DNA from: an uncultured bacterium
Lineage (GTDB): Bacteria; Acidobacteriota; Vicinamibacteria; Vicinamibacterales; UBA8438
Length of the DNA stretch: 64,000 bases
NCBI GenBank assembly: GCA_963934795.1
Contig: CAWWAF010000003.1
Location: forward strand, 2,029-66,028
Direction: 5' to 3'
The notes below the pieces were generated by a model. The model had not been told where the DNA came from. It did not search any database and saw only the letters and a list, made by a program, of their open reading frames with translations. Made by a program: the position numbers and the translations under genes. Positions 1 to 64,000 of the stretch are shown in pieces; the first letter of the stretch is position 1; every line of letters begins with the position of its first letter.

Positions 1-4
1 ACCG

Positions 5-1276
5 TCACAGCGGGTCCTCAAGATACGGGATGGTCTGTGGGCCCTCTGGCAAGACGCAGACACGCGCCTTCGGTCCGAAGCGCGCGAGCGCCTCCCGCGT
101 GGCGGCACCGACGTCGTGGATCGGCGTCAGATGGACCGCTCGCACCTGCTCATCTGTCAGGCCCTCGGTCTTGAGCAGCACCGCAGCTCGCTGCTGAATC
201 TGGGCCTGCATCTGCACTTCCCATTGGTCATGACGGTTGTGACCCGGCGCGTTGATCATCTCCAGGAGCCCCTCGGCGGTATCGCGTTGGGTAAGAATAT
301 CTAGAAATTCGCCGTGGTCCGGGTAGCCATCCGCGCACGCAGCGGCGCAGATGATGATCCCATGAGGTTTCACGACCTGGGCCGCGGCCGACATGCCCTT
401 GATGGACTGATACAGGTTCTGATCGAGTGGGTAGCCACTGTTGGTCGTGACCACGACGTCGAACGGCTCTGCGAACGCCTGCATCGCTGTCTGCTTGACG
501 ACGGTACGGACGGTCCGATGGACGGCGAACAACTCACCGGCCTCCACATGCGTGATATTGCGGTCGCGGTTGATGGCGACATCGATGCTGAAATCGACCT
601 CAGACAAAGCCGCGATGTGGCGGACCGCATCGTGAATAGGATTCCCCTCGATCACGCCCCAACGAGCTTGTGGGTGTCGGATCATCTCGGCGTCGTGTAG
701 ACGCATGATCGTTTCGAACCCGGCCAGCCCCGGCGCGACGAGTTTTGGCCCGCCGCTAAAGCCAGCGAAGAAATGCGGTTCGACGAAGCCGGTCGTGATC
801 CGCACGTCCGCCTCGACCCACGTGCGGTTCAGCCACACCGGGATGCCGTCTACCTCGCCAAGCGACACCAGGGCAGAGGCGTCGAACGCATCGTGGATGA
901 CGATGCGGTTGCGGTCTACGATCTCAGCGCCGAACATCTCAATCAACTCGTCGCGTGTCGTGGCCCGGTGTGTGCCGCTGGCGACCATGATCGCGATCTG
1001 GGCGGTGGGGACGTGTGCCAGCGCATCCAGCAGCACTGGCAGCAGGGTTGCGCTTGGCATCGGGCGCGTGATGTCGCAGACGGAAATAGCGACCGTGTGG
1101 TCGGCTCGCACGAGGTCACGCAGGGGGGCGGTGCCGGTTGGGTGCTCGATGGCTTGCCGGATAGCGCCACGCTGGTCCGCCAGACCGTCGATATACGTTG
1201 GCTGGATCACCGTCGTCCGGTCGTCTGGGAATTCGACCGGAAGACCGGTGCGGCCGTAAGCGAGAGTGACGAGCAT
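5..1276 (-). CDS. LarA-family (DUF2088) nickel-pincer-dependent 2-hydroxyacid racemase/epimerase homologue
   Basis: 423-aa ORF. Motifs ASGTHR and EPHFFAGFSGGPK match, from memory, the cofactor-binding His/Lys regions of Lactobacillus plantarum LarA. The ATG lies 24 nt downstream of the selenoprotein stop on the same strand. Confidence 0.8.
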   Translation of the reverse strand: MLVTLAYGRTGLPVEFPDDRTTVIQPTYIDGLADQRGAIRQAIEHPTGTAPLRDLVRADHTVAISVCDITRPMPSATLLPVLLDALAHVPTAQIAIMVASGTHRATTRDELIEMFGAEIVDRNRIVIHDAFDASALVSLGEVDGIPVWLNRTWVEADVRITTGFVEPHFFAGFSGGPKLVAPGLAGFETIMRLHDAEMIRHPQARWGVIEGNPIHDAVRHIAALSEVDFSIDVAINRDRNITHVEAGELFAVHRTVRTVVKQTAMQAFAEPFDVVVTTNSGYPLDQNLYQSIKGMSAAAQVVKPHGIIICAAACADGYPDHGEFLDILTQRDTAEGLLEMINAPGHNRHDQWEVQMQAQIQQRAAVLLKTEGLTDEQVRAVHLTPIHDVGAATREALARFGPKARVCVLPEGPQTIPYLEDPL

Positions 1277-1300
1277 CGATGAGCGCCTGCGAGTAGATGC

Positions 1301-1852
1301 CTAGACCGCCACCAGGATGGCCAAGACTTGTGGGACGGCCTCGTCGGCGCGCGACTGAATTTCGGCGTCGGTGAGTGTGCTCAGCGGGTGCGTGATGACC
1401 ACTGTGTCCAGACCCTCCGCGCCGAGCGCCGCGCGCTGCACCTCGGCCTCTCGGACGAACGCCGCAGTGATGATAGCCGCGGTCGGCACGCCTCGTTGTT
1501 CCAGCCCGATGGCGTCGTGCAAACTGCACGACGTGCAGGACCCTCAATCTCCGATGGCGGTGATGACGGCGTCGTTCTCTGCCGCGATCTGGTCCAGCAA
1601 GGAGTCCGGGGCCGCCCGCGAGAAACTGCCCTTCGTGTAGTGCGTGATGGTCGCCGGTGCAGCCTCAGCTTCCAGCCGCGTTGCGACACGCCGCAGCAGG
1701 TTTGACCCGTTCCACTTCGAGTTGTCCAGGATAGCCACGCGCATGCCGCGCAGTGTCGCGAGTCGAGCGGCCAGCGCGACCGTCTCGGCCGTCACGGTGC
1801 CGCGTGGGTCGAAGACGGTCTGCCCAGACGGCAGGGTGGAATGCGTGGACAT
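1301..1852 (-). CDS. UGA-recoded selenoprotein, UxxCxxC (UGSC-type, GrdB-like motif), copy A, about 183 aa
   Basis: ORFs 1544..1852 and 1301..1522 share a frame and are separated only by TGA 1544..1546. Read-through gives ...VITAIGD-U-GSCTSCSLHDAIGLEQRGVP... A hairpin follows the TGA. A paralogue at 9718..10257 has the same architecture. Confidence 0.75.
1513..1533 (-). promoter_or_regulatory. putative bacterial SECIS hairpin (copy A)
   Basis: On the mRNA, CGUCGUGCA-GUU-UGCACGACG forms a 9-bp perfect stem. The stem starts at the 11th nt after UGA and the GU-containing apical loop lies about 20 nt after UGA. The nucleotide block is conserved in copy B. Confidence 0.6.
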
Positions 1853-1914
1853 GATGGGATTCTCTCTTGACGGGTAGCCTGTCGGATTCGCGTGTCAAGT
1901 TCGCGTGTCAGACG

Positions 1915-3018
1915 TCACAACTCGCAGGTGCCGTCCGTGCATCGGACGTCGTTTTGGGGCGCCTGACCATCAATCGCGCGCAGTACCGGCGATGTCATGT
2001 GCCCCCAGCCAGGGAGGAACGCCGAAAATCGGCCGGCTTCGCCCCCCGCGACGAACAGGTGAATGTCGTCTGGAGACGGCACGATTGGAATACGCGCGCC
2101 CGGTTCGCGCCGATACCATTTGGGCAGATTGCGGTTGTAGATTTTGCCGTACCGGCCGTGGAAGCTGATGTCGTCGAAGGTGTTCGTGGTGTGTGACCAC
2201 AGATACCGTCGCACATCGCCGCGTGTCCAGCCGGCGCCAGCGATCGTGGCGGCGTGCTCCGGTCCGACGACGACAGCGCAGGAGCCACTGCTCACCGCGT
2301 TGTTGTGGGCGATGGTGCTCATACACGATACAAGACTATCCAGTACGCCTTGCGGGTCGTTCGCCACATGGTTTGTGACGCTATGCGGTCCTTCCGTGGC
2401 GATGCAGAACACCGTGCTGTCGTCGGGCCGATAGCCTTTTTCGACATGGTAGGGCGCCCACGGACTGGCTTCCTCGTGTTCGGCGATACAGAACGTGTAC
2501 TTCCCTGGATGACCGAGCGTGCTCTTGTCGAGGTCGCCCGGCCACCCGCCCCCGACATTGAGCATGATGAGCCGGAGGGCGCGGCCGATCGTGGCGTTCG
2601 CGCGGTTTCCGGAGCCGAACACGTTGGCGCCTGCGTTCATCCCGATCGTGCGGCGGATCGGGCCGTTCACGATGAGAAGCGGCGCGGCCATGTGCGTCGT
2701 GGCCTGTATGCCGTTGAGGTTGAAGTGTGCGCCACAGAGCGCCAGGATCGCGGCCCGGACGACCGGCGCGTAGGCTGGCGTGCATCCGGCCAGCACAAGA
2801 TTGATGGCGAGCACTTCCCGAGTGAGGTTGCCCCACCGGGGTGGCACCCGCGTCTCCAGCCGGTGCGCGTCTCCGCCCAGCGCCTCGACCATCGCGGCGA
2901 CTGTTGCCGTGGTTGGTGGCACCACCGGAAGCCCGTCGGTCCATCCCTGTTCGAAATACCACTCAACGAGATCGAGCTGCGTGTCCGTGGTAATCGTGGA
3001 TGCGGAGGCGTCTGGCAT
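1915..3018 (-). CDS. conserved hypothetical protein, selenoprotein-partner family (copy A)
   Basis: Long ORF. The ATG at 3018 is preferred over the TTG at 3060. It is colinear with residues about 190-558 of ORF 10311..11948, with shared blocks DGLPVVPPT, LAGC(T/R)P, VNGPIRR, FG.G.RANATIGRAL, STLG.PGK(Y/F)T.C and GKFSAFL.GW. I do not recognise the family. Confidence 0.6.
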   Translation of the reverse strand: MPDASASTITTDTQLDLVEWYFEQGWTDGLPVVPPTTATVAAMVEALGGDAHRLETRVPPRWGNLTREVLAINLVLAGCTPAYAPVVRAAILALCGAHFNLNGIQATTHMAAPLLIVNGPIRRTIGMNAGANVFGSGNRANATIGRALRLIMLNVGGGWPGDLDKSTLGHPGKYTFCIAEHEEASPWAPYHVEKGYRPDDSTVFCIATEGPHSVTNHVANDPQGVLDSLVSCMSTIAHNNAVSSGSCAVVVGPEHAATIAGAGWTRGDVRRYLWSHTTNTFDDISFHGRYGKIYNRNLPKWYRREPGARIPIVPSPDDIHLFVAGGEAGRFSAFLPGWGHMTSPVLRAIDGQAPQNDVRCTDGTCEL

Positions 3019-3095
3019 GGTCGGCGGTGGGTCCTGACGTGGGCTCACGACTTGACACAATCACTATAGTGCACGCCGCGACGCGGGTCCCCTTG

Positions 3096-3371
3096 CTACT
3101 TGTCGTCCGGGTTGATGCCTTTGAAGGCGAGCGCGGCGACGGCGCCGCCAGCGAGGTTGGCAACGGCGAGCTTGCCCATGACGATGAGACCCGCGACGAC
3201 GGCCGGGTTGAAATGGGCGCCCGAGACGTGGCCACCGGCGAAGATCATGACCATCAGCGCACTGCCGATGGCGATGGGGGCGAAATCACCTGCGAGGCCG
3301 AGCACCGCGGCGCAGCCTACCGTGAGGACGAGGAAAAACGTGCCGATGAATTCAGCAACGTACTTATTCAT
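3096..3371 (-). pseudogene. MIP/aquaporin-family remnant (N-terminal about 3 TM helices with the first NPA box only)
   Basis: 91-aa ORF reading MNKYVAEFIGTFFLVLTVGC...GGHVSGAHFNPAV... Normal MIP channels are about 230 aa with two NPA boxes. This ORF stops after the third helix, 35 nt from the neighbouring gene. Confidence 0.5.
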
Positions 3372-3532
3372 GGCTCGTTTATAGTGTGCAGACTAGAAAA
3401 TATCCAGTGCCAAATGTCCGGACCGTGCCGTATCGAGCCAGGGGGCCGGTTTTCTTGCTCGTGGTGTCAGGCTGAGTCGCGGACCTTGGTGGCGCACACC
3501 GAGCCCACACGTTCGAGACTGGGGGACCCCCG

Positions 3533-5449
3533 ATGAGGGAGAGGATGCCGAGATTCGTCGCCGCGATCGCCGCCTGCCTGCTCGTCGCCGCGCCGGTCGC
3601 CGCGCAGCGGGGCGCGGCCGACGGCCAATGGGCGAGCTACGGAGGCGACGACGGCAGTACGAAGTATGCGCCGCTCGACCAGATTGATGCCGGGAACGTG
3701 GATCAACTCGAAGTGGCGTGGACCTGGGCCTCGGCGGACAACGCGGTGCTCGCGCAGAATCGTGAACTCAGTGCACGCGGGTTCAAGGGCACGCCCGTGA
3801 TGGTCGATGGCGTGCTCTATGTGCGGACATCGCTCAGCATTGTGGCCGCGATTGACGCCGCGACGGGTGAGCAGCTCTGGGTCCGTGACGTTGGGAGCTA
3901 CGACGCAGGGCGGCCAACCAACCTCGGGTTCAACACCCGCGGCGTGGCGCACTGGTCGGACGGTGTCGAGTCCAGGATCTTCCTCGCGACTGGTGACTCG
4001 CATCTGTGGTCGTTCGATGCCGCGACCGGGCAGCCGATCGGTCGCTTCGGTGGCGACGGCAAGGTCGATTTGACCCAAGGACTTTTGCGTGAGGTCCCGC
4101 GAGGCGCATATCAGGTCATGTCCCCGCCCATGGTTGTGGGTGACGTCGTGATCGTCGGGTCGTCCATCTCCGACGGTCCCCAGAATATGACGGCGCCGCC
4201 GGGTGATATCCGCGGCTTCGACACCCGCACCGGTCGTCTGCTCTGGACGTTTCACACCGTCGCCCAAGCCGGAGAGTTCGGGAACGACACCTGGGAGGAC
4301 AACTCTTGGCGCTATACGGGCAACACGAATGTGTGGACCGTCATGAGCGCTGACCAGGAACTCGGTTACGTGTATCTCCCGATCGGGACCCCGACCAACG
4401 ACTGGTACGGTGGACATCGGTTGGGCGACAATCTGTTCGCGGAGAGCCTGGTCTGTCTGGATGCCGCCACCGGTGAGCGGGTCTGGCATTTTCAGATGGT
4501 GCACCACGGGCTGTGGGACTACGACCTCCCGGCCGCGCCGACGCTGGTCGACATCACGGTCGATGGCCGGGATATCAAGGCGGTCGCGCAGGTGAGCAAG
4601 CAGGGGTTCACCTATGTGTTCGACCGCGTGACGGGCGAACCGGTCTGGCCGATCGAGGAACGTCCGGTGGCGCAGTCGTCGGTGCCAGGTGAGCGCAGCT
4701 CGGCGACGCAGCCATTTCCCACCAAGCCACCGGCCTTCGAGCGTCAAGGGATGTCCGTGGACGCGCTCATTGACTTCACACCCGAACTGCGCGCTGAGGC
4801 CGAGCAGATTCTGTCCGGGTTCGAGTACGGAGACCTCTTCCATCCGCCGTCCGAGAAGGGCACGATTCAGATGCCAGGCTGGGCCGGTGGGGCCAATTGG
4901 TACGGCGCCGGGTTCGACCCTGAGACGGACTATCTGTATGTCCCCTCACGGACAGATCCCATTTCCGTGCGCCTGGTGCAGCCGGACCGTGAGCGTTCCG
5001 ACTTTACCTACCGGCGTGGCCGCAGTGGATTGCGCGGTCCGCAGGGCCTTCCGCTCGCGAAGCCACCCTATTCACGGCTGACGGCGATCAATCTTGCGAC
5101 CGGCGAGCAGGCCTGGCAGGTGCCGCTGGGAGACGGACCCCGGCAACAAGTCATCGACCTTGGGGCCCCGGACCCCGGGCCGCTCGGTGGCGCTGTATAC
5201 ACGGGCCCCGTCGTAACGGAGACGCTGCTCTTCCTGGGGCTCCGTGGCAACCGCGACACGGGGCAGGAGCCGGTGCTGAATGCGTATGACAAAGCGAACG
5301 GAGAGATCGTGCATGCCGTCGACCTCCCGGTTCCGCTCAACGGAACCCCGATGACCTATATGGCCGAGGGCCGGCAGTACGTTGTGGCGGCCTACAGCAG
5401 CGGTGTCGACTCGGGGCTCCTCGCGCTGGCATTGCCGACAGATCCCTGA
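3533..5449 (+). CDS. periplasmic PQQ-dependent dehydrogenase (glucose/quinate-type beta-propeller quinoprotein)
   Basis: 638 aa with a signal peptide, then WASYGGDDGSTKYAPLDQIDAGNVDQLEVAWTW, which is typical of the quinoprotein N-terminus. There is no vicinal Cys-Cys. It is a paralogue of 14034..16070. Confidence 0.85.
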   Translation: MRERMPRFVAAIAACLLVAAPVAAQRGAADGQWASYGGDDGSTKYAPLDQIDAGNVDQLEVAWTWASADNAVLAQNRELSARGFKGTPVMVDGVLYVRTSLSIVAAIDAATGEQLWVRDVGSYDAGRPTNLGFNTRGVAHWSDGVESRIFLATGDSHLWSFDAATGQPIGRFGGDGKVDLTQGLLREVPRGAYQVMSPPMVVGDVVIVGSSISDGPQNMTAPPGDIRGFDTRTGRLLWTFHTVAQAGEFGNDTWEDNSWRYTGNTNVWTVMSADQELGYVYLPIGTPTNDWYGGHRLGDNLFAESLVCLDAATGERVWHFQMVHHGLWDYDLPAAPTLVDITVDGRDIKAVAQVSKQGFTYVFDRVTGEPVWPIEERPVAQSSVPGERSSATQPFPTKPPAFERQGMSVDALIDFTPELRAEAEQILSGFEYGDLFHPPSEKGTIQMPGWAGGANWYGAGFDPETDYLYVPSRTDPISVRLVQPDRERSDFTYRRGRSGLRGPQGLPLAKPPYSRLTAINLATGEQAWQVPLGDGPRQQVIDLGAPDPGPLGGAVYTGPVVTETLLFLGLRGNRDTGQEPVLNAYDKANGEIVHAVDLPVPLNGTPMTYMAEGRQYVVAAYSSGVDSGLLALALPTDP

Positions 5450-5470
5450 GCGAAGGCGCGTCAGGGGGGC

Positions 5471-5878
5471 TCAGGGGGTGGAGAACCGTGCGCGAGCACG
5501 GAACAGCGCGGTGGTCGGAATCATGAAGATGGCAAAGCTCACGGCCGCGGAGCCTAGCGACCCGCGTGCCAGGCTGAACACCAGCATGCTGATCGCGACC
5601 TGTAGGGCATAGGCGGCGGCCCACGGCCACATCCAGGTTTTCATCTTCCACATGCCGTAGGCGCCCGCGGCGTAAATGGCCCAGTGGACTGGTTCGGTCA
5701 GTTTCGCGGCCCACCCTTCGAGCAGGAAGCCGAACCAGACTTCCTGGTCTTCGGCGACAGGCTTGAGGAACATGTCAAACGGCATGTACACGAACGTCAT
5801 GAACAGACAGAACCCGAAAATCAGGTTCATCCACCATGGGCGGCGGGTCCATGCCGCGCGTAGATTCAGTGCCGCCAT
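5471..5878 (-). CDS. small integral membrane protein, unknown function
   Basis: 135-aa ORF with about 4 hydrophobic, Trp-rich segments. It starts 6 nt downstream of the FadB-like gene on the same strand. Confidence 0.5.
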   Translation of the reverse strand: MAALNLRAAWTRRPWWMNLIFGFCLFMTFVYMPFDMFLKPVAEDQEVWFGFLLEGWAAKLTEPVHWAIYAAGAYGMWKMKTWMWPWAAAYALQVAISMLVFSLARGSLGSAAVSFAIFMIPTTALFRARARFSTP

Positions 5879-5884
5879 TGTGGG

Positions 5885-8005
5885 TTATAGGTCGCCGAAC
5901 CCTTTGCCTTGTTCGGCCAGTCGCTTCAGCAACGGGGCCGGTTCCAGCCAGTAGTCACCATGCGCGTCGTGTAGCCGGCTCATCGCCTCGTAGATGGTCT
6001 TGATGCCGACCAGATCGGCCCAGAACATCGGGCCGCCCCGGTAGCGGGGAAAGCCGTAGCCATACATCCAGACAACGTCAATATCGCTGGCCCGCTGGGC
6101 GAGTCCCTCCTCGAGGATCTTCGCGCCTTCGTTGACCAGCGGGTACATGCACCGTTCGAGAATTTCCTGGTCGCCAACCTCGCGCCGCGCGAAACCGTTC
6201 TCGGCCGACACCTGGAGTACCAGTTCGTTGACGACCGGGTCGGGAATCGGGGTGCGGCTACCCGATTCGTAACGGAACCATCCGGCGCCAGTCTTCTGGC
6301 CAAATCGGCCCAATTCGCAGACCCGGTCAGCCACCGCCGAGTAACGGAGATGGGCGGGCCGGGTCGCGGCTTGCCGCTGGCGGATGCGCCAGCCGACATC
6401 CAGTCCAGCGAGGTCCCCCATGGCGTAGGGACCCATCGGCATGCCGAAGTCGTAGATGACCTTGTCGATCTGGTGCGGGAGCGCGCCCTCTTCCAGTAGG
6501 AAGTCGGCCTGCCGGCGATAGGCGTACAGCATGCGGTTGCCCACGAACCCGTCGCAGATGCCCACCAGCACGCCGATCTTCCCGATGCGCTTCGACAGCT
6601 TCATGATGGTCGCGATGGTCTGGGGCGACGACTCGGCACCCCGTACGTTTTCCATCAGCTTCATCACGTTCGCCGGGCTGAAGAAATGGGTCCCGATGAC
6701 CTTGTCCGGCCGCCGCGTTGCCGACGCGATCTCGTCGACATCCAAGGTGGAGGTGTTCGTGGCCAGAATCGCGTCGGGCTTGCAGGCGGTATCCAGCTGC
6801 GCGAAGACCTCCTTCTTCAGATCCATGTCCTCAAACACGGCTTCGATGACGATGTCCGCGTCAGCCAGGTCGTCGTAGGACACCGTCGTGGAGATCAGCC
6901 CAAGTCGAGTGTCCATCTGCGCCTGGGAGAGGCGGCCCTTGGTGACCGTGGCGGCATAGTTCTTCGTGATGAGCCCCATGCCCTTGTCGAGGGCGTCCTG
7001 AGAGACCTCAAACACCTTCACGGGAATTCCGGCGTTGGCAAAGTTCATTGCGATGCCGCCACCCATGGTGCCGCAGCCGATCACCGCCGCGGTCTTGATC
7101 GGCAGGAGGGGCGTGTCTTTCGGCACGTCAGCAATCTTCGAGACCTGTCGCTCGGCGAAAAACGCGTGCCGCTGCGCCTTCGACTGGTCGGAGGCGAGGA
7201 GCTTCGTGAAGGTCTCACGCTCTTTCGCGAGGCCGGCGGAGAACGGCAGATTGGCGGCGGCCTCGACGCACTCCACGCAGGCAAATGGCGCCTCGAAGCC
7301 ACGCGCGCGACGAGCCATGTTTTTGCGGAACTCCGCAAATATCTCCGGCGCGTCGCGGCTCTCGGCCACCCGGTCGTCAAGCGCTGACATCCTCCGAATG
7401 GGGACCTGTTCTTCGAGCATGCGGCGAGCCTCCCTCACCGCGGCCTCCACGACATCGCCGTCGACGACGGCGTCCAGGATGCCGAGCGCCTGGGCATCAG
7501 CCGCCGGTACCATCTTGCCAGTGACGATGACGTCGAGTGCGGCCGGGACGCCGATCAAACGGGGAAGGCGCTGCGTGCCACCGGCGCCGGGCACGATGCC
7601 GAGCGTGACTTCAGGCAGTGCGACTCGCGTGCCCGTGGCCGCCACGCGCAGATGGCAGCCCAGGGCGAGCTCGAGCCCTCCGCCGAGCGCAAACCCGTGG
7701 ATCGCCGCCACAACGGGCTTTGTTGACGCCTCGATGGCGTCGATCAGCGTCGGCAGGTGTGGGGTGCCGGGCGGAGGCGCCTGTCCGAACTCCCGGATGT
7801 CGGCCCCGCCGCAGAACATCTTGCCACCGCCGGTGACAACCAGCGCCCGGACGGCGTCGTCACTCAGTGCAGACTCGAGCGCGGCGTGCAGCCCGTTGCG
7901 TACCGCAAAGCCCAATCCGTTCACCGGTGGGCTATCGAGCGTGATGACGGCTACGCCGTCGCGAATTGAATTGGTTACAACATCAGACATGCGAGGTCCT
8001 TCCAA
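5885..8005 (-). CDS. bifunctional enoyl-CoA hydratase / 3-hydroxyacyl-CoA dehydrogenase (FadB/FadJ-like)
   Basis: 706 aa. The N-terminal crotonase motif is GGGKMFCGGADIREF. The central Rossmann motif is AVIGCGTMGGGIAMNFANAG, followed by a 3HCDH C-terminal region. Confidence 0.9.
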   Translation of the reverse strand: MEGPRMSDVVTNSIRDGVAVITLDSPPVNGLGFAVRNGLHAALESALSDDAVRALVVTGGGKMFCGGADIREFGQAPPPGTPHLPTLIDAIEASTKPVVAAIHGFALGGGLELALGCHLRVAATGTRVALPEVTLGIVPGAGGTQRLPRLIGVPAALDVIVTGKMVPAADAQALGILDAVVDGDVVEAAVREARRMLEEQVPIRRMSALDDRVAESRDAPEIFAEFRKNMARRARGFEAPFACVECVEAAANLPFSAGLAKERETFTKLLASDQSKAQRHAFFAERQVSKIADVPKDTPLLPIKTAAVIGCGTMGGGIAMNFANAGIPVKVFEVSQDALDKGMGLITKNYAATVTKGRLSQAQMDTRLGLISTTVSYDDLADADIVIEAVFEDMDLKKEVFAQLDTACKPDAILATNTSTLDVDEIASATRRPDKVIGTHFFSPANVMKLMENVRGAESSPQTIATIMKLSKRIGKIGVLVGICDGFVGNRMLYAYRRQADFLLEEGALPHQIDKVIYDFGMPMGPYAMGDLAGLDVGWRIRQRQAATRPAHLRYSAVADRVCELGRFGQKTGAGWFRYESGSRTPIPDPVVNELVLQVSAENGFARREVGDQEILERCMYPLVNEGAKILEEGLAQRASDIDVVWMYGYGFPRYRGGPMFWADLVGIKTIYEAMSRLHDAHGDYWLEPAPLLKRLAEQGKGFGDL

Positions 8006-8114
8006 TGCGCCGAAAGTGTGCCGCGTGGCGCGCCGCGGGATTATATCGTCACGGCTACGGCATGTGTTGACGGGGTGGGGTTGGTCGTCGCGTCCGGCGA
8101 TGGCACGACCGGTG

Positions 8115-9671
8115 TCACGCCATGTCTGGCGGCACCGGTTCTGCGCCCGTCAGCATCTCGTAGAAGTTCTCACGGACGCCCGTCTGACTGGTCAACAGTG
8201 AGACGACCGGTACCACGATGAGCGGGATAAAGAACGTCAGATACGATGGGTCAATGCCCTGACCGTCGACCGTCAGCGCGTAGGCCAGGGTGCGCCAGGC
8301 GAGGCCGGCATCCGGTGCCGCTGCGAACCCCGTCGCAAGCGCAATTTTGATCAGAGCGAACCAGATCAGGCCTGATCCGTAGCCGATGGCCATACCCCAG
8401 TACGCGCCTGGTTCGGTGGTACGCCGCCAGTACACGAGATAGCCGAGCGACACGGCGGGCGGCACCACCATGGCGAACCCGAACAGCAACAGGTCGAGAA
8501 TCGAGATGGTGGTATAGGTCGCGACCAGCCACGCCGCGATCGCGGCCGCGAAGGCATACACCGTGGTCGTGATCCGATAGGCCTTCAGACGTTGTTCCGA
8601 ACTGTAGCGTCTGGTGAAGGGGAGCCAGTCGCGGACAAACATGGTGGCGCTTGAGAGCAAAATGGGCCCGCCCGAGGAAATGACCGCGGCCAGGACCGCC
8701 GCAAGCGCAATGCCGCCGACGACCGGACTGATTTCCGAGGCGAGCGTCGTCAGGTTCCGGTAGCCGCCAATCCCGGTGTCCAGCCCGTAGCGAGCGGTCG
8801 TGAGAATACCGATCACGCCAGCCAGCATCGGCATGACCCCGGCGATGAGGCCGGCAAGGAGAAACGCGGGAGCAATGTGCCGTTCGCTTCTGGCGGCGGT
8901 CGAGTAGTTCGTGTAGACCGACGCGGCCGGCGTGTGCACCGCCGCGGCGAAGAACATCCCGAAGACCGGAAGCCAGCCGGCCCCTGCGAATCCCCACCAG
9001 GCGCCGGTGTCGCGCGAGGCCGCGACCAGGTGTTCGTCAACAGTGGCGGTCACGGCCGTCCATCCACCGAGCTGGTCGACGCCCATCACGCCGACAGCGA
9101 TCAACCCGATGAGCACGACCGAGCAATGGATCAAATTGGTGACCGCAGTACCCCAGAGGCCACCAAGCGACACATACGTGGCGAAGATGCAGGCTGCCAC
9201 CATGACACCACCGAACATGGGGAGCGGAGTCAGGGTGCTCAGGATGACGCCGATGACGTACGCCTCGATCAAATTCACGATGGCGTATTCGGTCTGGACA
9301 CAGAGGCTGGTCAGCCACTGGCAGCGGCGGTTCTTGAAACGGATCGTGAAGAGTTCTCCGACGGTGCGCAGTTTGAAGCGGCGGAAGTAGATGCAGAAGA
9401 ACAGACCGACGATGGCCAGCGCCAGGAAGGCGTTGATCCCGTACCACCACAGGTTCCAGACGCCGCCACTGATGACATCGCCCGCGACGCCATAGGTGCC
9501 AGCTCCGCCAATGCGGGTGCCGGCTATACCGACGGCGACCAAGCTGGTCGACATCCCACCGCCAGCCACTGCCCAGCCGGTCGAGTCGCTGGTGCGACGC
9601 GCCATCAGGCTGCCGGCGGCGGTGGCCGCAACCAGATAGACGACGATGGTGGTCAGCGCGATGGCATCCAT
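8115..9671 (-). CDS. sodium:solute symporter (SSS) family transporter
   Basis: 518 aa with about 13 predicted TM helices. The N-terminal pattern ...AGSLMARRTSDSTGWAVAGGGMS... is typical of SSS family members. Confidence 0.85.
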   Translation of the reverse strand: MDAIALTTIVVYLVAATAAGSLMARRTSDSTGWAVAGGGMSTSLVAVGIAGTRIGGAGTYGVAGDVISGGVWNLWWYGINAFLALAIVGLFFCIYFRRFKLRTVGELFTIRFKNRRCQWLTSLCVQTEYAIVNLIEAYVIGVILSTLTPLPMFGGVMVAACIFATYVSLGGLWGTAVTNLIHCSVVLIGLIAVGVMGVDQLGGWTAVTATVDEHLVAASRDTGAWWGFAGAGWLPVFGMFFAAAVHTPAASVYTNYSTAARSERHIAPAFLLAGLIAGVMPMLAGVIGILTTARYGLDTGIGGYRNLTTLASEISPVVGGIALAAVLAAVISSGGPILLSSATMFVRDWLPFTRRYSSEQRLKAYRITTTVYAFAAAIAAWLVATYTTISILDLLLFGFAMVVPPAVSLGYLVYWRRTTEPGAYWGMAIGYGSGLIWFALIKIALATGFAAAPDAGLAWRTLAYALTVDGQGIDPSYLTFFIPLIVVPVVSLLTSQTGVRENFYEMLTGAEPVPPDMA

Positions 9672-9717
9672 ACGGATGACTCGGAGTCGGCCCCGGACGT
9701 GGAGAGAATCAGTGTCG

Positions 9718-10257
9718 CTACGAATGTGACGTGAGCGCGTTGAGGATCGCGTCGATCGCCAGCTGCGCCTTTACCCGCATCTCATCGTCGGTTGAACCCT
9801 GAATCGGGTGTGGTACGAAGACCGAGTTGGTGGCCATGTCCGGGATCCCGAGCGCTTCCGCTTGGGTCTTGGCCGCGTGCACGAACTCCGTCGACGCCAC
9901 CATGACCGACGGAATACCGCGCATCTCGTAGTCCACCAGGTCGTGCACACTGCACGACGTGCAGGACCCTCAATCGGCGAGCGCCTGGATGACGGCCTGG
10001 CAGCGACTGCTGACTTCGTCGCGAAGATCTGGCGGCGACGGTTTGGTATAGGTCGGCTTCCTCAGCCGGAGCACCTGAAGCGCCGGAAGCCGTTCTCGTA
10101 TGAGGCGCTCGAGCTCGTCGAGAAAGACGTCCCCGCGCGGTTTCGCGATGTCGACGATGCCAATCGTGCCCGTCAACTGGTCAGGGCGGTCGGCTAGCTG
10201 GCGCCTGATGACCGTGCGTTCGTCGGTCGGGTCAAGAATGACCAGCGGCTCGTGCAT
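9718..10257 (-). CDS. UGA-recoded selenoprotein, UxxCxxC (UGSC-type), copy B, about 179 aa
   Basis: ATG at 10257 is preceded by AAGGAAG. In-frame TGA at 9970..9972. Read-through gives ...CQAVIQALAD-U-GSCTSCSVHDLVDYEMRGIP..., the same frame as ORF 9718..9948. Same hairpin and motif as copy A. Confidence 0.75.
9940..9958 (-). promoter_or_regulatory. putative bacterial SECIS hairpin (copy B)
   Basis: GUCGUGCA-GUG-UGCACGAC forms an 8-bp stem. The stem starts at the 12th nt after UGA and the apical loop lies about 20 nt after UGA. Confidence 0.6.
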
Positions 10258-10310
10258 AGGATATCTTCCTTTCTTGAATCGGACTGTCGCTGACTGTATC
10301 ACCAGGGCTG

Positions 10311-11948
10311 CTAGGGCCGGATCTCGCGGGTGACGGCCATAGACCCGGCCGCGCCGTTCGCCCATCCTCCCAGAAAGGCTGAAAACTTGCCGGTGGTGCC
10401 GCCCGCCACCATGACGAGGATGTCCGTGTCTTGTTGGAACTTCGACAGGGGCGTGTCCAGGCCTTCGGCGGTCGGCTGTCCGTCCGGACCGAGTAGGGCG
10501 TTGGGCACTGCGCGCATGGTCATGCCTTTCTGGCAATCGGCATCCGGGAGCAGCTCGCGCAGCGGCCGTGCGGTGGCTTCCTGTATTCGGGCACGGAGAT
10601 CCGCCTTGGTGTACCCGTCGCGCTCGAAAATTTGGATATGTTCGGGGCTGACTACGAGCAGCGCTTCTCCCACGTGAGCCAGCTTCGGATGCGCCATGGA
10701 CTGAAGGCACATTCCCATGCTCGCGCCGAGTGAGGGTGCAGTTCGGGAGAGCTGGTCGCGAATCGCTCTGGGCGCTTCGCCGGCGAACACGGTGACCGTG
10801 CTGACGTCGGCCGCGAAGCCACGCTCAACATGGAACGGCTCCCAGCAACTGGCCTCCTCAAGCTCGCCCACGCAGCAGGTGAACTTGCCGGGTTGTCCGA
10901 GCGTCGACATGTCAACGCCGCCTGGTTTTCCGCCGCCGATGTTGCGGACCACGAGCTGCAGGGCGCGTCCAATCGTGGCGTTGGCGCGGAAGCCCTGCCC
11001 GAAGAGGTTGGGGCCGCAGTTGAGGTCGATGGCTCGTCGAATTGGACCATTGACGACAATGACCGGTGCCACAAAGTAGGTCGTGGCCAGCACGCCGTGA
11101 AGATTGAACTGGTCCGTGCAGGCGGCCTCGGTCGCCGCAATCACGACCGGCAGATAGTCCGGACGGCACCCCGCCATGACGGCGTTGATGGCGATTTTCT
11201 CGACCGTGGCTGGGGCGAGGTTCGGGGGGACGTGCGCCACGACGTCAGAGGCGGCGCGTTCGGTGCCCTCGAGCATGCGCAGCACCCGCGCCTCGGTCGG
11301 GGGTACCACCGGCAGCCCGTCGTCGAGTCCCTGCGCCGACAGGAAGTCGAACGGGTCGTTGTCAATCGGCACCTGCACGCGCCTGGCGCCGAGCGTTGCG
11401 GCGCCTCGGCGGACGGCCAGGTGTCGGGCCATGTCTGGGTCATGGACCTTCGAGCCGCAACCGGGGCGATGCTCCGGTAGTCCGTCACCGTCGTGCACGA
11501 GACGTGGCACGGCGGCACCGCACGCCGCCGCGGCCCGCTCGGTGAGCGTCAGGAGATCTGGTCGAGTAAATCCCTCGAAGCTGGCGAGTACCGCGCGGTC
11601 AGGGTCGACGAGGACCAGCGCCGGGACGGCGTCGAATCCGTAGTCGGCTGACACTTCAAGGTCGCCATCGAGCGCGACGGCAAAGGATAGGTGGTGACGG
11701 GCGACGACGTCGGACGTGTAGGCGACCGCGTCTTGGGAAATACCGACGACGCGAAGCCCTTCGTCGGAGAGCGCGGTGTGTAAGCGCTCCACGAGTGGGA
11801 GCGTGAGATCACAGGTTGCACAGTCGTGCTTGAAGAAGACCAGTAACGTGGGAACGGCATCACCGCCCCCGAATGCTACGACCTGGTTGTTACCCGTGGA
11901 TAGCGAGAACGCGGGCGCCATCGCGCCCAGAGCTGGTAGTTCTGACAT
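10311..11948 (-). CDS. fusion protein: N-terminal thioredoxin-fold (TlpA/redoxin-like, CxxC) domain plus selenoprotein-partner domain (copy B)
   Basis: The N-terminal about 150 aa read APAFSL...LLVFFKHDCATCDLTLPLVERL...VVGISQD...AVPALVLVD, a redoxin-like pattern with CATC. The remainder is homologous to 1915..3018. The ATG at 11948 is preferred over the GTG at 11987. Confidence 0.65.
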   Translation of the reverse strand: MSELPALGAMAPAFSLSTGNNQVVAFGGGDAVPTLLVFFKHDCATCDLTLPLVERLHTALSDEGLRVVGISQDAVAYTSDVVARHHLSFAVALDGDLEVSADYGFDAVPALVLVDPDRAVLASFEGFTRPDLLTLTERAAAACGAAVPRLVHDGDGLPEHRPGCGSKVHDPDMARHLAVRRGAATLGARRVQVPIDNDPFDFLSAQGLDDGLPVVPPTEARVLRMLEGTERAASDVVAHVPPNLAPATVEKIAINAVMAGCRPDYLPVVIAATEAACTDQFNLHGVLATTYFVAPVIVVNGPIRRAIDLNCGPNLFGQGFRANATIGRALQLVVRNIGGGKPGGVDMSTLGQPGKFTCCVGELEEASCWEPFHVERGFAADVSTVTVFAGEAPRAIRDQLSRTAPSLGASMGMCLQSMAHPKLAHVGEALLVVSPEHIQIFERDGYTKADLRARIQEATARPLRELLPDADCQKGMTMRAVPNALLGPDGQPTAEGLDTPLSKFQQDTDILVMVAGGTTGKFSAFLGGWANGAAGSMAVTREIRP

Positions 11949-12013
11949 CGCGTCGCATTGTGGCAGCTTTCGGGCCGCGAGCGCCACTCAACGCCAGCGT
12001 CACGTGTCCGGTG

Positions 12014-12934
12014 CTACTGTGGCGGTACTCGCCGATCCGCGAACAGCTGCATCGTGTAGTCTGGTCCTACAATTCCGGCTCCGATCTGCGCGCCCGGCGT
12101 ATCGCCTGGTCGCTCGTACTCGATTCGGTAGCGACTCGACATCGCGTTGAAGTGCTCGCCCATCCGTGTGGCGAACTCGGCCAGCGTCTCAACCAGCGCG
12201 GTCGCCGAGTTGATCGATCGGTGGAGCCCCCCGGTGGCCTGTGAGACGATCCGGGAAATCTGACTCTGTACAGACCCGAGTTGGTTCTCCAGTATCACGG
12301 TGTGGACCATGGCACCCTTGCTGGTCAGATCCTGGACGAACTCGTTGAACTGATCCGGATTGATGTTCCCGCTGCCCTCAGGAGCGTCGGTGATCACCAT
12401 AAAGATGACCGGCCACGGCTCGTCGCCGTCGAAGCGCCTGTCCCAGGTGTCCGTCAGGCCGTCGACCATCCTCGCGCCGCCGCCACGGTTGAACAGCCCA
12501 TCAGCGGCGTCACGCAGTTCGTCCCGGTCGGTCGTGAAGTCCACCAACGGCAGGATATTGCCGGCGATCGAGTACATCGCCACTTCGTGTTGGGGGGGCA
12601 GTATGTTCAGGAATTCGGTCATCCCGTTGCGCAGGGCGCTGACGCCGTTGCCGATACCTTCGCTGTTGTCCACGAGTATCGCGATCTTCATCGGCGCGGT
12701 GCCTAGCACAGCGGAGACGACCGTCATCGCGACGCCGTCCTCATTGATCTGGAAGTCTTGTGGCGTCAAGCTCATCACCGGTTCGCCCGCTGCGTCCGTG
12801 ACGCTGGCAAAGAGTACGCCGCGGCTCTGCGCGCGCGCGGAGGACGCAACGGCGAGCGTCACGACCACGGCGATGGTCAGGACACCCAGACATCGCGACA
12901 CCGGATGACGATGTGTAGTGTGATGGTTTCTCAT
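12014..12934 (-). CDS. secreted VWA domain protein (acidobacterial VWFA-related type)
   Basis: 306 aa with a signal peptide. Contains KIAILVDNSEGIG (partial MIDAS) and an N-terminal ...DFQINEDGV... segment reminiscent of the VWFA-related Acidobacterial domain. Confidence 0.7.
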   Translation of the reverse strand: MRNHHTTHRHPVSRCLGVLTIAVVVTLAVASSARAQSRGVLFASVTDAAGEPVMSLTPQDFQINEDGVAMTVVSAVLGTAPMKIAILVDNSEGIGNGVSALRNGMTEFLNILPPQHEVAMYSIAGNILPLVDFTTDRDELRDAADGLFNRGGGARMVDGLTDTWDRRFDGDEPWPVIFMVITDAPEGSGNINPDQFNEFVQDLTSKGAMVHTVILENQLGSVQSQISRIVSQATGGLHRSINSATALVETLAEFATRMGEHFNAMSSRYRIEYERPGDTPGAQIGAGIVGPDYTMQLFADRRVPPQ

Positions 12935-13061
12935 CTCTCACTCTCAGACGACAACGACGGTGGCAATGTTTCGTGCTGGCGCCCCCGCGCGCCGGACGGT
13001 GCTCTCGGATGTTACCCCTCGACCGTAGCACGCCATAGCTATCCACTCGTGCCATCAGCTG

Positions 13062-14027
13062 CTAGCGCGTCGTGAGCAGTCCTTCGTAGATGCCGAAGAA
13101 CGTCTCGACGTCGAGATCTAGCATGACATCGAGAGTCGGGGCGGCTGACGGGACACCGACGCGCGTACCGCCGTAGGTGGGTCCGAAGGTGGTTTCAACC
13201 ACGATCGGGAGGCGCTCCGATACGGTGACGATCGTCGGGTCGATCAGCCAGGCCGCGGTGATGCAGTCCCACACCTGATACGTGGCGGCGGGGTTCGCGT
13301 CGAATCGCGGCCCCATGTCGTCGCGCATCAGTCGAGTGAGCGGCGTCTCGACGGCGACGATTCGGTCAAACAGTGGTCTCTGCAGAGGAGCGTGGTTTGT
13401 AATGTCGAGCCCGAACATCACTATCTCGGGTACCGCCGCCGCCAGCACGGCGTGCGCCGCTTCGGGGTCGAACCAGATGTTGAATTCGGCTGCGGGTGTG
13501 ACGTTGCCGGGAACACGGGCATTTCCGCCCATAAAGACGAGGCGTTTGATGAGAGGGGCCAAGTCCGGTCGTCGCTGCAACGCGAGCGCAATGTTCGTCA
13601 TTGGCCCCATGGCAATCAACGTCACCTCATTCGGATACTGCTCGATGGTGTCGATGATGAACGCGACAGCGCCGGTGGTGTTGGGCCGCGCCACAGCGAA
13701 GCGTCCACCGTGTGGGGGGACGAGGGTATCGCTGGCATCAAACGCTCCCTTGAAGGAGACGGGGCCCCACCGGGCCTCCTGGAGGGCGGCCCGGGAGGCA
13801 GAGTTGACCAGCGGCGAGTGGGCGCCGAGGTATAGCGGGATGTTGTCGGCCCCGATGAGTTCGAGCAGATGCAGCATGTGCTCGGCGCCCTGAGGCACCG
13901 GGTAGTTCCCGGCGACGACGGTGACACCAAGGATGTCCACCACGTCCGGTCGCCTGGCCAGCATGGCCAGGGCGGCCGCGTCGTCATTGAACACCGCCGA
14001 GTCAGTGTCGAAGATGATGCGTTCCAC
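13062..14027 (-). CDS. nucleoside hydrolase (IUNH family)
   Basis: 321 aa. The N-terminal Asp cluster IIFDTDSAVFNDDAAALAM is a variant of DxDxxxDD. Family-like length. GTG start. Confidence 0.8.
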   Translation of the reverse strand: MERIIFDTDSAVFNDDAAALAMLARRPDVVDILGVTVVAGNYPVPQGAEHMLHLLELIGADNIPLYLGAHSPLVNSASRAALQEARWGPVSFKGAFDASDTLVPPHGGRFAVARPNTTGAVAFIIDTIEQYPNEVTLIAMGPMTNIALALQRRPDLAPLIKRLVFMGGNARVPGNVTPAAEFNIWFDPEAAHAVLAAAVPEIVMFGLDITNHAPLQRPLFDRIVAVETPLTRLMRDDMGPRFDANPAATYQVWDCITAAWLIDPTIVTVSERLPIVVETTFGPTYGGTRVGVPSAAPTLDVMLDLDVETFFGIYEGLLTTR

Positions 14028-14033
14028 GATGTG

Positions 14034-16070
14034 CTAGGGCAGCGCCAAGGCGATGAGCTCCGGCACGGGGGAGCCGCCTACCGTCAGCGCCACGTATTGC
14101 TTGCCGTCCAGCAGATACGTCATCGGCGTGCCGATGGCGCCGCGCGGAAGGTCGACCGAGGCGAGTGGCTCGCCGGTGGCCTTGTTGATTGCCAGGAGGC
14201 GTGGACCGCCGTCACTGCCTCCCGTCGTGAGCGCATACATGAGCAGCGTCTTGGTCACCAACGGTCCGCTCCGGCTCCCATCACCTCCAACGGGTGGCAG
14301 GTTGAGGTCCCGGAGCATCGGATGATTGCGCACCCGATCGCCGTCGCCCAGCGGCTGCATCCAGGTGTGGTCGCCGGTATTGAGATTGATGGCGGTCATT
14401 CGGGAGTAGGGCGGCTTGAAGAGAGGAAGCCCCTGCGGCATCGTCACCTGACGGGCATATTCTCCTCGTCCTTCGATGACGGCGAGCGTGGCGTCCTCGC
14501 CCGGTTGTGGCTCGCGATAGCGGCGAAGACTGAACGCGTTGGACGATGGCACGTAAAGCAGACCGGTCTCCGGGTCGACGCCCGCACCTGACCAGTTCGC
14601 GCCACCCCCAGAGCTGGGTCGCTGGATGGTGCCGCTCAGACTCTGTGGCGTAAAGAGCGGCCCGAGGCGGAATCCCTCGACAGCGTCGATCGCCATCTGT
14701 CTGATCTCGGGAGTGAAATCGACCAGGTCCTCGATGGTAGCGCCCTGATACTCGAATGGCGCCGGGCGTGTGGGGAACGGCTGCGTCGGCCAGACTTGCT
14801 CACCGGGGATGTCGGTGTCCGTTGGCACCGCGCGTTCTTCGATCGGCCAGACCGGTTCGCCGGTGACTCGATCGAAGACGTACACAAACCCTTGCTTACT
14901 GATCTGCGCGAGCGCCTTGATGGGGCGGCCGTCGACTTCAATGTCAACCAGGTTCGGTGCGGCCGGAAAGTCGTAGTCCCAGAGGCCGTGGTGCACCGCC
15001 TGGAAGTGCCACTCGCGCTCCCCGGTCTCAATGTTCAGCGCAATCACGCTCTCCGCGAACAGGTTCGCGCCGGGTCGGTGCCCACCGTAGTAGTCGGGGG
15101 CCGGTGTATTGGTGGGGAGATAGAGGAGGCCCAGGTCCTCGTCGGCGCTCATCAGCGACCATACCCCGACCTTGCCGGTGACTCGCCATGAGTCGCCGCC
15201 CCACGTGTCATTGCCGAACTCATCGCCCTGGGGAATCGTGTGAAACGTCCACTTCGTGCTTCCCGAGTGCACGTCAAAGCCGCGCATCCAGCCGGGGGGC
15301 GCCTCGCGCGTGATGTTGTATGACGAGATGGAACTGGGCGTGATTACCGTGTCGCCGACCACGATCGGCGGTGACTGTACGGAGTAGAGCAGCGCATTGA
15401 GCCAGTCCCGATTTTCGCGATCCGCCCGCGGGAGGTCCCGCACCAAGTCGAGCCGCCCATTCTCGCCAAAGTCGAGGCAGGGGCGGCCGGTCGCCGCGTC
15501 GACGCAGATGAGGTACCCGTTTCCGGTGCCCCAATACACCCGCTCGGACTCACCGTCGCTCCAATACGCCACGCCCCGTTGGTTCCAGCGGGCGCTCATG
15601 GTGGTGGTACCGGCTTCGTACGTCTTGGGGTTGTACACCCAGAGCGTGTCGCCCGTCCTGGCGTCGATGGCCGCGCCGGCCGACGTCGGCATGTTGATAA
15701 ACATCCGCCCATTGGCCATCAGCGGTGTCGCCTTGAGGTTGTTCGTATATGGCGGTTGGCCGTCGCGCCACCGATTGGGGTCCGCCTGGTTCAGGGCCTC
15801 GAAGATCACGTCTGACGGCGCCGACCACTCGCCACCGTCCGGCGTGGTGAGACTCATCACGGCGTCAGAGGATTGCCAGCGCCAGGCAATCTCAAGGTCG
15901 GCGAAGTTTGACGCGTCAATCTGGTCAAGCGGCGAGTATTTGGTGCCGCCCAGGTCGCCTCCATAGGTCCGCCACTCACCAGTGGCTGGTGCGCCCTGTT
16001 GCGCGGCGGCGGGGGTCGTGGCTGCCAAGGCGACAGCTGCGACTCCGCAAAATCGAGTCCATGTGCTCAT
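14034..16070 (-). CDS. periplasmic PQQ-dependent dehydrogenase, paralogue of 3533..5449
   Basis: The start at the internal ATG 16070 is preceded by GGAGAG. A signal peptide is followed by GEWRTYGGDLGGTKYSPLDQIDASNFADLEIAWRW. Colinear with the other copy. Confidence 0.85.
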   Translation of the reverse strand: MSTWTRFCGVAAVALAATTPAAAQQGAPATGEWRTYGGDLGGTKYSPLDQIDASNFADLEIAWRWQSSDAVMSLTTPDGGEWSAPSDVIFEALNQADPNRWRDGQPPYTNNLKATPLMANGRMFINMPTSAGAAIDARTGDTLWVYNPKTYEAGTTTMSARWNQRGVAYWSDGESERVYWGTGNGYLICVDAATGRPCLDFGENGRLDLVRDLPRADRENRDWLNALLYSVQSPPIVVGDTVITPSSISSYNITREAPPGWMRGFDVHSGSTKWTFHTIPQGDEFGNDTWGGDSWRVTGKVGVWSLMSADEDLGLLYLPTNTPAPDYYGGHRPGANLFAESVIALNIETGEREWHFQAVHHGLWDYDFPAAPNLVDIEVDGRPIKALAQISKQGFVYVFDRVTGEPVWPIEERAVPTDTDIPGEQVWPTQPFPTRPAPFEYQGATIEDLVDFTPEIRQMAIDAVEGFRLGPLFTPQSLSGTIQRPSSGGGANWSGAGVDPETGLLYVPSSNAFSLRRYREPQPGEDATLAVIEGRGEYARQVTMPQGLPLFKPPYSRMTAINLNTGDHTWMQPLGDGDRVRNHPMLRDLNLPPVGGDGSRSGPLVTKTLLMYALTTGGSDGGPRLLAINKATGEPLASVDLPRGAIGTPMTYLLDGKQYVALTVGGSPVPELIALALP

Positions 16071-16237
16071 CGGGTCTCTCCTCGCAAAGACGTGTCTCGC
16101 ACTGCTACCCAGATGGTGACGGGTACGGCGCCATGATACCCGACTGTCATCGCCGGCCGAGGCCAACGGCGTCTGTGGGCGCCGGCCGCGTAGGCGGTCT
16201 TTTTCGATGACGAACGACGGGTTAGAATGTCGGCACC

Positions 16238-16990
16238 GTGACCGCGATGACCAGCGTGACCCGAGGCGTCAGCCGGACTCTACGGCTTGGGGGCTACGCG
16301 CTCTGTGTGGGTGGCGGGCTCCTACTGCTGACGGCGTCACCAGAGGGGCGCGCCGGTCAGGCGATTGAGCGCCTGCCTCCCGAGACGTTTCACTGGGTGC
16401 TCCCGGCCCAGTATCCCGAGGTCGAGGTGACCGAACTGCATCCAGGCGATTGCTACGTGATCCAGCAGGTCGATGGCATGGTGTACTTCGGCGACCCCCT
16501 CCCGGACACGCTCGAACTGCAGCGCGCACTCGGCGGACCGCGCGCGCACCGCGTAGAGTCAACCGAGGAGCATCCTGCGTGCGGACTCGTCGGATGTCTT
16601 GACATCGTGCGACTCACCGAGGCCATCACAACCCGGTTGGTCGAGTCTGGACAGGCGCGCGGCAGACGCCTGGCCCATCACCTGCCCTCGCCCATTGACG
16701 GCATGCGTGGCGGCGCCTACTCCGACGTTGGGTCATCGGACCGCTCGCGATACCGGCAGGCGCCGGAGCAGCGAATGGCCCATCGGCATCTACGAACAGC
16801 GTCGCGTGACAACTGCTATGAGGCGGAGGTCCCGCGCTCGCTCACGGTCCACATCCGCGATAGTGGCCAGGGACGCGACCGCACCGGGGTCTATAGCGGC
16901 TATCTGTATCTCGAACATCATCACCCGGCGCCGCACGGCGTCGTCGTGCAGAATCGTCTGCGTAGCCCCAGAGAAGGAACCACGTCATGA
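16238..16990 (+). CDS. hypothetical protein with N-terminal TM segment
   Basis: This is the only long ORF in the interval. Its TGA overlaps the ATG of the downstream MBL gene (ATGA), which suggests translational coupling. I recognise no family. Confidence 0.4.
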   Translation: MTAMTSVTRGVSRTLRLGGYALCVGGGLLLLTASPEGRAGQAIERLPPETFHWVLPAQYPEVEVTELHPGDCYVIQQVDGMVYFGDPLPDTLELQRALGGPRAHRVESTEEHPACGLVGCLDIVRLTEAITTRLVESGQARGRRLAHHLPSPIDGMRGGAYSDVGSSDRSRYRQAPEQRMAHRHLRTASRDNCYEAEVPRSLTVHIRDSGQGRDRTGVYSGYLYLEHHHPAPHGVVVQNRLRSPREGTTS

Positions 16991-18054
16991 ATAACCGATT
17001 CTGGCTCACCCTGGCGACCGCCGCCATCGTGGTCTTCACGGCGCAATGGCAAACCCGCGGCGCCACGCTGCAGACCCCAGACGGCAGTCCGAGCCACCGG
17101 TTCGAGGAACTTGTCGACGGCGTGTACTTCGCTACTGGCACCGGTGCGATGACCACGATGAGCAACAACCTGGTCATCATCAATGACGATCACGTGATGC
17201 TGGTCGACTCATCGGTGACACCGGCGGCGGCTCGTGGACTGGTCGAGGGCATCAAGACGCTCACCGACAAGCCGATTAAGTACGTCTTCAACACGCACTA
17301 TCACTTCGACCACGCGCACGGAAATCAGATCTTTGGCGATGACGTCGAGATCATCGGGCACGAGTTCGTGCGGCAGATGTTGTTGAGTGACGTGCTCGAC
17401 CAGCGCACCAATCGGTCGTTCACCGAGCGCATCCCGGCGCAGCTCGATGCGCTACGGGCCCGCATCGCGGGCACCACCGATGCGGCGGAGCGGAGTCGTC
17501 TTGAGGCGCAACTGGTGATTCAAGAAGCACATGGGATCGCGGTGAAGGAGACGCGTCCCAAGGCGCCCAACGTGACCTACCGTGATTCGCTGACCCTGGT
17601 CAAAGGCGGTCGGGAAGTGCAGCTGCACTTTCCCGGCCGTGGGCACACAGGCGGCGATTCGATGGTGTTCCTGCCGAAAGAGCGCATCGTGTTTACCGGT
17701 GACTTCTTTGTGGGCAGTCCTGGGGCGGGTGGTCTGCCCTACATGGGCGATGGTTATGTAGAGGAGTGGCCCGCCTCGCTTGACGCGCTCAAAGCGATCC
17801 AGTTCGATGTGATTGTTCCCGGTCACGGGACGCCGTTCCGCGAACGGGAGCAGATCGACCATCTACAGGCTTATCTGCGTGACTTTTTTGGGCAAGTGTC
17901 CGCGTCGTACGCCGAAGGCCTGTCGGTACAGGACGCCACGGCGCGTGTCGACCTGACGGCGCACGCGGATCACTACGGTGCACGAGTCGAGAACACAGAC
18001 CCACGCGCTGTAGTCCGGATGTACGAGTTGTTTCAGATAAAGATGCCGAGATAG
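16987..18054 (+). CDS. MBL-fold metallo-hydrolase (secreted)
   Basis: 355 aa with a signal peptide and the HYHFDHAHGN (HxHxDH) zinc motif. Confidence 0.85.
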   Translation: MNNRFWLTLATAAIVVFTAQWQTRGATLQTPDGSPSHRFEELVDGVYFATGTGAMTTMSNNLVIINDDHVMLVDSSVTPAAARGLVEGIKTLTDKPIKYVFNTHYHFDHAHGNQIFGDDVEIIGHEFVRQMLLSDVLDQRTNRSFTERIPAQLDALRARIAGTTDAAERSRLEAQLVIQEAHGIAVKETRPKAPNVTYRDSLTLVKGGREVQLHFPGRGHTGGDSMVFLPKERIVFTGDFFVGSPGAGGLPYMGDGYVEEWPASLDALKAIQFDVIVPGHGTPFREREQIDHLQAYLRDFFGQVSASYAEGLSVQDATARVDLTAHADHYGARVENTDPRAVVRMYELFQIKMPR

Positions 18055-18082
18055 CGGGGAAGCTCCAAGGGCGCCCCGCGGG

Positions 18083-20176
18083 CTACCGACCGAGCAGCTC
18101 GTTCACCAGAGGGTCCGCATCGTACAGCGTCCCGAGCGCTTCGAGGATGTAGGCCGGATGCACCGCGAGCGAGCGAGCCCGTTCCGCCTCGTACGCGTAA
18201 CGGCCCACCAGGCTCTCGATGTTGCCGTCGAAGATGAGGCCCACCAGTTCGCCTTCGCGGTTGACGACCGGGGAACCTGAGTTTCCGCCGATGATGTCAG
18301 CCGTCGTGACGAAGTTCGCGGGCGTCGAGAGGTCCAACTGCTGGCGTCGGTCCCAGTAACGTTGCGGGAGCTCGAACTCACCGCTGTTGCCGAAGCTGAG
18401 CGCGCGGTCGAAGAGGCCATAGAGCGTCGTCTCATGCGGCGCCTGGGTACCGTTCATGGCGTAGCCTGCGACGGTACCGAACGAGACGCGCAGCGTGCCG
18501 GTCGCATCCGGGTATGTCGTGCGGCCATAGAGATCGAATCGCGCCGAGGCGAGTATCTCGCCCGCGTCGGTCAGCACGCTCTCAACCTCATCGCGGAACC
18601 ACTGTTGGTCTTGTCGGCGTTGCGCGTCGAGCGTCCGCGTGAGCGCGATCAGCGGGTCATCGGTGGCCTCGACCGCGGACTGGCCGCCGTCAAGCAGGCT
18701 TCGACGGAAGTCCACGTCCGCCAACCGAGTGCCCTCCATCACGCGGGCTGCGACCGTCGCCGGGTCGTCGTCGCCCAGCACGGCCGCGAGCCAGGGATCG
18801 TCGGTTCCCAATACCTCGCGGGACTTCTCAAGGAAACCGGCGACGAGATGCGCATCCAAGTCCGGAAAGACCGGCGCCTCGGATAGCAACTGAAAGCGTC
18901 TCGCGTCCAGCTCAGAGTCGTGATACCCGGGAAGGCGCTCGGCATCCGGTTTTTCGACTTCTGCGACGTAGCGCACGATCGTGCCGGCGGTCGCCGCGAG
19001 TCCAGACCCGACGAAACCGCGATAGATTCGCTGCGCAAAGCTGTCCGCGGCGTGTTGCGTCGCGGTTGCGATGGCTTCGAACGCAGCGTCGTACTCGCGG
19101 GCACGCGTGTGCTCGGCGACACCACGCCGGAACTCCTGGTCTCTCGTCTCCAGCCGGGACATCAGTGCCGGATCCGTGAGGCCTCGATATTCTCCCCCCA
19201 TCGCCTTGAGTGCATTGGTAATGCCCAGCCATTCGCGCTGCACGCGCCGCGCGTGTTCGGGGCTCCTGTCTGCGTACTCTTCGATGAGCCGTCGATAGGT
19301 CTCAAAGTAGTCGAGATACGTCGGATACCGCGTGTCTCGCTGATACAGCAGTTGGTCGAACGTGAATAGACGGTCGGTCGAGCCGGGGTTCCCGGACACG
19401 AAAATCAGATCGCCCGCCTCTGGGCCCTCTGGCTGCAGGGCCAGGTAGTGGGGTGTCGCCACCGGCGTGTCATCCCGGTAAATGCGGAAGAAGGCGACAT
19501 CCAGGCAGAACCGGGGATAGGTGAAGTTGTCAGCGTCGCCGCCGAAAAACGCCGCTTGATTCTCCGGCGCGAACACCAGCCGGACATCCGTGTATCGCTC
19601 GTACTGATACAGCCAGTATTCGCCGCCGTCGTACAGGCTGACGACTCTGGAAAACAGTCCCGTGCGATCGAGGCTCTCTTTCTCGATCGCGGCGACCGCC
19701 GCTTGACGCGCGCGGAGGCCCTCAGCCTTCGTCAGACCGGTTGCGGCAGTTTGAACCTGCGCCGTTACCTCTTCGAGCGAGACCAGCACCGATGCCTCGA
19801 GGTTTGGCGCGGTCAATTCCGCTCCACGGGTGCCTGCATAAAATCCGTTGTTCACGAAGTCGGCGTCGGCACCGGACAGGCTTTGTACGTAGCCCAGCCC
19901 GACGTGCATATTTGTCATGACCAGTCCGTCCGCACTGACGAACGAGCCGGACGCGCCGCCGATCCGGACACTCGACAGGCGCAGTCGGTTGAGCCACTCG
20001 TCGGTCGGCGTGAACCCATACTGTTCGCGCAACTGGTCGAGCGGCGGGTTGTCGAAGGTCCACATGCCTTCGTCGGCGCGCAGGGGGGGCGTGGGGCCGC
20101 CGGGAACGCCCGCGAGAATCAGCATGATGAGTCCGACGGTGGTGCAGTATCGGATGCCGCAACGGCGTGTGGTCAT
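18083..20176 (-). CDS. S46 family dipeptidyl-peptidase (DPP7/DPP11-like)
   Basis: 697 aa. N-terminal DEGMWTFDNPP and C-terminal catalytic serine region GGNSGSPVVNREGELVGLIFDGN. Confidence 0.85.
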   Translation of the reverse strand: MTTRRCGIRYCTTVGLIMLILAGVPGGPTPPLRADEGMWTFDNPPLDQLREQYGFTPTDEWLNRLRLSSVRIGGASGSFVSADGLVMTNMHVGLGYVQSLSGADADFVNNGFYAGTRGAELTAPNLEASVLVSLEEVTAQVQTAATGLTKAEGLRARQAAVAAIEKESLDRTGLFSRVVSLYDGGEYWLYQYERYTDVRLVFAPENQAAFFGGDADNFTYPRFCLDVAFFRIYRDDTPVATPHYLALQPEGPEAGDLIFVSGNPGSTDRLFTFDQLLYQRDTRYPTYLDYFETYRRLIEEYADRSPEHARRVQREWLGITNALKAMGGEYRGLTDPALMSRLETRDQEFRRGVAEHTRAREYDAAFEAIATATQHAADSFAQRIYRGFVGSGLAATAGTIVRYVAEVEKPDAERLPGYHDSELDARRFQLLSEAPVFPDLDAHLVAGFLEKSREVLGTDDPWLAAVLGDDDPATVAARVMEGTRLADVDFRRSLLDGGQSAVEATDDPLIALTRTLDAQRRQDQQWFRDEVESVLTDAGEILASARFDLYGRTTYPDATGTLRVSFGTVAGYAMNGTQAPHETTLYGLFDRALSFGNSGEFELPQRYWDRRQQLDLSTPANFVTTADIIGGNSGSPVVNREGELVGLIFDGNIESLVGRYAYEAERARSLAVHPAYILEALGTLYDADPLVNELLGR

Positions 20177-21909
20177 GTGTTGTCTCCGCCAAGAGAGTCC
20201 AGTGTTCGTATACCTGGGAGGCAGTCGTCAGTCGTCGTTCGAGCGCCGGCTGTTTTGGAATCCGTCGAACAGCTCACTTGGCCGACGTGCAGTCCACTCT
20301 GGATGCCCACGGTTTCGCCGATTTCCAGATATTCATCGCTGGCGACGTCGCACGCCGGCCACGCGGGAAGACCGGGACTGTTCGGGTCGCCGGTCGCCGC
20401 GAAACGCGCCCAATACCCCATCATCGTGTCCGAAATTCGCTGATCGACGTCAGTGTAGTCGCCGTTGTCGAGGTTGCCGAACACGTAGCCCAATTCGGCC
20501 GCATGGTGCGAGCCCATGCGCTCACCGCCCGCCGTGGGCGGGACATGCGTGAAGTGGTATAGCCAGGCCGGGGCGTCCTTTAGGGCGTGGGTCCGCGCAT
20601 GGAGGCGGACAGGGCCCGCGAAATACATGTCATGAATGAGGTGGTCGACCGCGTCCGGCACGGTGGCGGCCTCGCTGACGGCATAGTGCGCCAGTGCCGC
20701 GTCTGCTTGCTCCGGATACATGCGGCGGATGTGTGCCTGGAAGTCCGCGACGTCAGATAGGGGGAGCCCGGGGGCAAACATTGAGCCTTCGTTCCCGTTC
20801 ATGCCAACAATCAGTGGTACATCGTGTTGGCGCCCACTCTCATACATCCTGATTGGATCGTCGGGAATGACGCGGCCATCGATATTCGGGGCCCAGGCGT
20901 TGTCTTCCCGAGTGAAAGGGCTATTGCCGACGGCTTGGTACGCCGCAAAGAGGTCCTCCGCGCTGGCGCCGCGCAACTCGTCGAGTGGCGCATCGGGGTC
21001 CGCGACACCCAGGGCCTCGGCTACCCGCACGCCCTCTGCCTCGGCCGAGCCCGGGCCGCTCAATGGGCGGTCCCAACCATAGACTCAGTTACTTTCGGCG
21101 ATAGCACCATGGTACAGACCCTCCGCCTGCGGGACGACCATCAACGACATCACGGCACCGGCCCCCGCCGACTCGCCGAAGATCGTGACCCGGCGCGGGT
21201 CGCCGTCGAACGACGCGATGTTGTCTTGCACCCAGACGAGCGAGGCAACCATGTCCTGTATGCCTTGGTTACCGGAGGCGTCGTACGGCGACTCGGCCGA
21301 GAGCGCGGGGTGAGCGTAGAATCCGAAGACATTCAGTCGATAGTTGATCGAGACCAGCACCACGCCGCGCGCGGCCAACTGCGTGCCTTCGTAAGTGCTG
21401 TAGGACCCGGTCCCGCCCGTGTAGCCGCCGCCATGTATCCAGACCATGACCGGCAGCGGTTCTTCGACTTCTCGCGGTGCATACACGTTGAGTACCAGAC
21501 AGTCTTCGCTCTGGTCTTCCTCGTTGCGGCCGCCCTGCACGCATCGGTTGCCGAAGACGGTGGCATCCCGCACGTCGTCCCAGGGCTCAACGGCGACGGG
21601 CGGCTTCCAGCGCAGGTCACCGACGGGTGGAGCCGCGTAGGGGACGCCCTTGAATGTAATGATGTCTGGGTTGGTCTCTGACAGACTCCCCTGGACTCGC
21701 CCTCCGGTCACCGCGATTGGCGTGTCGGCCGAGAGGACGGTTGGTGTTTCCTCGAGCGGTTGGGCAGGTGCGAGGCCGCTCCCGCCCCCGCCACATGCGG
21801 CGGCCACCAGGGGCACGAGCACCACGAGCGATCGGTTCCACGTGAAGAAGTTGCGCATGTGCGTTCCGCCTTCTCGGTAGCGTTCGATTGGACGTGTTGG
21901 CGCTTTCAT
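20173..21909 (-). pseudogene. type-B carboxylesterase interrupted by a single in-frame TGA (21085..21087)
   Basis: ORFs 21085..21909 (HGGG oxyanion motif VWIHGGGYTGG and nucleophile elbow FGESAGAG) and 20173..21063 (C-terminal half) are in the same frame. The only interruption is one TGA, in ...AIAESN-*-VYGWDRP... Confidence 0.7.
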
Positions 21910-22005
21910 GTCGAAGCGATTTATTGTAGTCCTGCGACACCAAACCGGCAGCGGTCTTTCAATCGACAGATCGGGCGCCGGCCATGATCGAACCCCTCTC
22001 AGCCC

Positions 22006-23340
22006 ATGAGTGACGCGGTGCAGACATCAGACCCTCCGTGGTTTCGCCAGGTCGACGGCCAGCAGTGGCGTGCCTTTCTGGCCACATTCTTTGGCTGGCT
22101 GCTGGACGGGTTCGATTTCACCATCATGACGTTCATCCTGGTCGACATCCAGGACAGCTTCACGGTCGATGCTTCGTTGGCCGGGGCGCTTGGTACGGTG
22201 ACCCTGGTCTTCCGCCTCTTCGGTGGCCTGGGGGCGGGCATGATGGCGGACCGATATGGGCGGAAGCTTCCCTTGATGTTGTCGATTCTCTGGTTTTCCT
22301 TGTTCGCCTTTCTCAGTGGATTCTCCACCTCCTACGCCATGTTGTTCGCGTTCCGCGCACTGTTCGGGATTGGCATGGGCGGCGAGTGGGCGGCCGGAAT
22401 GCCGTTGGCGTTGGAGCACTGGCCGACGCGGCTACGCGGGTTGGCATCGGGGTTGCTGCAGGGGGGATGGTATTGGGGCTACATCCTGTCGGCGTTGACC
22501 TTTTCGTACGTGTATCCGATCTTCGCGGCGATGCCGGACCCGTTCAGCGTCTCGCCCGACTCGACGCTCGGGTGGCGCGTCATGTTCTGGACGGGCGTGA
22601 TCCCCGCCTTGATGGTCTTGTGGATCCGGACCGGCGTCCAGGAGAGCCCCGTCTGGCTCAAGCGCCAGCAGCAGATCAAGGCGAGTGGTGCCGCGCTCGA
22701 GGACCGAATCTCCCTGCTCCGGCTCTTTCGTCCAGATTTGTTGTGGGTCACGATCCAAAGTTCGCTGCTGATCTCAACCTTCATGTTTTCGTACTACTCG
22801 ATTTCATTCTGGTATCCCACGTTTCTGCGTGACCAGGGACTGGACCCGCTGCGGTATGTGGTGGGGTTCAATGCCGGAGCCATCCTCGGAATTGCCCTCT
22901 GGGGGCGGGCGTCTGAAGGCTGGCTTGGACGGCGCGGGGCGGTGACCCTGGCCGCGCTGACCGGTGTCGTGACGGCACCGCTGTTCTTGACCACATCGAG
23001 CACGTGGTGGCTGCTGATCGGCGCCATCCTGATGGGTGCGACCGGCGGTGGCATCTGGGGCATGGCGCCGGCCTACCTGACGGAACGGTTCCCGACCGCA
23101 GTGCGTGGGGTCGGGCCAGGGTTGTCGTATCACGTCGGCGCTGCCGTCGGCTCGGCCACACCGTTCATGCTCGGCCGCCTGCAGGATGGTGGAATGACCA
23201 TTGGCGGTGCAATGATGTTGTGTATCGTCGGTTCTGGACTGCTGGTGTCCGGCGTGATCTGGTTGGGCCCGGAAACGCGCGGACGGAACTTTACAGCCCT
23301 GGACGACATCCCGGGCCCCGTCGCCGACGGTGCCGGGTAG
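22006..23340 (+). CDS. MFS transporter
   Basis: 444 aa with about 12 TM helices and the motif-A-like sequence GGLGAGMMADRYGRK. Confidence 0.85.
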   Translation: MSDAVQTSDPPWFRQVDGQQWRAFLATFFGWLLDGFDFTIMTFILVDIQDSFTVDASLAGALGTVTLVFRLFGGLGAGMMADRYGRKLPLMLSILWFSLFAFLSGFSTSYAMLFAFRALFGIGMGGEWAAGMPLALEHWPTRLRGLASGLLQGGWYWGYILSALTFSYVYPIFAAMPDPFSVSPDSTLGWRVMFWTGVIPALMVLWIRTGVQESPVWLKRQQQIKASGAALEDRISLLRLFRPDLLWVTIQSSLLISTFMFSYYSISFWYPTFLRDQGLDPLRYVVGFNAGAILGIALWGRASEGWLGRRGAVTLAALTGVVTAPLFLTTSSTWWLLIGAILMGATGGGIWGMAPAYLTERFPTAVRGVGPGLSYHVGAAVGSATPFMLGRLQDGGMTIGGAMMLCIVGSGLLVSGVIWLGPETRGRNFTALDDIPGPVADGAG

Positions 23341-23363
23341 CCACGTGGGTAGAGGAGGTCTAT

Positions 23364-24116
23364 ATGGATCGGGAACGTCGATGGATGCTTGGGGCGATGC
23401 TGGTGGCGTCAATGGCGGGTGGGGCGGTGGCGAATGCATTGCTGCCGGCACGCCTGTCCGCCCAGGGTGGTGACGTGGTGACGGCCTCGCAGGTGAATAT
23501 CGTTGACGCGGGCGGACGGCTCCGGGCGGTGCTGTCTGGTGACGACGCGCGCGGTCTGACATCGCTGACGTTCTACGGGCCCGATGGTGCCACGCGCGGG
23601 GCGCTGGGTATGGATGCGGACGGCGCGCCAGGGCTGCGGTTCATGGACGCCGCTGGCGCGGTGCAACTGGCGGCGACGGTGAGCGAGGCAGACGCCCTGG
23701 TGACCGTCGGGGACCAGGGGGCTCGGAGCGCGCTGTTCGGTTCGTTGGGTGGCGCGCCGGTCGTCGGTCTGTCCCATGCGGGGCAGGCTCGGATGCAATT
23801 CGAACTTGGTCCCGCCGGCCAGCCCAGTCTGAGTCTCCAGGGCGAGCCGAGTGTGAACCTGCTCGGGGAGCCAGGGCAGCAGGCCCTCAGCTTGTCCGTG
23901 GATGCGGACGGGGCACCGTTCGTGTCGCTCTATGATGCGGAGGGGGCGCCGCGGCTTCTGATGGGAGCCGTGCGGGGAACAGCCGTCGTGAACCTCGGAG
24001 ACGGGATCCGGCCTCGGATGGTGCTGGGGGTGACCGACCAGGGCGAAGGGAGCCTCGGGTTCTACGACGCCGAAGGCACGCTGGTGCGCCTGGAGGGGGC
24101 AGAGCCCTCTCCCTGA
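23364..24116 (+). CDS. secreted repetitive hypothetical protein
   Basis: ATG 23364 is preceded by GAGGAGG. It has an N-terminal TM/signal segment. The body consists of degenerate repeats of about 20-25 aa (for example FYGPDGATRGALGMDADGAP, SLYDAEGAPRLLMG, GFYDAEGTLVRL). Confidence 0.5.
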   Translation: MDRERRWMLGAMLVASMAGGAVANALLPARLSAQGGDVVTASQVNIVDAGGRLRAVLSGDDARGLTSLTFYGPDGATRGALGMDADGAPGLRFMDAAGAVQLAATVSEADALVTVGDQGARSALFGSLGGAPVVGLSHAGQARMQFELGPAGQPSLSLQGEPSVNLLGEPGQQALSLSVDADGAPFVSLYDAEGAPRLLMGAVRGTAVVNLGDGIRPRMVLGVTDQGEGSLGFYDAEGTLVRLEGAEPSP

Positions 24117-24152
24117 ACGGACGTCGGTAGGACTCGGCTGAATCTGGCGCTG

Positions 24153-24878
24153 ATGGCAACGCGACTGCGCCGAAACGGAGGACCGATGGTTGGAACGCTG
24201 GTTGGAACGATGGTTGAATTTCCCAGCAATGGGAAGGCGGGAAGCGGATATCTGGCGGTGCCGGCGTCCGGCGGCGGACCGGGCGTGATCGTATTGCAGG
24301 AGTGGTGGGGCCTGGTCGACCACATCAAGGACGTGGCGGATCGCCTCGCGGCAGAAGGTTTTGTCGCGCTCGCGCCTGACATGTACCACGGCGAGAGCAC
24401 CACCAGTCCGGACGACGCCGGAAAGATGATGATGGCCCTCGATATCGGCCGCGCAGAGAAGGACCTGCGCGGCGCGATCGGCTATCTGCTGTCACGTGCC
24501 GAGGTGACCACAGACCACGTGGGCACGGTGGGGTTCTGCATGGGCGGACAGTTGTCTCTGTACGCGGCGTGCGAGAACGCCGCGGTGGGAGCCTGCGTTG
24601 TCTTCTACGGTATTCACCCGAACGTCGCCCCGAATCTGTCGACGTTGCAGGCGCCGGTCCTCGGCTTCTTCGCCGAGAAGGACGGTTTTGTCCCACCCGC
24701 CGCCGCGCGCCAGCTCGAGGCGGATCTCAACGCGGCCGGTCAGTCGGCGGACATCACCGTCTTTGAGGACGCGGACCACGCCTTCTTCAACGACACACGG
24801 ACGGAGGTCTATGACGAGACGCACGCGGCCACCTGCTGGTCGCGAATGCTGGCCTTCTACCGAGAGCATGTCCGGTAG
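24153..24878 (+). CDS. dienelactone hydrolase family protein
   Basis: Contains GVIVLQEWWGL...ALAPDMYHG and the nucleophile motif VGFCMGG. The exact start is uncertain because several in-frame Met codons follow. Confidence 0.85.
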   Translation: MATRLRRNGGPMVGTLVGTMVEFPSNGKAGSGYLAVPASGGGPGVIVLQEWWGLVDHIKDVADRLAAEGFVALAPDMYHGESTTSPDDAGKMMMALDIGRAEKDLRGAIGYLLSRAEVTTDHVGTVGFCMGGQLSLYAACENAAVGACVVFYGIHPNVAPNLSTLQAPVLGFFAEKDGFVPPAAARQLEADLNAAGQSADITVFEDADHAFFNDTRTEVYDETHAATCWSRMLAFYREHVR

Positions 24879-25047
24879 CGGCCTGCGGGGATGGTTGTCG
24901 CGGCTGCGGTCGTGGCAGCTCTTTCTGGTGGCCGCCGCGTTATTCGTGGCCGACCTGCTCATCCCAGACCCGATTCCGTTCGTCGACGAGATCATGCTCG
25001 CGCTCACCACCCTGTTGCTCGCACGCTGGAAAGGGCGCCGAGAGTAG
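24868..25047 (+). CDS. small membrane protein (59 aa), hypothetical
   Basis: The ATG overlaps the end of the DLH gene. The sequence MSGSGLRGWLSRLRSWQLFLVAAALFVADLLIPDPIPFVDEIMLALTTLLLARW suggests two hydrophobic helices. Confidence 0.35.
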   Translation: MSGSGLRGWLSRLRSWQLFLVAAALFVADLLIPDPIPFVDEIMLALTTLLLARWKGRRE

Positions 25048-25153
25048 TCGCGGCACCAACGCCAACGCTGCGTCGTGACGGGAACCGTCACTCGCTATGC
25101 ATGCGGGACCGTCGCGAGACGGTGGGTCTACTGCGTCCAGCCGAGATAGAGCA

Positions 25154-25585
25154 TCACGGCGGCGACCACGAACAACAGAATCCGAAAGAACAGCACCCAG
25201 GCTGACGCCCGGTGGGGCCGTTCAGGCCATCGATCAGGACCCGACGGCCGTCTGCGAGGCCGTCGTCGTCGCGATCCGCCTCAAGCAGAACCACCTGTCC
25301 GTCGCGTGGCGAGGAGACGAGGACGTCCCCTCGCGCGGTCACTCGTAGCCCACGCGCCTCGGCCACGCCGGTCGCGAACAACGAGACCGCGTACCCCCTC
25401 GGGACGACCAGACGACCCGCATCCTTCGACGACATCGTCGGTGGGTCGAGCCAGGACGGCAGCACCCGCATTTGCTGCAGCATGCTGCGCCACGGGACGT
25501 TGAGGGGGACCGCCATCCAGAGGCCCGTCACCGCCGCCACGAGTAGTGCCACCAACACCGCCGTGATTTTCAGGAGTCGCTTCAT
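25154..25585 (-). pseudogene. 5' fragment of a PQQ-dependent sugar (sorbosone/glucose) dehydrogenase-like gene
   Basis: Residues about 55-125 (VPRGYAVSLFATGVAEARGLRVTARGDVLVSSPRDGQVVLLEADRDDDGLADGRRVLIDGLNGP) match the start of the GSDH beta-propeller family, which is normally about 380-430 aa. Here the ORF ends at 143 aa and no continuation exists in any frame. Confidence 0.5.
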
Positions 25586-25592
25586 CTCAGGA

Positions 25593-26387
25593 CTATTTTC
25601 CGAGTCGCTTGCGAAAATTATGCCCGACCATGTTCAAGACCCGGTCGCGGGACAACAAGCGGGGCAGCCATGTGAACTTCTTGTTGCCCTTGCCCGTGAC
25701 GACGTAGGACTTGTCCCGCAAGAACGCGTCGAGACCTTCGTCTGCCACCGCTGTCGGAGCATCTCCGCCGTGGCCCAGATTGGTGCTGAGCTTGGTTGCG
25801 GCGACCGCCCGGAAATTGGAATCCGTGGCCCCCGGACAGAGCGTCATGATGCTCACGCCCCGCTGCGCGTATTCGAATCGCAAGGCGTCGGACAGGAGCA
25901 AGACATAGGCCTTCGACGCCGAATACACAGCGGCGTAGGGCACGGGAAGAAAGGACGCGGTCGATCCGACATTGATCACGCCACCGCCGCCCCGAGCAAT
26001 CATGTCTGGAATGAAGAGGTGACAGAGCTCCGTCAGGGCCGTGATATTCAAACGAATCATCTGGCCGTAGTCGGCGCGATCGAATTCTCCCCATCGTCCG
26101 TAGCCAGCGTTGTTGATGAGCAGATCCACCTGGAGCCCGGCCAACGTGACGGCAGCGTGCAGACGTTCGGCGGCACCGGGTTGGCTCAGGTCCTCTGGAA
26201 ACACGTGGGCATTGACGCCGGTCTCCTTGATATCCGCGGCAACGTTGTTGAGCGTCTCCGTGGACCGGGCGGTGAGGATCACGACTGCGCCTCTGCGCGC
26301 AAGGGAGGCGGCCATGGCCAATCCAACACCAGAAGAGGCACCGGTGACGAGTACTGTCTTGTCTGTGTACGATTTCATGGGTACCAA
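25593..26387 (-). CDS. SDR family oxidoreductase
   Basis: VLVTGASSGVGLAMA (TGxxxGxG) and YSASKAY (YxxxK). Confidence 0.9.
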   Translation of the reverse strand: MVPMKSYTDKTVLVTGASSGVGLAMAASLARRGAVVILTARSTETLNNVAADIKETGVNAHVFPEDLSQPGAAERLHAAVTLAGLQVDLLINNAGYGRWGEFDRADYGQMIRLNITALTELCHLFIPDMIARGGGGVINVGSTASFLPVPYAAVYSASKAYVLLLSDALRFEYAQRGVSIMTLCPGATDSNFRAVAATKLSTNLGHGGDAPTAVADEGLDAFLRDKSYVVTGKGNKKFTWLPRLLSRDRVLNMVGHNFRKRLGK

Positions 26388-26427
26388 CAGTGATTGACGC
26401 GAGGGCCCGGATCCGCCCGCCGGACCG

Positions 26428-27027
26428 CTAGCGCAACCCCGCGAAGAAGACTCGTACGAAGCGCCGCAGCCGTTTCTTCAAGGTCGCCACGTCGGGCGCC
26501 CCCTGTTTCAAGCCGGAGGCGCCCAGTTGGATCAACTCCGCCGCAGCCGCGGCGGACAGTCCCGCGCCCTTCAGGTCAACCTCCCCCGCCCGATCCGCTG
26601 CTCGCATTTCCGACGCGAGCAACGCGCGAAAGCGCGCTGACGACTCGAGTACCAGGTCTCCGCAGAGCCTGTTGTCCTCGTCATAGATTTCGCGCCCATG
26701 AGGGGATTGCGTTACGACCTCCTGGAGTCTGGCGAATCGAGCGACCAGTGCGCCCTCAACCCGTCGCGCGATATCAGGCTTCCCCGAGGTTGCCCTCAAT
26801 GCCGCTTCCGCGTCCGCCAGCGCCTGGCCGTGAACTGACGCTGACAGGCAACGGAAAATCTCTTCTTTGTTTCCGAAATAGGAATACAGAGAGGCTCGAG
26901 AAACGCCTGCCGCGGTCGCGATGTCCTCCATCGAGGTCCTGCGGAATCCGTAGCCGCTGAACTGAGTGAACGCGGAAACGAGAATTGCGGTGCGTTTCGG
27001 ATCTCCGCCTCGGTCCATGGTAGACAT
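26428..27027 (-). CDS. TetR/AcrR family transcriptional regulator
   Basis: N-terminal HTH FRRTSMEDIATAAGVSRASLYSYFGNKEEIF. 199 aa. Confidence 0.9.
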   Translation of the reverse strand: MSTMDRGGDPKRTAILVSAFTQFSGYGFRRTSMEDIATAAGVSRASLYSYFGNKEEIFRCLSASVHGQALADAEAALRATSGKPDIARRVEGALVARFARLQEVVTQSPHGREIYDEDNRLCGDLVLESSARFRALLASEMRAADRAGEVDLKGAGLSAAAAAELIQLGASGLKQGAPDVATLKKRLRRFVRVFFAGLR

Positions 27028-27029
27028 AG

Positions 27030-27061
27030 TGACATTAAATACTTATATTGTCAATATGACA
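27030..27061. promoter_or_regulatory. candidate TetR operator / promoter region (AT-rich inverted repeats)
   Basis: Immediately 5' of the tetR start. It contains TGACA (27030), TGTCA (27049) and TGACA (27057). TGTCAATATGACA at 27049..27061 is a 5-bp-arm palindrome. This is the most AT-rich stretch in the window. Confidence 0.35.
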
Positions 27062-27206
27062 TATGCGAACCGGATGGACGGCGGCCCTGGGCGTTCGAAA
27101 AGGGGACCTCGCGCAGCGGGTTGCTTGTCGGTGGTGGCCGTGACGCGGCCGGGCCCGAGGCCGGATTTACGTGGCCGACCCCGGCGTGATGGCGTACGGT
27201 GTTTCG

Positions 27207-27869
27207 CTACGCGCCCTGGGTGGTCTGCAGCGTGATACCCGTCAGGCGCCCGAGTTCGGCCAGGGCGGCCGTGGGTTCGCTGACCTTGACGGTCGTCATG
27301 CCCAGTGCCCGGGCGGGTTTCAGGTTGCCGCCCAGGTCGTCGAGAAAAATGGTCCGATCCGGCACGACGTTCAAGGTTCGGCAGGCAAGCTCGTAGATGC
27401 GCGGTTCCGGTTTGCGCATGCGCACCAGGCACGATTCCACCACGGCGTCAAAGCTGCGTTTGACGGCGTCAAGGTCCGCAGCCCGGTCGGGCATCGGCCA
27501 GATGTTGGTCAGCGCGCCCACCCGCAGCCCGGCGGCACGGAGTCGGACGATGGCAGTGACCATCGTCTGGCGTGGCACGGCCGTCGAGGCGATGACACGC
27601 AACAGCGCGACCGCGTCGACCCGATGGCCCGCCGCGTCCCCCTGGGCCGAGAAGGCCGTGGCGAACAGGGCGGGGCTCAGTTCGCCTCGCTCGAGCTGCG
27701 CCCAGGGACCATCGTCTCCACCTTCGAGCACGAGCCGGGCGATGAATCGCGGTGGGATCCCGGTGTCCGCCTCGAATGCCGCGATGGCCGGTAGGGGAGA
27801 CTCCAGTACCACGCCGCCCAGATCAAAGATGACTCCCTCGATGGTCCTGTCAACCATTGCCGCCCTCAT
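27207..27869 (-). CDS. HAD-superfamily hydrolase (subfamily IA, epoxide-hydrolase N-terminal phosphatase-like)
   Basis: Motif I GVIFDLGGVV. 220 aa. It overlaps the upstream oxidoreductase gene by 20 nt. Confidence 0.75.
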   Translation of the reverse strand: MRAAMVDRTIEGVIFDLGGVVLESPLPAIAAFEADTGIPPRFIARLVLEGGDDGPWAQLERGELSPALFATAFSAQGDAAGHRVDAVALLRVIASTAVPRQTMVTAIVRLRAAGLRVGALTNIWPMPDRAADLDAVKRSFDAVVESCLVRMRKPEPRIYELACRTLNVVPDRTIFLDDLGGNLKPARALGMTTVKVSEPTAALAELGRLTGITLQTTQGA

Positions 27870-28854
27870 AGCGGTCGGTGGTCAGAATGACCTTGCCGAT
27901 AACCTCGCGGCGCTCCAGCATGGTCAGCGCGACGGCGGCATCGGCGAGCGGTAGCCTGCGCGCGATAAGCGGCCGGAGCCGACCCTCATTGAGCCAGGTG
28001 AATAGTTGCTGGAAGTTGCGGCCATTGCCGGCCGGATCGCGATCGGCGTAGGCGCCCCAGAACACGCCGATGACCGAGCATCCTTTCAGCAAGATGAGGT
28101 TTGCCCGCGCGTGTGGAATGGTTCCGCTGGTGAAGCCGACCACGAGCAGTCGGCCCTCCCAATTGATGCACCGTAGCGACTTCTCGAAGATCTCCCCACC
28201 CACCGGGTCGCAGATGACGTCGGCGCCGCGCCCGTCGGTCGCCGCTTTGACTTGATCCTTCCAGTCTGGATCCCTGTCGTAGTTGATGAGGTGTTCGACG
28301 CCGTAGTGCGCCGCGACAGCCCGCAACTTCTGGTCGTTGCCCCCGGTGGCCACGATGCGAGCACCCAGGCACTGACCGATGTCAATCGCGGCGGTTCCGA
28401 TGCCGCCGGCGGCGCCGTGCACAAGCAGCGTCTCATTCGGCTGCAGCGCAGCCCGCTGCACCAACGCGTGGCAGCTCGTCCCATAGGTGAGGGCCAGGCC
28501 GGCGGCCACGGCCAGATCGGTGGATGGCGGTATCGCCACGCACCGGTGCCCAGGTACGACCGCCTCTTCGGCGTACCCGTTCCACCGGGTCATCCCGATG
28601 ACGCGGTCGCCAACGGCAAAGTCCGTGACCGCTGCGCCTGTCTCCAGTACCTCACCAGCCACTTCGCCGCCCGGTGCGAACGGGAGCGCTGGTTTGAATT
28701 GATACAGTCCCTGGATGATGAGTAGATCGGGGAAATTCACTCCGGCGGCGTGCACGCCGATCCGCACATCGTGCTCGCCCAGCGGCGCCCGCGGTACCTC
28801 TTGCAGCACCAGGCTGTCTGGGGGGCCGTACGCCGTGCACAGCATCGCTTTCAT
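27850..28854 (-). CDS. NADPH:quinone oxidoreductase / zinc-type MDR family
   Basis: The internal ATG at 28854 gives MKAMLCTAYGPPDSLVLQEVP. Nucleotide-binding motif VHGAAGGIGTAAIDIG. Confidence 0.85.
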   Translation of the reverse strand: MKAMLCTAYGPPDSLVLQEVPRAPLGEHDVRIGVHAAGVNFPDLLIIQGLYQFKPALPFAPGGEVAGEVLETGAAVTDFAVGDRVIGMTRWNGYAEEAVVPGHRCVAIPPSTDLAVAAGLALTYGTSCHALVQRAALQPNETLLVHGAAGGIGTAAIDIGQCLGARIVATGGNDQKLRAVAAHYGVEHLINYDRDPDWKDQVKAATDGRGADVICDPVGGEIFEKSLRCINWEGRLLVVGFTSGTIPHARANLILLKGCSVIGVFWGAYADRDPAGNGRNFQQLFTWLNEGRLRPLIARRLPLADAAVALTMLERREVIGKVILTTDRYEGGNG

Positions 28855-28966
28855 GTCTGTTTCCTCGCGCTTCGAAGACCAGGATCTGACGGGCGTCCGT
28901 CGTGGGGTCGTCATTCTAACAGGCGGACGCCGACGTCGGCCGACCGGGCGCGTGTAAGATCTCAGC

Positions 28967-30103
28967 ATGCCTGGCGACTCTTTCGGACATACCTTTCGCA
29001 TCAGTACCGCCGGCGAGTCTCACGGGCCGGGGTATGTCGTGATCATCGAGGGCTGTCCGCCCGGGGTGGTGCTCACGGCGGCCGATCTGGCCGAGGACCT
29101 GGCTCGTCGGCGTCCTGGGCAAAGCCGCATCGTGACCCCTCGCGATGAGCCGGACACACCGGAGATCCTCTCCGGCGTCTTCGAGGGAGAGACAACGGGC
29201 ACCGCGATCGCCATTCTGATTCGGAATACGGACCAGCGCGGTCGCGACTACGCGGATATCAAGGACAAGTATCGGCCCGGGCACGCGGACTACACGTACG
29301 ACGCGAAGTACGGTGCGCGCGACTATCGCGGTGGTGGCCGGTCGAGTGCTCGTGAAACCAGCGTGCGTGTTGCGGCCGGGGTCGTGGCCAAGAAGATCAT
29401 CGCGTCAGCATTTGGTGGTTCCGTCGTCGGCTACGTGCGTCAGGTCGGGGACATTGTGGCGGACGTGCCAGACCCGGCGGCCGTGACACTGGACCAGGTC
29501 GAGACCTTGCCTACCGGGGCGCCGAACATCGTTCGGTGCCCGGATCCGGACCGCGCGGCGGAAATGGTGGCCCTGATCGAGCAGGTCCGCGAACAGCGCG
29601 ACTCCATCGGCGGGGTGGCCGAAATCGTCGCGACCGGGGTACCGGCCGGACTCGGCGAGCCAGTGTTCGACAAGCTCAAGGCTGACCTGGCCAAGGCACT
29701 CTTCAGTCTGCCGGCGGTGCTGGGCGTGGAGTACGGCATTGGGTTCGGGGCGGCGACGCTGCGAGGTAGCCAGAACAACGATCTCTTTTACGCCGCGGAT
29801 ACGGCGGCGGCGCGCTCCAGTATCGCGACCCGATCCAATCGTCACGGCGGCATGCTCGGAGGCATTTCGAGCGGCATGCCGATCGTGCTGCGCGCCGCGG
29901 TGAAACCGACCAGCAGTCTGCCGCAGGAGCAGCCCACGGTCACCCGACGTGGCGAACCGACCACCATCAGCACCAAGGGCCGTCACGATCCCTGCCTGCT
30001 GCCGCGTTTTGTCCCGATGGCCGAGGCAATGGTCGCCATCGTGCTCGCCGACCACTGGCTTCGGTGGCAAGCGTCGGGCCGAGCGAACCCCACTCGGGGC
30101 TAG
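28967..30103 (+). CDS. aroC: chorismate synthase
   Basis: [22 protein letters not shown]... followed by [28 protein letters not shown]. These are canonical AroC signatures over the full length of 378 aa. Confidence 0.95.
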
Positions 30104-30342
30104 CGTCAGCCTTGTCGCGGGCGGCGTTCAGGGGCCTGAGGCGCTACACGGATGCCCCGGTATCTCAGGCGAATGATCGTGAGCTCGCGATGGCGGCGTG
30201 GTATTACTAGACACTCTGATGGGACCGTCGGTCTCCCGTATGATGTGCGGGGGACCTCGGCGGGGTGCTGAAAAGCCCTTTGCCCGATGACTGCGTGCGT
30301 GTGTCGCGATGCATCGGGGCATGCACAGGAGGCAATTGAATC

Positions 30343-31491
30343 ATGCGTAAGTTTGTTCTCGTCCTCGTGGCCGTCGTTGCGGGAGGCCTACTGGCCGGCC
30401 CCGCCTCGCTCCAAGATCTCGGCCCCGAAGGTCCGAGCCCCTACGAAGCGGTGGAAGGCTGGTTGAAGCCGTTCGCTGGTGCCGGATTCGCGTTCGGTGG
30501 TAACTCAGGCGTTCACGCCGAGTCGCCCGACCGCATTTTCGTCGTGCAGCGTGGCGAGACGCGGTTGCCCGATACCGTGCCGCCCGGGTTCGCCGGTTTT
30601 GTGGGCTCCATCGGGATCAATGCGCTCACCGATACGGATGGCCGTACTTGGCAGAACTGCATTTACATCGTCGATGGAGATGGGAACCTGATCGAGGTGT
30701 GGGACCAGTGGGATCACCTGTTCCAAGGGTCTGAGGGGCCCGGTCCTCACCGCATTCGGATCAGCCCCTATGACCCGGAAAAGCGGGTGTGGGTGGTGCA
30801 CGAGTCTGGGCATCAGATCTTCGTCTTCTCCAACGACGGGAGCGAGCTGCTGGCGACGCTGGGCGAGAAGAACGTGCCCGGGAACGATGAGACCCACCTT
30901 GGTGGTCCACAGGATGTCGCGTTCTTCCCCGACGGTCGCGTGATGGTGGCCGACGGGATCATCAACGGGCGAGTGATGATCCTCGACGCGGACTTGAACT
31001 ACATCACCGAGTTCGGTGGTGAGCCCGGCGACGGGCGCGGACGTTTCAACCGCCCGCACGGCCTCGCGCTGGGACCGAATGGCCGTATTTTCGTTACGGA
31101 TCGGGACAACCGACGCGTCCAGGTTTTCAACGAGACCACCCGCTCAGCGTGGTATCACCCCAACATCTCGCCGATTGCGACATGGCCCGGGTTCGATCTG
31201 CCGCTCGATGTCATCGTCAACCAATATGACGTGTTCATCACCGACGTCTCCTCCAGCGGGGCCAGTATTGTCCAGCTCGACCTGAACGGTAACCGCCAGT
31301 ACACGGCCAGAATGCCGACAGAGGGCCCTGGGATGTTCCGCGAGGTGCACTCGTTCTCGGTCGATAGCGACGGCAATGTCTACGGGGCCGACAATCAGCA
31401 CGGGCGGGTCCAGAAGCTCGTGCCACGGGCCGATGCCGATCAGGCACTGCTCGTGGAGGTGCCGTTCGTCGAAACTGACGTGACGCCATAG
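30343..31491 (+). CDS. secreted NHL-repeat six-bladed beta-propeller protein (PAL-like fold)
   Basis: Signal peptide and repeated NHL-type blades (VTDRDNRRVQVF, GADNQHGRVQKL, VADGIINGRVMIL). Confidence 0.65.
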   Translation: MRKFVLVLVAVVAGGLLAGPASLQDLGPEGPSPYEAVEGWLKPFAGAGFAFGGNSGVHAESPDRIFVVQRGETRLPDTVPPGFAGFVGSIGINALTDTDGRTWQNCIYIVDGDGNLIEVWDQWDHLFQGSEGPGPHRIRISPYDPEKRVWVVHESGHQIFVFSNDGSELLATLGEKNVPGNDETHLGGPQDVAFFPDGRVMVADGIINGRVMILDADLNYITEFGGEPGDGRGRFNRPHGLALGPNGRIFVTDRDNRRVQVFNETTRSAWYHPNISPIATWPGFDLPLDVIVNQYDVFITDVSSSGASIVQLDLNGNRQYTARMPTEGPGMFREVHSFSVDSDGNVYGADNQHGRVQKLVPRADADQALLVEVPFVETDVTP

Positions 31492-31511
31492 GGCAGTCAC
31501 TGCAAGACGGA

Positions 31512-31544
31512 GGGCCGGCGCAGCCGGCTCGCCGTTGTTTTTTT
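31512..31544 (+). terminator. possible Rho-independent terminator
   Basis: GCCGGC-GCA-GCCGGC stem-loop about 20 nt after the stop codon. After a short spacer it is followed by TTGTTTTTTT. Confidence 0.4.
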
Positions 31545-31669
31545 CGGCCCCGCCACTGCCTGCATCGGTAGTGGGAGACCCACGCGAGAGGGTGCCGGTC
31601 GTCCACAGCGGAAGGCCGTCGGGATTCCGCCGGGGTCGCTCCCCGTGACAGATATCAAGAGGTGGACGG

Positions 31670-32167
31670 ATGGCTCGAGGACGCGGAGTGCGGGTCGTCG
31701 TCAGTGTGGTCGCACTGGCCACCACGTTCGGTCTGGGGTGGATGGTCGCCAAGACAGGCGCCGGTCAAGCGGTGCCGACCGAGTCGCTGACAGAGCTCGA
31801 GCGCCAGTTCACGGATCGGATGCAGAACGTGGTCCTGGTCGGGAACTTTACCGTCGACGGTCGCGAGACGCGCGGGGGCAGCCCGGAGCGCTACGAACTG
31901 AGCGGTGTCACCAAGGTTGCTGACGACCAGTGGCGGTTCGACGTGCACATGGTGTACGGCAACGTCGACGCGACGCTGCCCGTGGTCGTGCCTATCGTGT
32001 GGGCGGGTGATACGCCCATGGTGACCATTACCGATTTTTCTATTCCCACCCTGGGAACGTTCACGGCACGGGTCTTTTTCTACGACGACCGGTATGCCGG
32101 ATCGTGGCAGCATGGCCAGTATGGCGGTCTGATGTACGGGGCCATCGAGCCGCTGGACGCGAGTTGA
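31670..32167 (+). CDS. hypothetical membrane-anchored protein
   Basis: 165-aa ORF with an N-terminal TM segment (VVVSVVALATTFGLGWMVA). I recognise no motif. Confidence 0.45.
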   Translation: MARGRGVRVVVSVVALATTFGLGWMVAKTGAGQAVPTESLTELERQFTDRMQNVVLVGNFTVDGRETRGGSPERYELSGVTKVADDQWRFDVHMVYGNVDATLPVVVPIVWAGDTPMVTITDFSIPTLGTFTARVFFYDDRYAGSWQHGQYGGLMYGAIEPLDAS

Positions 32168-32176
32168 CGCCTCTCG

Positions 32177-32959
32177 TTACTTGCGTTCCAGAAACGCCTG
32201 CATAAGACGACGAGGTTCGTCGGTCTGGTAGGCGTCGGCGAACACCTGGACACTGCGCTCGATCGCCTCGTCGAGGGGCACGCTGTCCCACAGTCGGACC
32301 AACTGTTTCTGGAGACGGATCGCGTGAGGCCCAGCCCTGTCGATGGCGCGGACCCAGTCCAGGGTGGCCACGTCGAGGTCCGAGCTGGAAACGACCCGGT
32401 CGACGAGACGGCAGCTCTCGGCATCCGTCGCCGTCAGTGAGCGGCCCGTGTACACCAGTTCCCGCGCCATGCCCGCGCCGACCAGGCGTGGCAGTAGGGC
32501 GGCTTCGATCACAGACGGGATTCCCACGTTGACCTCGGGCATGCCGAAGGTGGCGCCGTCGGCCGCCACCCGGAGGTCGCACGAGGCGGCGATCTCAAGA
32601 CCTGCGCCCAGACAGAACCCCTGAATACGTGCAATGACCGGTACCGGAAGCGCGCGTATCGAGGCACACGCCTGATGCAGCCGCGAGATGAACGCTCGAG
32701 CACTCGCGGGGTCCAGATCGGCCATCTCTCGGATGTCGGCGCCGCCGATGAATGCACGGTCACCCGCCCCGGTCAAGACGACGCAGCGCAGCGTGTCGTT
32801 CGCCTGCAGACGCTCGCACACCGCCACGAGCTGCAGGATCAGCGCCGAGTTCAGCGTGTTGACCCGCGCCTGATGGTCGACCGTGACTCGGGCAAGTTGA
32901 CCGCCAGAGGGGAGCGCTTCAAGCTCGCACTGGATTTGCGGGGGGATGGCAGACGACAT
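32177..32959 (-). CDS. enoyl-CoA hydratase/isomerase family protein
   Basis: The internal ATG at 32959 gives a 260-aa product. Motifs VLTGAGDRAFIGGADIRE and GFCLGAGLEIAASCDLR. Confidence 0.85.
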   Translation of the reverse strand: MSSAIPPQIQCELEALPSGGQLARVTVDHQARVNTLNSALILQLVAVCERLQANDTLRCVVLTGAGDRAFIGGADIREMADLDPASARAFISRLHQACASIRALPVPVIARIQGFCLGAGLEIAASCDLRVAADGATFGMPEVNVGIPSVIEAALLPRLVGAGMARELVYTGRSLTATDAESCRLVDRVVSSSDLDVATLDWVRAIDRAGPHAIRLQKQLVRLWDSVPLDEAIERSVQVFADAYQTDEPRRLMQAFLERK

Positions 32960-33067
32960 ATTCTCTCCGGGATGGGTGATGGGGCCGTTCTGCGCGTGGG
33001 CGCCGACCATACTCGTCGCGTGACACGCCCCTCGTAGCGCAGGGTACGACATTTCATAGACCAGGGC

Positions 33068-33850
33068 ATGCGCCTCAAGGATTCGATCGCCGTCGTCACC
33101 GGCGGAGCCAGCGGGATCGGGCGGGCGCTCGCCTGGCGATTCACGACCGAGGGCGCCCGGGGTGTCGTCGTGGTTGACATCGATGCCGATGGCGCCAGGG
33201 CCGTCGCGGCCGAAGTCGGCGGCGTCGCGATCGTGGCGGATGTGTCGGACAGCGCCGAGGTTGCGCGGGTCGTTGACGCGACGGAATCGCAGGTGGGCCC
33301 GATCGATCTGTTTTGCTCCAACGCCGGTCTGTTCGTGCCCGGTGGGGCCGGTCTCAGCGACGATCAGTGGGAAGAAATTTGGGGGGTCAACGTGCTGGCC
33401 CACGTCTACGCCGCGCGGGCCGTCCTTCCGTCCATGCTTGAGCGCGGACGTGGATATCTGCTGCAGACCGCGTCGGCGGCTGGCCTGCTCAGCCAGATCG
33501 GCTCGGCGCCGTATTCGGTGACCAAGCATGCGGCGGTGGGCTTCGCCGAGTGGCTCTCGATCACGTATGGCGACCGGGGAATCACCGTCTCCGTGCTGTG
33601 TCCGCAAGCGGTCCGCACCCGCATGACGGATGGACTGGCGGATGGCGCATCCGCCGCCGTCGACGGGATTTTGGAGCCGGGCCAGGTGGCTGACGCTGTT
33701 GTCGCGGGCCTTGCATGTGAGCGATTTCTGATCCTGCCCCATCCTGAGGTGCTGGACTACATGCGCCGCAAGACCGCGGACTACGACCGCTGGCTCACCG
33801 GGATGCGAAGGCTGCACGCGAGACTGCCACCGGCGTCAGACGGGGACTGA
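33068..33850 (+). CDS. SDR family oxidoreductase
   Basis: VVTGGASGIGRALA and YSVTKHA. Confidence 0.9.
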   Translation: MRLKDSIAVVTGGASGIGRALAWRFTTEGARGVVVVDIDADGARAVAAEVGGVAIVADVSDSAEVARVVDATESQVGPIDLFCSNAGLFVPGGAGLSDDQWEEIWGVNVLAHVYAARAVLPSMLERGRGYLLQTASAAGLLSQIGSAPYSVTKHAAVGFAEWLSITYGDRGITVSVLCPQAVRTRMTDGLADGASAAVDGILEPGQVADAVVAGLACERFLILPHPEVLDYMRRKTADYDRWLTGMRRLHARLPPASDGD

Positions 33851-33882
33851 GCCGGATGCGTGACGATGGAAGAGTCCTGCGT

Positions 33883-34578
33883 CTAGAATCTGCGCTCGTA
33901 GCGCCATCCTGCGTCGAGCATCCACACGCGGTGGCGGGGGCCGGGACAATGCACCGTACGCGATGCATACCCGCAGTCTTCCGCGTACAGCGCTACACGG
34001 CCACCCTCGACTGGAATAATTCGGCCCAGCATCTGTTCCATCGGCCAGGTGTCTACCGCAGCCAACGCGCTACGGACGGTCGTATGTTCGGCGAGGCGTG
34101 TCGTGAATACGAAGGTCGGGTTGGCAAACTGGACAGTGCCCGCGCGGTGGGCCCGAAGTGCTTCCTCCGGACGGTGCCACTGGTGAGCGTGAATCTCGAC
34201 CCCATCGACCTGGATTGGGCTGTCGTCGGCCTCGGCGACGAAGAACGAGGTGGCGAATCGGATCGGACTGGCGGTTGGGGTGGTCCATTGACTGACCGGG
34301 TGTAGCGAGGCTGGATCAAGGGTCACACCCGCCTCTTCCTGCGCCTCCCGCACCGCGGCTCGTCGGGCCGTGCCTGATGCGTCCAGGTCGCCGGCCTTGT
34401 GGTCTCCCGGGTCGACCCGCCCGCCCGGAAAGACCCAATAGCCACCCATGAATCGCAGATGCGGACTGCGACGCAGGTAGAGGATCTCCAGACCATCCTC
34501 GACGTCGCGCAGCAGCACTACGGACGCTGCAGGCTGTGGTTCGACGATTTCTCCCGGCGGACTCGCCATCGGTGCCAT
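33883..34578 (-). CDS. NUDIX hydrolase
   Basis: Nudix box region GGRVDPGD...ARRAAVREAQEEAGV. The start is assigned to the ATG at 34578. Confidence 0.75.
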   Translation of the reverse strand: MAPMASPPGEIVEPQPAASVVLLRDVEDGLEILYLRRSPHLRFMGGYWVFPGGRVDPGDHKAGDLDASGTARRAAVREAQEEAGVTLDPASLHPVSQWTTPTASPIRFATSFFVAEADDSPIQVDGVEIHAHQWHRPEEALRAHRAGTVQFANPTFVFTTRLAEHTTVRSALAAVDTWPMEQMLGRIIPVEGGRVALYAEDCGYASRTVHCPGPRHRVWMLDAGWRYERRF

Positions 34579-34679
34579 GCCCCATGGTACGCTAGCGACT
34601 GACTCGGAGGGGCACACCGCACCGTGGTGCGTCACTCGACCAACGCCAGCCCCGCGCTTCACCCGCGAACCCCCGCCTA

Positions 34680-35402
34680 GTGATGTCTCCGCTCGACACT
34701 GTGCTCGTCGTCCTCTGTAGCGTGGCGGGGTTTACTCTGCAGGGCGCCGTTGGGATCGGAATAGGAATCCTGGGTTCGCCGCTTTTGCTCTTGATCGACA
34801 GCCGTTTCGTGCCGGGGCCCATCTTGGCTTCGACGATGGTGTTCACGTGCCTGATGACGCTGCGAGAACGTCGAGCCATCGACCTCAGCGGTGTGCGGTG
34901 GGCAATGGCGGGTCGGTTTATCGGCACGTTGCCGGCGGCCGCGGTGCTGACTGTGCTTCCCGCCGAGCAGCTGAGCCTCGTCCTTGGGGCGATCGTCCTG
35001 CTGGCCGTCGGCATCAGTGTGTCGGGGCTGCGCGTCGAGCCGCGGCCGGCGGCCCTGCTGACCGGCGGGGTTCTGTCCGGCCTGATGGGAACGATCGCAG
35101 CGATCGGGGGACCGCCGCTCGCCTTGCTGTATCAGCGGGCGTCCGGTGCGCAGGTGCGCGGGACGCTGTCCAGCGTGTTCCTGGTCGGGACGGTCATGTC
35201 CCTGACCGCACTCGTCTTCGTGGGACGATTCGGCCGAGAGGAACTGGAACTCAGCCTCATGCTCGCGCCCGGCGTCGTGGTCGGTTTTCTGCTCTCGCGG
35301 CGAATAGCCTCGCGGCTTGACCAGGGGTATACACGCCGTGCGGTTCTGGCCGTGGCCTCCGCCGCGGGTGTGGTCGTCGTTGCGCGCTATTTCGCAGCCT
35401 GA
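34680..35402 (+). CDS. sulfite exporter TauE/SafE family membrane protein
   Basis: 240 aa with about 7-8 TM helices and the duplicated-halves pattern typical of TauE/SafE (DUF81). Confidence 0.8.
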   Translation: MMSPLDTVLVVLCSVAGFTLQGAVGIGIGILGSPLLLLIDSRFVPGPILASTMVFTCLMTLRERRAIDLSGVRWAMAGRFIGTLPAAAVLTVLPAEQLSLVLGAIVLLAVGISVSGLRVEPRPAALLTGGVLSGLMGTIAAIGGPPLALLYQRASGAQVRGTLSSVFLVGTVMSLTALVFVGRFGREELELSLMLAPGVVVGFLLSRRIASRLDQGYTRRAVLAVASAAGVVVVARYFAA

Positions 35403-35549
35403 GCAGAGCACTGGCTCCAGCCGGTCGAATGCCGGGCTGTCCCGAATTGCGGTTGCGGGGTATCGGTGGGCCTCGTCCCGACCGATACGACATAGGTAGA
35501 TGGCCGGTCGCCGGTGCGACTCGGTCTCCGAAAGTAGACGCCGGAGCGC

Positions 35550-36326
35550 ATGCGAAGGACACGACGGAATCGGGCCCCAGCGCGGAGCCGCGCGAGCCTC
35601 TGTGCGTCGCTCGCCGTGGTGGCGGCGTCACTCGTGGGCCACATGTCCGCGCAGAGCCTGCGTGGCAGCCGCTCGTCACTGGACGTGCAGACGGAGGAGG
35701 CCGCAGGTCATGACTTTGGCTACGTGTCTGAGCCTGACGAGGTGCGTCAGCTGGCAGTGGCGGGGGTTCTTGTTCGGGTCGACGGGAACCGCGACTATCG
35801 ACTGAAGGACGTCTCGTTTCCCTTCGCGCGTCCGGCCGTGAAGTTGTTCATCGAGCGGCTCGCAAGCCAGTACCGGCTGGCGTGCGGTCAGCAACTGGTG
35901 GTGACGAGTCTGACCCGCCCTCAGTCAGACCAACCTCGCAATGCGTCAGAACGGTCGGTGCATCCAACTGGGATGGCATTGGACCTGCGTCGTCCATCTG
36001 GTCGGTGTCGAAGCTGGCTCGAAGCGACGCTGCTGTCGCTGGAGTCCGAGGCGGTCCTCGAGGCGACGTCGGAACGGCGTCCACCGCATTATCACGTTGC
36101 GGTCTTCCCTGAGCAGTACGAGGCCTACGTCAAGCAGCTGAGCGAACGCGTGGCCTCCGGCCCGCCCCTCGCGCCCAGTGTGTACACCGTTCGTCGTGGC
36201 GATACGCTCTGGGATATTGCGCGGAGCCACGGCGTCTCATCCGGCACCCTGCGCCGGATGAACGGGTTGTCGTCGTCGCGGATTCATCCCGGCCAGACGT
36301 TGACCGTGCCCAGGGCGCGGCGCTAA
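35550..36326 (+). CDS. LysM domain protein with M15-like (D-Ala-D-Ala carboxypeptidase-like) core
   Basis: C-terminal LysM YTVRRGDTLWDIARSHGVSSGTLRRMNGLSSSRIHPGQTLTVP. The central SVHPTGMALDL ... HYHVAV resembles the zinc ligands of the Hedgehog/DD-peptidase fold. Confidence 0.65.
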   Translation: MRRTRRNRAPARSRASLCASLAVVAASLVGHMSAQSLRGSRSSLDVQTEEAAGHDFGYVSEPDEVRQLAVAGVLVRVDGNRDYRLKDVSFPFARPAVKLFIERLASQYRLACGQQLVVTSLTRPQSDQPRNASERSVHPTGMALDLRRPSGRCRSWLEATLLSLESEAVLEATSERRPPHYHVAVFPEQYEAYVKQLSERVASGPPLAPSVYTVRRGDTLWDIARSHGVSSGTLRRMNGLSSSRIHPGQTLTVPRARR

Positions 36327-36505
36327 GACTTCCCGGACGTCGCGGGACCTGCCTCGCGGCGCCGCCGGCCGGGGCAAGGATCTGCTGGCCCTGCCCTGAG
36401 GACCGTTCTACAATGGGACCACTAACAACGGGGATGCGCGTCCTCCCGGAAGACCGGCCACCACACGAATTGGTTGAGCGTCACTACGCGTTTATGGAGT
36501 CTGCA

Positions 36506-37339
36506 ATGAAGGCATCGGTCGGTGTTCTTGCCCTGAGTCTCATGTTGGCCGCCCACTCGGCGTCGGCCCAAGAGATCCCGAGGCTCTCTGATGGCCGTCC
36601 AGACATGAATGGCATCTGGCAGGTGTTGAACGAGGCGAACTACGACCTCGAACCGCACGTTGCCCGCCACTCAATGCAGATGCGTGAGGGGCCGGTGAAC
36701 CCCGTGCCCGCCGTGCCGACCTTGCGGCTCGGTGCCGTGGGTGCAGTGCCCGGGAGCCTGGGGGTCATTGTTGGCGGCGGGAAGATCCCGTACACGGAGG
36801 ACGCCCGCACGCTGAAAGAGGAGAACGCCGCAAACTGGATTGACAGGGACCCTGAGGTCAAGTGCTATATGCCCGGCGTGCCGCGGGCGACCTACATTCC
36901 GATGCCGTTCCAGGTCATCCAGAGCGAAAAGGACGTGTTCATCGCGTACCAGTTTGCGGGCGCCGTGCGGGACATCTATATGGACAACCCCGGCCCGTCC
37001 CAGGTCGACTCGTGGATGGGGTGGTCGGTGGGAACCTGGGAAGGGGACACGCTGGTCGTGGATGTGACCGGCCTTGCTGACGGGACGTGGCTTGATCGGG
37101 CTGGCAGCCATCATAGCTACCAGATGCACGTGGTGGAGCGCTACACGATGATGGGGCCGAATCACATCGACTACGAAGCGACCATCGAAGACCCGCAGGT
37201 GCTGACGGAACCGTTCACGATCAAGATGCCCTTGTATCGCCGGATGGAAGAGAACGCCCGAATCATGGACTTCCGCTGCGTGGAGTTTGTCGAAGAGCTA
37301 CTGTTTGGCGAGTGGCGCCGCACCCCGCTACCTCGGTAA
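36506..37339 (+). CDS. secreted protein, divergent member of the 'EYACHEGN' paralogue family (P1)
   Basis: Signal peptide MKASVGVLALSLMLAAHSASAQ. Shared blocks SDGRPDMNGIW, W.G.S.G.WEGDTLVVDVT and V.ERYT......I.YE.TIEDP. The C-terminal motif is degenerate (FRCVEF). Confidence 0.55.
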   Translation: MKASVGVLALSLMLAAHSASAQEIPRLSDGRPDMNGIWQVLNEANYDLEPHVARHSMQMREGPVNPVPAVPTLRLGAVGAVPGSLGVIVGGGKIPYTEDARTLKEENAANWIDRDPEVKCYMPGVPRATYIPMPFQVIQSEKDVFIAYQFAGAVRDIYMDNPGPSQVDSWMGWSVGTWEGDTLVVDVTGLADGTWLDRAGSHHSYQMHVVERYTMMGPNHIDYEATIEDPQVLTEPFTIKMPLYRRMEENARIMDFRCVEFVEELLFGEWRRTPLPR

Positions 37340-37411
37340 CGCGCAGACGGATGTGCGGCGACGCAAGTTCGGTGCGGGAACGTCCGACGACGGAAACCGA
37401 AGGAGATTGAG

Positions 37412-38548
37412 ATGCGCAATCGACTCGCGTTGTGTGGCGGCGGACTCACCGCGATCTGCCTGGCACTGGCACCGATGGCCGCCGGGCAAAGCGGCGACAT
37501 CCCGCGGACAGCGAGCGGGCGTCCCGACCTGTCTGGTACCTATGACGTGTCGACGTTGACGCCGCTGCAACGCCCGACCGATCTGGCGGACAAGCAATTC
37601 CTGACAAACGAAGAAGCGGCCGAGATTGCCGCACAGGAGCTGCAGCGGAACATCGACCGCCAGCGTGACAGCGCCCCCGATCGTGGTGCACCGCCGCAGG
37701 GCGGGGACGGATCGACCGGTGCCGCCGGCAATGTTGGCGGCTATAACAGCTTCTGGATCGATCGGGGAACCGAGGCGTTCCAGATCGATGGTCAATGGCG
37801 GACCTCAATCTTGATCGACCCACCGAACGGCCGAATGCCGGAACCGAGTGCAGAGCGAAGCGCCGCCCAAGCCGCCGCACGCGCGGCCCGTCGCGCGGCC
37901 GTCGGAGGGGGCGAGGCCCCGGTGTCTCGGCGGTTTCAGAACGACGGCACCGCCTATTGGCTCGAGGCGGGCCTGGACGGGCGTGGGCCATACGACAACA
38001 TGGAACAGCGGCCCTTCGCCGAGCGGTGCATCTTGTCGTTCAGTTCAACGGCTGGGCCGCCGATGATGCCGGCGCTCTACAACAACCACAAGCGAATCGT
38101 GCAGACCGAGGACACAGTGGTGATTCTCGTCGAAATGGTGCATGACGCGCGTGTGGTCAGGATGAATGCCGAGCACGATCCACCCGAGATCCAGAAATGG
38201 CTTGGTGATTCGATCGGGTGGTGGGAGGACGACACCCTGGTGGTTGAGACCACGAACTTCCGTGACACCCCGGCGTTTTCGCAGGGGTCGAAGGACATGA
38301 AGGTCACCGAGCGCTTTCGGATGGAGGGCGCGGACCAACTGGTGTATACGTTCACTGTCGAGGACCCGTCGGTCTGGAGCGCGCCCTTCACCGGCGAGTA
38401 TGCCTGGCCTCGCAGTGAGAACAAGGTGTTCGAGTACGCCTGTCACGAAGCGAATTACGCGCTGGAGGGCATCATGAAAGGCGCGCGGTTGCTTGAGGCC
38501 GACTTTCGGGGAGAAAGCCCGGAAGGGGTGGCCAACCCCACTCGATAG
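37412..38548 (+). CDS. secreted protein, 'EYACHEGN' paralogue family (P2)
   Basis: Strong RBS (AAGGAG) and a signal peptide. Blocks SGRPDLSGTY, TPLQRP, ERC, YNN, W.GDSIGWWEDDTLVVETTNF and FEYACHEANYALEGIMKGAR. Confidence 0.6.
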   Translation: MRNRLALCGGGLTAICLALAPMAAGQSGDIPRTASGRPDLSGTYDVSTLTPLQRPTDLADKQFLTNEEAAEIAAQELQRNIDRQRDSAPDRGAPPQGGDGSTGAAGNVGGYNSFWIDRGTEAFQIDGQWRTSILIDPPNGRMPEPSAERSAAQAAARAARRAAVGGGEAPVSRRFQNDGTAYWLEAGLDGRGPYDNMEQRPFAERCILSFSSTAGPPMMPALYNNHKRIVQTEDTVVILVEMVHDARVVRMNAEHDPPEIQKWLGDSIGWWEDDTLVVETTNFRDTPAFSQGSKDMKVTERFRMEGADQLVYTFTVEDPSVWSAPFTGEYAWPRSENKVFEYACHEANYALEGIMKGARLLEADFRGESPEGVANPTR

Positions 38549-38600
38549 CGTGAGACGCTGAGCCGGGTTCCGTTTGTTAACTTTTTTGGGAGAAGTCACG

Positions 38601-39053
38601 ATGCGACAGCAGACCTCGATGATGCTCAGGACCGGTGTGGCGGCACTCGCCCTTGCGGGTCTCGTAGTGGTGGCTGGTGTGCCGACTGCGGCGCACCACG
38701 CGTTCGGCGCCGAGTTCGATCCGAATCGTCCGGTTGTGCTCCGCGGGCCGGTGATCAAGGTCGAATGGGTGAATCCGCATACCTGGATTCACGTGGAAGT
38801 GACGGGCGATGACGGGACCAAGCAGGTGTGGATGGTCGAGGGCGGCACGCCGAACACGCTGCTGCGCCGCGGCCTGTCTCGCGATTCGATACCGATTGGC
38901 GCGATGCTCGTCGTCGATGGCTACCAGAGTAAGGACCGGAGCGCTCGAGCCAATGGGCGCGACGTGACATTTGAGGACGGTTCGAAGTTCTTCATGGGGT
39001 CGTCTGGAACCGGCGCGCCGCTTGACGGACGCGACGCGACCGAGCCCGAGTAG
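38601..39053 (+). CDS. small secreted protein, DUF6152-like
   Basis: A signal peptide ending ...AAHHAFGAEFD is followed by VIKVEWVNPHTWIHVEV. From memory this pattern matches DUF6152. Confidence 0.5.
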   Translation: MRQQTSMMLRTGVAALALAGLVVVAGVPTAAHHAFGAEFDPNRPVVLRGPVIKVEWVNPHTWIHVEVTGDDGTKQVWMVEGGTPNTLLRRGLSRDSIPIGAMLVVDGYQSKDRSARANGRDVTFEDGSKFFMGSSGTGAPLDGRDATEPE

Positions 39054-39102
39054 ACGCGGCCGGTCCACTCCCGCGGGGAGCGGCTGGTGCGCACGTTGAG
39101 AA

Positions 39103-39140
39103 GGCGCCTGGGGACTGCTGTCCCTGGGCGCATTTTTTTT
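39103..39140 (+). terminator. Rho-independent terminator
   Basis: GGCGCCTGGGGAC-TGCT-GTCCCTGGGCGC hairpin followed by a run of eight T, 50 nt after the stop at 39053. Confidence 0.65.
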
Positions 39141-39323
39141 GTCTTCAGGAGAGACGTCGGTGGCCCACAGGCGGAGCGCCGCGGTCGCTCTCCAAGAGAC
39201 GATCGGGGCCGTCAAGGTGACCGGGACGGTGCTGGTGTTGACCGCACCGGCCATGGCCCGGGTCGACACTTTCTGCACTGCGCGAGAGTACACACGTGCA
39301 GGCACGGGGGCACTGGGCCGCGG

Positions 39324-40115
39324 TCAGTCTCCGTCGACCGGGTGGGCGAGATCTGGTATCGGCGTCGCCGCGACCGTGGTGCGCTCGAGGAGCCAGACCA
39401 CGTTGACCGCGACCGGCGCGCCACGGGCTCTGGCCGGTTCGAAGCGGACGTCGGAGGCAAGCCGTGAGACCGCTCGTGTCAGCGCGGCATCTGGCACGCC
39501 GTCGTGTATCACGTGGACCGAGGCCAGCTGGCCCTCCCGGGTCACCACGGCCGTCAAGGCCAGGTTGGGGATGCCCAGCGGGCGGAGCGGCTGAATCAGC
39601 ATCGCCTTGGCTCGGGTGTCCGCCGCGACCCGCGGCAGCGTGACTCCGGCCACCAGCCAGAGTGGATTGGCATTCGAGCCGAGGGCCGTGGAGGTGCGCA
39701 TCAGCCCAGCCAGCGAACCGGGGTGTGTCGGCACGGCAAGACCCGCGAAGGCTGCCACTATCAGGGCGCCGGCGAGGGTGGCTGCCAGCGTGCCCCCGAT
39801 CATCCAGAGACGCTGCCGGTCATCGATCATGTCTTGAACCCGGTGGCGCCAACGGGTATCGGGTTGCATCGCCTTCCGGGCCATGACCTCTGGCGCCAAG
39901 CGTGCGAAGGCGGCTTCGTCAGGTCGGTGCTCTGCGGCGCCCTGGCGGAGTGCGGTGCCCAGCGACGTGAGGTCGTCGCGTACCCCGCGGCAGCGGGCGC
40001 AGCTCGTCAAATGGGCGTCCAGCAGCACGTGACGCCGGACCGACAGCTCGCCGTCATGAGCCGCCGTCAGCCAGGTGCGAACGGTGCGGCATCCCGGTGA
40101 GGTCAGCGGCGTCAT
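39324..40115 (-). CDS. anti-sigma factor (zf-HC2) with C-terminal TonB-C-like domain
   Basis: N-terminal CRTVRTWLTAAHDGEL...HLTSCARC (HC2 zinc finger), a central TM helix, and a C-terminal VVTREGQLASVHVIHDGVPDAALTRAVSRLASDVRFEPARARGAPV. Its ATG overlaps the sigma-factor stop (ATGA). Confidence 0.75.
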   Translation of the reverse strand: MTPLTSPGCRTVRTWLTAAHDGELSVRRHVLLDAHLTSCARCRGVRDDLTSLGTALRQGAAEHRPDEAAFARLAPEVMARKAMQPDTRWRHRVQDMIDDRQRLWMIGGTLAATLAGALIVAAFAGLAVPTHPGSLAGLMRTSTALGSNANPLWLVAGVTLPRVAADTRAKAMLIQPLRPLGIPNLALTAVVTREGQLASVHVIHDGVPDAALTRAVSRLASDVRFEPARARGAPVAVNVVWLLERTTVAATPIPDLAHPVDGD

Positions 40116-40711
40116 TGTGGTTGCAACTCCGTTCGCAACGTGTGGCGCGCGCGCGCCAGACGTAATTTGACCGCGGCGTTGGAGACGCCGAGGGAAAACG
40201 CAATCTCCGCGTAGCGCATACCATGCAGTTCACGCAGGACGACGGCTGAGCGCTGGTCGAATGGCAGCCGGTTGAGTGCCCGCCACACGCGCTCTCCCAA
40301 CTGTTTCTGGTCGAGTGCACGGTCCGGAGAAGTTGGTCCGAGTGGCGCCGGCAACTCTCCCCATTCTTCGATGAGGGCATCGAGCGATACCTGGTCGGCT
40401 CGACACCGTCGTCTCCACCAGCGCTGGCGGTTCCGCGCGTGGTTGATGACGATCCGGTAAATTCAGGTTTGTAGCGCCGAGTCACCCCGGAACCGGTGGA
40501 TGGATCGAAAGACGGTCAGGAAGACATCTTGCGAGAGGTCCAGGGCGTCGTCGTGATTGCTCAATAGCTGGAGCGCCAGGTGGTAGACCATCCGCTGGTG
40601 CGTGTCGACCACGTCTTGACACGATTGCGCGTCGCCGGACGCGCACCGTTCCGCGATGTCGCTTTCGGAGTCCGCGGTCTCAGACCAATCGATCGCGCGA
40701 GCTGGTTTCAC
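40112..40711 (-). pseudogene. ECF-type RNA polymerase sigma-70 factor with in-frame TGA at 40463..40465
   Basis: ORFs 40463..40711 (region 2: ...DLSQDVFLTVFRSIHRFRGDSALQT) and 40112..40354 (region 4: ...FDQRSAVVLRELHGMRYAEIAFSLGVSNAAVKLRLARAR) are in one frame. Read-through gives ALQT-*-IYRIVINHARN, where ECF sigmas have the conserved TW(L/I)YRI. Confidence 0.7.
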
Positions 40712-40917
40712 ACCTGCCTCCTGTCGGCCGTCACGTCGAGTATCCCTCGAAATGTCCCAGGTCCCTGTCTTCAGTTGGACACCGCATCCGGCAAAAAGTA
40801 GCGGCGGCGAGATTGAACCGACCTCGTCAGGGTTGTAGGATCAGCTGATCCATGCAGGCACCGAGCGGCAGCAAGGCGTGATGATCGCGCAATCAGGCCG
40901 TAATCAGGGAGATAGCG

Positions 40918-41913
40918 ATGCGTCGTCAAGTGTGTAGGACGGTTGGTCTCGTCGGGCTGGGCGTCATGCTGGTCGCCGGCCACAGCGCCGCGCAGTCGGG
41001 GGCGGCTGCGCACCGGACGCCGCACGGCGACCCCGATATTCAGGGGATCTTTACGTTTCGGACCATTACTCCCCTCGAACGTCCGGAGAACCTCGGTGAC
41101 AAGGCGACGCTATCGGCTGAGGAGGCCGCCGCATTCGAGGCGGCGGAACGGACGCGGTTGAATCGCGATCTGTTTGACCCCGAGTCCGGTGCCCCAAGCG
41201 CGGGGTATCAATCCCGCGCGGAGGGCGGCGTGCTGTCGTATAACGAGTTCTGGTACGAGCGCGGCATCGAACTGACCAGTGACAAACGAACGTCATTGAT
41301 TACCGATCCCCCGAACGGCCGGTTGCCCTGGACAGACCAGGCTCGTGCCGCGAACGGCGTCAACCGCCTGAATCTGAGGAACGGTTTTGCTGATACGTAC
41401 ACGGACCGCAGTCTGTCGGACCGGTGCCTCATGGGGTTCAATTCAGGCCCCCCGATGAGTGCCGGCGCCTACAACAACAACGTCCTGATTCTGCAGACCC
41501 CGACGCAGGTCGTCCTCGTCAACGAGATGGTGCACAACACGCGCATCATCCCGCTTGATGGCAGCGATCACGGCACGGTGCGTCGCTGGGCAGGTGACTC
41601 GCGTGGACGCTGGGACGGGGAGACGCTCGTCGTGGAGACGAGGAACTTCCTTCGGGACACGGCGGCACGCGGGTCGTCGCGGGACTCGCATCTCGTAGAG
41701 CGCTTTCGCCGGGTCGACGACGACACCGTCCTGTATGAGTTCACGTTCAAAGATCCGAATTCCTTCACCGAGCCCTGGACGGCAGCCATGCCGCTGCGAC
41801 GGACGGATGGACCACTCTTCGAGTATGCCTGCCACGAAGGCAACATCGGCATGCACGGCATCATGGCCGGCGCCCGGAAACTCGATACGCAAGCAGTCGA
41901 GGGCGGGCGCTAG
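40918..41913 (+). CDS. secreted protein, 'EYACHEGN' paralogue family (P3)
   Basis: RBS GGGAGA and a signal peptide. Blocks HGDPDIQGIF, TPLERP, DRC, YNNN, WAGDSRGRWDGETLVVETRNF and FEYACHEGNIGMHGIMAGAR. Confidence 0.6.
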   Translation: MRRQVCRTVGLVGLGVMLVAGHSAAQSGAAAHRTPHGDPDIQGIFTFRTITPLERPENLGDKATLSAEEAAAFEAAERTRLNRDLFDPESGAPSAGYQSRAEGGVLSYNEFWYERGIELTSDKRTSLITDPPNGRLPWTDQARAANGVNRLNLRNGFADTYTDRSLSDRCLMGFNSGPPMSAGAYNNNVLILQTPTQVVLVNEMVHNTRIIPLDGSDHGTVRRWAGDSRGRWDGETLVVETRNFLRDTAARGSSRDSHLVERFRRVDDDTVLYEFTFKDPNSFTEPWTAAMPLRRTDGPLFEYACHEGNIGMHGIMAGARKLDTQAVEGGR

Positions 41914-41922
41914 CCACTTCCC

Positions 41923-43077
41923 ATGTCGGCGTTCACGGATTTTCTTGGCACGCGTGCGCAAGAATTGTTGGGAACGGATCTCGCCCAGGTCCGGTTCACC
42001 GACATCGGCATGACGTATCTGCTGTCGATGGCGGTGGCGCTCGTCGTGCTGCTGTCCGTGCTACGCCTGTGGCTGACATCGCGGCGGCACCACCGGCAGC
42101 ACTCGGGCTACGAGATCGAGCCTCGGTTTCGACGGGGCGTGTGGAGCCAGGCGCTCTACAACGTACCGAAGCTGCTTCTCGGGCTCGCTCTCGCCGCGAT
42201 GCTGGTGGCCATGTCAGACCCCTACCTGACGGCGACCGAAGAGGTCGCTGGCGACATGGACTCGCGCATCCGTATCGACTTGGTCGATACCTCGCTGTCT
42301 ATGGCGTGGGAGTTCCCCGGCAGCGGGAAGTCGCGCGCCCAGGTGGCTCGCGAGGCGCACCTCGAATTTTTGGAAATGCGGCGCGACAAGAACGATCGGG
42401 TGGCCCTGTGGCTGTTCTCGTCGTTCCCGTACATGGTCGATGACTTTGTCATCGACGACGAGCTGTACTTCTTTCAGGTCCTGGACGCCCCCTACGCCAT
42501 CGTCCGTATCCTGGCCGCGCAATCAGGGACCCCAATCGACCAGATGTTCGTGCCGCGAGACAAGGTGCGCATCATTGACAGCGAAGGCAACACCAATATC
42601 ATCCGGGCGTTGCAATCGGTGTTGCGGCACTTTGACCGCGATGTCGCCACCCTGGGGAGTGGCAGCACGCCGCATCGCGCTGTGCTCATCGTGACCGACG
42701 CGGATGTCGACGAGATTCCGGAACAGGAGTTCGCCGAACTCAGCCGTCGGAACATTGTGCCGTACATGATTTTCATCAACGCCGACGAGCCGAGGCCGGG
42801 AATCCAGCGGCAGGCCAGTCCGCCCGTGGGGAATACCCAGGGGTTAATCGACACGATCCGCGAGTTTGGCGGCGACTACTTTGACGTGACCGATTCCGAC
42901 GGGTTGCAACGTGCCTACGAGGCGATCGATGAGGCGGAAACGGTGCAGGTCCAACTTTCACACCGGGCCGTCAAGGTGCCTATTTACCCGCGATTCCTGC
43001 TGATCAGCATGGCCCTGCTCGTGGTCGGGATTCCCGCAGGGTTCGTCGCCGAACTCATCGGCGGAACACAGCCCTAG
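41923..43077 (+). CDS. membrane-anchored VWA domain protein (BatA-like)
   Basis: N- and C-terminal TM helices. MIDAS motif DLVDTSLSM. 384 aa. Confidence 0.7.
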   Translation: MSAFTDFLGTRAQELLGTDLAQVRFTDIGMTYLLSMAVALVVLLSVLRLWLTSRRHHRQHSGYEIEPRFRRGVWSQALYNVPKLLLGLALAAMLVAMSDPYLTATEEVAGDMDSRIRIDLVDTSLSMAWEFPGSGKSRAQVAREAHLEFLEMRRDKNDRVALWLFSSFPYMVDDFVIDDELYFFQVLDAPYAIVRILAAQSGTPIDQMFVPRDKVRIIDSEGNTNIIRALQSVLRHFDRDVATLGSGSTPHRAVLIVTDADVDEIPEQEFAELSRRNIVPYMIFINADEPRPGIQRQASPPVGNTQGLIDTIREFGGDYFDVTDSDGLQRAYEAIDEAETVQVQLSHRAVKVPIYPRFLLISMALLVVGIPAGFVAELIGGTQP

Positions 43078-43127
43078 CACCGGCACCGTGTCACGCAAAA
43101 CGCCCGTTCCGGGTCCGTACGAGCGAA

Positions 43128-43161
43128 GGGCGGCACGTGCGACGTGCCGCCCTTGTTCTCT
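43128..43161 (+). terminator. Rho-independent terminator candidate
   Basis: Perfect 10-bp stem GGGCGGCACG-TGCGA-CGTGCCGCCC followed by TTGTTCTCT. It lies between convergent genes. Confidence 0.55.
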
Positions 43162-43187
43162 ATCTGCGGTTGCCGGATCGAGATGGG

Positions 43188-43895
43188 CTACTCGTCGTTG
43201 GTTGACTCGTACTGCGCTTCGATCGGCATGAGCACCGCCTTGATGGCGGCGGCCCAGATGGCGTTCCCCTTGTCGTTCAGGTGCAGGCCGTCGTCCACGA
43301 AGACGTCGTCCATCACTGTGCCGTCAGACTTCAGGAACGGGGCCGCCACATCGATGTAGTGGAGCCGGCTGTCGCTGTCGACGATGTCCTGGTAGAGCGC
43401 GCTGGTCGCCTGCGCTCTGTCCCACACCGAGACGCGAGCCAGGCTCGGTTTTACCGACAGGACATAGATGCGCGTGTCGGGTAGTGCCGCGTGAATCTTC
43501 GTGATGATCTGCTTCAATTCGCCCGCGACCGTTTCAGGCTCCATCCCGCCGAACGAGTCGTTGTCTCCCTCGTAGATGGCGACTGCACGCGGCTTGTAGG
43601 GCAGGACGAGTCGGTCAATGTGCTGGAGGACGTCGGACATCTTGCTGCCGCCGAAGCCCCGCGGCACCACTGTGAGCGGCGCCAGGTCGGCCTCCATGGT
43701 CCGCCACCGGGCAAAGCTTGAACTCCCCGTGAGCACGATGGCCCCTGCCGGCCGAGTGGGCGCGTCGGCGTCGAACGCCAGCATGGCCTCTTCCCATCGA
43801 TCCGGATTGGCCGCCGTGGTCTGCGCGGTTGCCGGCGTGACCAGCGACAGGGCGAGCAAGAGCGCCGCCGAGACGGACGCGTATCGAGCTTTCAT
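43188..43895 (-). CDS. SGNH/GDSL-type hydrolase (secreted)
   Basis: Signal peptide. Block I-like IVLTGSSSFARW and block V DGLHLNDKG. Confidence 0.7.
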   Translation of the reverse strand: MKARYASVSAALLLALSLVTPATAQTTAANPDRWEEAMLAFDADAPTRPAGAIVLTGSSSFARWRTMEADLAPLTVVPRGFGGSKMSDVLQHIDRLVLPYKPRAVAIYEGDNDSFGGMEPETVAGELKQIITKIHAALPDTRIYVLSVKPSLARVSVWDRAQATSALYQDIVDSDSRLHYIDVAAPFLKSDGTVMDDVFVDDGLHLNDKGNAIWAAAIKAVLMPIEAQYESTNDE

Positions 43896-43980
43896 CTAAA
43901 CCTCCAAGGGTGATCGTTGGGCGAGTACGGACGCCGGCATTATACGGGCGATCCGCCGTCGGTGCGCCTCAGAACCAGCG

Positions 43981-45390
43981 TTAGTAGTCGTTCTGGTCCA
44001 TCGACACCCGGATGATTTCCTCGTCGTTCCGCAATACCAGGTGGCGGTTGGCGAACGCCGGGTGCGACCAGACCACGAGGCGGTCGCTCTGGCCATGGGT
44101 GGCGCGACCGCGCGAGCCGGCCCTGGCCCCGCCGTACCCGGACCGCGAGGTGGGATTCATCAGGTGGGTTCGGTCCAGCTCGACATATCCCTCCGTGTTG
44201 AACTGCGCGATGATCAGATCGCCGTTCTCGTTGTAGACGAAATAGCGGTCTTCGTGCTGGATGAAATACGCTGACCCCCACCGATTTCTCGTGGTCAGTC
44301 CTTCCGCTTCCCACAGCCGTTCGCCGGTCTCGGCCAGCAGGCCGCGCACCTGTCCATGGCTGCCGATGCCATAGATGTAGTCGCCGACGATGAGCGGCGT
44401 CGTCATCACCGAGTGAAGCCCCGTGCTTTCAGCCACCTCGACGTCACCCACCGAGACCCGGTTGTTCTCGCCGCGCCAGATGGCGGTCGCGTCCGGTCGG
44501 TCCTGGTCGAGCCGCATCATCAGCGACCCGCTGTAGAACCCGGATACAAATAGATAGGGTCCGCTGTGGACCGCGTCGGCCACCGTCATGTTGGCTCGGC
44601 CCCGGAACTCTTCTTCCCAGTACAACTCACCGGTTTCGGGGTCGAGCGAGGAGAGTCCTCGCGGGTGCCAGACGATCAGCTGTTTGGCCCCGCCAGCCTC
44701 AATGATGCTGGGCTGGTGATACCCCATCTCCGTGCGGCTCTCGATGGCCCGCCACACCTCGTCACCGGTGTGCTTGTCGAAGGCCATCACCAGCGCGTCC
44801 GGTTCGCCGCCTACCAGCAGGATGACGCGGTCGCCGTCGATTAACGGGGCACTCGACGTTCCCCAGACCGGAATGTTGGTGTCGTACTCGGCGACCGTAT
44901 CTTTCTCCCAGATCACCGCACCGGTTTCGACATTCAGGCACAGCACGAGCCCAGTCGACCCCACGACATACACGCGGTCTCCGTCCACCGTGGGACTGGC
45001 GCGGGGGCCGGTCGCGTATGTGAACATCAGCATCCGGTAGGTGGTGGGCCACTCGTGGCTCCACAGCACCTCTCCCGTCTCTTCGTCGAGCGCGAGGACA
45101 CGTTCGGTCCCGTCCATCGTTCGCGGTTCGGTCTCCACATAGTCGAGCACGAACACGCGGCCATCGGCGACGGAGGGCCCTGAATAGCCGCCGTTCACCG
45201 GGACGCGCCACTTCACGGTCAAGCCTTCGTCTGGAAACTCCTCGAGGATCCCGGTCTCGGTCCACAGTCCCAGACGCTCGGTGCCGCGCCATTGAGGCCA
45301 GTCCTTTGCGGACAGCGTGGGGACGGCTGCGGTCGCCGCGGTGAAGAGGCCGACGAGCGCGATGAGCGCGATGCGATGTGCTGGCTGCAT
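43981..45390 (-). CDS. PQQ-like beta-propeller repeat protein (BamB-like fold, secreted)
   Basis: Signal peptide followed by KDWPQWRGTERLG. Repeated blades of the pattern ...DG.V(Y/F)V.... 469 aa. Confidence 0.75.
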   Translation of the reverse strand: MQPAHRIALIALVGLFTAATAAVPTLSAKDWPQWRGTERLGLWTETGILEEFPDEGLTVKWRVPVNGGYSGPSVADGRVFVLDYVETEPRTMDGTERVLALDEETGEVLWSHEWPTTYRMLMFTYATGPRASPTVDGDRVYVVGSTGLVLCLNVETGAVIWEKDTVAEYDTNIPVWGTSSAPLIDGDRVILLVGGEPDALVMAFDKHTGDEVWRAIESRTEMGYHQPSIIEAGGAKQLIVWHPRGLSSLDPETGELYWEEEFRGRANMTVADAVHSGPYLFVSGFYSGSLMMRLDQDRPDATAIWRGENNRVSVGDVEVAESTGLHSVMTTPLIVGDYIYGIGSHGQVRGLLAETGERLWEAEGLTTRNRWGSAYFIQHEDRYFVYNENGDLIIAQFNTEGYVELDRTHLMNPTSRSGYGGARAGSRGRATHGQSDRLVVWSHPAFANRHLVLRNDEEIIRVSMDQNDY

Positions 45391-45580
45391 AGTCGTGACC
45401 CAGTGTGAAGGAGGAACTTATTGTCCGAGGTAGTCGGCGTTGCTAACCGGCTTGCCGTCCATTGGACTCCACAGGAACGCGGCGACGCCGAGCGCCAGCG
45501 CGACGCGCAACCCCGTCGTGACGTGTCTTGTCATGGAGCCATCCTATCCCCGTCGGGGCACCTCCGCAATGCGCCGGGCA

Positions 45581-46060
45581 TCACTCGGACGGCCCCGCGT
45601 CCGGCGCGAACAGATCCTCCATGATGCGATACCTCGCCGCGTTCATCCCCAACTGTTCGTAGGTGGTCTGTGCCACACGGTTGTCAGCATCGACGTAGAG
45701 ACGCAGGCCCACTACACCCGGGTCGGCTCGCGCGAGCGTCTTCAGGTGGTCGTGGAGCATCCTGAAGACGCCACGGCGACGATGGTCTCGTCTGACATAG
45801 ACGCTCTGGATCCACCAGACGTCACCGTTTCGCCAGTCGCTCCACTCACGCGTATGCATGATCTGGCCGACAATCTCCTGCCCAGCGCATGCCACGTAAT
45901 ACCGGCCGCGGGAGGCGTTGGTGAGGAGGGCCTCGACCCCGAGGGTTACCAGGTCGCGGTCGAGTGACCTGGCCTCGGTCTCAGCCGCGATCCGCAGATT
46001 GAAGTCGGCGACGGTCGCTGCGTCCGTGGGGGTGGCGAGTCTGATGACGAACGGGGGCAT
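45581..46060 (-). CDS. GNAT family N-acetyltransferase
   Basis: 159 aa. Acetyl-CoA binding region VYVRRDHRRRGVFRMLHDHL (R/Q-x-x-G-x-G/A-like). Confidence 0.8.
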   Translation of the reverse strand: MPPFVIRLATPTDAATVADFNLRIAAETEARSLDRDLVTLGVEALLTNASRGRYYVACAGQEIVGQIMHTREWSDWRNGDVWWIQSVYVRRDHRRRGVFRMLHDHLKTLARADPGVVGLRLYVDADNRVAQTTYEQLGMNAARYRIMEDLFAPDAGPSE

Positions 46061-46202
46061 GCGGTCTCATCTCCTTCACGGCCGATCACGGCTGAGTTCG
46101 GCCCACCATAGCGGAATCGCAAAAGGGACACGAAGCGTCGTCTCGTGTGGGTGAGGATGCGGATCGAAGGCGGCAGCGGCGCTCCGCGACGAGCCGTCGT
46201 GC

Positions 46203-47195
46203 TCAGCGTGTGACCTGGACGGTCACGTTTTCGTAGCTGAAATGCGCGCCGTCGCTCGCGACGGCCCGGAGCGTGTAGTCCCCGGGCTCGAGGAAGGTCA
46301 CCGTGTTCTCCCACCGGTTTCCGGCGGGTGGTTCCGGGAGAATATACGGCGGTGACCACGGGGAGTTTCCCCACACACGCGTATCCATCCAGGCCTTCAT
46401 CTGAACAGGCTCGAACGCCGCGTGGTCGGCCGGCCCGCGAAAGACAATCCACGACAGACGCAGACCCGGGGCGCTGCTGACGACAGACGATCCGACACCG
46501 GCTGTGGTGTAGAACTCGTCCAGGTCCTTCGGGGGCTGTCCACGGTCCGAGCGCTCAGGAAAGTTGTCCGGATCGTTCGCCATGGCGAACAGCGCCAGCG
46601 GTTCGCCGACCTTGGCGCTACGCTGCATCCCGCCCTCCACCGTCAGGTCTGGAGGCAGGTTCGTGCGGAGACGGTCGTCAAGGCTGCCGAAAGCACCACC
46701 CACCTCGGTCGACAGCACCTGGGGGTCCATCCGGTAGTCCGGACTGAGCGTGGCAAATGCCCGGTTCGTTCGCCCATGGCTGGTCAAGGTCCACACCACT
46801 TCCCGCTCTCCGAAGTCCGCCGGTACCTGGACGGTGAAGAGGAACGGGTTGCGTCGTGGATAAAAGTGCGTCGGTTGGCCGCGGTCGGCCGCTGCCGCGT
46901 CAAAGGCCGCGGTCGTGAGGTCGTCCAGCGCATTCGGTTCGGCGATGGAGAAGTAGTTCTTGGGCCCGATCGGGAAGTCGAACTCCTCCTCCCAGTTCGA
47001 ATTCATATAACCGAACCACAGCGTAAATGACCCGTCGTTGTTGGGCCACCAGCCCTCGAACGAGGGGTGGATACTCTGGCCCCGCAGGAACATGAACCGC
47101 GTCTGGGCATCTGCGCCACGCGCCGCGAACGGCGCCGTGACGATGAGAGAGAGCAGTAGCAACCCGAGCGCCGCCCGCGACACAGGCTGACTCAT
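46203..47195 (-). CDS. secreted hypothetical protein with C-terminal Ig/PKD-like domain, partner of the haem-c/Cu-monooxygenase-like gene (copy 1)
   Basis: The ATG at 47195 overlaps the upstream TGA (TGATG). Signal peptide present. Paralogue of 62811..63758, with shared blocks FGYMN.NWEE, GQPT.F.PRRN.F.F.V.VP, VWTLT, L.V.GGM.R...VGEPL and GL(R)(L/V)SW(I/F). C-terminal GDYTLRAVASDGAHFSYENVTVQV. Confidence 0.55.
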   Translation of the reverse strand: MSQPVSRAALGLLLLSLIVTAPFAARGADAQTRFMFLRGQSIHPSFEGWWPNNDGSFTLWFGYMNSNWEEEFDFPIGPKNYFSIAEPNALDDLTTAAFDAAAADRGQPTHFYPRRNPFLFTVQVPADFGEREVVWTLTSHGRTNRAFATLSPDYRMDPQVLSTEVGGAFGSLDDRLRTNLPPDLTVEGGMQRSAKVGEPLALFAMANDPDNFPERSDRGQPPKDLDEFYTTAGVGSSVVSSAPGLRLSWIVFRGPADHAAFEPVQMKAWMDTRVWGNSPWSPPYILPEPPAGNRWENTVTFLEPGDYTLRAVASDGAHFSYENVTVQVTR

Positions 47196-48682
47196 CACTG
47201 CTGTCCGCTTTCCTCTGTGGCGGTCTCCATCGGCGGCACCGGAGCCCAACACAACGGGCAGCCGACGTCATATTCGTTCCGGTCCTTCATGGCGGCGCGT
47301 CGGTCGGCCATCTCGCCCTGGAATTGTTCCTCTGTGAGCTCGACGGCATAGCCGAGGTCAATGAACATATTGGCGACAGATCGCCGGCCACCGCCGGCCC
47401 AGTTCCTGCTGTCCGCGAGGTTCTTGTTGCCCGGGGTCGTGTCCAGGAAGCCAACGATGTGCAGGATGGTGCCTTTCGGCAGCAGCGGCGCCGCATCGTC
47501 CTCGTAGACGTACTGCTTGACCCAACTGTGGTCGTAGCCGACGCAATTGAGTGTGAAGTGGTTCTTGCCCCAGATCGCTTCGATACACATGCGCGTGCCG
47601 GGTGCGTGCAGATGGGGTTCGAAGGCGACGAGCTTGGTGTGCTGATTCAGCACCGTGAACGCGTGCATCTCCTGGCCGGAACGACCGGGCGCGACGTCGA
47701 TGTCGTTGCCGTTACCCAACCCCACCCGAGCGCGGTCGCCGTACTCCGGTGCGTAGCCCTTGTCGTGGAAGATGAAGCCAAATTCAAGATGTGCGGTCGT
47801 TTCCGCGATGCCGTTCGAGTGGAGGTGGCTGGCACCCAGGTGCAATGCGGAGCCCGCCTGCAGCAGCGTGCCAAATTTCTCCGGGAAGATGTCGGCGTTG
47901 CGTCCCACTTCGTGGATCGGCCAGCGCACGCGGGTGTCCTCGTCTATATCGGTGCCGTCCTCGTTCAGGACTCCGCTGGAATAGGTCATATGGTGGAAGA
48001 TGTACCGTCCACCGACGGTATTGTCTCCGGCCCCCGGAGGGATATCGTTGATCTCCCTCACCTCTACCGCTTTCACATACCGGTCTTCCGTGAGGCCCGT
48101 CGGCACCAAGCCGATGTCACCCCAGCGGTCCGGCCCAACGGCGGGGCGCGTCATATCTTTCGAACGTAACACGAGGTCCGGTTCCCCGATGGTCCACTCT
48201 CCGGCGCCGGCAAATTCGAGCGGCGGGGGCATGTCGTTGGCATCCCCGCGGGGCGCGCCGTGGTCCGCCCACGCCTGAATCAGCGCGAGCTCCTCGTCGC
48301 TCAGGGAGGGGTCGTTCTTGAATTTGAGGATGCCGAGATCCTTCTCAAGGAAGAACGGTGGCATCGCGCCCTGCCGGTCTCTGATGGAGGTTCTGGTCTT
48401 GATCGAACGAGCCCAGGGCCTCACCTGATCGTAGGTGAGGAGGGACATGGGTGCGCCGCCGTCGGGCCGATGACAGCCCTGACAGCTTCGCTGCAAGATG
48501 GGTGCGATGTGCTTGGTGAACGTGACATCCTCGGCGTCGATGCCGAAATCGGCCACGTCATATAAGTGGACATTGGGATGGGGGTCGCTACCGGCGAGCG
48601 ATTGCGCCGCCGCGGCGGCGGGTGCCAAGGTCACCAACGGAACGATCAGGGCCGCCGCGTACGCGAACAGTTTGGTGCGCAT
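47195..48682 (-). CDS. secreted fusion: c-type cytochrome (CxxCH, PSCyt1-like) N-domain plus PHM/DBH-like copper monooxygenase core (copy 1)
   Basis: Signal peptide. HIAPILQRSCQGCHRPDGGAPMSL. His/Met ligand-like motifs occur in PHM order and spacing: YIFHHMTY, then about 56 aa later ASHLHSNG, then about 70 aa later FEPHLHAPGTRMC, then about 80 aa later VANMFIDLGY. Confidence 0.5.
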   Translation of the reverse strand: MRTKLFAYAAALIVPLVTLAPAAAAAQSLAGSDPHPNVHLYDVADFGIDAEDVTFTKHIAPILQRSCQGCHRPDGGAPMSLLTYDQVRPWARSIKTRTSIRDRQGAMPPFFLEKDLGILKFKNDPSLSDEELALIQAWADHGAPRGDANDMPPPLEFAGAGEWTIGEPDLVLRSKDMTRPAVGPDRWGDIGLVPTGLTEDRYVKAVEVREINDIPPGAGDNTVGGRYIFHHMTYSSGVLNEDGTDIDEDTRVRWPIHEVGRNADIFPEKFGTLLQAGSALHLGASHLHSNGIAETTAHLEFGFIFHDKGYAPEYGDRARVGLGNGNDIDVAPGRSGQEMHAFTVLNQHTKLVAFEPHLHAPGTRMCIEAIWGKNHFTLNCVGYDHSWVKQYVYEDDAAPLLPKGTILHIVGFLDTTPGNKNLADSRNWAGGGRRSVANMFIDLGYAVELTEEQFQGEMADRRAAMKDRNEYDVGCPLCWAPVPPMETATEESGQQ

Positions 48683-48896
48683 TTCACACTCCCTATACAC
48701 AACGTCCCGACGCCAACCCATGGTGGGTTGAGGCTGTCGGTCACCTAGCTTGCAGAAACGCTCCATTATGACCTGGACCGCACCGTCAGCTCAATCACCA
48801 AACCGACTCGGCTAGATGGTCTTTTGCCCCGTCGAGCGTCGGAGACGGTGACCCAGGGCGCGACAACGCCCGCCCTGGGTCAGCCCGATCCGAGTG

Positions 48897-49475
48897 CTAG
48901 TTGAAGCGAATGCCGCCGAGAATGGCGAACGTGGTGCTCCTGACGTCTCGCGCGTTCGTCTCTTTCGCAATGTTCCGGAATCCCCAGGTGCCGCGACCCT
49001 CGATGATGAATCTCGAGATCTCGAACCCGATGCCGGCCACGATGCTCACGTCGACGCGCTCAACCTCGTCGGTAGTAATCGCAAGCTCGTCTTTGAACAA
49101 CAGATCGAGCGACGGTCCCGCGATGCCGTACACCACCGCGTCACTGAGTCCCGTGCCCGAAGACCCAATGTTGATTCGCAACAGTGCAGGCACTTGGAAG
49201 TAGTACAGGGGCGATTCGCCGGCTGCGGAATCGCTCTTCTTGGCCAGGACGTTGAACTCGCCCATGAAGCCGATCGTGCCCGGGCGGTTGCCGCCGAAGA
49301 ACAGGCCCGCCTGCCATCCTTGACCGCTGTCGAACGCCTCCGTGGCGTCGAACGACGAATGCAGAAAGCCGCCCTTGACGCCGACACCGATGCCCTGCGC
49401 CTCGGTCAGAGCCGGGGCGGACAGAAACATCGAGACCAGTGCCGCGAAGGCCACTACGCGAACCACACGATTCAT
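48897..49475 (-). CDS. outer-membrane beta-barrel (OmpA-like TM / porin family) protein
   Basis: 192 aa. Signal peptide, alternating hydrophobic beta-strand pattern, and C-terminal ...FAILGGIRFN. Confidence 0.7.
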   Translation of the reverse strand: MNRVVRVVAFAALVSMFLSAPALTEAQGIGVGVKGGFLHSSFDATEAFDSGQGWQAGLFFGGNRPGTIGFMGEFNVLAKKSDSAAGESPLYYFQVPALLRINIGSSGTGLSDAVVYGIAGPSLDLLFKDELAITTDEVERVDVSIVAGIGFEISRFIIEGRGTWGFRNIAKETNARDVRSTTFAILGGIRFN

Positions 49476-49596
49476 GGGGAAAAAAGGCAGCGGACGAGCA
49501 GGCGGAATGCCTCCTCACCTGAGCGCGCTGTCTCTTGACATGATCCTCCCGGCGGCGTGCCGACATCGAGCCCCGCCAGCCGCGCTCCAGAGGGGT

Positions 49597-51363
49597 ATGC
49601 TCACCATAGCAATTATGTCTGCACTGCCCGTTTCGATGGTTCGGCTGCTGGCGCTTGCTGTCGTGTCCGCTCTGCTTGCTGGCACCGTCTGGGCGTTGCA
49701 ACAGGCCGGGGATATTCCTGCCGATGCGACAGGTTCCGTGATTCTCTCGATCGTGGGTACCACGGACCTCCACGGGAGGGTGTTGCCCAGCAATGGGCGG
49801 GGAGGACTCGCGCTGCTGGGCGGATATCTGAGCAACCTGCGCGGAGCCCGCGCGGCCGACGGTGGTGCGGTGCTGCTGCTGGACGCGGGTGACACGTTCC
49901 AGGGAGGAATCGAGTCCAACCTCTCGGAAGGTGCACTGGTGGTCGACGCCTACAACGCCTTGGGCTACGACGCGCTGGCCATCGGCAATCATGAGTTCGA
50001 GTACGGGGCGCGTGACGACAACGCGTCTGGGACTGGCGAATCGGACATGCGCGGTGCCTTGAAGGCCGCGGCGGTTCGGGCGCGATTTCCATTGCTGGCG
50101 GCCAACGTCATCGACGAGGCCACCGGCCGCCCGGTGACATGGCCAAATGTTCGGCCGTCCACGGTGGTCGATACCGCAGGCCTCCGCGTGGGCATCGTGG
50201 GCGTGATGACCTACGACGGCCTCACGAAAACCCTCGCTGCGAACGTCCAAGGGCTCGCAACGGCGCCGCTCATCCCCAGCGTTGAGGCCGAGGCGAGGCG
50301 TCTGCGCGAACGCGGCGTCGACGTCGTGGTCGTGCTGGCCCACGCCGGAGGATGGTGTGAGCAGTTCGACGATCCCGCCGACCTGTCGTCGTGCGACGAC
50401 GACGCGGAGATCTTCCGGCTGGCTCGAGGACTCCCGTCTGGTCTCGTGGATGCGGTCGTGGCGGGACACACCCACGCGGGGGTTGCGCACGAGGTGGCGG
50501 GCATTCCCATCGTGCAGGCGTATTCGAGAGGGGCTGCGTTTGCTCGGCTGGATCTCACCATCGAGCGCGGGGTCGGCGTGCGGTCGTCGCGCATCTTCGC
50601 GCCCCAGGGCTTATGCGCCGCCATCGGCCCGGACGGCGCGTGCCGGGAGGGTGGCTCGACCCCGGCGTTCTACGAAACGGCGCCGGTCAGGCCGGACGCA
50701 TCCGTGGTGGCGGCGATGCAGCCGGAGCTCGATCGGGTGCGGCGTTGGCGAGCCGTCCCACTGGGGATTCTGATCGAGACGCCCCTGCCGAGGAACCCAG
50801 AAGACTTCGAGTCGCCACTCGCGAACCTCTTCGCGGATGCGCTCCTGGCAGCCGTGCCGGGTGCTGACGTGGCTATTGGCCTGGGGGCGCGACGCGGCGG
50901 GTTGCGTACGGATGTCGCGGCGGGGGCGCTCACGCGCGGATCGCTCTACGACGTGTTCCCGTTCGACAATCGCGTGGTCACGCTCAGATTGACTGGGGCG
51001 CAGCTCAGGCAGGCACTCGTCGTGGCTCTCGCCCGCGGGCGTCGTGGAGTACCCGGACTCTCCGGTGCTCGCGTGGAGGTGCGGTGCGAAGGGGAGAGGC
51101 CCACGGTGGACCTTGCCTGGCCCTCCGGTGTGCCGATCCGCCCGACCGACGCACTGGTTGTCGCGACCACTGACTTCTTCGCCGCGCGAGCGTCCGTCCG
51201 CTCCGCCGCACCGCCGAAGACGGAGTGGGCGTTTGCGCCCCTGGTTCGCGACGCCGCCGCCAGCTGGCTTACCGCCCGCGGCGGCCGGCTCCGCGCCGTC
51301 GACCTCTTGAGCCCGCCTCGCTGGGAGCTGCTCGACAGCGGCGCGTGCCTTGCGGCCGACTAG
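49597..51363 (+). CDS. bifunctional metallophosphatase / 5'-nucleotidase (UshA-like)
   Basis: GTTDLHG, DAGDTFQGG and GNHEFEYG metallophosphoesterase motifs plus a C-terminal 5'-nucleotidase domain. ATG 49597 is preceded by AGAGGGG. Confidence 0.85.
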   Translation: MLTIAIMSALPVSMVRLLALAVVSALLAGTVWALQQAGDIPADATGSVILSIVGTTDLHGRVLPSNGRGGLALLGGYLSNLRGARAADGGAVLLLDAGDTFQGGIESNLSEGALVVDAYNALGYDALAIGNHEFEYGARDDNASGTGESDMRGALKAAAVRARFPLLAANVIDEATGRPVTWPNVRPSTVVDTAGLRVGIVGVMTYDGLTKTLAANVQGLATAPLIPSVEAEARRLRERGVDVVVVLAHAGGWCEQFDDPADLSSCDDDAEIFRLARGLPSGLVDAVVAGHTHAGVAHEVAGIPIVQAYSRGAAFARLDLTIERGVGVRSSRIFAPQGLCAAIGPDGACREGGSTPAFYETAPVRPDASVVAAMQPELDRVRRWRAVPLGILIETPLPRNPEDFESPLANLFADALLAAVPGADVAIGLGARRGGLRTDVAAGALTRGSLYDVFPFDNRVVTLRLTGAQLRQALVVALARGRRGVPGLSGARVEVRCEGERPTVDLAWPSGVPIRPTDALVVATTDFFAARASVRSAAPPKTEWAFAPLVRDAAASWLTARGGRLRAVDLLSPPRWELLDSGACLAAD

Positions 51364-51380
51364 TTCGCTTGGGGAGGTGA

Positions 51381-52301
51381 TTACCTCGGTTCACCGGGCC
51401 GAGTGCCATCCCGTTCCTGAACGCGAGCGCCGCGTAACAGGTTCTCCATGCCGTAGTTCCCCTCGTGGCAGGCATATTCGTAGATCGGACCGTCGAACCG
51501 CGCCAGCGGAATCGACGCGGTCCAGGGGCCGGCGTAGGTGGTGGGGTCTTCGACGGTGTAGCGATGGTCGAGGGTGTTGGCGTCCACACGGGTGAAACGT
51601 TCGACCAGACGCAGGTTCGCGCCGGCCCCGGGGCAGCAGTTGTACGAGTTGAAGACGATCTGCTCGGCGAAGTTGGTTGTCTCGACCACCAGCGTGTCGC
51701 CATCCCATCGTCCCCGGGAATCGCCCATCCAGAGCCCGATGTCGCCATCGATGTGCGGCCGGTCGTCGAGTGGAATGATCCGGACCTCGTGAATCATCTC
51801 CTGCAGAATCGTTACGTAGCCGGGCGTCTGCAGAATCAAGAAATTGTTGTTGTACCCGCCGGGGCGCTTCGGTGCCCCTCGCGTCACGCAGCGCTCCGCC
51901 AGGTTCCGGTTGGTCCAGGAGTCGGCCCCACGCGCCCATTCGGCTCGAGCTTGTCCGTCCGCCGTGAATGCGGGTATTCGGCCGTCGGACGGGTCGATCA
52001 CCAGCGAGGTCTGCGTCAGGCGGGTGCCCCGCTCCCACCAAAATTCGTTGTAGGTACCGGGGTCCCCGGCCCGTGGCGGACGATCGTTGCGTCCGACCGC
52101 TTGGGCATCGAGCGTGGCCATTTCCTCATCGGTGAGTACGGTGCGGTTCGCCATGTCTGGCGGTCGTTCGAGCGGAGTCGTGGTCGAATTGGTCCACAGC
52201 CCGTGCAGATTACGCTGGCCGTCCGGCGTCAGCGGAGTTTGGGCGGCGACCCGGACGAACACACACAGGACGATGGCGACCAGCCAATAGCAGTTTTTCA
52301 T
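51381..52301 (-). CDS. secreted protein, 'EYACHEGN' paralogue family (P4)
   Basis: The internal ATG 52301 gives the signal peptide MKNCYWLVAIVLCVFVRVAAQ. Blocks TTPLERP, ERC, YNNNFLILQTPGYV, WMGDSRGRWDGDTLVVETTNF and YEYACHEGNYGMENLLRGAR. Confidence 0.6.
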   Translation of the reverse strand: MKNCYWLVAIVLCVFVRVAAQTPLTPDGQRNLHGLWTNSTTTPLERPPDMANRTVLTDEEMATLDAQAVGRNDRPPRAGDPGTYNEFWWERGTRLTQTSLVIDPSDGRIPAFTADGQARAEWARGADSWTNRNLAERCVTRGAPKRPGGYNNNFLILQTPGYVTILQEMIHEVRIIPLDDRPHIDGDIGLWMGDSRGRWDGDTLVVETTNFAEQIVFNSYNCCPGAGANLRLVERFTRVDANTLDHRYTVEDPTTYAGPWTASIPLARFDGPIYEYACHEGNYGMENLLRGARVQERDGTRPGEPR

Positions 52302-52309
52302 GGCACCCC

Positions 52310-53464
52310 TCAGGAAGAACGCGGCGATTGTCTCACCGCGACGTCGTCCGGCACGGATGCACTGGAATCTGGGGAACGGCGTGGGGGCTCCAGAGGCGAT
52401 GCCGGTTCGGTATGTCCGTCGGTTCCAGACAGGAAGCGGCGGATGTGTGGCGCCGCGAGCAGGCGACGGCCTTGCTCCCGACCCCGTTCGAATGTGCGCA
52501 TGATGACCACGGGATCGAAACACAGGAAGCCTGCCTCGACCACGTGGTCGGGATGGATGACCAGAAGTGTGCCGTCGGCGAGGGCGCGCGCGACGGACGG
52601 GTGGTCGTTCAACGCCCGCAGTCGCAGGCTCGTCTCCCAGAGGCGACCGTTTGGATCGCAACAGAAGACCACGGTGCGGGGCGTCGCCGTCCAGCGGGCT
52701 AGGCCCCGGAAACGGGCGTCGTCCTCGAAGATCGCCATGGGCATCTTCAGAGCGAACCCTCCGTCAACGAATATCGCCTGCCTATCGTTCGGGAACAAGC
52801 CGCCGGGCGAAAGCAGCGTCGGTTGGATCGCAGGCCCCATGGCCAGCGGCACCAGGCACGAGGCCTCGATAGCGCAGTGGTAGTTAGCCCGTGTGAGCGG
52901 CCGAACACACTCAGATTGCAGCGCGTCCGGGAGGTTGGTGGCGAACACGACCGGGTCCACCTGGTAGCGAGGCCGGTACTTTAGCCGCCCAGGAAGTTTG
53001 CGGGTGGCCGCCATCGCGAACAACTTGGTCAAATCGGCACGCCCCGGCGTCCGTCCGTCCAGGCGCCGAATCCGCGACGTGAACACGAGCAAGGTCCGCT
53101 GCGCCGACTCGTCGAACACGTCATCCACTTCGGGAGGCTCCATCACGTAACGGATGGACGCGTGCAGGTGCTTCCGAAAGCGGCTACGTGGCCACTCGTT
53201 CGCAACGAAGTCGGCGAGAGGATACCGCTTCGGGATCTCCGGAGCCCCCCAGACCGTCCAGCCTTTCAGTACCGTCGCCTCGCTGCCGGTGGCCACATCG
53301 GCGGCGGCATAGCCACCCGCCGACGCGCCCATCGCTATCGTGGGATAGCCCCCGTTCGTGCGCGTCCATCGCATCACTTCGTAGAGGACGCCACCTTGCC
53401 AGGCGCCGCGCCCGGCGCCGCCCGAGTCGAGAATCCAGGTGCAGGAGAAGGGCCTTGTCACCAT
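52310..53464 (-). CDS. patatin-like phospholipase family protein
   Basis: DSGGAGRG (oxyanion GGxRG), GASAGG (GxSxG) and VDGGF (catalytic Asp). The start ATG at 53464 overlaps the DASS gene stop (ATGGTGA). Confidence 0.8.
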   Translation of the reverse strand: MVTRPFSCTWILDSGGAGRGAWQGGVLYEVMRWTRTNGGYPTIAMGASAGGYAAADVATGSEATVLKGWTVWGAPEIPKRYPLADFVANEWPRSRFRKHLHASIRYVMEPPEVDDVFDESAQRTLLVFTSRIRRLDGRTPGRADLTKLFAMAATRKLPGRLKYRPRYQVDPVVFATNLPDALQSECVRPLTRANYHCAIEASCLVPLAMGPAIQPTLLSPGGLFPNDRQAIFVDGGFALKMPMAIFEDDARFRGLARWTATPRTVVFCCDPNGRLWETSLRLRALNDHPSVARALADGTLLVIHPDHVVEAGFLCFDPVVIMRTFERGREQGRRLLAAPHIRRFLSGTDGHTEPASPLEPPRRSPDSSASVPDDVAVRQSPRSS

Positions 53465-54870
53465 AGGCCAATCACCCGCCACCACAACCCGCCGATCACC
53501 GTCCAGATGACGATATTGATGACGCTGATGAGCGCCCCGAGTTGCCACCACGCCCCCAATTCGACGTAACCAGAGCCAAAGAACACCGGCGCGGGCCCAG
53601 TGCCGTAGTGACTCAGCCCGGCAAAGAGGTTGCTGAAGAACGCCAAGACGAGGGCGGCCAGGGCCGGCGGGGCCCCGGATGCGATAGCCATGGCCAGGAA
53701 TGCGGCGTACATGGCGACGACGTGGGCGGTGTTGCTGGCAAAAAAGTAGTGGCTGTAGAAATAGACAAGACTCAGGGCCAGGAGGGCCGGCACCCACCCG
53801 ATGCCCTCGACCATACCGCCCATCGTCGTGGCAAACCACGGGATCAGCCCGAGTTCGTTCAGGTAGTTGGCCATCATCACCAACGTCGAGATCCAGACGA
53901 GCGTGTTCCAGGCGCCCTGTTCCTGCAGGACGTCGTCCCACGTCAAGGTGCCACTCAAGAGGAGCAATGACAGACCAATGAACGCGGCGGTGGTCCCGGT
54001 GCCGTCGAGCCCGAGCGGTGCCCCGAAAATCCACAAGCTCAGCAGCAGCACGAACGTGGCGAGCATCGTCCACTCGTCGGGCTTGAGCGGGCCCATCTCG
54101 CGCAGCTGGGTGCGGGCGAGTTCCCTCGCGCCGGGCGTCTCTCGGATGCCGGGGGGGTAGACCGTATACAGAACCCACGGCATCACCGTGAGGCTCACCA
54201 GCCCTGGCACAATGGCCGCCAGCGCCCATCCACCCCATGTCAGTTGCACACCCGCGTCGCCAGCCAACCGCACGATAATCGGATTCGCCGCCATGGCGGT
54301 GACAAACATCGCGCTCGTGATCACGGTGCCCTGATAGGCCGTCTTCATCAGAAACGCGCCGATGGCACGTGCCGTCCCGTCGTTCGGGTGGCTTCCATAC
54401 GACCGGGCAATCGAGCCCACGATAGGAAAAATCACCCCAGCGGCACGGGCTGTATTGCTGGGCATGGCGGGCGCCAAGGTCAAGTCCGCCGCGACGAGGC
54501 TGTAGGCCAGGCCCAGTGACGTCTGCCCGCACGCCGCCATGAAGAGATAGGCGATCCGAGCCCCCAGACCGGTCTTGATGAAGCCACGAGAGATAAAGAA
54601 GGCGATCACGATGAGCCAGATCACTCGCTCGCCAAAACCGCTGACCGACTGCTCGATCGTGAGCGTGCCGCTGAGACTGGTCGCCGCGATGCCGAACAAG
54701 GCGACCGCACCCATCGGGTATGGGTTGGTGATGATGCCCACAATCGTGGCCACGAAGATGGCCAGGAGATGCCACGCTTGGGTGCCGACGCCGTCCGGGG
54801 GCGGGATGACCCACAGTACGACACCGACGGCCAGCGTGCCCGCCAGGCGTAGCGACCTACTCCGGTTCAA
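53458..54870 (-). CDS. DASS family (SLC13-like) sodium-coupled anion/dicarboxylate symporter
   Basis: 470 aa and polytopic. Contains PAMPSNTARAAGVIFPIV and a repeated hairpin motif pattern typical of CitT/SdcS-type carriers. Confidence 0.85.
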   Translation of the reverse strand: MNRSRSLRLAGTLAVGVVLWVIPPPDGVGTQAWHLLAIFVATIVGIITNPYPMGAVALFGIAATSLSGTLTIEQSVSGFGERVIWLIVIAFFISRGFIKTGLGARIAYLFMAACGQTSLGLAYSLVAADLTLAPAMPSNTARAAGVIFPIVGSIARSYGSHPNDGTARAIGAFLMKTAYQGTVITSAMFVTAMAANPIIVRLAGDAGVQLTWGGWALAAIVPGLVSLTVMPWVLYTVYPPGIRETPGARELARTQLREMGPLKPDEWTMLATFVLLLSLWIFGAPLGLDGTGTTAAFIGLSLLLLSGTLTWDDVLQEQGAWNTLVWISTLVMMANYLNELGLIPWFATTMGGMVEGIGWVPALLALSLVYFYSHYFFASNTAHVVAMYAAFLAMAIASGAPPALAALVLAFFSNLFAGLSHYGTGPAPVFFGSGYVELGAWWQLGALISVINIVIWTVIGGLWWRVIGLW

Positions 54871-55299
54871 GGTCCTGGCCGGGGTTCAGAGGCATCGGGA
54901 ACTGAAACGACTGGTTGTCGCGGCCCTCCGGACCTGCCCGGCGGGCCGCGACGCACCCTGACAGGGATGATAGACATCGAGCGGCCAGCCTCGCATGCCA
55001 TCGGCCGATGCCGTGCAGGCGTGGCTGGGAGGGCGGCGTGCCTCTGCATTCCGTTCGGGCCTTTCTCGATGACTTCCGGTCAACCGCGACCGTAAATTGC
55101 CATTTAGCAAGGACACGCACGATAGCAGATTTCAGAAGCGCGATCATCAGATCGGATCCGTCAATCCCCATCGACGGGAGATTGGCGCGTCGGCGCTCAC
55201 ATTGTGCCCCCCCACGCCTACCCCGCAGAACTCGTCGAGAGCCGCTATAATTGATGGACCATTACGGCCCATGAACGACTTCGACAAGGACCATCACTC

Positions 55300-56967
55300 A
55301 TGATTGCCACGCTCCGCACCGTCGCTGCCGCTCTGCTCGTCGCGGTCTTGCTCGCTCCCACTGTCCGCGCTGACGTCCTGTCGGTCGACATCAGTGAGCG
55401 GAGCCCCATTGAGGCCGGGAAGGGCTTCGGCGATGCCGGCCCTTACGAGGAAATCGTGGGACGGATCACCTTTGGGATCGATCCGACCGACTCCAAGAAC
55501 CAGGTCATTCTGAATCTGGATCGGGCACCCCGTAACGCGCAGGGTCTGGTCGAGGCGACCGCCGACTTGAGAATCCTCGCCCCGATTGACCAGAGTCGCG
55601 GCAACGGTGTCGCGTTGGTAGACATCGCCAATCGCGGCCGCATGTCGGCGCTGGGGTTCAACCGTGGCGGCAGTGGGCCGTACGGCGACGGGTTCCTGAT
55701 GAACCAGGGATACACAGCGGTCTGGATCGGCTGGGAGTTTGATGTGCCGGACGGTCGTCCCATCCGGTTCGAGGTGCCCTCCGTTGACGGCCTGCCGGTC
55801 GGTGGACTTGGCTTCGCGGCCGTTCGCGACACCACGGCCTGGATCAAGCATGACCCCGCTGCGCCCGTCAGCGCTGGGCACGCCCTGACGTTTGGCTCGT
55901 CCCAGAGTGGTCGCTTCCTTCGGACCTTCCTCTACCTGGGATTCAACACCGATACAGCGGGTCGGCAGGTCTTCGACGGGATGATTCCGCATATTGCCGG
56001 ATCGTCCCGACTGGACCTGAATGAGCCCGGCGCTGAGCCGATCACGCTCGGTATGTTCGACGCCACCTCGTTCCCCTTCGCGGATGCGGCGTTGCGTGAT
56101 CCGGTTACCGGCGTCGTCGACGGGACGCTGGGCAACGAGCGCAGCCGCGAGAATCAGCCGCACATCTTCTATACCAACACCGGCGTCGAATACTGGGGCG
56201 GCGGCCGCGTGGCCACGTTGGTGCACGCAACCCCCGACGGGACGACCGATCTCCCGTTGCAGGACAACGTTCGATTCTATTTCCTGGCCGGGACCCAGCA
56301 CGGGCCTGGCGCCTTCCCGCCTCCCCCTCCCGGCAACCGCCAGGAGATGGGCAACCCCACTGACTATTGGTGGAACATGCGGGCGTTGTTGACGTCGCTG
56401 AAGGACTGGGTGGTCGATGGTGTCGAGCCACCGGCCAGTCGCCACCCGCGGTTCGCCGACGGGAATCTGGTGTCACCGAAGCAGATTGCATTTCCGGCGA
56501 TACCTGACGTCCGCTCCCCGAGTGACCGCGAAGGCGGCACCAGATCGGCGAACCGGTGGCTGGAGGCGGCTTCTGGCGACGAAGGCACGGCGCTCCCGAT
56601 GTTCGTGCCCCAGGTCGATGCCGACGGTAACGAGACCTCCGGCATCCTTCATCCTGAGGTCGCGGTGCCACTGGCCACCTACACCGGGTGGAACTTCACG
56701 AACCCGGACAATGGCGATCCCAACACGCTGGTTTCCCTGGCTGGCTCCTACATCCCGTTCCCTGCCACGCGTGAGCAACGTCAGCGCACCCGTGACCCGC
56801 GGCCGTCCATCGAAGAGCGCTACGACTCCCGTGAGGACTTCTTGACCCAGATCGAGACCGTGGGACGGGAACTGATTGGACAGCGATATCTTCTGGAGGC
56901 GGACCTGCCGGCCATCGTCGAGCGCGCCGCGGACCACTGGGACCTGCTCGTTGGCGCCAACGAATAG
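55300..56967 (+). CDS. secreted hypothetical protein (alpha/beta-hydrolase-domain-like)
   Basis: 555 aa with a signal peptide. The N-terminal region ...GDAGPYEEIVGRITFGIDP...LRILAPIDQSRGNGVALVDIANRG resembles proteins I recall as annotated 'alpha/beta hydrolase domain-containing'. I could not verify a catalytic triad. Confidence 0.45.
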   Translation: MIATLRTVAAALLVAVLLAPTVRADVLSVDISERSPIEAGKGFGDAGPYEEIVGRITFGIDPTDSKNQVILNLDRAPRNAQGLVEATADLRILAPIDQSRGNGVALVDIANRGRMSALGFNRGGSGPYGDGFLMNQGYTAVWIGWEFDVPDGRPIRFEVPSVDGLPVGGLGFAAVRDTTAWIKHDPAAPVSAGHALTFGSSQSGRFLRTFLYLGFNTDTAGRQVFDGMIPHIAGSSRLDLNEPGAEPITLGMFDATSFPFADAALRDPVTGVVDGTLGNERSRENQPHIFYTNTGVEYWGGGRVATLVHATPDGTTDLPLQDNVRFYFLAGTQHGPGAFPPPPPGNRQEMGNPTDYWWNMRALLTSLKDWVVDGVEPPASRHPRFADGNLVSPKQIAFPAIPDVRSPSDREGGTRSANRWLEAASGDEGTALPMFVPQVDADGNETSGILHPEVAVPLATYTGWNFTNPDNGDPNTLVSLAGSYIPFPATREQRQRTRDPRPSIEERYDSREDFLTQIETVGRELIGQRYLLEADLPAIVERAADHWDLLVGANE

Positions 56968-56992
56968 CGAGTAGCGGCCCACCATTGTCATC

Positions 56993-57835
56993 GTGTCGAT
57001 TACGGGACCACTGACGGACCCCGACGAGCTGGCCAAGCACCTGGGCCGGCCGGGCGTTGTCGTGTTGGACGTCAGGCGTGGCGAGCGATTCGCGACGGCA
57101 CACCTGCCCGGCGCGAGACACTTCAGTGTCTACGGCATCAACACCTATGACACCGATGAGTCATCGCTACGGTCGTTCGTGCGGATGTGGGCATTCCAAC
57201 TGAACCTGGCGGGAATTAGACGGGACGATACGGTGGTCGTGTGCGGCGACTACAGTGACGAGCCCGCCGCCCGCGCCTACTGGTTCTTGAGATACCTCGG
57301 ACATCCGGAGTGTGCGCTGCTGGACGGTGGGTTGACCGGGTGGGCACGCGCCGGACACCAGACAGAACAGGCGGCGGCGGTTCCCCTCCCAACCTCCTAT
57401 CGGTACACCGTAGTCGATGCGCTGGTCGCCAATTGGCGCCAAGCCGGGGCCGCCGGACGCGACGCCACCGCGGTGTTGCTCGACACCCGTAGCGACGAGG
57501 AGTGGTACGGACACGATGGCCGGGGAGCCGAGCGCGCGGGCGCCATGCCGGGAGCCGTGCATCTCGAGTGGACGCACCACTTGGGCGAAGACGGGCGGTT
57601 CAAGTCGCCCCGCATGCTGTCGGCCCTGTTTGAGGATGTTGGTGCCACGCCGTCGGCACCCGTGGTGGCCTACTGCAATACCGGCTACCGGTCGGCCCAC
57701 GCCTGCCTCGCGCTCGAGTTGGCTGGCCACGTGCCGGCCCGCAACTACGTGGGCTCGTGGCAAGAGTGGGGCAATCGGTCTGAGTGTCGGGTGGTCCGGC
57801 CGTCTCCACGCGGCGGCGCTGCGCCGCTGGCCTAG
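56993..57835 (+). CDS. rhodanese-domain sulfurtransferase (thiosulfate/3-mercaptopyruvate type, two domains)
   Basis: Tandem rhodanese architecture with the active-site loop YCNTGYRSAH. GTG start. Confidence 0.8.
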   Translation: MSITGPLTDPDELAKHLGRPGVVVLDVRRGERFATAHLPGARHFSVYGINTYDTDESSLRSFVRMWAFQLNLAGIRRDDTVVVCGDYSDEPAARAYWFLRYLGHPECALLDGGLTGWARAGHQTEQAAAVPLPTSYRYTVVDALVANWRQAGAAGRDATAVLLDTRSDEEWYGHDGRGAERAGAMPGAVHLEWTHHLGEDGRFKSPRMLSALFEDVGATPSAPVVAYCNTGYRSAHACLALELAGHVPARNYVGSWQEWGNRSECRVVRPSPRGGAAPLA

Positions 57836-57869
57836 TCGCCAACGGCGCCCGGTCCTGTGCGGCGGTTGC

Positions 57870-58667
57870 CTACGAGAGCACGTCGATGATGCGTGGCACC
57901 GTCCCTCGTTCACCGAGGCGTACCGCCTTCGTGACCAGCGTCCCCACCACGGTGGGATAGCGAACGACGTGTGCGAGCGCCAGGACATCATCGTCCAGAC
58001 GGGCGATGCGACTCGCTTGGTCTTCGTCGCTCAGTGGCGCGAGGTGTTGGGCGACCGACCACGCGTGGTCGCGGGCCCGCTCCATGCTGAAGTTGATTAC
58101 CGCGGTGTCGACGTCTCCCAGATACCGGTTCAGTAGCCGCAACGTCGTCCAGATGCGCGCCAGCTCATCCTGAACCTCGCCGACCAGCGAAGCGAGAATC
58201 CCGTTTATTCGGTTGAAGTCCCCATGCAAGGCTGGCAACTGGGGGCCAGGTGCAACGCGGGCGGCGGCAATGCCGAGGTCCAGATTGATGTGTGCGTTGA
58301 TACCCAAGAGAAGGTGTTGCAGGACGATGGGCCACCATTGGTCCGTGACATCGAATGCACACTGCCACGACCGCGTAAGAGCGTCGCCCTCTCGATAGGC
58401 GTCGAACGCGTCCAGATACCGGCTGGCAAACAGGACGTCCAGCCGTTCCATGCGTGGGCCGTCGTCGAAGACGCCGTTCGCGATGCCATCCCGCACCTCT
58501 ATCGTGACCTTGCGGTAGAGCGCGGGAAAGTAACCCAGCCTCGACCCATCTGTTTTCGCGTCGTCGACGATGGTGGTCAGCCGACTGATGACGTCGTCAA
58601 TTGTGCGGGAAGTGGCGGTCATGGCGTGGTCGCAGTCTGCAACACCGGATCTTGGCATGGATGGCAC
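57870..58667 (-). CDS. hypothetical protein (DUF5995-like)
   Basis: 265 aa. The sequence YFPALYRKVTIEVRDGIANGVFDDGPRMERLDVLFASRYLDAFDAY matches my recollection of DUF5995. Unverified. Confidence 0.45.
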   Translation of the reverse strand: MPSMPRSGVADCDHAMTATSRTIDDVISRLTTIVDDAKTDGSRLGYFPALYRKVTIEVRDGIANGVFDDGPRMERLDVLFASRYLDAFDAYREGDALTRSWQCAFDVTDQWWPIVLQHLLLGINAHINLDLGIAAARVAPGPQLPALHGDFNRINGILASLVGEVQDELARIWTTLRLLNRYLGDVDTAVINFSMERARDHAWSVAQHLAPLSDEDQASRIARLDDDVLALAHVVRYPTVVGTLVTKAVRLGERGTVPRIIDVLS

Positions 58668-58817
58668 GGTCCGGCTACTGCGGGGCCGCAGACTGGCGGT
58701 TGACGCGATGGCGACCCAGGGCGGGTCCGCCCGTATAATGCGTCAGGGGCTCGACAGTTGGTCTGGGTCTCACGGTCGCCCCGCCACCTCCACAGGTCGG
58801 GCAGAGGAGTTGCATCG

Positions 58818-60152
58818 ATGGATCGCCCGGTTCACCGCGTCGTCAACCTGATCGAGGATGCCGACCAGCGCATTCTCAACATGACGGCCGACACGGCTCG
58901 GGCGTTGCTACTCGACGCCCGCCCAGACGCCATGCTCGATGTGCATGGGTCGTTCGCGCTGGCCGCTCGAGACGGCGAGACGGTGCTGATGGCTCGCAGT
59001 CTCGATCGGCCGATGCGGTATTTCCTGGCCAAAGAGACCGCCGGACCGATGCTCGTGATCGGGGAGCGGATCGACGACCTGAAACGCGTGCTCGATAGCC
59101 ACGGCTATGGGCATCAGTTTCATCCGAGTTACACGCGGATGGTGCCGGCTCATCACGTCACCGCCCTCCGGCTGATCGGGTGTCCGGACCCGACGCCGCA
59201 ACAACGCCGATTCTTCGCGCCGCCCCACGCTACGATGTCGACGGACCTCCAGGGCATCGGCGACTCGTATGTGGCGGCCCTGCACCATGAAGTGACCGAA
59301 TGGCTCGTGCGGCAACCGAAGACCGAGCCGATTGGGGTCTTGTTCTCGGGTGGCATCGACAGCGGGGCGATTCTGGTCAGCGTCTATCGCGCATTGCTCG
59401 ACAGCGGACAGAGTCCCAGCCGTCTGAAGGCGTTCACTCTGGCGGTCGATGGCGGTGGGGCCGACGTGGCACAGGCGCGTGAGTTTATGAGACGGCTCGG
59501 ATTGGAGATGTTGCTGGAGGTGGTTGAGGTCGCTGCGGAGCGTCTCGACCCGTTCGAGGCCGTCGAGGTGATAGAGGACTACAAACCGCTGGATGTCGAG
59601 TGCGCGACCGTGGGGCTGGCGTTGCTGCGTGGCATACGCGAGCGTTATCCCGACTGGCGCCTCCTGTTGGACGGCGACGGCGGCGACGAAAACCTCAAGG
59701 ACTATCCGATCGAAGAGAACCACGAACTGACCATCCGGAGCGTCGTCTCCAACTCGATGCTGTATCAGGAGGGGTGGGGCGTTGGTGCCATCAAGCACTC
59801 GCAGACCTACTCGGGTGGTTTGTCCCGTGGGTGCGTCCGGACCTTTGCACCGGCTCGTCTATTCGGGTTCGCTGGGCTGAGTCCGTTCGTGCGCCCGTCG
59901 GTCATCCAAGTCGCGGAGTCGATACCGTTTGGGACGCTTGCCGCCGGGTCGACCGAGGCCCTCTACGGCTTGAAGGGGGAGGTGGTGCGTCGCGGTATGC
60001 GCTCGTGCTTCGATCTGGACTTTCCCGTGTTCGAGAAGCGCCGGTTCCAGCACGGTGCCGTCGACGACGACGTCTTTCGCGGCCTGTTCGCCGTGCCTCC
60101 TGAACGGTACCGGGCCCACTTTCACTCCTTATACGGCCAGTCCGCGCCGTAG
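58818..60152 (+). CDS. asparagine synthetase-like ATP-pyrophosphatase (PP-loop), apparently lacking the N-terminal Cys nucleophile
   Basis: ATG 58818 is preceded by GAGGAG. PP-loop VLFSGGIDSGAI. The N-terminus begins MDRP, whereas glutamine-hydrolysing AsnB begins MC. This resembles beta-lactam synthetase or CarA-type relatives. Confidence 0.7.
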   Translation: MDRPVHRVVNLIEDADQRILNMTADTARALLLDARPDAMLDVHGSFALAARDGETVLMARSLDRPMRYFLAKETAGPMLVIGERIDDLKRVLDSHGYGHQFHPSYTRMVPAHHVTALRLIGCPDPTPQQRRFFAPPHATMSTDLQGIGDSYVAALHHEVTEWLVRQPKTEPIGVLFSGGIDSGAILVSVYRALLDSGQSPSRLKAFTLAVDGGGADVAQAREFMRRLGLEMLLEVVEVAAERLDPFEAVEVIEDYKPLDVECATVGLALLRGIRERYPDWRLLLDGDGGDENLKDYPIEENHELTIRSVVSNSMLYQEGWGVGAIKHSQTYSGGLSRGCVRTFAPARLFGFAGLSPFVRPSVIQVAESIPFGTLAAGSTEALYGLKGEVVRRGMRSCFDLDFPVFEKRRFQHGAVDDDVFRGLFAVPPERYRAHFHSLYGQSAP

Positions 60153-60167
60153 CCCCTCGGTAATCGC

Positions 60168-61133
60168 ATGGACGGCTGGGTGCGTTCGCTCCGGCGTTCG
60201 AAGGTCGTCAGGCCTTCCGATAGACCACTCGGGGTGGTGCACGAGCGGGAGCGTCGGCCCGCGGGTACGGTGGTCGACGCAACCACCGTCTTTCTGGCCG
60301 GCGCCGAGTGCCCCTTCAGTTGTGTGTTCTGCGATCTGTGGACGCACACGCTGACCGAACGGACGCCTCCCGGCGCACTCCCGCGTCAACTGGCCGGAGC
60401 GCTCGACACGATCGGACAGCGCTCGCTGATCAAGCTCTACAACGCGAGCAATTTTTTTGACCCGACGGCTGTGCCGCCAGCCGATGAGGCGGCGCTCCTT
60501 GGCCTGCTTGACGACTTCGCGCAGGTGACGGTCGAGTGCCATCCTCGGTTCATCGGCGACCGGTGCTTCTCGTTCGCCGACCGACTACAGGGGGCGCTTG
60601 AGGTCGCGGTCGGGCTGGAGACCGTGCACCCCGAGGCGCTGCCGCGCTTGAACAAGCGGATGACGCTGGCCGATTTCGATGCGGCCGCGTCAGCACTCGC
60701 GACGCGGAAGATAGCGCTTCGCGCGTTCGTGTTGCTCGGGTGTCCCTTTGTTGCAGACGAGGAGCAGCTCGACTGGACCCTTCGTTCGGTGTTGCATGCG
60801 GCTGCGGGTGGCGCCGGAACGATCTCCATCATTCCGGTGCGCGGCGGAAACGGTGCGCTTGAATCCCTGGGCGCCGAAGGCCACTGGAATCCCGTGACCC
60901 TCGATCTGGTCGAGGAGACCTTCGACCAGGCATTGCGGCTCAATCTGGAGGATGCGGTGGTGCAGGTGGATCTCTGGGATCTCGAACGCCTGTCCGGTTG
61001 CGACCACTGTGCCGAGGCCCGCGTCAGTCGGCTGGCGGCGATGAATCTGAGCGGTCTGGAAGAGTCGCGCGTCGGGTGCGACTGGTGCGATGCCAGCCGC
61101 CAGGTTCCGGGCGCCCGATCCCGCGGTCTCTGA
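60168..61133 (+). CDS. radical SAM protein (small, Elp3/TIGR01210-like)
   Basis: CPFSCVFC = Cx3Cx2C with an aromatic residue before the third Cys. 321 aa. C-terminal extra Cys pairs (CDHC ... CDWC). Starts 15 nt after the upstream gene. Confidence 0.7.
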   Translation: MDGWVRSLRRSKVVRPSDRPLGVVHERERRPAGTVVDATTVFLAGAECPFSCVFCDLWTHTLTERTPPGALPRQLAGALDTIGQRSLIKLYNASNFFDPTAVPPADEAALLGLLDDFAQVTVECHPRFIGDRCFSFADRLQGALEVAVGLETVHPEALPRLNKRMTLADFDAAASALATRKIALRAFVLLGCPFVADEEQLDWTLRSVLHAAAGGAGTISIIPVRGGNGALESLGAEGHWNPVTLDLVEETFDQALRLNLEDAVVQVDLWDLERLSGCDHCAEARVSRLAAMNLSGLEESRVGCDWCDASRQVPGARSRGL

Positions 61134-61145
61134 CTCGCCCGCGAC

Positions 61146-62756
61146 ATGACCATGCGCTATGACGTGACGGTGATCGGGGCCGGATTCGCCGGCTCCCTGC
61201 TGGCTCGGCTGTTGGCGCTTCGTGGGCGCTCGGTGCTCCTGGTCGAGCGCGACGTGCACCCGCGTTTCTCCCTTGGCGAGTCGTCGACCCCATTGGCGGC
61301 GTTGTCGCTCGAGCGCCTGTCCGCGCGGTACCAACAGCCGGACTTGCGCGCACTTGCCGCGCACGGCCGCTGGCGAAGGGAGCTGTCCGGGCTTCGCTGC
61401 GGCCTCAAGCGCGGCTTTACGTTCTACCGTCATCGGCCCGGCGAGCCGTTTCCCACTACCCAGACGCACGAGGCTCGGATGCTGGTGTCGGCGAGCCCAG
61501 ACGCGGAGGTAGCCGATTGTCAGTGGCTGCGTGCCGACGTGGATACGCACATGGTCGAGCGGGCCCGCGCCGCCGGTGCTGACTATCGCGACCGTTTCGA
61601 GGTGGTCGGGGTGGAGCGGACTGGGGAGCGCCTCCGTCTGCGCGGGCGGTACGGGGGTGAGGACGTCGAGATCGACGCGGGATTTCTGGTCGATGCGTCT
61701 GGCGTCGGAGAAGTCCTCGCGCGGGCGTTCGGAGTCGAACACGAGGCGTCCGAGCCCGATTTCTCGAGTCGACTCCTGTACGGACACTTCGAGGGGGTGA
61801 GGCCGTTCGCCGAGGTGGCAGCCGGCGACGGGGCCACGCTGCCGACGGGCCCCTATCCTGACGACTGGGCTGCCGTCCATCACCTGCTGGACGAGGGCTG
61901 GATGTATGCGTTGCGGTTCGACGACGGGCTGGTGAGCGCGGGCCTCCTCCTCGACGATGCGGCGGTCGTCTCTGGCGCCAGCGCGGGCGACCCCGAGTTG
62001 CGGTGGCGCACGGTGCTGTCGCGGTACCCGACGCTCGAATCAGCATTTGCGGGCGCCCGGCCGCTGCCGCCGGGAATACGGGCGACTGGCCGTCTTCAGC
62101 GTCGGCGGCGGACAGCCGTAGGCGAGCGCTGGGCGATGTTGCCCCAGACGTTCGCCTTCTTCGACCCGCTGTTCTCGACCGGTCTCGCATGGAGCCTGCT
62201 CGGCGTCGAGCGGTTGGTAATCGCTCTCGAGACCGGCCGTCCCACGTCTCAATCGCTGGGCGAGTATGACGCGCTGTTGCGGGCCGAGGCGGACCAGCAA
62301 CAGGCGCTGCTCGCGGCCGCCTACGCCGCCCGTCGTGATTTTCGCGTCTTCCGAGATATGTCGTTCCTCTACTTCGCGTGCGCCAGCTTCGAGGAGCTGC
62401 GGCAGCGTTTGCTCGATGGTTCCGATGAGGTCGATTCCTCCGAGCCATCGGGCGGGCGAGATTCGGCCGCGTGGCGCGGATTTCTCGGCGCCGGCGACAC
62501 GAACTGGGCCGCGTTGTGCGGTCAGGCGCTGGGCATGGTCCGTGCGACCGTGGCAGAAGGTTCCGATGACGCCCGGCGACGATTTTCGGAGTGGGTGGCC
62601 ACGCGGATCGCATCCCGCAACGTCGTGGGACTCGGTGAGTCGCCCACGCATCTGTATGGGGTCGACGTAGACCTGTTGGTGAAGCGCGGAGGCCTGCTTG
62701 GATTGACGGAGACCGAGGTCGAGGAGCGGCTACCTCGCTTGCGCGGTGGCCCCTAA
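61146..62756 (+). CDS. FAD-dependent oxidoreductase (halogenase/geranylgeranyl-reductase-like fold)
   Basis: N-terminal YDVTVIGAGFAGSLLARLLALRG...LLVERD and GESS. EGWMYALRF sits in place of the halogenase WxWxIP motif, so halogenase activity is not supported. Confidence 0.75.
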   Translation: MTMRYDVTVIGAGFAGSLLARLLALRGRSVLLVERDVHPRFSLGESSTPLAALSLERLSARYQQPDLRALAAHGRWRRELSGLRCGLKRGFTFYRHRPGEPFPTTQTHEARMLVSASPDAEVADCQWLRADVDTHMVERARAAGADYRDRFEVVGVERTGERLRLRGRYGGEDVEIDAGFLVDASGVGEVLARAFGVEHEASEPDFSSRLLYGHFEGVRPFAEVAAGDGATLPTGPYPDDWAAVHHLLDEGWMYALRFDDGLVSAGLLLDDAAVVSGASAGDPELRWRTVLSRYPTLESAFAGARPLPPGIRATGRLQRRRRTAVGERWAMLPQTFAFFDPLFSTGLAWSLLGVERLVIALETGRPTSQSLGEYDALLRAEADQQQALLAAAYAARRDFRVFRDMSFLYFACASFEELRQRLLDGSDEVDSSEPSGGRDSAAWRGFLGAGDTNWAALCGQALGMVRATVAEGSDDARRRFSEWVATRIASRNVVGLGESPTHLYGVDVDLLVKRGGLLGLTETEVEERLPRLRGGP

Positions 62757-62810
62757 GCACGGCCCCTGGCCGTCGGCACGACAGTACGTCACGAGGTCTG
62801 GTGTATCGCC

Positions 62811-63758
62811 CTATTCCGTGACGGTGACGGTCACGTCGTAGGACACATCGAGCGCACCGTCAGCGGCGAGACACCGGAGGACATAGGTTCCGGGGGCGGT
62901 GAAGGTGGCCTCGGTGGTGAAGGTCCCATCCGCGGGCGGCTCCGGATTGATGAAGTGCGGGGCCCATGGAGAGTAGGCGCCGGTCCGGGTGTCTTCCCAC
63001 ACACTGACCTGAGGTGGCTCGAAGTCGACCGCATTCGCTCCGCGGTAGAGAAACCATGACACGCGCAGGCCCGTTTCGGTGTTCACGGTGACCCGGGCGC
63101 TGGGTCGCCAACGTCGCGTCAGGGTCGGGTCGAACCGCGCGAACCGCTTGCGGGGCGACTCCGGCACGCCGTCGTCCTCTGAGATCGCCGTCAGCACGAG
63201 CGGTTCGCCTACGCGAACCGTGCGACTCATCCCACCGTCCACCTGGAGGGTCGGCCCCGTATTGGCACGAATCTTCGGGCTGCTCGTCCCGGCTCCGATG
63301 GCGCCGTTCTCTGAGGCCCGTACCATCGAGTCGACGAAGTAGTCCTGGCGCAGCGTTGCGTAGGCCCGCTCCGTCACCCCGTTGACGGTGAGTGTCCAGA
63401 CCAGTTCATCGTCAACCGCGAACTCGTCGGGCACCGGCACCCGGAACACGAACCGGTTGCGCCGGGGCTGAAAAAGGGTCGGTTGCCCAAGGTCCGGACC
63501 ACCCGGCTCCATTGCGTTGTCCGGGCCGACCGGAATGGTTGGGGTTTCTTCCCAGTTGCGGTTCATGTATCCGAACAAGAAGTGACGCGAGCCGTCCACG
63601 TCTTCCTCCCAACCCTCGTAGGCCGGCGAGATGTTCTGATCGGTGGAATACGTCAATCGCTGCGCGTCCGCCGCAGCGGGAGCGAGGATGACCAACGCCA
63701 ACAAAAGCGCGCCCAAGGTGTGCGCTGCTGGAACGCGATGGGTGAGGCAGCCGTTCAT
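62811..63758 (-). CDS. secreted hypothetical protein with C-terminal Ig/PKD-like domain (copy 2 of 46203..47195)
   Basis: Signal peptide. Colinear with copy 1. C-terminal GTYVLRCLAADGALDVSYDVTVTV. Confidence 0.55.
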   Translation of the reverse strand: MNGCLTHRVPAAHTLGALLLALVILAPAAADAQRLTYSTDQNISPAYEGWEEDVDGSRHFLFGYMNRNWEETPTIPVGPDNAMEPGGPDLGQPTLFQPRRNRFVFRVPVPDEFAVDDELVWTLTVNGVTERAYATLRQDYFVDSMVRASENGAIGAGTSSPKIRANTGPTLQVDGGMSRTVRVGEPLVLTAISEDDGVPESPRKRFARFDPTLTRRWRPSARVTVNTETGLRVSWFLYRGANAVDFEPPQVSVWEDTRTGAYSPWAPHFINPEPPADGTFTTEATFTAPGTYVLRCLAADGALDVSYDVTVTVTE

Positions 63759-63801
63759 GGGTTTCGTCCTTGTCCCTGTCTATGCGTCGTGACAATCGAC
63801 C

Positions 63802-64000
63802 TCACTGCTGTGCCGCGGTCTCAGCGGTTTCTCCCGCGGCGCCATCCTGGGCGTCCTCTTCAGTCACATCCGCGATGGTCAGATCGTCATACGGGCACAG
63901 CGGGCAGCCGATGACGTGGTCACCGGTTCTCCAGCCGATCGCCTGACGACGCTCTTCCATCTGCTCGAGGAACTGCTCGTCAGACAGCTTCACCCCAATA
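63802..64000 (-). CDS. 3' end of a second haem-c/Cu-monooxygenase-like gene (partial, runs off the window)
   Basis: ...IGVKLSDEQFLEQMEERRQAIGWRTGDHVIGCPLC... aligns with the C-terminus of 47195..48682 (...LGYAVELTEEQFQGEMADRRAAMKDRNEYDVGCPLC...). The reading frame stays open to the window edge. Confidence 0.5.
   Translation of the reverse strand, partial: IGVKLSDEQFLEQMEERRQAIGWRTGDHVIGCPLCPYDDLTIADVTEEDAQDGAAGETAETAAQQ

What the first reader, a model, noticed from the sequence alone, without database searches (positions are those of the whole stretch)
47195..48682. Secreted fusion of a c-type haem domain with a PHM/DBH-like copper monooxygenase core
After a signal peptide comes a single CxxCH haem-c site in a Planctomycete-cytochrome-like context (HIAPILQRSCQGCHRPDGGAPMSLL). 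A domain follows with His/Met motifs in the order and approximate spacing of the CuH and CuM ligands of peptidylglycine alpha-hydroxylating monooxygenase. These are FHHM (PHM has HHM), then ..HLH.., then H-L-H, then N-M-F, at roughly 56, 70 and 80-aa intervals. PHM intervals are about 64, 70 and 70. A built-in cytochrome could replace ascorbate as electron donor to the copper sites. To my knowledge such bacterial fusions are not functionally characterised.
Basis: inference. Interest (0 to 1): 0.7.

Follow-up and report, generated by a model that had tools for sequence, protein, structure and literature searches.

The report
Cytochrome-fused PHM-like copper monooxygenase
This gene encodes an exported bacterial protein that joins a haem-c cytochrome to a copper enzyme core of the type that makes amidated hormones and noradrenaline in animals; it always sits beside a partner gene, belongs to a very large family with no known function, and probably receives electrons from cytochromes instead of vitamin C.

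Summary
Window 47195-48682 (- strand) encodes a 495-aa exported protein with a signal peptide, one CxxCH haem-c domain and a two-domain core. The predicted structure matches only PHM and human DBH at high confidence (Foldseek E 1.5e-6, probability 1.00). Profile alignments put H230/H231, H286, H357/H359 and M439 exactly on PHM H107/H108, H172, H242/H244 and M314. These six positions and the haem motif stay conserved down to 25% identity, while other histidines drift.

Pfam and NCBIfam do not recognise the copper core. Public records call the protein "cytochrome c" or "hypothetical". PHM's peptide-binding residues are replaced, so it is not a peptidylglycine hydroxylase.

New findings:
- A 330-aa secreted partner gene is present in 84 of 84 related loci. 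In the window it is translationally coupled through a TGATG overlap.
- In 47 of 85 loci a PQQ alcohol dehydrogenase lies close by, usually directly upstream. It often comes with a PedF-like dihaem cytochrome c, a cupin and a TAXI-TRAP transporter.
- In 15 loci a PAL-like NHL propeller is also present.

Best reading: an ascorbate-independent periplasmic copper monooxygenase reduced through its own cytochrome. The substrate is unknown. I found no published characterisation.

The parts
48765..48794 (-). Weak sigma-70-like promoter candidate (TTGAGC-18-CATAAT) upstream of the gene
   Evidence: 9 of 12 matches, 1 site found against 0.4 expected. This is a consensus match only. An inverted repeat after the upstream OMP gene (48840-48890) suggests that this gene pair is a separate transcription unit.
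48689..48693 (-). Shine-Dalgarno GGGAG, 6 nt before the ATG at 48682
   Evidence: read directly from the sequence.
47195..48682 (-). Gene for the 495-aa haem-c / PHM-like copper monooxygenase fusion (catalytic subunit)
48602..48682 (-). Signal peptide, residues 1-27 (MRTKLFAYAAALIVPLVTLAPAAAAAQ)
   Evidence: for the sequence and for the predicted N-terminal helix 2-25. Export is also required for c-type haem attachment (established knowledge).
48233..48535 (-). Mono-haem c-type cytochrome domain, roughly residues 50-150
   Evidence: Pfam Cytochrome_CBB3 at E 4e-4 over residues 60-110. In relatives, Cytochrome_CBB3 matches 22 of 26 and Haem_bd 14 of 26. Local matches to PccH 4rlr and to the haem domain of hydrazine synthase alpha.
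48470..48484 (-). Haem attachment motif C67-Q-G-C70-H71
   Evidence: Invariant in A1 and A2. Conserved in 78-79 of 79-80 distant representatives (C67 78/79, C70 79/80, H71 79/80).
48356..48364 (-). M107-P-P, the probable distal Met ligand of the haem (M79 is the alternative)
   Evidence: Invariant in A1 and A2. M107 is kept in 96 of 98 and M79 in 78 of 84 distant representatives. The assignment as ligand is inferred.
47738..48190 (-). First jelly-roll domain, equivalent to the PHM CuH domain (roughly residues 165-315)
   Evidence: Foldseek and hhalign alignments to PHM and DBH. Beta-strand pattern.
47990..47995 (-). H230-H231, equivalent to PHM H107/H108 (CuH ligands)
47825..47827 (-). H286, equivalent to PHM H172 and the first His of EVHYH in DBH (third CuH ligand)
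   Evidence: Invariant in A2. Kept in 87 of 96 distant representatives.
47333..47737 (-). Second jelly-roll domain, equivalent to the PHM CuM domain (roughly residues 316-450)
   Evidence: Sub-threshold Cu2_monoox_C matches in relatives.
47606..47614 (-). H357-L-H359, equivalent to PHM H242/H244 (CuM ligands). The preceding E355 replaces PHM R240.
47366..47368 (-). M439, equivalent to PHM M314 (CuM thioether ligand)
   Evidence: Kept in 56 of 57 distant representatives. The AlphaFold2 model has low confidence in this stretch (residues 420-440).
47249..47260 (-). C-terminal C475-P-L-C478 motif of unknown role, conserved wherever the region is covered
47193..47197 (-). TGATG stop/start overlap that couples translation of the monooxygenase and the partner gene
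46203..47195 (-). Partner gene: a 330-aa secreted protein with two Ig-like beta-sandwich domains, probably an accessory subunit
   Evidence: Present in 84 of 84 related loci and directly downstream on the same strand in 83. More than 4000 homologues, all unnamed. Model and Foldseek results.

Best explanation
The gene encodes the catalytic subunit of a periplasmic two-subunit copper monooxygenase of the PHM/DBH type. This type has two separate copper sites, CuH and CuM. After Sec export, the N-terminal domain receives one covalently bound haem c (C67/C70, H71, distal Met probably M107).

The two jelly-roll domains bind two copper ions. CuH is held by H230, H231 and H286. CuM is held by H357, H359 and M439. 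As in PHM, CuM would bind O2 and hydroxylate a C-H bond of the substrate, while CuH relays electrons. Unlike PHM and DBH, the reductant is not ascorbate. Electrons enter through the fused cytochrome from periplasmic c-type cytochromes.

In about half of the related genomes the electron source is probably the adjacent PQQ-dependent alcohol/aldehyde dehydrogenase with its PedF-like dihaem cytochrome. Oxidation of the hydroxylated product, or of the aldehyde it releases, could then pay for the next hydroxylation. The translationally coupled 330-aa Ig-like protein is an obligate accessory subunit, with a role in substrate binding, stability or docking.

The substrate is not a glycine-extended peptide, because the PHM residues R240, N316 and Y318 are replaced by E355, I441 and L443. 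The most likely chemistry is hydroxylation of an activated C-H next to a heteroatom or aromatic ring, followed by spontaneous or lyase-assisted cleavage. Cupin or PAL-like NHL neighbours could supply the lyase in some genomes, and a TRAP transporter could take up the acid product.

What is shown: the fold, ligand conservation, the haem motif, the partner linkage and the operon statistics. What is inferred: copper content, direction of electron flow, monooxygenase activity, the role of the partner and the class of substrate.
For: Fold:
- The top PDB matches are PHM (ranks 1-3 and 5-14) and human DBH (rank 4), at probability 1.00 and E 1.5e-6 to 3e-5.

Sequence:
- The A2 profile hits DBH 4zel at E 0.014.
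- hhalign against PHM gives E 2.9e-4 over 242 columns with all six ligands in register.
- Sub-threshold Cu2_monoox_C and Cu2_monooxygen matches occur in distant relatives.

Conservation:
- CxxCH, MPP, H230, H231, H286 and H357 are invariant in A2, and H359 and M439 are at least 90% conserved, at 25-54% identity.
- In 150 distant representatives the ligand positions are 77-98% conserved, against 23-35% for H340 and H348.

Export:
- Signal peptide and c-type haem motif.

Partner:
- Present in 84 of 84 loci and adjacent in 83, with a TGATG overlap in the window.

Electron supply:
- A PQQ dehydrogenase of the methanol/ethanol family (TIGR03075, 501 bits against a cut-off of 480) occurs in 47 of 85 loci, at a median of 104 bp upstream, with 43 of 51 copies on the same strand.
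- A dihaem cytochrome with a PedF/c550-like domain occurs in 27 loci.

Redox plausibility (from memory, not tested):
- His/Met c-type haems and PHM CuH both lie near +250 to +300 mV.
Against: - No metal or haem content can be measured here.
- The model is of moderate quality (pLDDT 71). The haem loop (68-80) and the M439 loop (420-440) fall below 50.
- TM-scores to PHM are only 0.41-0.49 with rmsd about 8 A. This probably reflects hinge differences and the extra domain, but it is not a tight superposition.
- No Pfam or NCBIfam model reaches its curated cut-off on the copper core.
- The window itself has no PQQ dehydrogenase, dihaem cytochrome or TRAP genes next to the pair, and about 45% of loci lack them. 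The coupling to PQQ is therefore not obligatory.
- Five further invariant His (H257, H288, H340, H348, H385) and two Cys pairs in the close family are unexplained and could mean a different metal stoichiometry.
Confidence: 0.6

Rival explanations
1. The architecture is the same, but electrons flow the other way. The copper core oxidises a substrate as an oxidase or dehydrogenase and passes the electrons through CuH and the fused haem c to the respiratory chain. Copper-containing thiocyanate dehydrogenase, which donates to a cytochrome c552, works in this way.
For: A fused or neighbouring c-type cytochrome is just as typical of periplasmic dehydrogenases. The PQQ dehydrogenase and c550-like cytochrome next door form a donor-to-respiration chain, and the protein could simply feed the same cytochrome pool. 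Nothing computed here fixes the direction of flow. PMC9456337 (listed) describes a copper dehydrogenase paired with a cytochrome c.
Against: The full His2Met CuM site, the O2-activating site of PHM, DBH and TBM, is retained (M439 in 56 of 57). No member of the PHM fold is known to act as a dehydrogenase (established knowledge of the family). CuH has no known function other than electron relay towards CuM.
Confidence: 0.12
2. A bacterial counterpart of the animal amidating enzyme PAM. The protein hydroxylates the alpha-carbon of a glycine-like or N-/O-carboxymethyl group. A PAL-like NHL propeller then splits the carbinolamide to release glyoxylate, giving dealkylation or amidation in the periplasm.
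For: An NHL-propeller gene occurs in 15 of 85 loci and lies directly after the partner gene in L003/L004, L016 and L018. The best PDB match of its N-terminal half is rat PAL 3fvz (E 5e-11). It shares 33% identity over 196 residues with PAL. PAL H585, H690 and R706 are kept in 15-16 of 16 members. A TAXI-TRAP transporter for organic acids follows the pair in 13-15 loci.
Against: Only a minority of loci carry the NHL gene, and the window has none nearby. PHM's carboxylate and peptide-binding residues are replaced: R240 by E355, N316 by I441 and Y318 by L443. PAL Y654 is mostly His, and H786 is mostly Glu. The rat PAL sequence used was recalled from memory, and only residues 68-182 were checked against 3fvz alignments.
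Confidence: 0.15
3. A cytochrome c with a non-catalytic double jelly-roll module, for example a carbohydrate- or ligand-binding domain as in PNGase F and CBM relatives. The histidines would be structural or would bind a different metal, so the protein is not a copper monooxygenase.
For: Pfam and NCBIfam recognise only the cytochrome part, and public names are 'cytochrome c'. The double jelly-roll fold is shared with non-copper proteins: CBM22 tandems and viral capsids appear lower in the Foldseek list (PMC8812541).
Against: All six PHM ligand positions are in register and are selectively conserved, whereas other His are not. PHM and DBH outrank every other fold with probability 1.00, against 0.1-0.7 for the others. 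Identity of 58-93% across three phyla points to a tightly constrained active site.
Confidence: 0.05

Closest known systems
Peptidylglycine alpha-hydroxylating monooxygenase catalytic core (PHM; PDB 1PHM, 1SDW)
   Same: Two-jelly-roll fold. The order and spacing of the six ligands match: HH...H for CuH and HxH...M for CuM. Both work in an extracytoplasmic compartment.
   Different: The bacterial protein has an N-terminal haem-c domain and a C-terminal CxxC tail. PHM substrate residues R240, N316 and Y318 are replaced by E355, I441 and L443. PHM's disulfide pattern is absent. There is no ascorbate context. It has an obligate separate partner protein. Identity to PHM is about 12-14%.
Dopamine beta-hydroxylase and the MOXD / tyramine beta-monooxygenase group (PDB 4ZEL)
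   Same: This is the only PDB sequence that the family profile finds for the copper core (E 0.014). The HHM, HxH and HxH motifs align. DBH also carries an extra N-terminal domain (DOMON) in front of the core.
   Different: The extra domain here is a c-type cytochrome, not DOMON. There is no dimerisation domain. The protein is bacterial and periplasmic. Pfam matches are below threshold.
Cytochrome-c-fused copper nitrite reductase (Ralstonia pickettii, PDB 3ZBM), and cellobiose dehydrogenase cytochrome donating to LPMO
   Same: The design principle is shared: a tethered cytochrome acts as a built-in one-electron donor to a copper active site outside the cytoplasm. 3ZBM is cited in bioRxiv 10.64898/2026.07.10.737718. 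The CDH/LPMO comparison comes from general knowledge.
   Different: The copper domains are unrelated: cupredoxin T1/T2 sites or the LPMO histidine brace, against the PHM double jelly roll. The reactions are also different.
Bacterial thioredoxin-fold (AhpC/TSA) plus PHM-like fusions
   Same: One distant relative, P0214 (1251 aa), combines AhpC-TSA and thioredoxin-like domains, cytochrome domains and the same copper core. The core has therefore been recombined with different redox-donor modules.
   Different: The window protein has only the haem-c donor. These fusions are also uncharacterised as far as I could find.

Membership tests
PHM/DBH-type copper monooxygenases with two separate copper sites (structural superfamily; Pfam clan of PHM and PNGase F) | Two consecutive jelly-roll beta-sandwich domains that superpose on the PHM catalytic core | tested here: met
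   Foldseek: PHM at ranks 1-3 and 5-14 and DBH at rank 4, probability 1.00, E 1.5e-6 to 3e-5, about 290 aligned columns. The TM-score is only 0.41-0.49, so the superposition is loose.
PHM/DBH-type copper monooxygenases with two separate copper sites (structural superfamily; Pfam clan of PHM and PNGase F) | CuH ligands: an HH pair plus a third His about 60 residues later | tested here: met
   H230/H231 align with H107/H108 and H286 with H172. They are invariant in A2 and kept in 75-87 of 96-97 distant representatives.
PHM/DBH-type copper monooxygenases with two separate copper sites (structural superfamily; Pfam clan of PHM and PNGase F) | CuM ligands: HxH plus a Met about 70-80 residues later | tested here: met
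   H357/H359 align with H242/H244 and M439 with M314. They are kept in 75 of 82, 75 of 82 and 56 of 57 distant representatives.
PHM/DBH-type copper monooxygenases with two separate copper sites (structural superfamily; Pfam clan of PHM and PNGase F) | Two Cu per chain about 11 A apart, and O2-dependent hydroxylation | not testable with these tools
   This needs metal analysis, a structure and an enzyme assay.
Pfam Cu2_monooxygen (PF01082) and Cu2_monoox_C (PF03712) | Score at or above the Pfam gathering threshold | tested here: not met
   The window protein gives no match at E up to 1. The best relatives reach 15.9-20.4 bits against a cut-off of 23 (Cu2_monoox_C) and 17 bits against 30 (Cu2_monooxygen).
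Peptidylglycine alpha-hydroxylating monooxygenase (EC 1.14.17.3, enzyme function) | Substrate-anchoring residues R240, N316 and Y318 that bind the peptidyl-glycine carboxylate and backbone | tested here: not met
   The hhalign register gives E355, I441 and L443 at these positions. E355, I441 and L443 are invariant in the 120 close homologues.
Peptidylglycine alpha-hydroxylating monooxygenase (EC 1.14.17.3, enzyme function) | Ascorbate as reductant | not testable with these tools
   The fused haem c and the cytochrome/PQQ neighbours argue for a protein donor, but this is an inference.
Class I-like mono-haem c-type cytochrome domain | A single CxxCH with a distal Met, in an exported protein | tested here: met
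   C67xxC70H71 is the only CxxCH. M107-P-P is invariant. Cytochrome_CBB3 matches at E 4e-4, below the cut-off, and in 22 of 26 relatives.
Planctomycete cytochrome PSCyt1 (PF07635) | Match to the PSCyt1 profile | tested here: not met
   PSCyt1 is not listed for the window protein at E up to 1, nor among the families matched by A2 members at E up to 0.1. The resemblance is in motif style only.

The most novel reading that the evidence does not exclude
The pair is the core of a previously unrecognised and very widespread periplasmic C-H oxidation system in soil and marine bacteria. A PHM-like copper monooxygenase is driven by cytochrome c in place of ascorbate. Its reducing equivalents are recycled from a PQQ dehydrogenase that oxidises the product. 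In some lineages the system is completed by a PAL-like lyase. That would make it a bacterial counterpart, and possibly the evolutionary source, of the animal PHM + PAL amidating machinery.
Probability: 0.3. Interest if true: 0.85.

Novelty: new variant of a known kind. Interest (0 to 1): 0.72.

Why it matters
PHM, DBH and tyramine beta-monooxygenase are studied as animal neuroendocrine enzymes, and all depend on ascorbate. How electrons cross the roughly 11 A gap between their two coppers is a long-standing question. A bacterial version with a covalently attached haem would be a soluble system that can be triggered by spectroscopy or electrochemistry, in which single electrons can be injected and followed.

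The family is also large. At least 556 species-representative genomes and more than 6700 sequence clusters carry it, in Acidobacteriota, Gemmatimonadota and marine Gammaproteobacteria. It is highly conserved yet annotated only as "cytochrome c". An abundant periplasmic oxidation reaction in soils and oceans may therefore be missing from metabolic models. The operon link to PQQ dehydrogenases suggests a self-funding loop of hydroxylation and dehydrogenation, similar to the proposed coupling between pMMO and methanol dehydrogenase.

Tried and rejected
- Single-sequence phmmer against the PDB found nothing.
- NCBIfam gave only a weak paired_CXXCH hit.
- Pfam on the window protein found only a sub-threshold Cytochrome_CBB3 match, with no PSCyt1 and no Cu2_monooxygen.
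- The partner protein gave only noise-level Pfam hits (PKD, Big_3_4). Its AlphaFold2 model matched only generic tandem Ig/FN3 proteins, so it gave no functional clue. A DOMON-like role was considered, but nothing supports it.
- I looked for the PQQ dehydrogenase, dihaem cytochrome, cupin and TRAP genes next to the pair in the window. They are absent. The nearby 469-aa propeller (43981-45390) matches PQQ_2 (the BamB family), not the dehydrogenase cluster, and PQQ-ADH-like genes lie more than 30 kb away.
- Six literature searches for a characterised bacterial PHM-like enzyme or haem fusion returned only animal, review or unrelated papers.
- The upstream ATG at 48766 was rejected as the start.
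- The viral-capsid and CBM22 Foldseek hits were rejected as generic double-jelly-roll similarity (PMC8812541).
Full report
**1. What is in the window**

The finding's coordinates match a minus-strand ORF exactly: 47195..48682, 495 codons plus a stop. A longer ORF that reaches 48766 is not the real gene. Homologues all start at the equivalent of MRTK. A GGGAG Shine-Dalgarno sequence lies 6 nt upstream of the ATG at 48682. A weak promoter-like site sits at 48794-48765.

The N-terminus (MRTKLFAYAAALIVPLVTLAPAAAAAQ) looks like a Sec signal peptide. The protein has one CxxCH (C67-Q-G-C70-H71) and no other haem motif. Its four other cysteines are C366, C380, C475 and C478.

**2. Is the core really PHM/DBH-like?**

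Standard annotation tools do not say so.
- Pfam gives only a sub-threshold Cytochrome_CBB3 hit.
- NCBIfam gives nothing useful.
- A single-sequence search of the PDB finds nothing.

(a) Structure. An AlphaFold2 model built on 28 homologues (pLDDT 71, pTM 0.68) was searched against the PDB with Foldseek. Ranks 1-3 and 5-14 are rat PHM and rank 4 is human DBH. E-values run from 1.5e-6 to 3e-5, probability is 1.00, and about 290 of about 310 PHM residues are aligned. Everything else scores far lower in probability: CBM22 tandems, birnavirus and nodavirus capsids, cupins. These weaker hits are the generic double jelly-roll similarity described in PMC8812541. TM-scores are modest (0.41-0.49, rmsd about 8 A). 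I attribute this to the hinge between the two domains and to the extra cytochrome domain, but I could not check it because model coordinates are not exposed.

(b) Profile against the PDB. A profile of the window protein plus 25 distant full-length relatives (alignment A2, 25-54% identity) was searched against PDB sequences. It finds DBH (4zel) at E 0.014 over 200 residues. The family's vHH, HlH and PHmH motifs align with DBH's VHHM, VHYH and LHTH.

(c) Profile against PHM. hhalign of A2 against the rat PHM catalytic core gives E 2.9e-4 over 242 columns. I recalled the rat sequence from memory; the register agrees with the independent DBH alignment. The ligand mapping is:

| Window residue | PHM residue | Site |
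|---|---|---|
| H230 / H231 | H107 / H108 | CuH |
| H286 | H172 | CuH |
| H357 / H359 | H242 / H244 | CuM |
| M439 | M314 | CuM |

In addition, 6 of 26 distant relatives give sub-threshold Cu2_monoox_C matches and 3 of 26 give Cu2_monooxygen matches, in the right places. None reaches Pfam's gathering score.

**3. Conservation**

The family is very large.
- The 90%-identity cluster database holds more than 6700 hits.
- The 50%-identity representative library holds 12,378 hits at E ≤ 1e-3 and 723 at E ≤ 1e-30.
- At least 556 species-representative genomes carry a relative.

The closest 120 homologues come from Acidobacteriota (Vicinamibacterales), Gemmatimonadota and Gammaproteobacteria (Pseudohongiella and other Pseudomonadales). 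They are still 65-91% identical to the window protein. This is unusually tight conservation across phyla.

In A2 the invariant residues are C67, C70, H71, M107-P-P, H230, H231, H286 and H357. H359 and M439 are at least 90% conserved.

I aligned 150 distant representatives to the family HMM, many of them fragments. The counts are as follows:

| Position | Role | Conserved |
|---|---|---|
| H230 | CuH ligand | 84/97 |
| H231 | CuH ligand | 75/97 |
| H286 | CuH ligand | 87/96 |
| H357 | CuM ligand | 75/82 |
| H359 | CuM ligand | 75/82 |
| M439 | CuM ligand | 56/57 |
| H340 | not a ligand | 29/82 |
| H348 | not a ligand | 19/84 |

**4. What it is not**

In the hhalign register the PHM residues that hold the peptidyl-glycine substrate are replaced:
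- R240 becomes E355, which is invariant in the close family.
- N316 becomes I441.
- Y318 becomes L443.

The protein belongs to the PHM/DBH structural and ligand class, but it should not be filed as a peptidylglycine hydroxylase.

The haem domain did not match Pfam PSCyt1. It resembles Haem_bd and Cytochrome_CBB3-type mono-haem domains. It shares its F-x-x-D-I-x-P-I-L...CxxCH motif with PccH and with the C-terminal haem domain of hydrazine synthase alpha.

**5. Surroundings**

*The partner gene.* The stop codon of the gene overlaps the start of the next gene (TGATG at 47193-47197). That gene (46203-47195) encodes a 330-aa secreted protein. It has no cysteines and one invariant His. It also belongs to a very large family (more than 4000 hits) in which every member is unnamed.

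Its model shows two Ig-like beta-sandwiches with long loops that are highly conserved but modelled at low confidence. Foldseek returns only generic tandem Ig/FN3 proteins.

In 84 related loci (80 from species-representative genomes and 4 from metagenome contigs) the partner is present in 84 of 84. It lies directly downstream on the same strand in 83. I read it as an obligate second subunit.

*Other recurrent neighbours.* Clustering all flanking ORFs showed further conserved neighbours:

| Neighbour | Loci (of 85) | Notes |
|---|---|---|
| PQQ-dependent dehydrogenase, methanol/ethanol family | 47 | TIGR03075, 501 bits against a cut-off of 480; median 104 bp upstream; 43 of 51 copies on the same strand |
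| Exported cupin, mandelonitrile-lyase-like | 28 | About 160 aa |
| Dihaem cytochrome c | 27 | N-terminal domain resembles PedF/c550/cL, the natural acceptors of PQQ dehydrogenases |
| TAXI-TRAP binding protein and fused permease | 13-15 | Downstream of the pair |
| Beta-helix protein with SO2930-type dihaem cytochrome | 14-15 | Upstream, opposite strand |
| NHL propeller | 15 | See section 7 |

The typical gammaproteobacterial order is: SO2930< beta-helix< cupin< dihaem> PQQ-ADH> monooxygenase> partner> TAXI> DctM>.

*The window itself.* The window carries only the bare pair. Upstream is an OMP beta-barrel gene. Downstream are a GNAT gene, a PQQ_2 (BamB-family) propeller and a GDSL lipase. 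PQQ-ADH-like genes in the window are more than 30 kb away.

**6. How it most likely works**

*Shown:* an exported protein with a haem-c motif; a PHM/DBH fold; a complete and selectively conserved set of His3 and His2Met ligands; an obligate coupled partner; and frequent operon linkage to a PQQ dehydrogenase and a c550-like cytochrome.

*Inferred:*
- The two copper sites are occupied.
- CuM activates O2 and hydroxylates a C-H bond.
- CuH is reduced by the fused haem instead of by ascorbate.
- The haem is reduced by periplasmic cytochromes.
- Where the PQQ dehydrogenase is present, oxidising the hydroxylated product or the released aldehyde returns the two electrons that each turnover needs. The net reaction would be R-H + O2 to R=O + H2O. 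This is formally like the proposed direct coupling of methanol dehydrogenase to pMMO.

From memory, the potentials are compatible: PQQ about +90 mV, c-type cytochromes about +250 mV and PHM CuH about +270 mV. I did not test this.

The substrate is unknown. The lyase-like neighbours (cupin, PAL-like NHL) and the organic-acid transporter suggest hydroxylation next to a heteroatom followed by cleavage. I give the overall mechanism 0.6. Most of the remaining doubt concerns the direction of electron flow and the actual metal content.

**7. The PAL-like neighbour**

The NHL propeller found in 15 loci lies directly after the partner gene in L003/L004, L016 and L018.
- For its N-terminal half, rat PAL (3fvz), the second enzyme of the animal amidating pathway, is the best PDB match (E 5e-11).
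- It shares 33% identity over 196 residues with PAL.
- PAL's Zn ligands H585 and H690 and the catalytic R706 are kept in 15-16 of 16 members.
- H786 is His in 5 members and Glu in 9. Y654 is mostly His.

This raises the possibility of a bacterial PHM + PAL-type pair in some lineages. It is a minority feature and is absent near the gene in this window, so I keep it as a rival or extension (0.15).

**8. Novelty**

Public records name the protein only "cytochrome c" or "hypothetical protein". Six full-text searches found no characterised bacterial PHM/DBH homologue and no haem-fused version. PMC8812541 describes PHM as widespread in eukaryotes.

I classify it as a new variant of a known kind. The copper-site architecture is known. 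What is new is the built-in cytochrome donor, an obligate accessory subunit and an operon context that points to ascorbate-independent periplasmic chemistry.

Interest is 0.72. A copper-enzyme specialist would find a haem-wired PHM-type enzyme surprising and experimentally valuable, and the family's abundance in soil and marine bacteria adds ecological weight. Function, substrate and metal content remain untested.

**9. Unexplained**

- Five more histidines are invariant in the close family: H257, H288, H340, H348 and H385.
- The C366/C380 pair and the C-terminal C475-P-L-C478 motif have no assigned role.
- I cannot explain the extreme conservation across phyla.
- The role of the partner's conserved but disordered loops is open.

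Noticed in passing
L003:10508-11686, L016:12558-13730, L018:11118-12230 and 12 further loci: An NHL-repeat propeller gene near the monooxygenase/partner pair is PAL-like. PDB 3fvz is the best match for its N-terminal half (E 5e-11). It is 33% identical to rat PAL over 196 residues. PAL H585, H690 and R706 are conserved, H786 is His or Glu, and Y654 is mostly His.
   Followed up: partly
L001:6072-7730 and 46 further loci (for example L018, L025, L035): A PQQ-dependent dehydrogenase of the methanol/ethanol family (TIGR03075) lies at a median of 104 bp upstream of the monooxygenase gene. It is often preceded by a PedF-like dihaem cytochrome c and a divergently transcribed exported cupin that resembles mandelonitrile lyase. 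The residue two positions after its catalytic Asp is Asn (DWDSN). By my recollection this is neither the Ln-type Asp nor the usual Ca-type Ala.
   Followed up: partly
window 43981-45390 (-): A 469-aa secreted PQQ_2 (BamB-family) beta-propeller lies two genes downstream of the partner, separated from it by a GNAT acetyltransferase (45581-46060). It is not a member of the PQQ-ADH cluster found next to the pair in other genomes.
   Followed up: partly
window 3626-4639 (+), 14856-15974 (-), 30661-31389 (+): tblastn shows two PQQ-ADH-like genes (30-36% identity to the operon-type dehydrogenase over about 340-370 residues) and one NHL-repeat gene elsewhere in the window. All are far from the finding.
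   Followed up: no
window 48840-48890 (- strand): A G+C-rich inverted repeat (GACCCAGGGCG...CGCCCTGGGTC) lies just after the stop of the OMP beta-barrel gene (48897-49475). It looks like a terminator without a T-run and separates that gene from the monooxygenase gene.
   Followed up: no
L066, L070, L076, L007, L021, L028: Some genomes carry two copies of the monooxygenase/partner pair within 20 kb, sometimes divergently arranged around PQQ-ADH genes. This suggests paralogous expansion, perhaps with different substrates.
   Followed up: no
P0214 (1251 aa), P0223 (1064 aa): Distant relatives fuse the same haem-c plus copper core to AhpC/TSA and thioredoxin-like domains, or to EF-hands and a second cytochrome. 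The core has been combined with other redox or Ca-binding modules.
   Followed up: no
L018:2493-4801 (-) and 13-14 further gammaproteobacterial loci: A parallel beta-helix protein (TIGR03805, NosD-like) and an SO2930-family dihaem cytochrome (TIGR03806) form a conserved divergent pair upstream of the cupin / dihaem / PQQ-ADH / monooxygenase cluster. Both are of unknown function.
   Followed up: no

What the first reader, a model, noticed from the sequence alone, without database searches (positions are those of the whole stretch)
58818..62756. Tight three-gene operon: Cys-less asparagine-synthetase-like ATP-pyrophosphatase, small radical SAM enzyme, and large flavoprotein
The intergenic gaps are 15 and 12 nt. 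Gene 1 has the AsnB PP-loop (SGGIDSG). Its N-terminus begins MDRP, whereas glutamine-hydrolysing AsnB begins with the catalytic Cys2. This resembles adenylating amide or lactam-forming relatives such as beta-lactam synthetase, CarA and lasso cyclases. Gene 2 has Cx3Cx2C (CPFSCVFC) plus two C-terminal CxxC pairs, which may bind an auxiliary cluster or zinc. Gene 3 is a 536-aa FAD enzyme of the halogenase/GG-reductase fold without the WxWxIP halogenase signature. I found no precursor peptide, transporter or regulator immediately adjacent. This looks like a compact tailoring or biosynthetic cassette for a small molecule or modified cofactor that I cannot identify.
Basis: partly seen in the sequence, partly recalled or inferred. 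Interest (0 to 1): 0.65.

Follow-up and report, generated by a model that had tools for sequence, protein, structure and literature searches.

The report
Conserved AsnB-like/radical-SAM/halogenase-like operon
Three tightly packed genes (an ATP-using amide-forming enzyme that lacks its usual nitrogen-supplying cysteine, a radical SAM enzyme most like the archaeal archaeosine enzyme RaSEA, and a halogenase-type flavoprotein) form an operon kept together in over a hundred uncultured soil and marine bacterial contigs, but its product is unknown and I found no description of it.

Summary
The operon is real. The order g1-g2-g3 is kept in 23/23 species-representative genome loci (Vicinamibacterales, Thermoanaerobaculia, Gemmatimonadota, Planctomycetota). 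In 80 metagenome loci, g1 precedes g2 in 69/71 testable cases and g3 follows in 63/69. No other neighbour, small ORF, riboswitch, transporter or regulator is conserved. The core is therefore the g1+g2 pair, and g3 is a frequent accessory.

- **g1** is a very divergent two-domain AsnB-fold enzyme (best structural match beta-lactam synthetase). Its adenylation motifs are intact, but it has no N-terminal Cys.
- **g2** is a bacterial sister family of archaeal RaSEA. All 32 diverse members hit TIGR01210 best, none near its cut-off, and MnmL is the second hit. Both relatives cleave a C-N bond to unmask an -NH2 group.
- **g3** is a PltM/CtcP-type flavin-dependent halogenase homologue (E 1e-39). The catalytic Lys is invariant, but WxWxIP is altered to WxYxL[P/R].

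No curated family, solved structure or paper assigns the trio a function.

My best hypothesis (about 0.3): g1 ligates an amine donor to a carboxylate, g2 trims that donor by radical chemistry to leave an amide, and g3 halogenates or hydroxylates an aromatic ring. The substrate is unknown. RNA or protein substrates are not excluded.

The parts
58804..58809 (+). GAGGAG ribosome-binding site 8 nt before the g1 ATG. It lies in the 150-nt divergent intergenic region (58668-58817) shared with the DUF5995 gene.
   Evidence: Sequence read. No sigma-70 consensus promoter and no Rfam element were found here.
58818..60152 (+). g1: a 444-aa Cys-less AsnB-superfamily PP-loop adenylating enzyme (two-domain AsnB fold).
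   Evidence: Pfam Asn_synthase matches aa 169-302 only, E 2.6e-12. TIGR01536 scores 42 bits against a cut-off of 267. The AF2 model has pLDDT 83. The Foldseek top hit is beta-lactam synthetase 1mbz (E 1e-13, TM 0.61, about 470 aligned columns), followed by ASNS, CarA and TsnB9. All 8000 scored candidate proteins (90%-identity cluster representatives) were significant; the best 120 listed are at least 64% identical.
59343..59366 (+). g1 PP-loop FSGGIDSG (aa 176-183).
   Evidence: S177, G178, G179, D181 and S182 are invariant in 38 sequences. The motif aligns with SGGLDSS of human ASNS.
59670..59690 (+). g1 motif DGDGGDE (aa 285-291), aligned with SGEGSDE of asparagine synthetase. D287 sits where AS-B has its Glu348 (residue role recalled from memory).
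   Evidence: The motif is invariant; alignment to ASNS. It is followed by a nearly invariant stretch of about 40 residues (aa 295-333) that has low pLDDT and is probably a mobile lid.
60036..60038 (+). g1 K407 in the invariant K-R-R-F-Q-x-G-A. It resembles the KEQFSDG motif of E. coli AS-B that holds Lys449 (motif recalled from memory, not tested by a tool).
   Evidence: K407, R409, F410, Q411, G413 and A414 are invariant. The correspondence to AS-B K449 is my inference.
60168..61133 (+). g2: a 321-aa radical SAM enzyme belonging to a bacterial sister family of archaeal RaSEA.
   Evidence: The best NCBIfam hit is TIGR01210 RaSEA (E 3e-15, 56 bits against a cut-off of 212). All 32 diverse family members hit it best (best E 2e-33), and 11 also hit MnmL. 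The AF2 model has pLDDT 92. The Foldseek top hits are Elp3, LipA and viperin. The profile finds 472 50%-identity clusters at E<=1e-30.
60309..60332 (+). g2 CX3CX2C (CPFSCVFC, aa 48-55), the site for the radical SAM [4Fe-4S] cluster.
   Evidence: C48, C52 and C55 are invariant in both alignments.
60999..61088 (+). g2 C-terminal CxxC...CxxC (C278, C281, C304, C307), probably a Zn or auxiliary Fe-S site.
   Evidence: C278, C281 and C304 are in all 36 close members and C307 in 28 of 36; in the 32 diverse members each is kept in 26-28. The metal identity is not testable here.
61146..62756 (+). g3: a 536-aa flavin-dependent halogenase-family protein of the PltM/CtcP clade.
   Evidence: phmmer against the PDB gives CtcP 6.4e-39 (aa 4-349) and PltM 2.7e-37 (aa 4-413); ChlB4, CndH, CmlS and PltA are weaker. 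JGI names homologues 'FADH2 O2-dependent halogenase'. Three of three sampled homologues at 48-50% identity lie in the same trio.
61176..61193 (+). g3 GxGxxG (GAGFAG, aa 11-16), the FAD-binding motif.
61407..61409 (+). g3 K88 in CGLKRGFTF, aligned with catalytic Lys87 of PltM (ACGIKLGFSF).
   Evidence: Alignment. The PltM K87A mutant is inactive, and the published mutagenesis primer spells out the motif (PMC6424973). K88 is invariant in 22 loci.
61899..61916 (+). g3 WMYALR (aa 252-257), at the position of the halogenase WxWxIP motif (WLWVIP in PltM, WMWIIP in CtcP).
   Evidence: Relatives have W-x-[Y/W]-x-L-[P/R].

Best explanation
**Shown.** The three genes are one operon that encodes a concerted pathway. 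Its obligatory core is the g1+g2 pair, and g3 is an add-on present in about 90% of loci.

**Inferred mechanism.**
1. g1 keeps the adenylation machinery of the asparagine-synthetase superfamily but has no glutaminase nucleophile. It activates a carboxylate of a substrate already present in the cell as an acyl-adenylate. It then couples that adenylate to an amine donor (an amino acid such as lysine or glycine, or a second amine) rather than to glutamine-derived ammonia.
2. g2 belongs to the RaSEA/MnmL branch of radical SAM enzymes. Both characterised members of that branch remove the carbon skeleton of an amino-acid adduct by C-N cleavage to leave a free -NH2. g2 trims the newly attached group by 5'-deoxyadenosyl-radical chemistry and so unmasks a primary amide (or amidine-like) function. 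In this reading, g1+g2 are a bacterial, ATP-driven counterpart of the archaeal ArcS-RaSEA couple. g2 replaces the missing glutaminase domain of g1.
3. g3 is a PltM/CtcP-type FADH2/O2-dependent enzyme with the catalytic Lys but a relaxed WxWxIP motif. It halogenates (or possibly hydroxylates) an electron-rich aromatic or heteroaromatic ring of the same molecule.

I take the substrate most likely to be a free small metabolite or cofactor precursor. Its identity is unknown.
For: **Operon and synteny**
- Gaps are 15 and 12 nt.
- The order g1-g2-g3 is kept in 23/23 genome loci across three phyla.
- In metagenome loci, g1-g2 is kept in 69/71 and g2-g3 in 63/69 testable cases.
- g1+g2 occur without g3 in L050, L058, L079, L088 and L101.

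**g1**
- It has a full-length AsnB fold.
- The PP-loop, DGDGGDE and K407 motifs are invariant.
- No Cys occurs before residue 122, and Pfam finds no glutaminase domain.

**g2**
- RaSEA is the best curated family for all 32 diverse members, and MnmL is second.
- RaSEA converts preQ0-Lys to archaeosine and forms a complex with ArcS. ArcS uses lysine, not NH4+, Asn or Gln (PMC11298593).
- MnmL/YhcC converts cmnm5s2U to nm5s2U (bioRxiv 10.64898/2026.05.18.725915).

**g3**
- It matches CtcP and PltM at E about 1e-39 and 1e-37, and the Lys87 equivalent is invariant.

**Favouring a small-molecule substrate**
- The closest relatives of g3 act on free phenolics.
- Pfam and NCBIfam find no RNA-binding, RiPP-recognition or SPASM domain.
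- All three proteins are acidic, pI 5.2-5.8.
- No precursor ORF is conserved.
Against: - No substrate or product is identified; the mechanism rests on analogy.
- g2 is only distantly related to RaSEA (56 bits against a cut-off of 212), and radical SAM subfamilies often change chemistry.
- The best structural match of g1 is beta-lactam synthetase, an intramolecular cyclase. g1 could also simply use free ammonia.
- All characterised relatives of g2 (RaSEA, MnmL, Elp3) act on tRNA, not on small molecules.
- g1 is extremely conserved: at least 64% identity in the best 120 of many thousands of relatives, with a nearly invariant 40-residue loop. That pattern fits a macromolecular partner or substrate as well.
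- The altered WxWxIP motif leaves open whether g3 halogenates at all.
- A physical g1-g2 complex was not tested.
Confidence: 0.3

Rival explanations
1. RNA (tRNA or rRNA) nucleoside modification pathway. g1 adenylates a carboxylated or oxo nucleobase substituent and attaches an amine. g2 acts like RaSEA or MnmL on the RNA-bound adduct. g3 oxidises or halogenates the base.
For: - The nearest characterised relatives of g2, by HMM (RaSEA, MnmL) and by fold (Elp3), are all tRNA-modifying enzymes.
- PP-loop ATPases and FAD enzymes are common in tRNA modification (established knowledge).
- The operon stands alone in variable genomic contexts without a transporter or regulator, as housekeeping modification genes do.
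- g1 is very strongly conserved.
Against: - Pfam and NCBIfam find no RNA-binding domain such as PUA, THUMP or TRAM in any of the three proteins.
- All three are acidic.
- g1 is AsnB-type, not TilS/QueC/ThiI-type.
- The only strong homologues of g3 are small-molecule phenol halogenases, and no RNA halogenase is known.
- No tRNA gene or tRNA-modification gene is linked to the trio.
Confidence: 0.2
2. Small-molecule natural-product cassette in which g1 is an intramolecular lactam-forming cyclase (like beta-lactam synthetase or CarA). g2 performs an unrelated radical step, and g3 halogenates. The product would be a halogenated lactam or signalling molecule.
For: - Beta-lactam synthetase and CarA are among the best structural matches of g1.
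- Both are Cys-less AsnB homologues that need no nitrogen donor (established knowledge).
- g3 belongs to a natural-product halogenase clade.
Against: - The residue aligned with the asparagine-synthetase motif Glu is Asp in g1. From memory, the lactam synthetases have Tyr there.
- phmmer detects no sequence similarity to beta-LS or CarA at E<=1.
- No scaffold-building gene (PKS, NRPS, ThDP enzyme), transporter or resistance gene is ever linked.
- The high conservation and breadth are unusual for secondary metabolism.
Confidence: 0.15
3. Maturation system for a protein or peptide encoded elsewhere. g1 would form an isopeptide or amidate a carboxylate, as lasso cyclases do. g2 would cross-link or modify a residue. 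g3 would hydroxylate or halogenate Trp or Tyr, as QhpG, LodB or peptide halogenases do.
For: - g3 gives weak NCBIfam hits to QhpG (2.7e-12), GoxB and LodB, and g1 a very weak hit to lasso cyclase (0.008).
- FG-GAP/UnbV_ASPIC genes are the immediate neighbour of the trio (within 350 nt) in 18 of 111 loci; two checked carry an N-terminal signal-like segment.
Against: - No small ORF is conserved next to the trio.
- There is no leader peptidase, RRE, SPASM domain or exporter.
- The FG-GAP association is mostly confined to one lineage (15 of 19 cases fall in one 70%-identity cluster), and it is absent from the window.
- The halogenase hits of g3 are far stronger than its QhpG and LodB hits.
Confidence: 0.1

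Closest known systems
ArcS-RaSEA (archaeosine synthesis in Euryarchaeota; RaSEA = NCBIfam TIGR01210)
   Same: g2 and all 32 sampled members of its family match RaSEA best. As with arcS/RaSEA, the radical SAM gene is almost always paired with one specific partner enzyme that installs a nitrogen-containing group without using glutamine.
   Different: - Scores are far below the family cut-off (56 against 212 bits).
- The family is bacterial, not archaeal.
- The partner is an ATP-dependent AsnB-fold enzyme, not the ArcTGT-like, ATP-independent ArcS.
- There is no PUA domain and no link to preQ0 or TGT genes.
- The substrate is unknown.
MnmL/YtqA/YhcC (TIGR01212), radical SAM demodification of cmnm5s2U to nm5s2U
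   Same: It is the second-best curated family for g2 (11 of 32 members, best E 1.4e-7). It performs the same type of reaction as RaSEA: removing the carbon skeleton of an amino-acid adduct to leave -NH2.
   Different: The similarity is weak and partial (aa 119-210). No MnmE, MnmG or MnmM genes are in the context.
Asparagine synthetase B superfamily, especially the Cys-less members beta-lactam synthetase and carbapenam synthetase
   Same: g1 has the two-domain fold over its full length (TM 0.61-0.62), the PP-loop and the SGEGSDE-like motif. Like beta-LS and CarA, it lacks the N-terminal Cys.
   Different: - Sequence similarity is marginal (E about 4e-3, and only aa 166-296).
- The N-domain is shorter but highly conserved.
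- A unique, nearly invariant insertion or lid of about 40 residues spans aa 295-333.
- Asp occupies the position of the asparagine-synthetase motif Glu.
- g1 is always paired with a radical SAM enzyme.
Phenolic flavin-dependent halogenases PltM (6bza) and CtcP (7xgb)
   Same: g3 is about 30% identical over 350-410 residues (E 1e-37 to 1e-39). It has GxGxxG, the catalytic Lys in the G-x-K-x-G-F-[ST]-F motif, the FxDPLFSxG motif, and part of the PltM-type helical C-terminal region.
   Different: WxWxIP is WMYALR here and WxYxL[P/R] in relatives. No flavin reductase or polyketide genes are nearby. g3 sits in a conserved three-gene operon rather than a biosynthetic gene cluster.
Tryptophylquinone-cofactor maturases QhpG, LodB and GoxB
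   Same: These are flavoproteins of the same broad fold that work with a radical SAM enzyme (QhpD) on a protein substrate. g3 gives weak NCBIfam hits to them.
   Different: Scores are far below the cut-offs (46 against 240 bits for QhpG). No substrate-protein gene (qhpC, lodA or goxA) is linked.

Membership tests
Glutamine-hydrolysing asparagine synthetase (AsnB, TIGR01536) | N-terminal nucleophile Cys (Cys2 of the precursor) and a class II glutaminase domain | tested here: not met
   g1 starts MDRP. No Cys occurs before residue 122 in 38 family members. Pfam detects no GATase domain.
Glutamine-hydrolysing asparagine synthetase (AsnB, TIGR01536) | Score above the curated family cut-off | tested here: not met
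   42.1 bits against a cut-off of 267.1.
AsnB superfamily (PP-loop synthetase domain, two-domain fold) | SGGxDS PP-loop, the SGEGSDE-type motif, and the two-domain AsnB fold | tested here: met
   FSGGIDSG and DGDGGDE are invariant. Pfam Asn_synthase scores 47.5 bits against a cut-off of 21. Foldseek matches beta-LS, ASNS, CarA and AS-B at E 1e-13 to 1e-11 over about 460 columns.
Beta-lactam synthetase / carbapenam synthetase | Catalytic Tyr-Glu dyad and Lys443 (established knowledge, recalled from memory), plus detectable sequence similarity | tested here: inconclusive
   These are among the best fold matches, but phmmer finds no hit at E<=1. The position aligned with the AS-B motif Glu is Asp287. 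No residue-level alignment to beta-LS was available.
Lasso peptide cyclase (NF033535) | Score above the cut-off, with an adjacent precursor peptide and leader peptidase | tested here: not met
   14.7 bits against a cut-off of 525. No conserved small ORF or peptidase lies next to the trio.
Radical SAM superfamily | CX3CX2C cluster motif in a partial TIM barrel | tested here: met
   C48, C52 and C55 are invariant. The confident model matches Elp3, LipA, viperin and MiaB. The window protein scores 19 bits on PF04055, below the gathering score of 29.5, but many homologues carry precomputed PF04055 hits.
RaSEA (TIGR01210, equivalog) | Score above the curated cut-off of 212 bits | tested here: not met
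   56.2 bits for the window protein. The best E-value among 32 diverse family members is 2.1e-33, which is still far below the cut-off.
RaSEA (TIGR01210, equivalog) | Partnered with ArcS, archaeal, and acting on preQ0-Lys in tRNA | tested here: not met
   The partner is AsnB-like in 69/71 loci. The organisms are bacteria. Activity is not testable here.
SPASM/twitch RiPP-maturing radical SAM enzymes | C-terminal SPASM or twitch domain with auxiliary clusters, plus an RRE | tested here: not met
   No SPASM or RRE model is hit in Pfam or NCBIfam. The C-terminus has only a CxxC...CxxC motif.
Flavin-dependent halogenases | GxGxxG FAD motif and significant similarity to characterised halogenases | tested here: met
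   GAGFAG is present. CtcP scores 6.4e-39 and PltM 2.7e-37.
Flavin-dependent halogenases | Catalytic Lys (PltM Lys87) | tested here: met
   K88 aligns with PltM K87 (K87A is inactive). K88 is invariant in 22 loci.
Flavin-dependent halogenases | WxWxIP motif | tested here: not met
   The motif is WMYALR in the window and W-x-[Y/W]-x-L-[P/R] in relatives.
Flavin-dependent halogenases | Halide-dependent C-H halogenation activity | not testable with these tools
   This needs an enzyme assay with FADH2, O2 and halide.
Geranylgeranyl reductase family (TIGR02032) | Full-length match above the cut-off | tested here: not met
   46.8 bits against a cut-off of 158.8; the best-scoring stretch covers only the FAD-binding N-terminus, aa 5-40.
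Known anti-phage defence systems (PADLOC) | A hit to any PADLOC model | tested here: not met
   No hits for any of the three proteins.

The most novel reading that the evidence does not exclude
The g1+g2 pair is a previously unrecognised way of making amides (or amidines) in bacteria without glutamine or free ammonia. An AsnB-fold ligase has lost its glutaminase and attaches a whole amino acid to an adenylated carboxylate. A RaSEA-type radical SAM enzyme then burns off the amino-acid skeleton, so the amino acid serves as a sacrificial nitrogen donor. This would extend the ArcS-RaSEA/MnmL logic from tRNA to a widespread bacterial metabolite or cofactor. In most lineages that product would also be ring-halogenated by a dedicated PltM-like enzyme.
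Probability: 0.2. Interest if true: 0.8.

Novelty: new variant of a known kind. Interest (0 to 1): 0.6.

Why it matters
- **Abundance.** The cassette is common in uncultured soil and marine Acidobacteriota and Gemmatimonadota and occurs in at least one Planctomycetota genome. All 8000 scored g1 relatives (90%-identity cluster representatives) were significant, and g2 has about 470 clusters at 50% identity. Public annotation says only 'asparagine synthase', 'radical SAM protein' and 'FAD-dependent oxidoreductase/halogenase'.
- **Testable prediction.** It gives a concrete function to test for a bacterial sister family of RaSEA, and for an AsnB-fold enzyme that lacks its nitrogen-delivering domain.
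- **If the sacrificial-amine mechanism holds.** It would be a new solution to amide nitrogen transfer. It would also show that RaSEA/MnmL-type C-N cleavage is a general radical SAM reaction class beyond tRNA.
- **If g3 truly halogenates.** A conserved, near-housekeeping halogenation step in major soil phyla would matter for natural organohalogen cycling.

Tried and rejected
- **Riboswitch or leader RNA upstream of g1.** Nothing in Rfam at E<=1 for window 55000-64000, and nothing at gathering score in 22 related loci except two unrelated tRNAs.
- **Precursor peptide.** No small ORF is conserved upstream of g1 or downstream of g3 beyond near-identical genomes. None was apparent in the longer intergenic gaps of L013 and L002.
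- **A fourth conserved gene.** All-against-all clustering of ORFs in 24 and then 107 loci found no family beyond the trio in more than 6 loci.
- **Anti-phage defence.** No PADLOC hit.
- **Plasmid-borne or annotated relatives.** No tblastn hit for g2 in PLSDB.
- **Literature.** Nothing was found on this trio, on TIGR01210 in bacteria, or on the combination AsnB-like + radical SAM + halogenase. A 2026 preprint on sponge acidobacterial halogenase clusters concerns AMP-binding enzymes and is unrelated.
- **Apparent fusions.** P0380 (g2 + FG-GAP/ASPIC) contains an internal signal-peptide or lipobox-like segment, so it is probably a read-through of two genes. P0371 (g2 + the g3 N-terminus) ends in frameshifted sequence. 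Neither counts as evidence.
- **Expression data.** Only DNA metagenome runs hold the sequence, so co-transcription could not be checked.
- **Promoter and terminator scans.** Results are at chance level.
- **Alternative TTG start of g1 at 58758.** Rejected from homologue N-termini.
- **Geranylgeranyl-reductase reading of g3.** Rejected because only the FAD motif matches.

Full report
**Observation**

g1 runs 58818-60152, g2 60168-61133 and g3 61146-62756, all on the + strand. Reading the junctions confirms gaps of 15 and 12 nt. The stop of a convergent gene lies 54 nt after g3. A GAGGAG ribosome-binding site sits 8 nt before the g1 ATG. Homologue N-termini (M-[DE]-[RQK]-P...) support that ATG rather than the upstream TTG at 58758. 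All quoted motifs are present:
- FSGGIDSG in g1.
- CPFSCVFC plus CDHC and CDWC in g2.
- GAGFAG in g3, with WMYALR where halogenases have WxWxIP.

The window closely matches a marine Vicinamibacterales (Acidobacteriota) MAG, at 92-98% amino-acid identity in L001. The sequence itself occurs in seawater and marine metagenome runs.

**Is it a unit?**

A scan of one genome per GTDB species returned 24 loci. All 23 that hold a full g2 have g1 directly upstream and g3 directly downstream, in the same order and strand. They come from Vicinamibacterales, Thermoanaerobaculia (including Ca. Multivoradales), Gemmatimonadota and a Planctomycetota MAG.

A metagenome scan with a divergent g2 alignment returned 80 more loci with g2 identity down to about 41%. 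g1 is immediately upstream in 69 of 71 loci that have room to test. g3 is immediately downstream in 63 of 69. Three further g3 homologues at 48-50% identity, looked up independently, also sit in the trio.

The flanking genes of the window are shared only with the closest relatives: Abhydrolase_10, rhodanese, DUF5995 and a 315-aa secreted protein. Clustering of all flanking ORFs found no other family in more than 6 of 107 loci.

The exceptions are informative:
- L050, L058, L088, L079 and L101 keep g1-g2 but have unrelated genes in place of g3.
- L095 has g2 alone.

So the trio is a real operon. g1+g2 is its obligatory core and g3 is a frequent accessory.

**g1**

Only residues 169-302 match Pfam Asn_synthase. 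Curated AsnB and lasso-cyclase models score far below their cut-offs. The best sequence match to any solved structure is human ASNS at E about 4e-3, over the PP-loop core only.

An AlphaFold model (pLDDT 83) nevertheless superposes over about 460 columns on beta-lactam synthetase (E 1e-13, TM 0.61), ASNS, carbapenam synthetase, E. coli AS-B and TsnB9. g1 is therefore a complete two-domain AsnB-fold protein.

The family has no Cys before residue 122, so it cannot hydrolyse glutamine the way AsnB does. The adenylation machinery is invariant:
- The PP-loop.
- DGDGGDE, aligned with SGEGSDE of ASNS.
- K407 in KRRFQxGA, which resembles the KEQFSDG motif around AS-B Lys449. That correspondence is from my memory of the AS-B sequence and was not tested by a tool.

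The residue aligned with the motif Glu is Asp. By my recollection, that position is AS-B's catalytic Glu348 and the lactam synthetases carry Tyr there.

A nearly invariant stretch of 40 residues (aa 295-333) has low model confidence and is probably a mobile lid. Conservation is extreme. All 8000 scored candidates were significant, and the best 120 were at least 64% identical.

**g2**

The model is confident (pLDDT 92). It is a generic radical SAM partial barrel, closest to Elp3, LipA and viperin. No solved structure matches by sequence.

The closest curated family is RaSEA (TIGR01210):
- The window protein scores E 3e-15 (56 bits against a cut-off of 212).
- All 32 diverse members of the family hit it best, with a best E of 2e-33.
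- Eleven members also hit MnmL/YtqA.

A profile search of 1.84 billion representatives found 472 clusters at E<=1e-30. g2 is therefore a sizeable bacterial sister family of RaSEA, not RaSEA itself.

What the two relatives do matters here.
- RaSEA converts the lysine adduct preQ0-Lys into archaeosine. It works in a complex with ArcS, which uses lysine rather than NH4+, Asn or Gln as the nitrogen source (PMC11298593).
- MnmL/YhcC removes the carboxymethyl group of the glycine-derived cmnm5s2U to leave nm5s2U.

Both reactions cleave a C-N bond so that only the nitrogen of an amino acid stays on the substrate.

**g3**

g3 is clearly a member of the flavin-dependent halogenase family. It matches CtcP at 6e-39 and PltM at 3e-37, the latter over residues 4-413. 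Matches to ChlB4, CndH, CmlS and PltA are weaker.

K88 in CGLKRGFTF aligns with PltM Lys87 in ACGIKLGFSF. The K87A mutant of PltM is inactive (PMC6424973). K88 is invariant in 22 loci.

The WxWxIP motif is relaxed to W-x-[Y/W]-x-L-[P/R]. It is therefore open whether the enzyme halogenates or hydroxylates. Geranylgeranyl-reductase hits are confined to the FAD-binding N-terminus, and QhpG/LodB hits are weak.

**What it is not**

- No riboswitch.
- No conserved precursor ORF.
- No defence-system model.
- No plasmid homologue.
- No informative source annotation beyond generic names.
- No paper describing it.

**Mechanistic proposal**

The shown facts are the operon, the g1+g2 core, a Cys-less but adenylation-competent AsnB fold, a RaSEA/MnmL-related radical SAM enzyme, and a Lys-bearing halogenase homologue. 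The following steps are inferred.

1. g1 adenylates a carboxylate and couples it to an amine donor.
2. g2 trims the donor by radical C-N cleavage to leave a primary amide. It thereby stands in for the missing glutaminase domain, as RaSEA completes the ArcS reaction.
3. g3 modifies an aromatic ring of the same compound.

I favour a small-molecule substrate for four reasons:
- The relatives of g3 act on free phenolics.
- The proteins are acidic.
- Pfam and NCBIfam find no RNA- or peptide-recognition domain.
- No precursor ORF is linked.

I put this hypothesis at about 0.3. The rivals are:
- An RNA nucleoside modification pathway (0.2). It is supported by the tRNA substrates of all g2 relatives and by the housekeeping-like genomic behaviour.
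- A beta-LS-like lactam natural product (0.15).
- A protein or peptide maturase (0.1).

**Novelty**

All three superfamilies are known. I found no characterised member for these subfamilies, for their obligatory pairing, or for the AsnB-like + RaSEA-like logic. I rate it a new variant of a known kind, with interest 0.6. It would rise to about 0.8 if the sacrificial-amine amidation were shown.

Noticed in passing
Related loci, e.g. L064 3645-5522 (-), L084 3822-7160 (-), L075 4099-7479 (-), L110 5808-9278 (-), L061 228-1964 (-), L092 4681-6465 (-), L079 8984-10666 (+), L108 8682-13555 (-). None in the window.: Large FG-GAP/UnbV_ASPIC (CRTAC1-like) genes, some with TPR repeats, lie in the flanks of 31 of 111 loci and within 350 nt of the trio in 18. 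They are either convergent after g3 or divergent before g1. In L079 one follows g2 in place of g3. The density is 0.72 per 10 kb of flank. Of 19 adjacent cases I classified by arrangement, 15 fall in one 70%-identity g2 cluster (Gemmatimonadaceae-like) and only 5 of 51 clusters show the association. It may be lineage-specific neighbourhood rather than function.
   Followed up: partly
L050, L058, L088, L079, L101 (g1-g2 without g3); L095 4348-5298 (g2 alone, next to an RTX-repeat protein): Variants of the cassette lack the flavoprotein. In L058 and L088, g2 is followed by a hexapeptide-repeat transferase, a DCC1-like thiol-disulfide oxidoreductase, and (seen in L088) LpxK and a lipid A acyltransferase. 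In L101 it is followed by a peptidase S58 gene. In L050 it is followed by a convergent glycine dehydrogenase gene.
   Followed up: partly
L001 6979-8590 (closest MAG, CALLXD010000053.1): The g3 homologue in the closest public genome matches in two pieces in different reading frames (aa 1-431 at 6979-8277, aa 432-535 at 8279-8590). This is a frameshift relative to the window, due either to an assembly error or to a disrupted gene.
   Followed up: no
window 62811-63758 (-); L001 8653-9597 and 9657-10487; L003 2404-3252 and 3390-4238: The convergent neighbour of g3 is a 315-aa protein with a hydrophobic, signal-like N-terminus and no Pfam or NCBIfam match. In L001 and L003 it is present as two tandem paralogues about 73-76% identical to it. 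The window ends before a second copy could be seen.
   Followed up: no
L002 3379-3833: In this related acidobacterial MAG, the rhodanese and DUF5995 genes that flank the operon in the window survive only as short fragments (35-61 aa matches) between the Abhydrolase_10 gene and g1. This suggests gene decay or deletion next to an intact operon.
   Followed up: no
P0380 (896 aa) and P0371 (450 aa), from the representative library: These are two apparent fusions of g2. P0380 joins g2 to an FG-GAP/ASPIC protein but has an internal signal-peptide or lipobox-like segment. P0371 joins g2 to the start of g3 and ends in out-of-frame sequence. Both look like gene-calling or sequencing artefacts.
   Followed up: yes
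window 34680-35402 (+), 53458-54870 (-), 56993-57835 (+): Several sulfur-related genes are scattered upstream of the operon: a TauE/SafE sulfite exporter, a Na+/sulfate (DASS) symporter, and a two-domain rhodanese of the 3-mercaptopyruvate sulfurtransferase type. They are not conserved next to the trio in other lineages.
   Followed up: no
window 36413-37339, 37412-38548, 40918-41913, 46203-47252, 47195-48766, 51381-52661: Six sizeable ORFs with coding-like GC3 have no Pfam match at E<=1e-4. The ORF at 51381-52661, as called from TTG, has an Arg/Pro-rich N-terminal extension, so the true start is probably further downstream.
   Followed up: no
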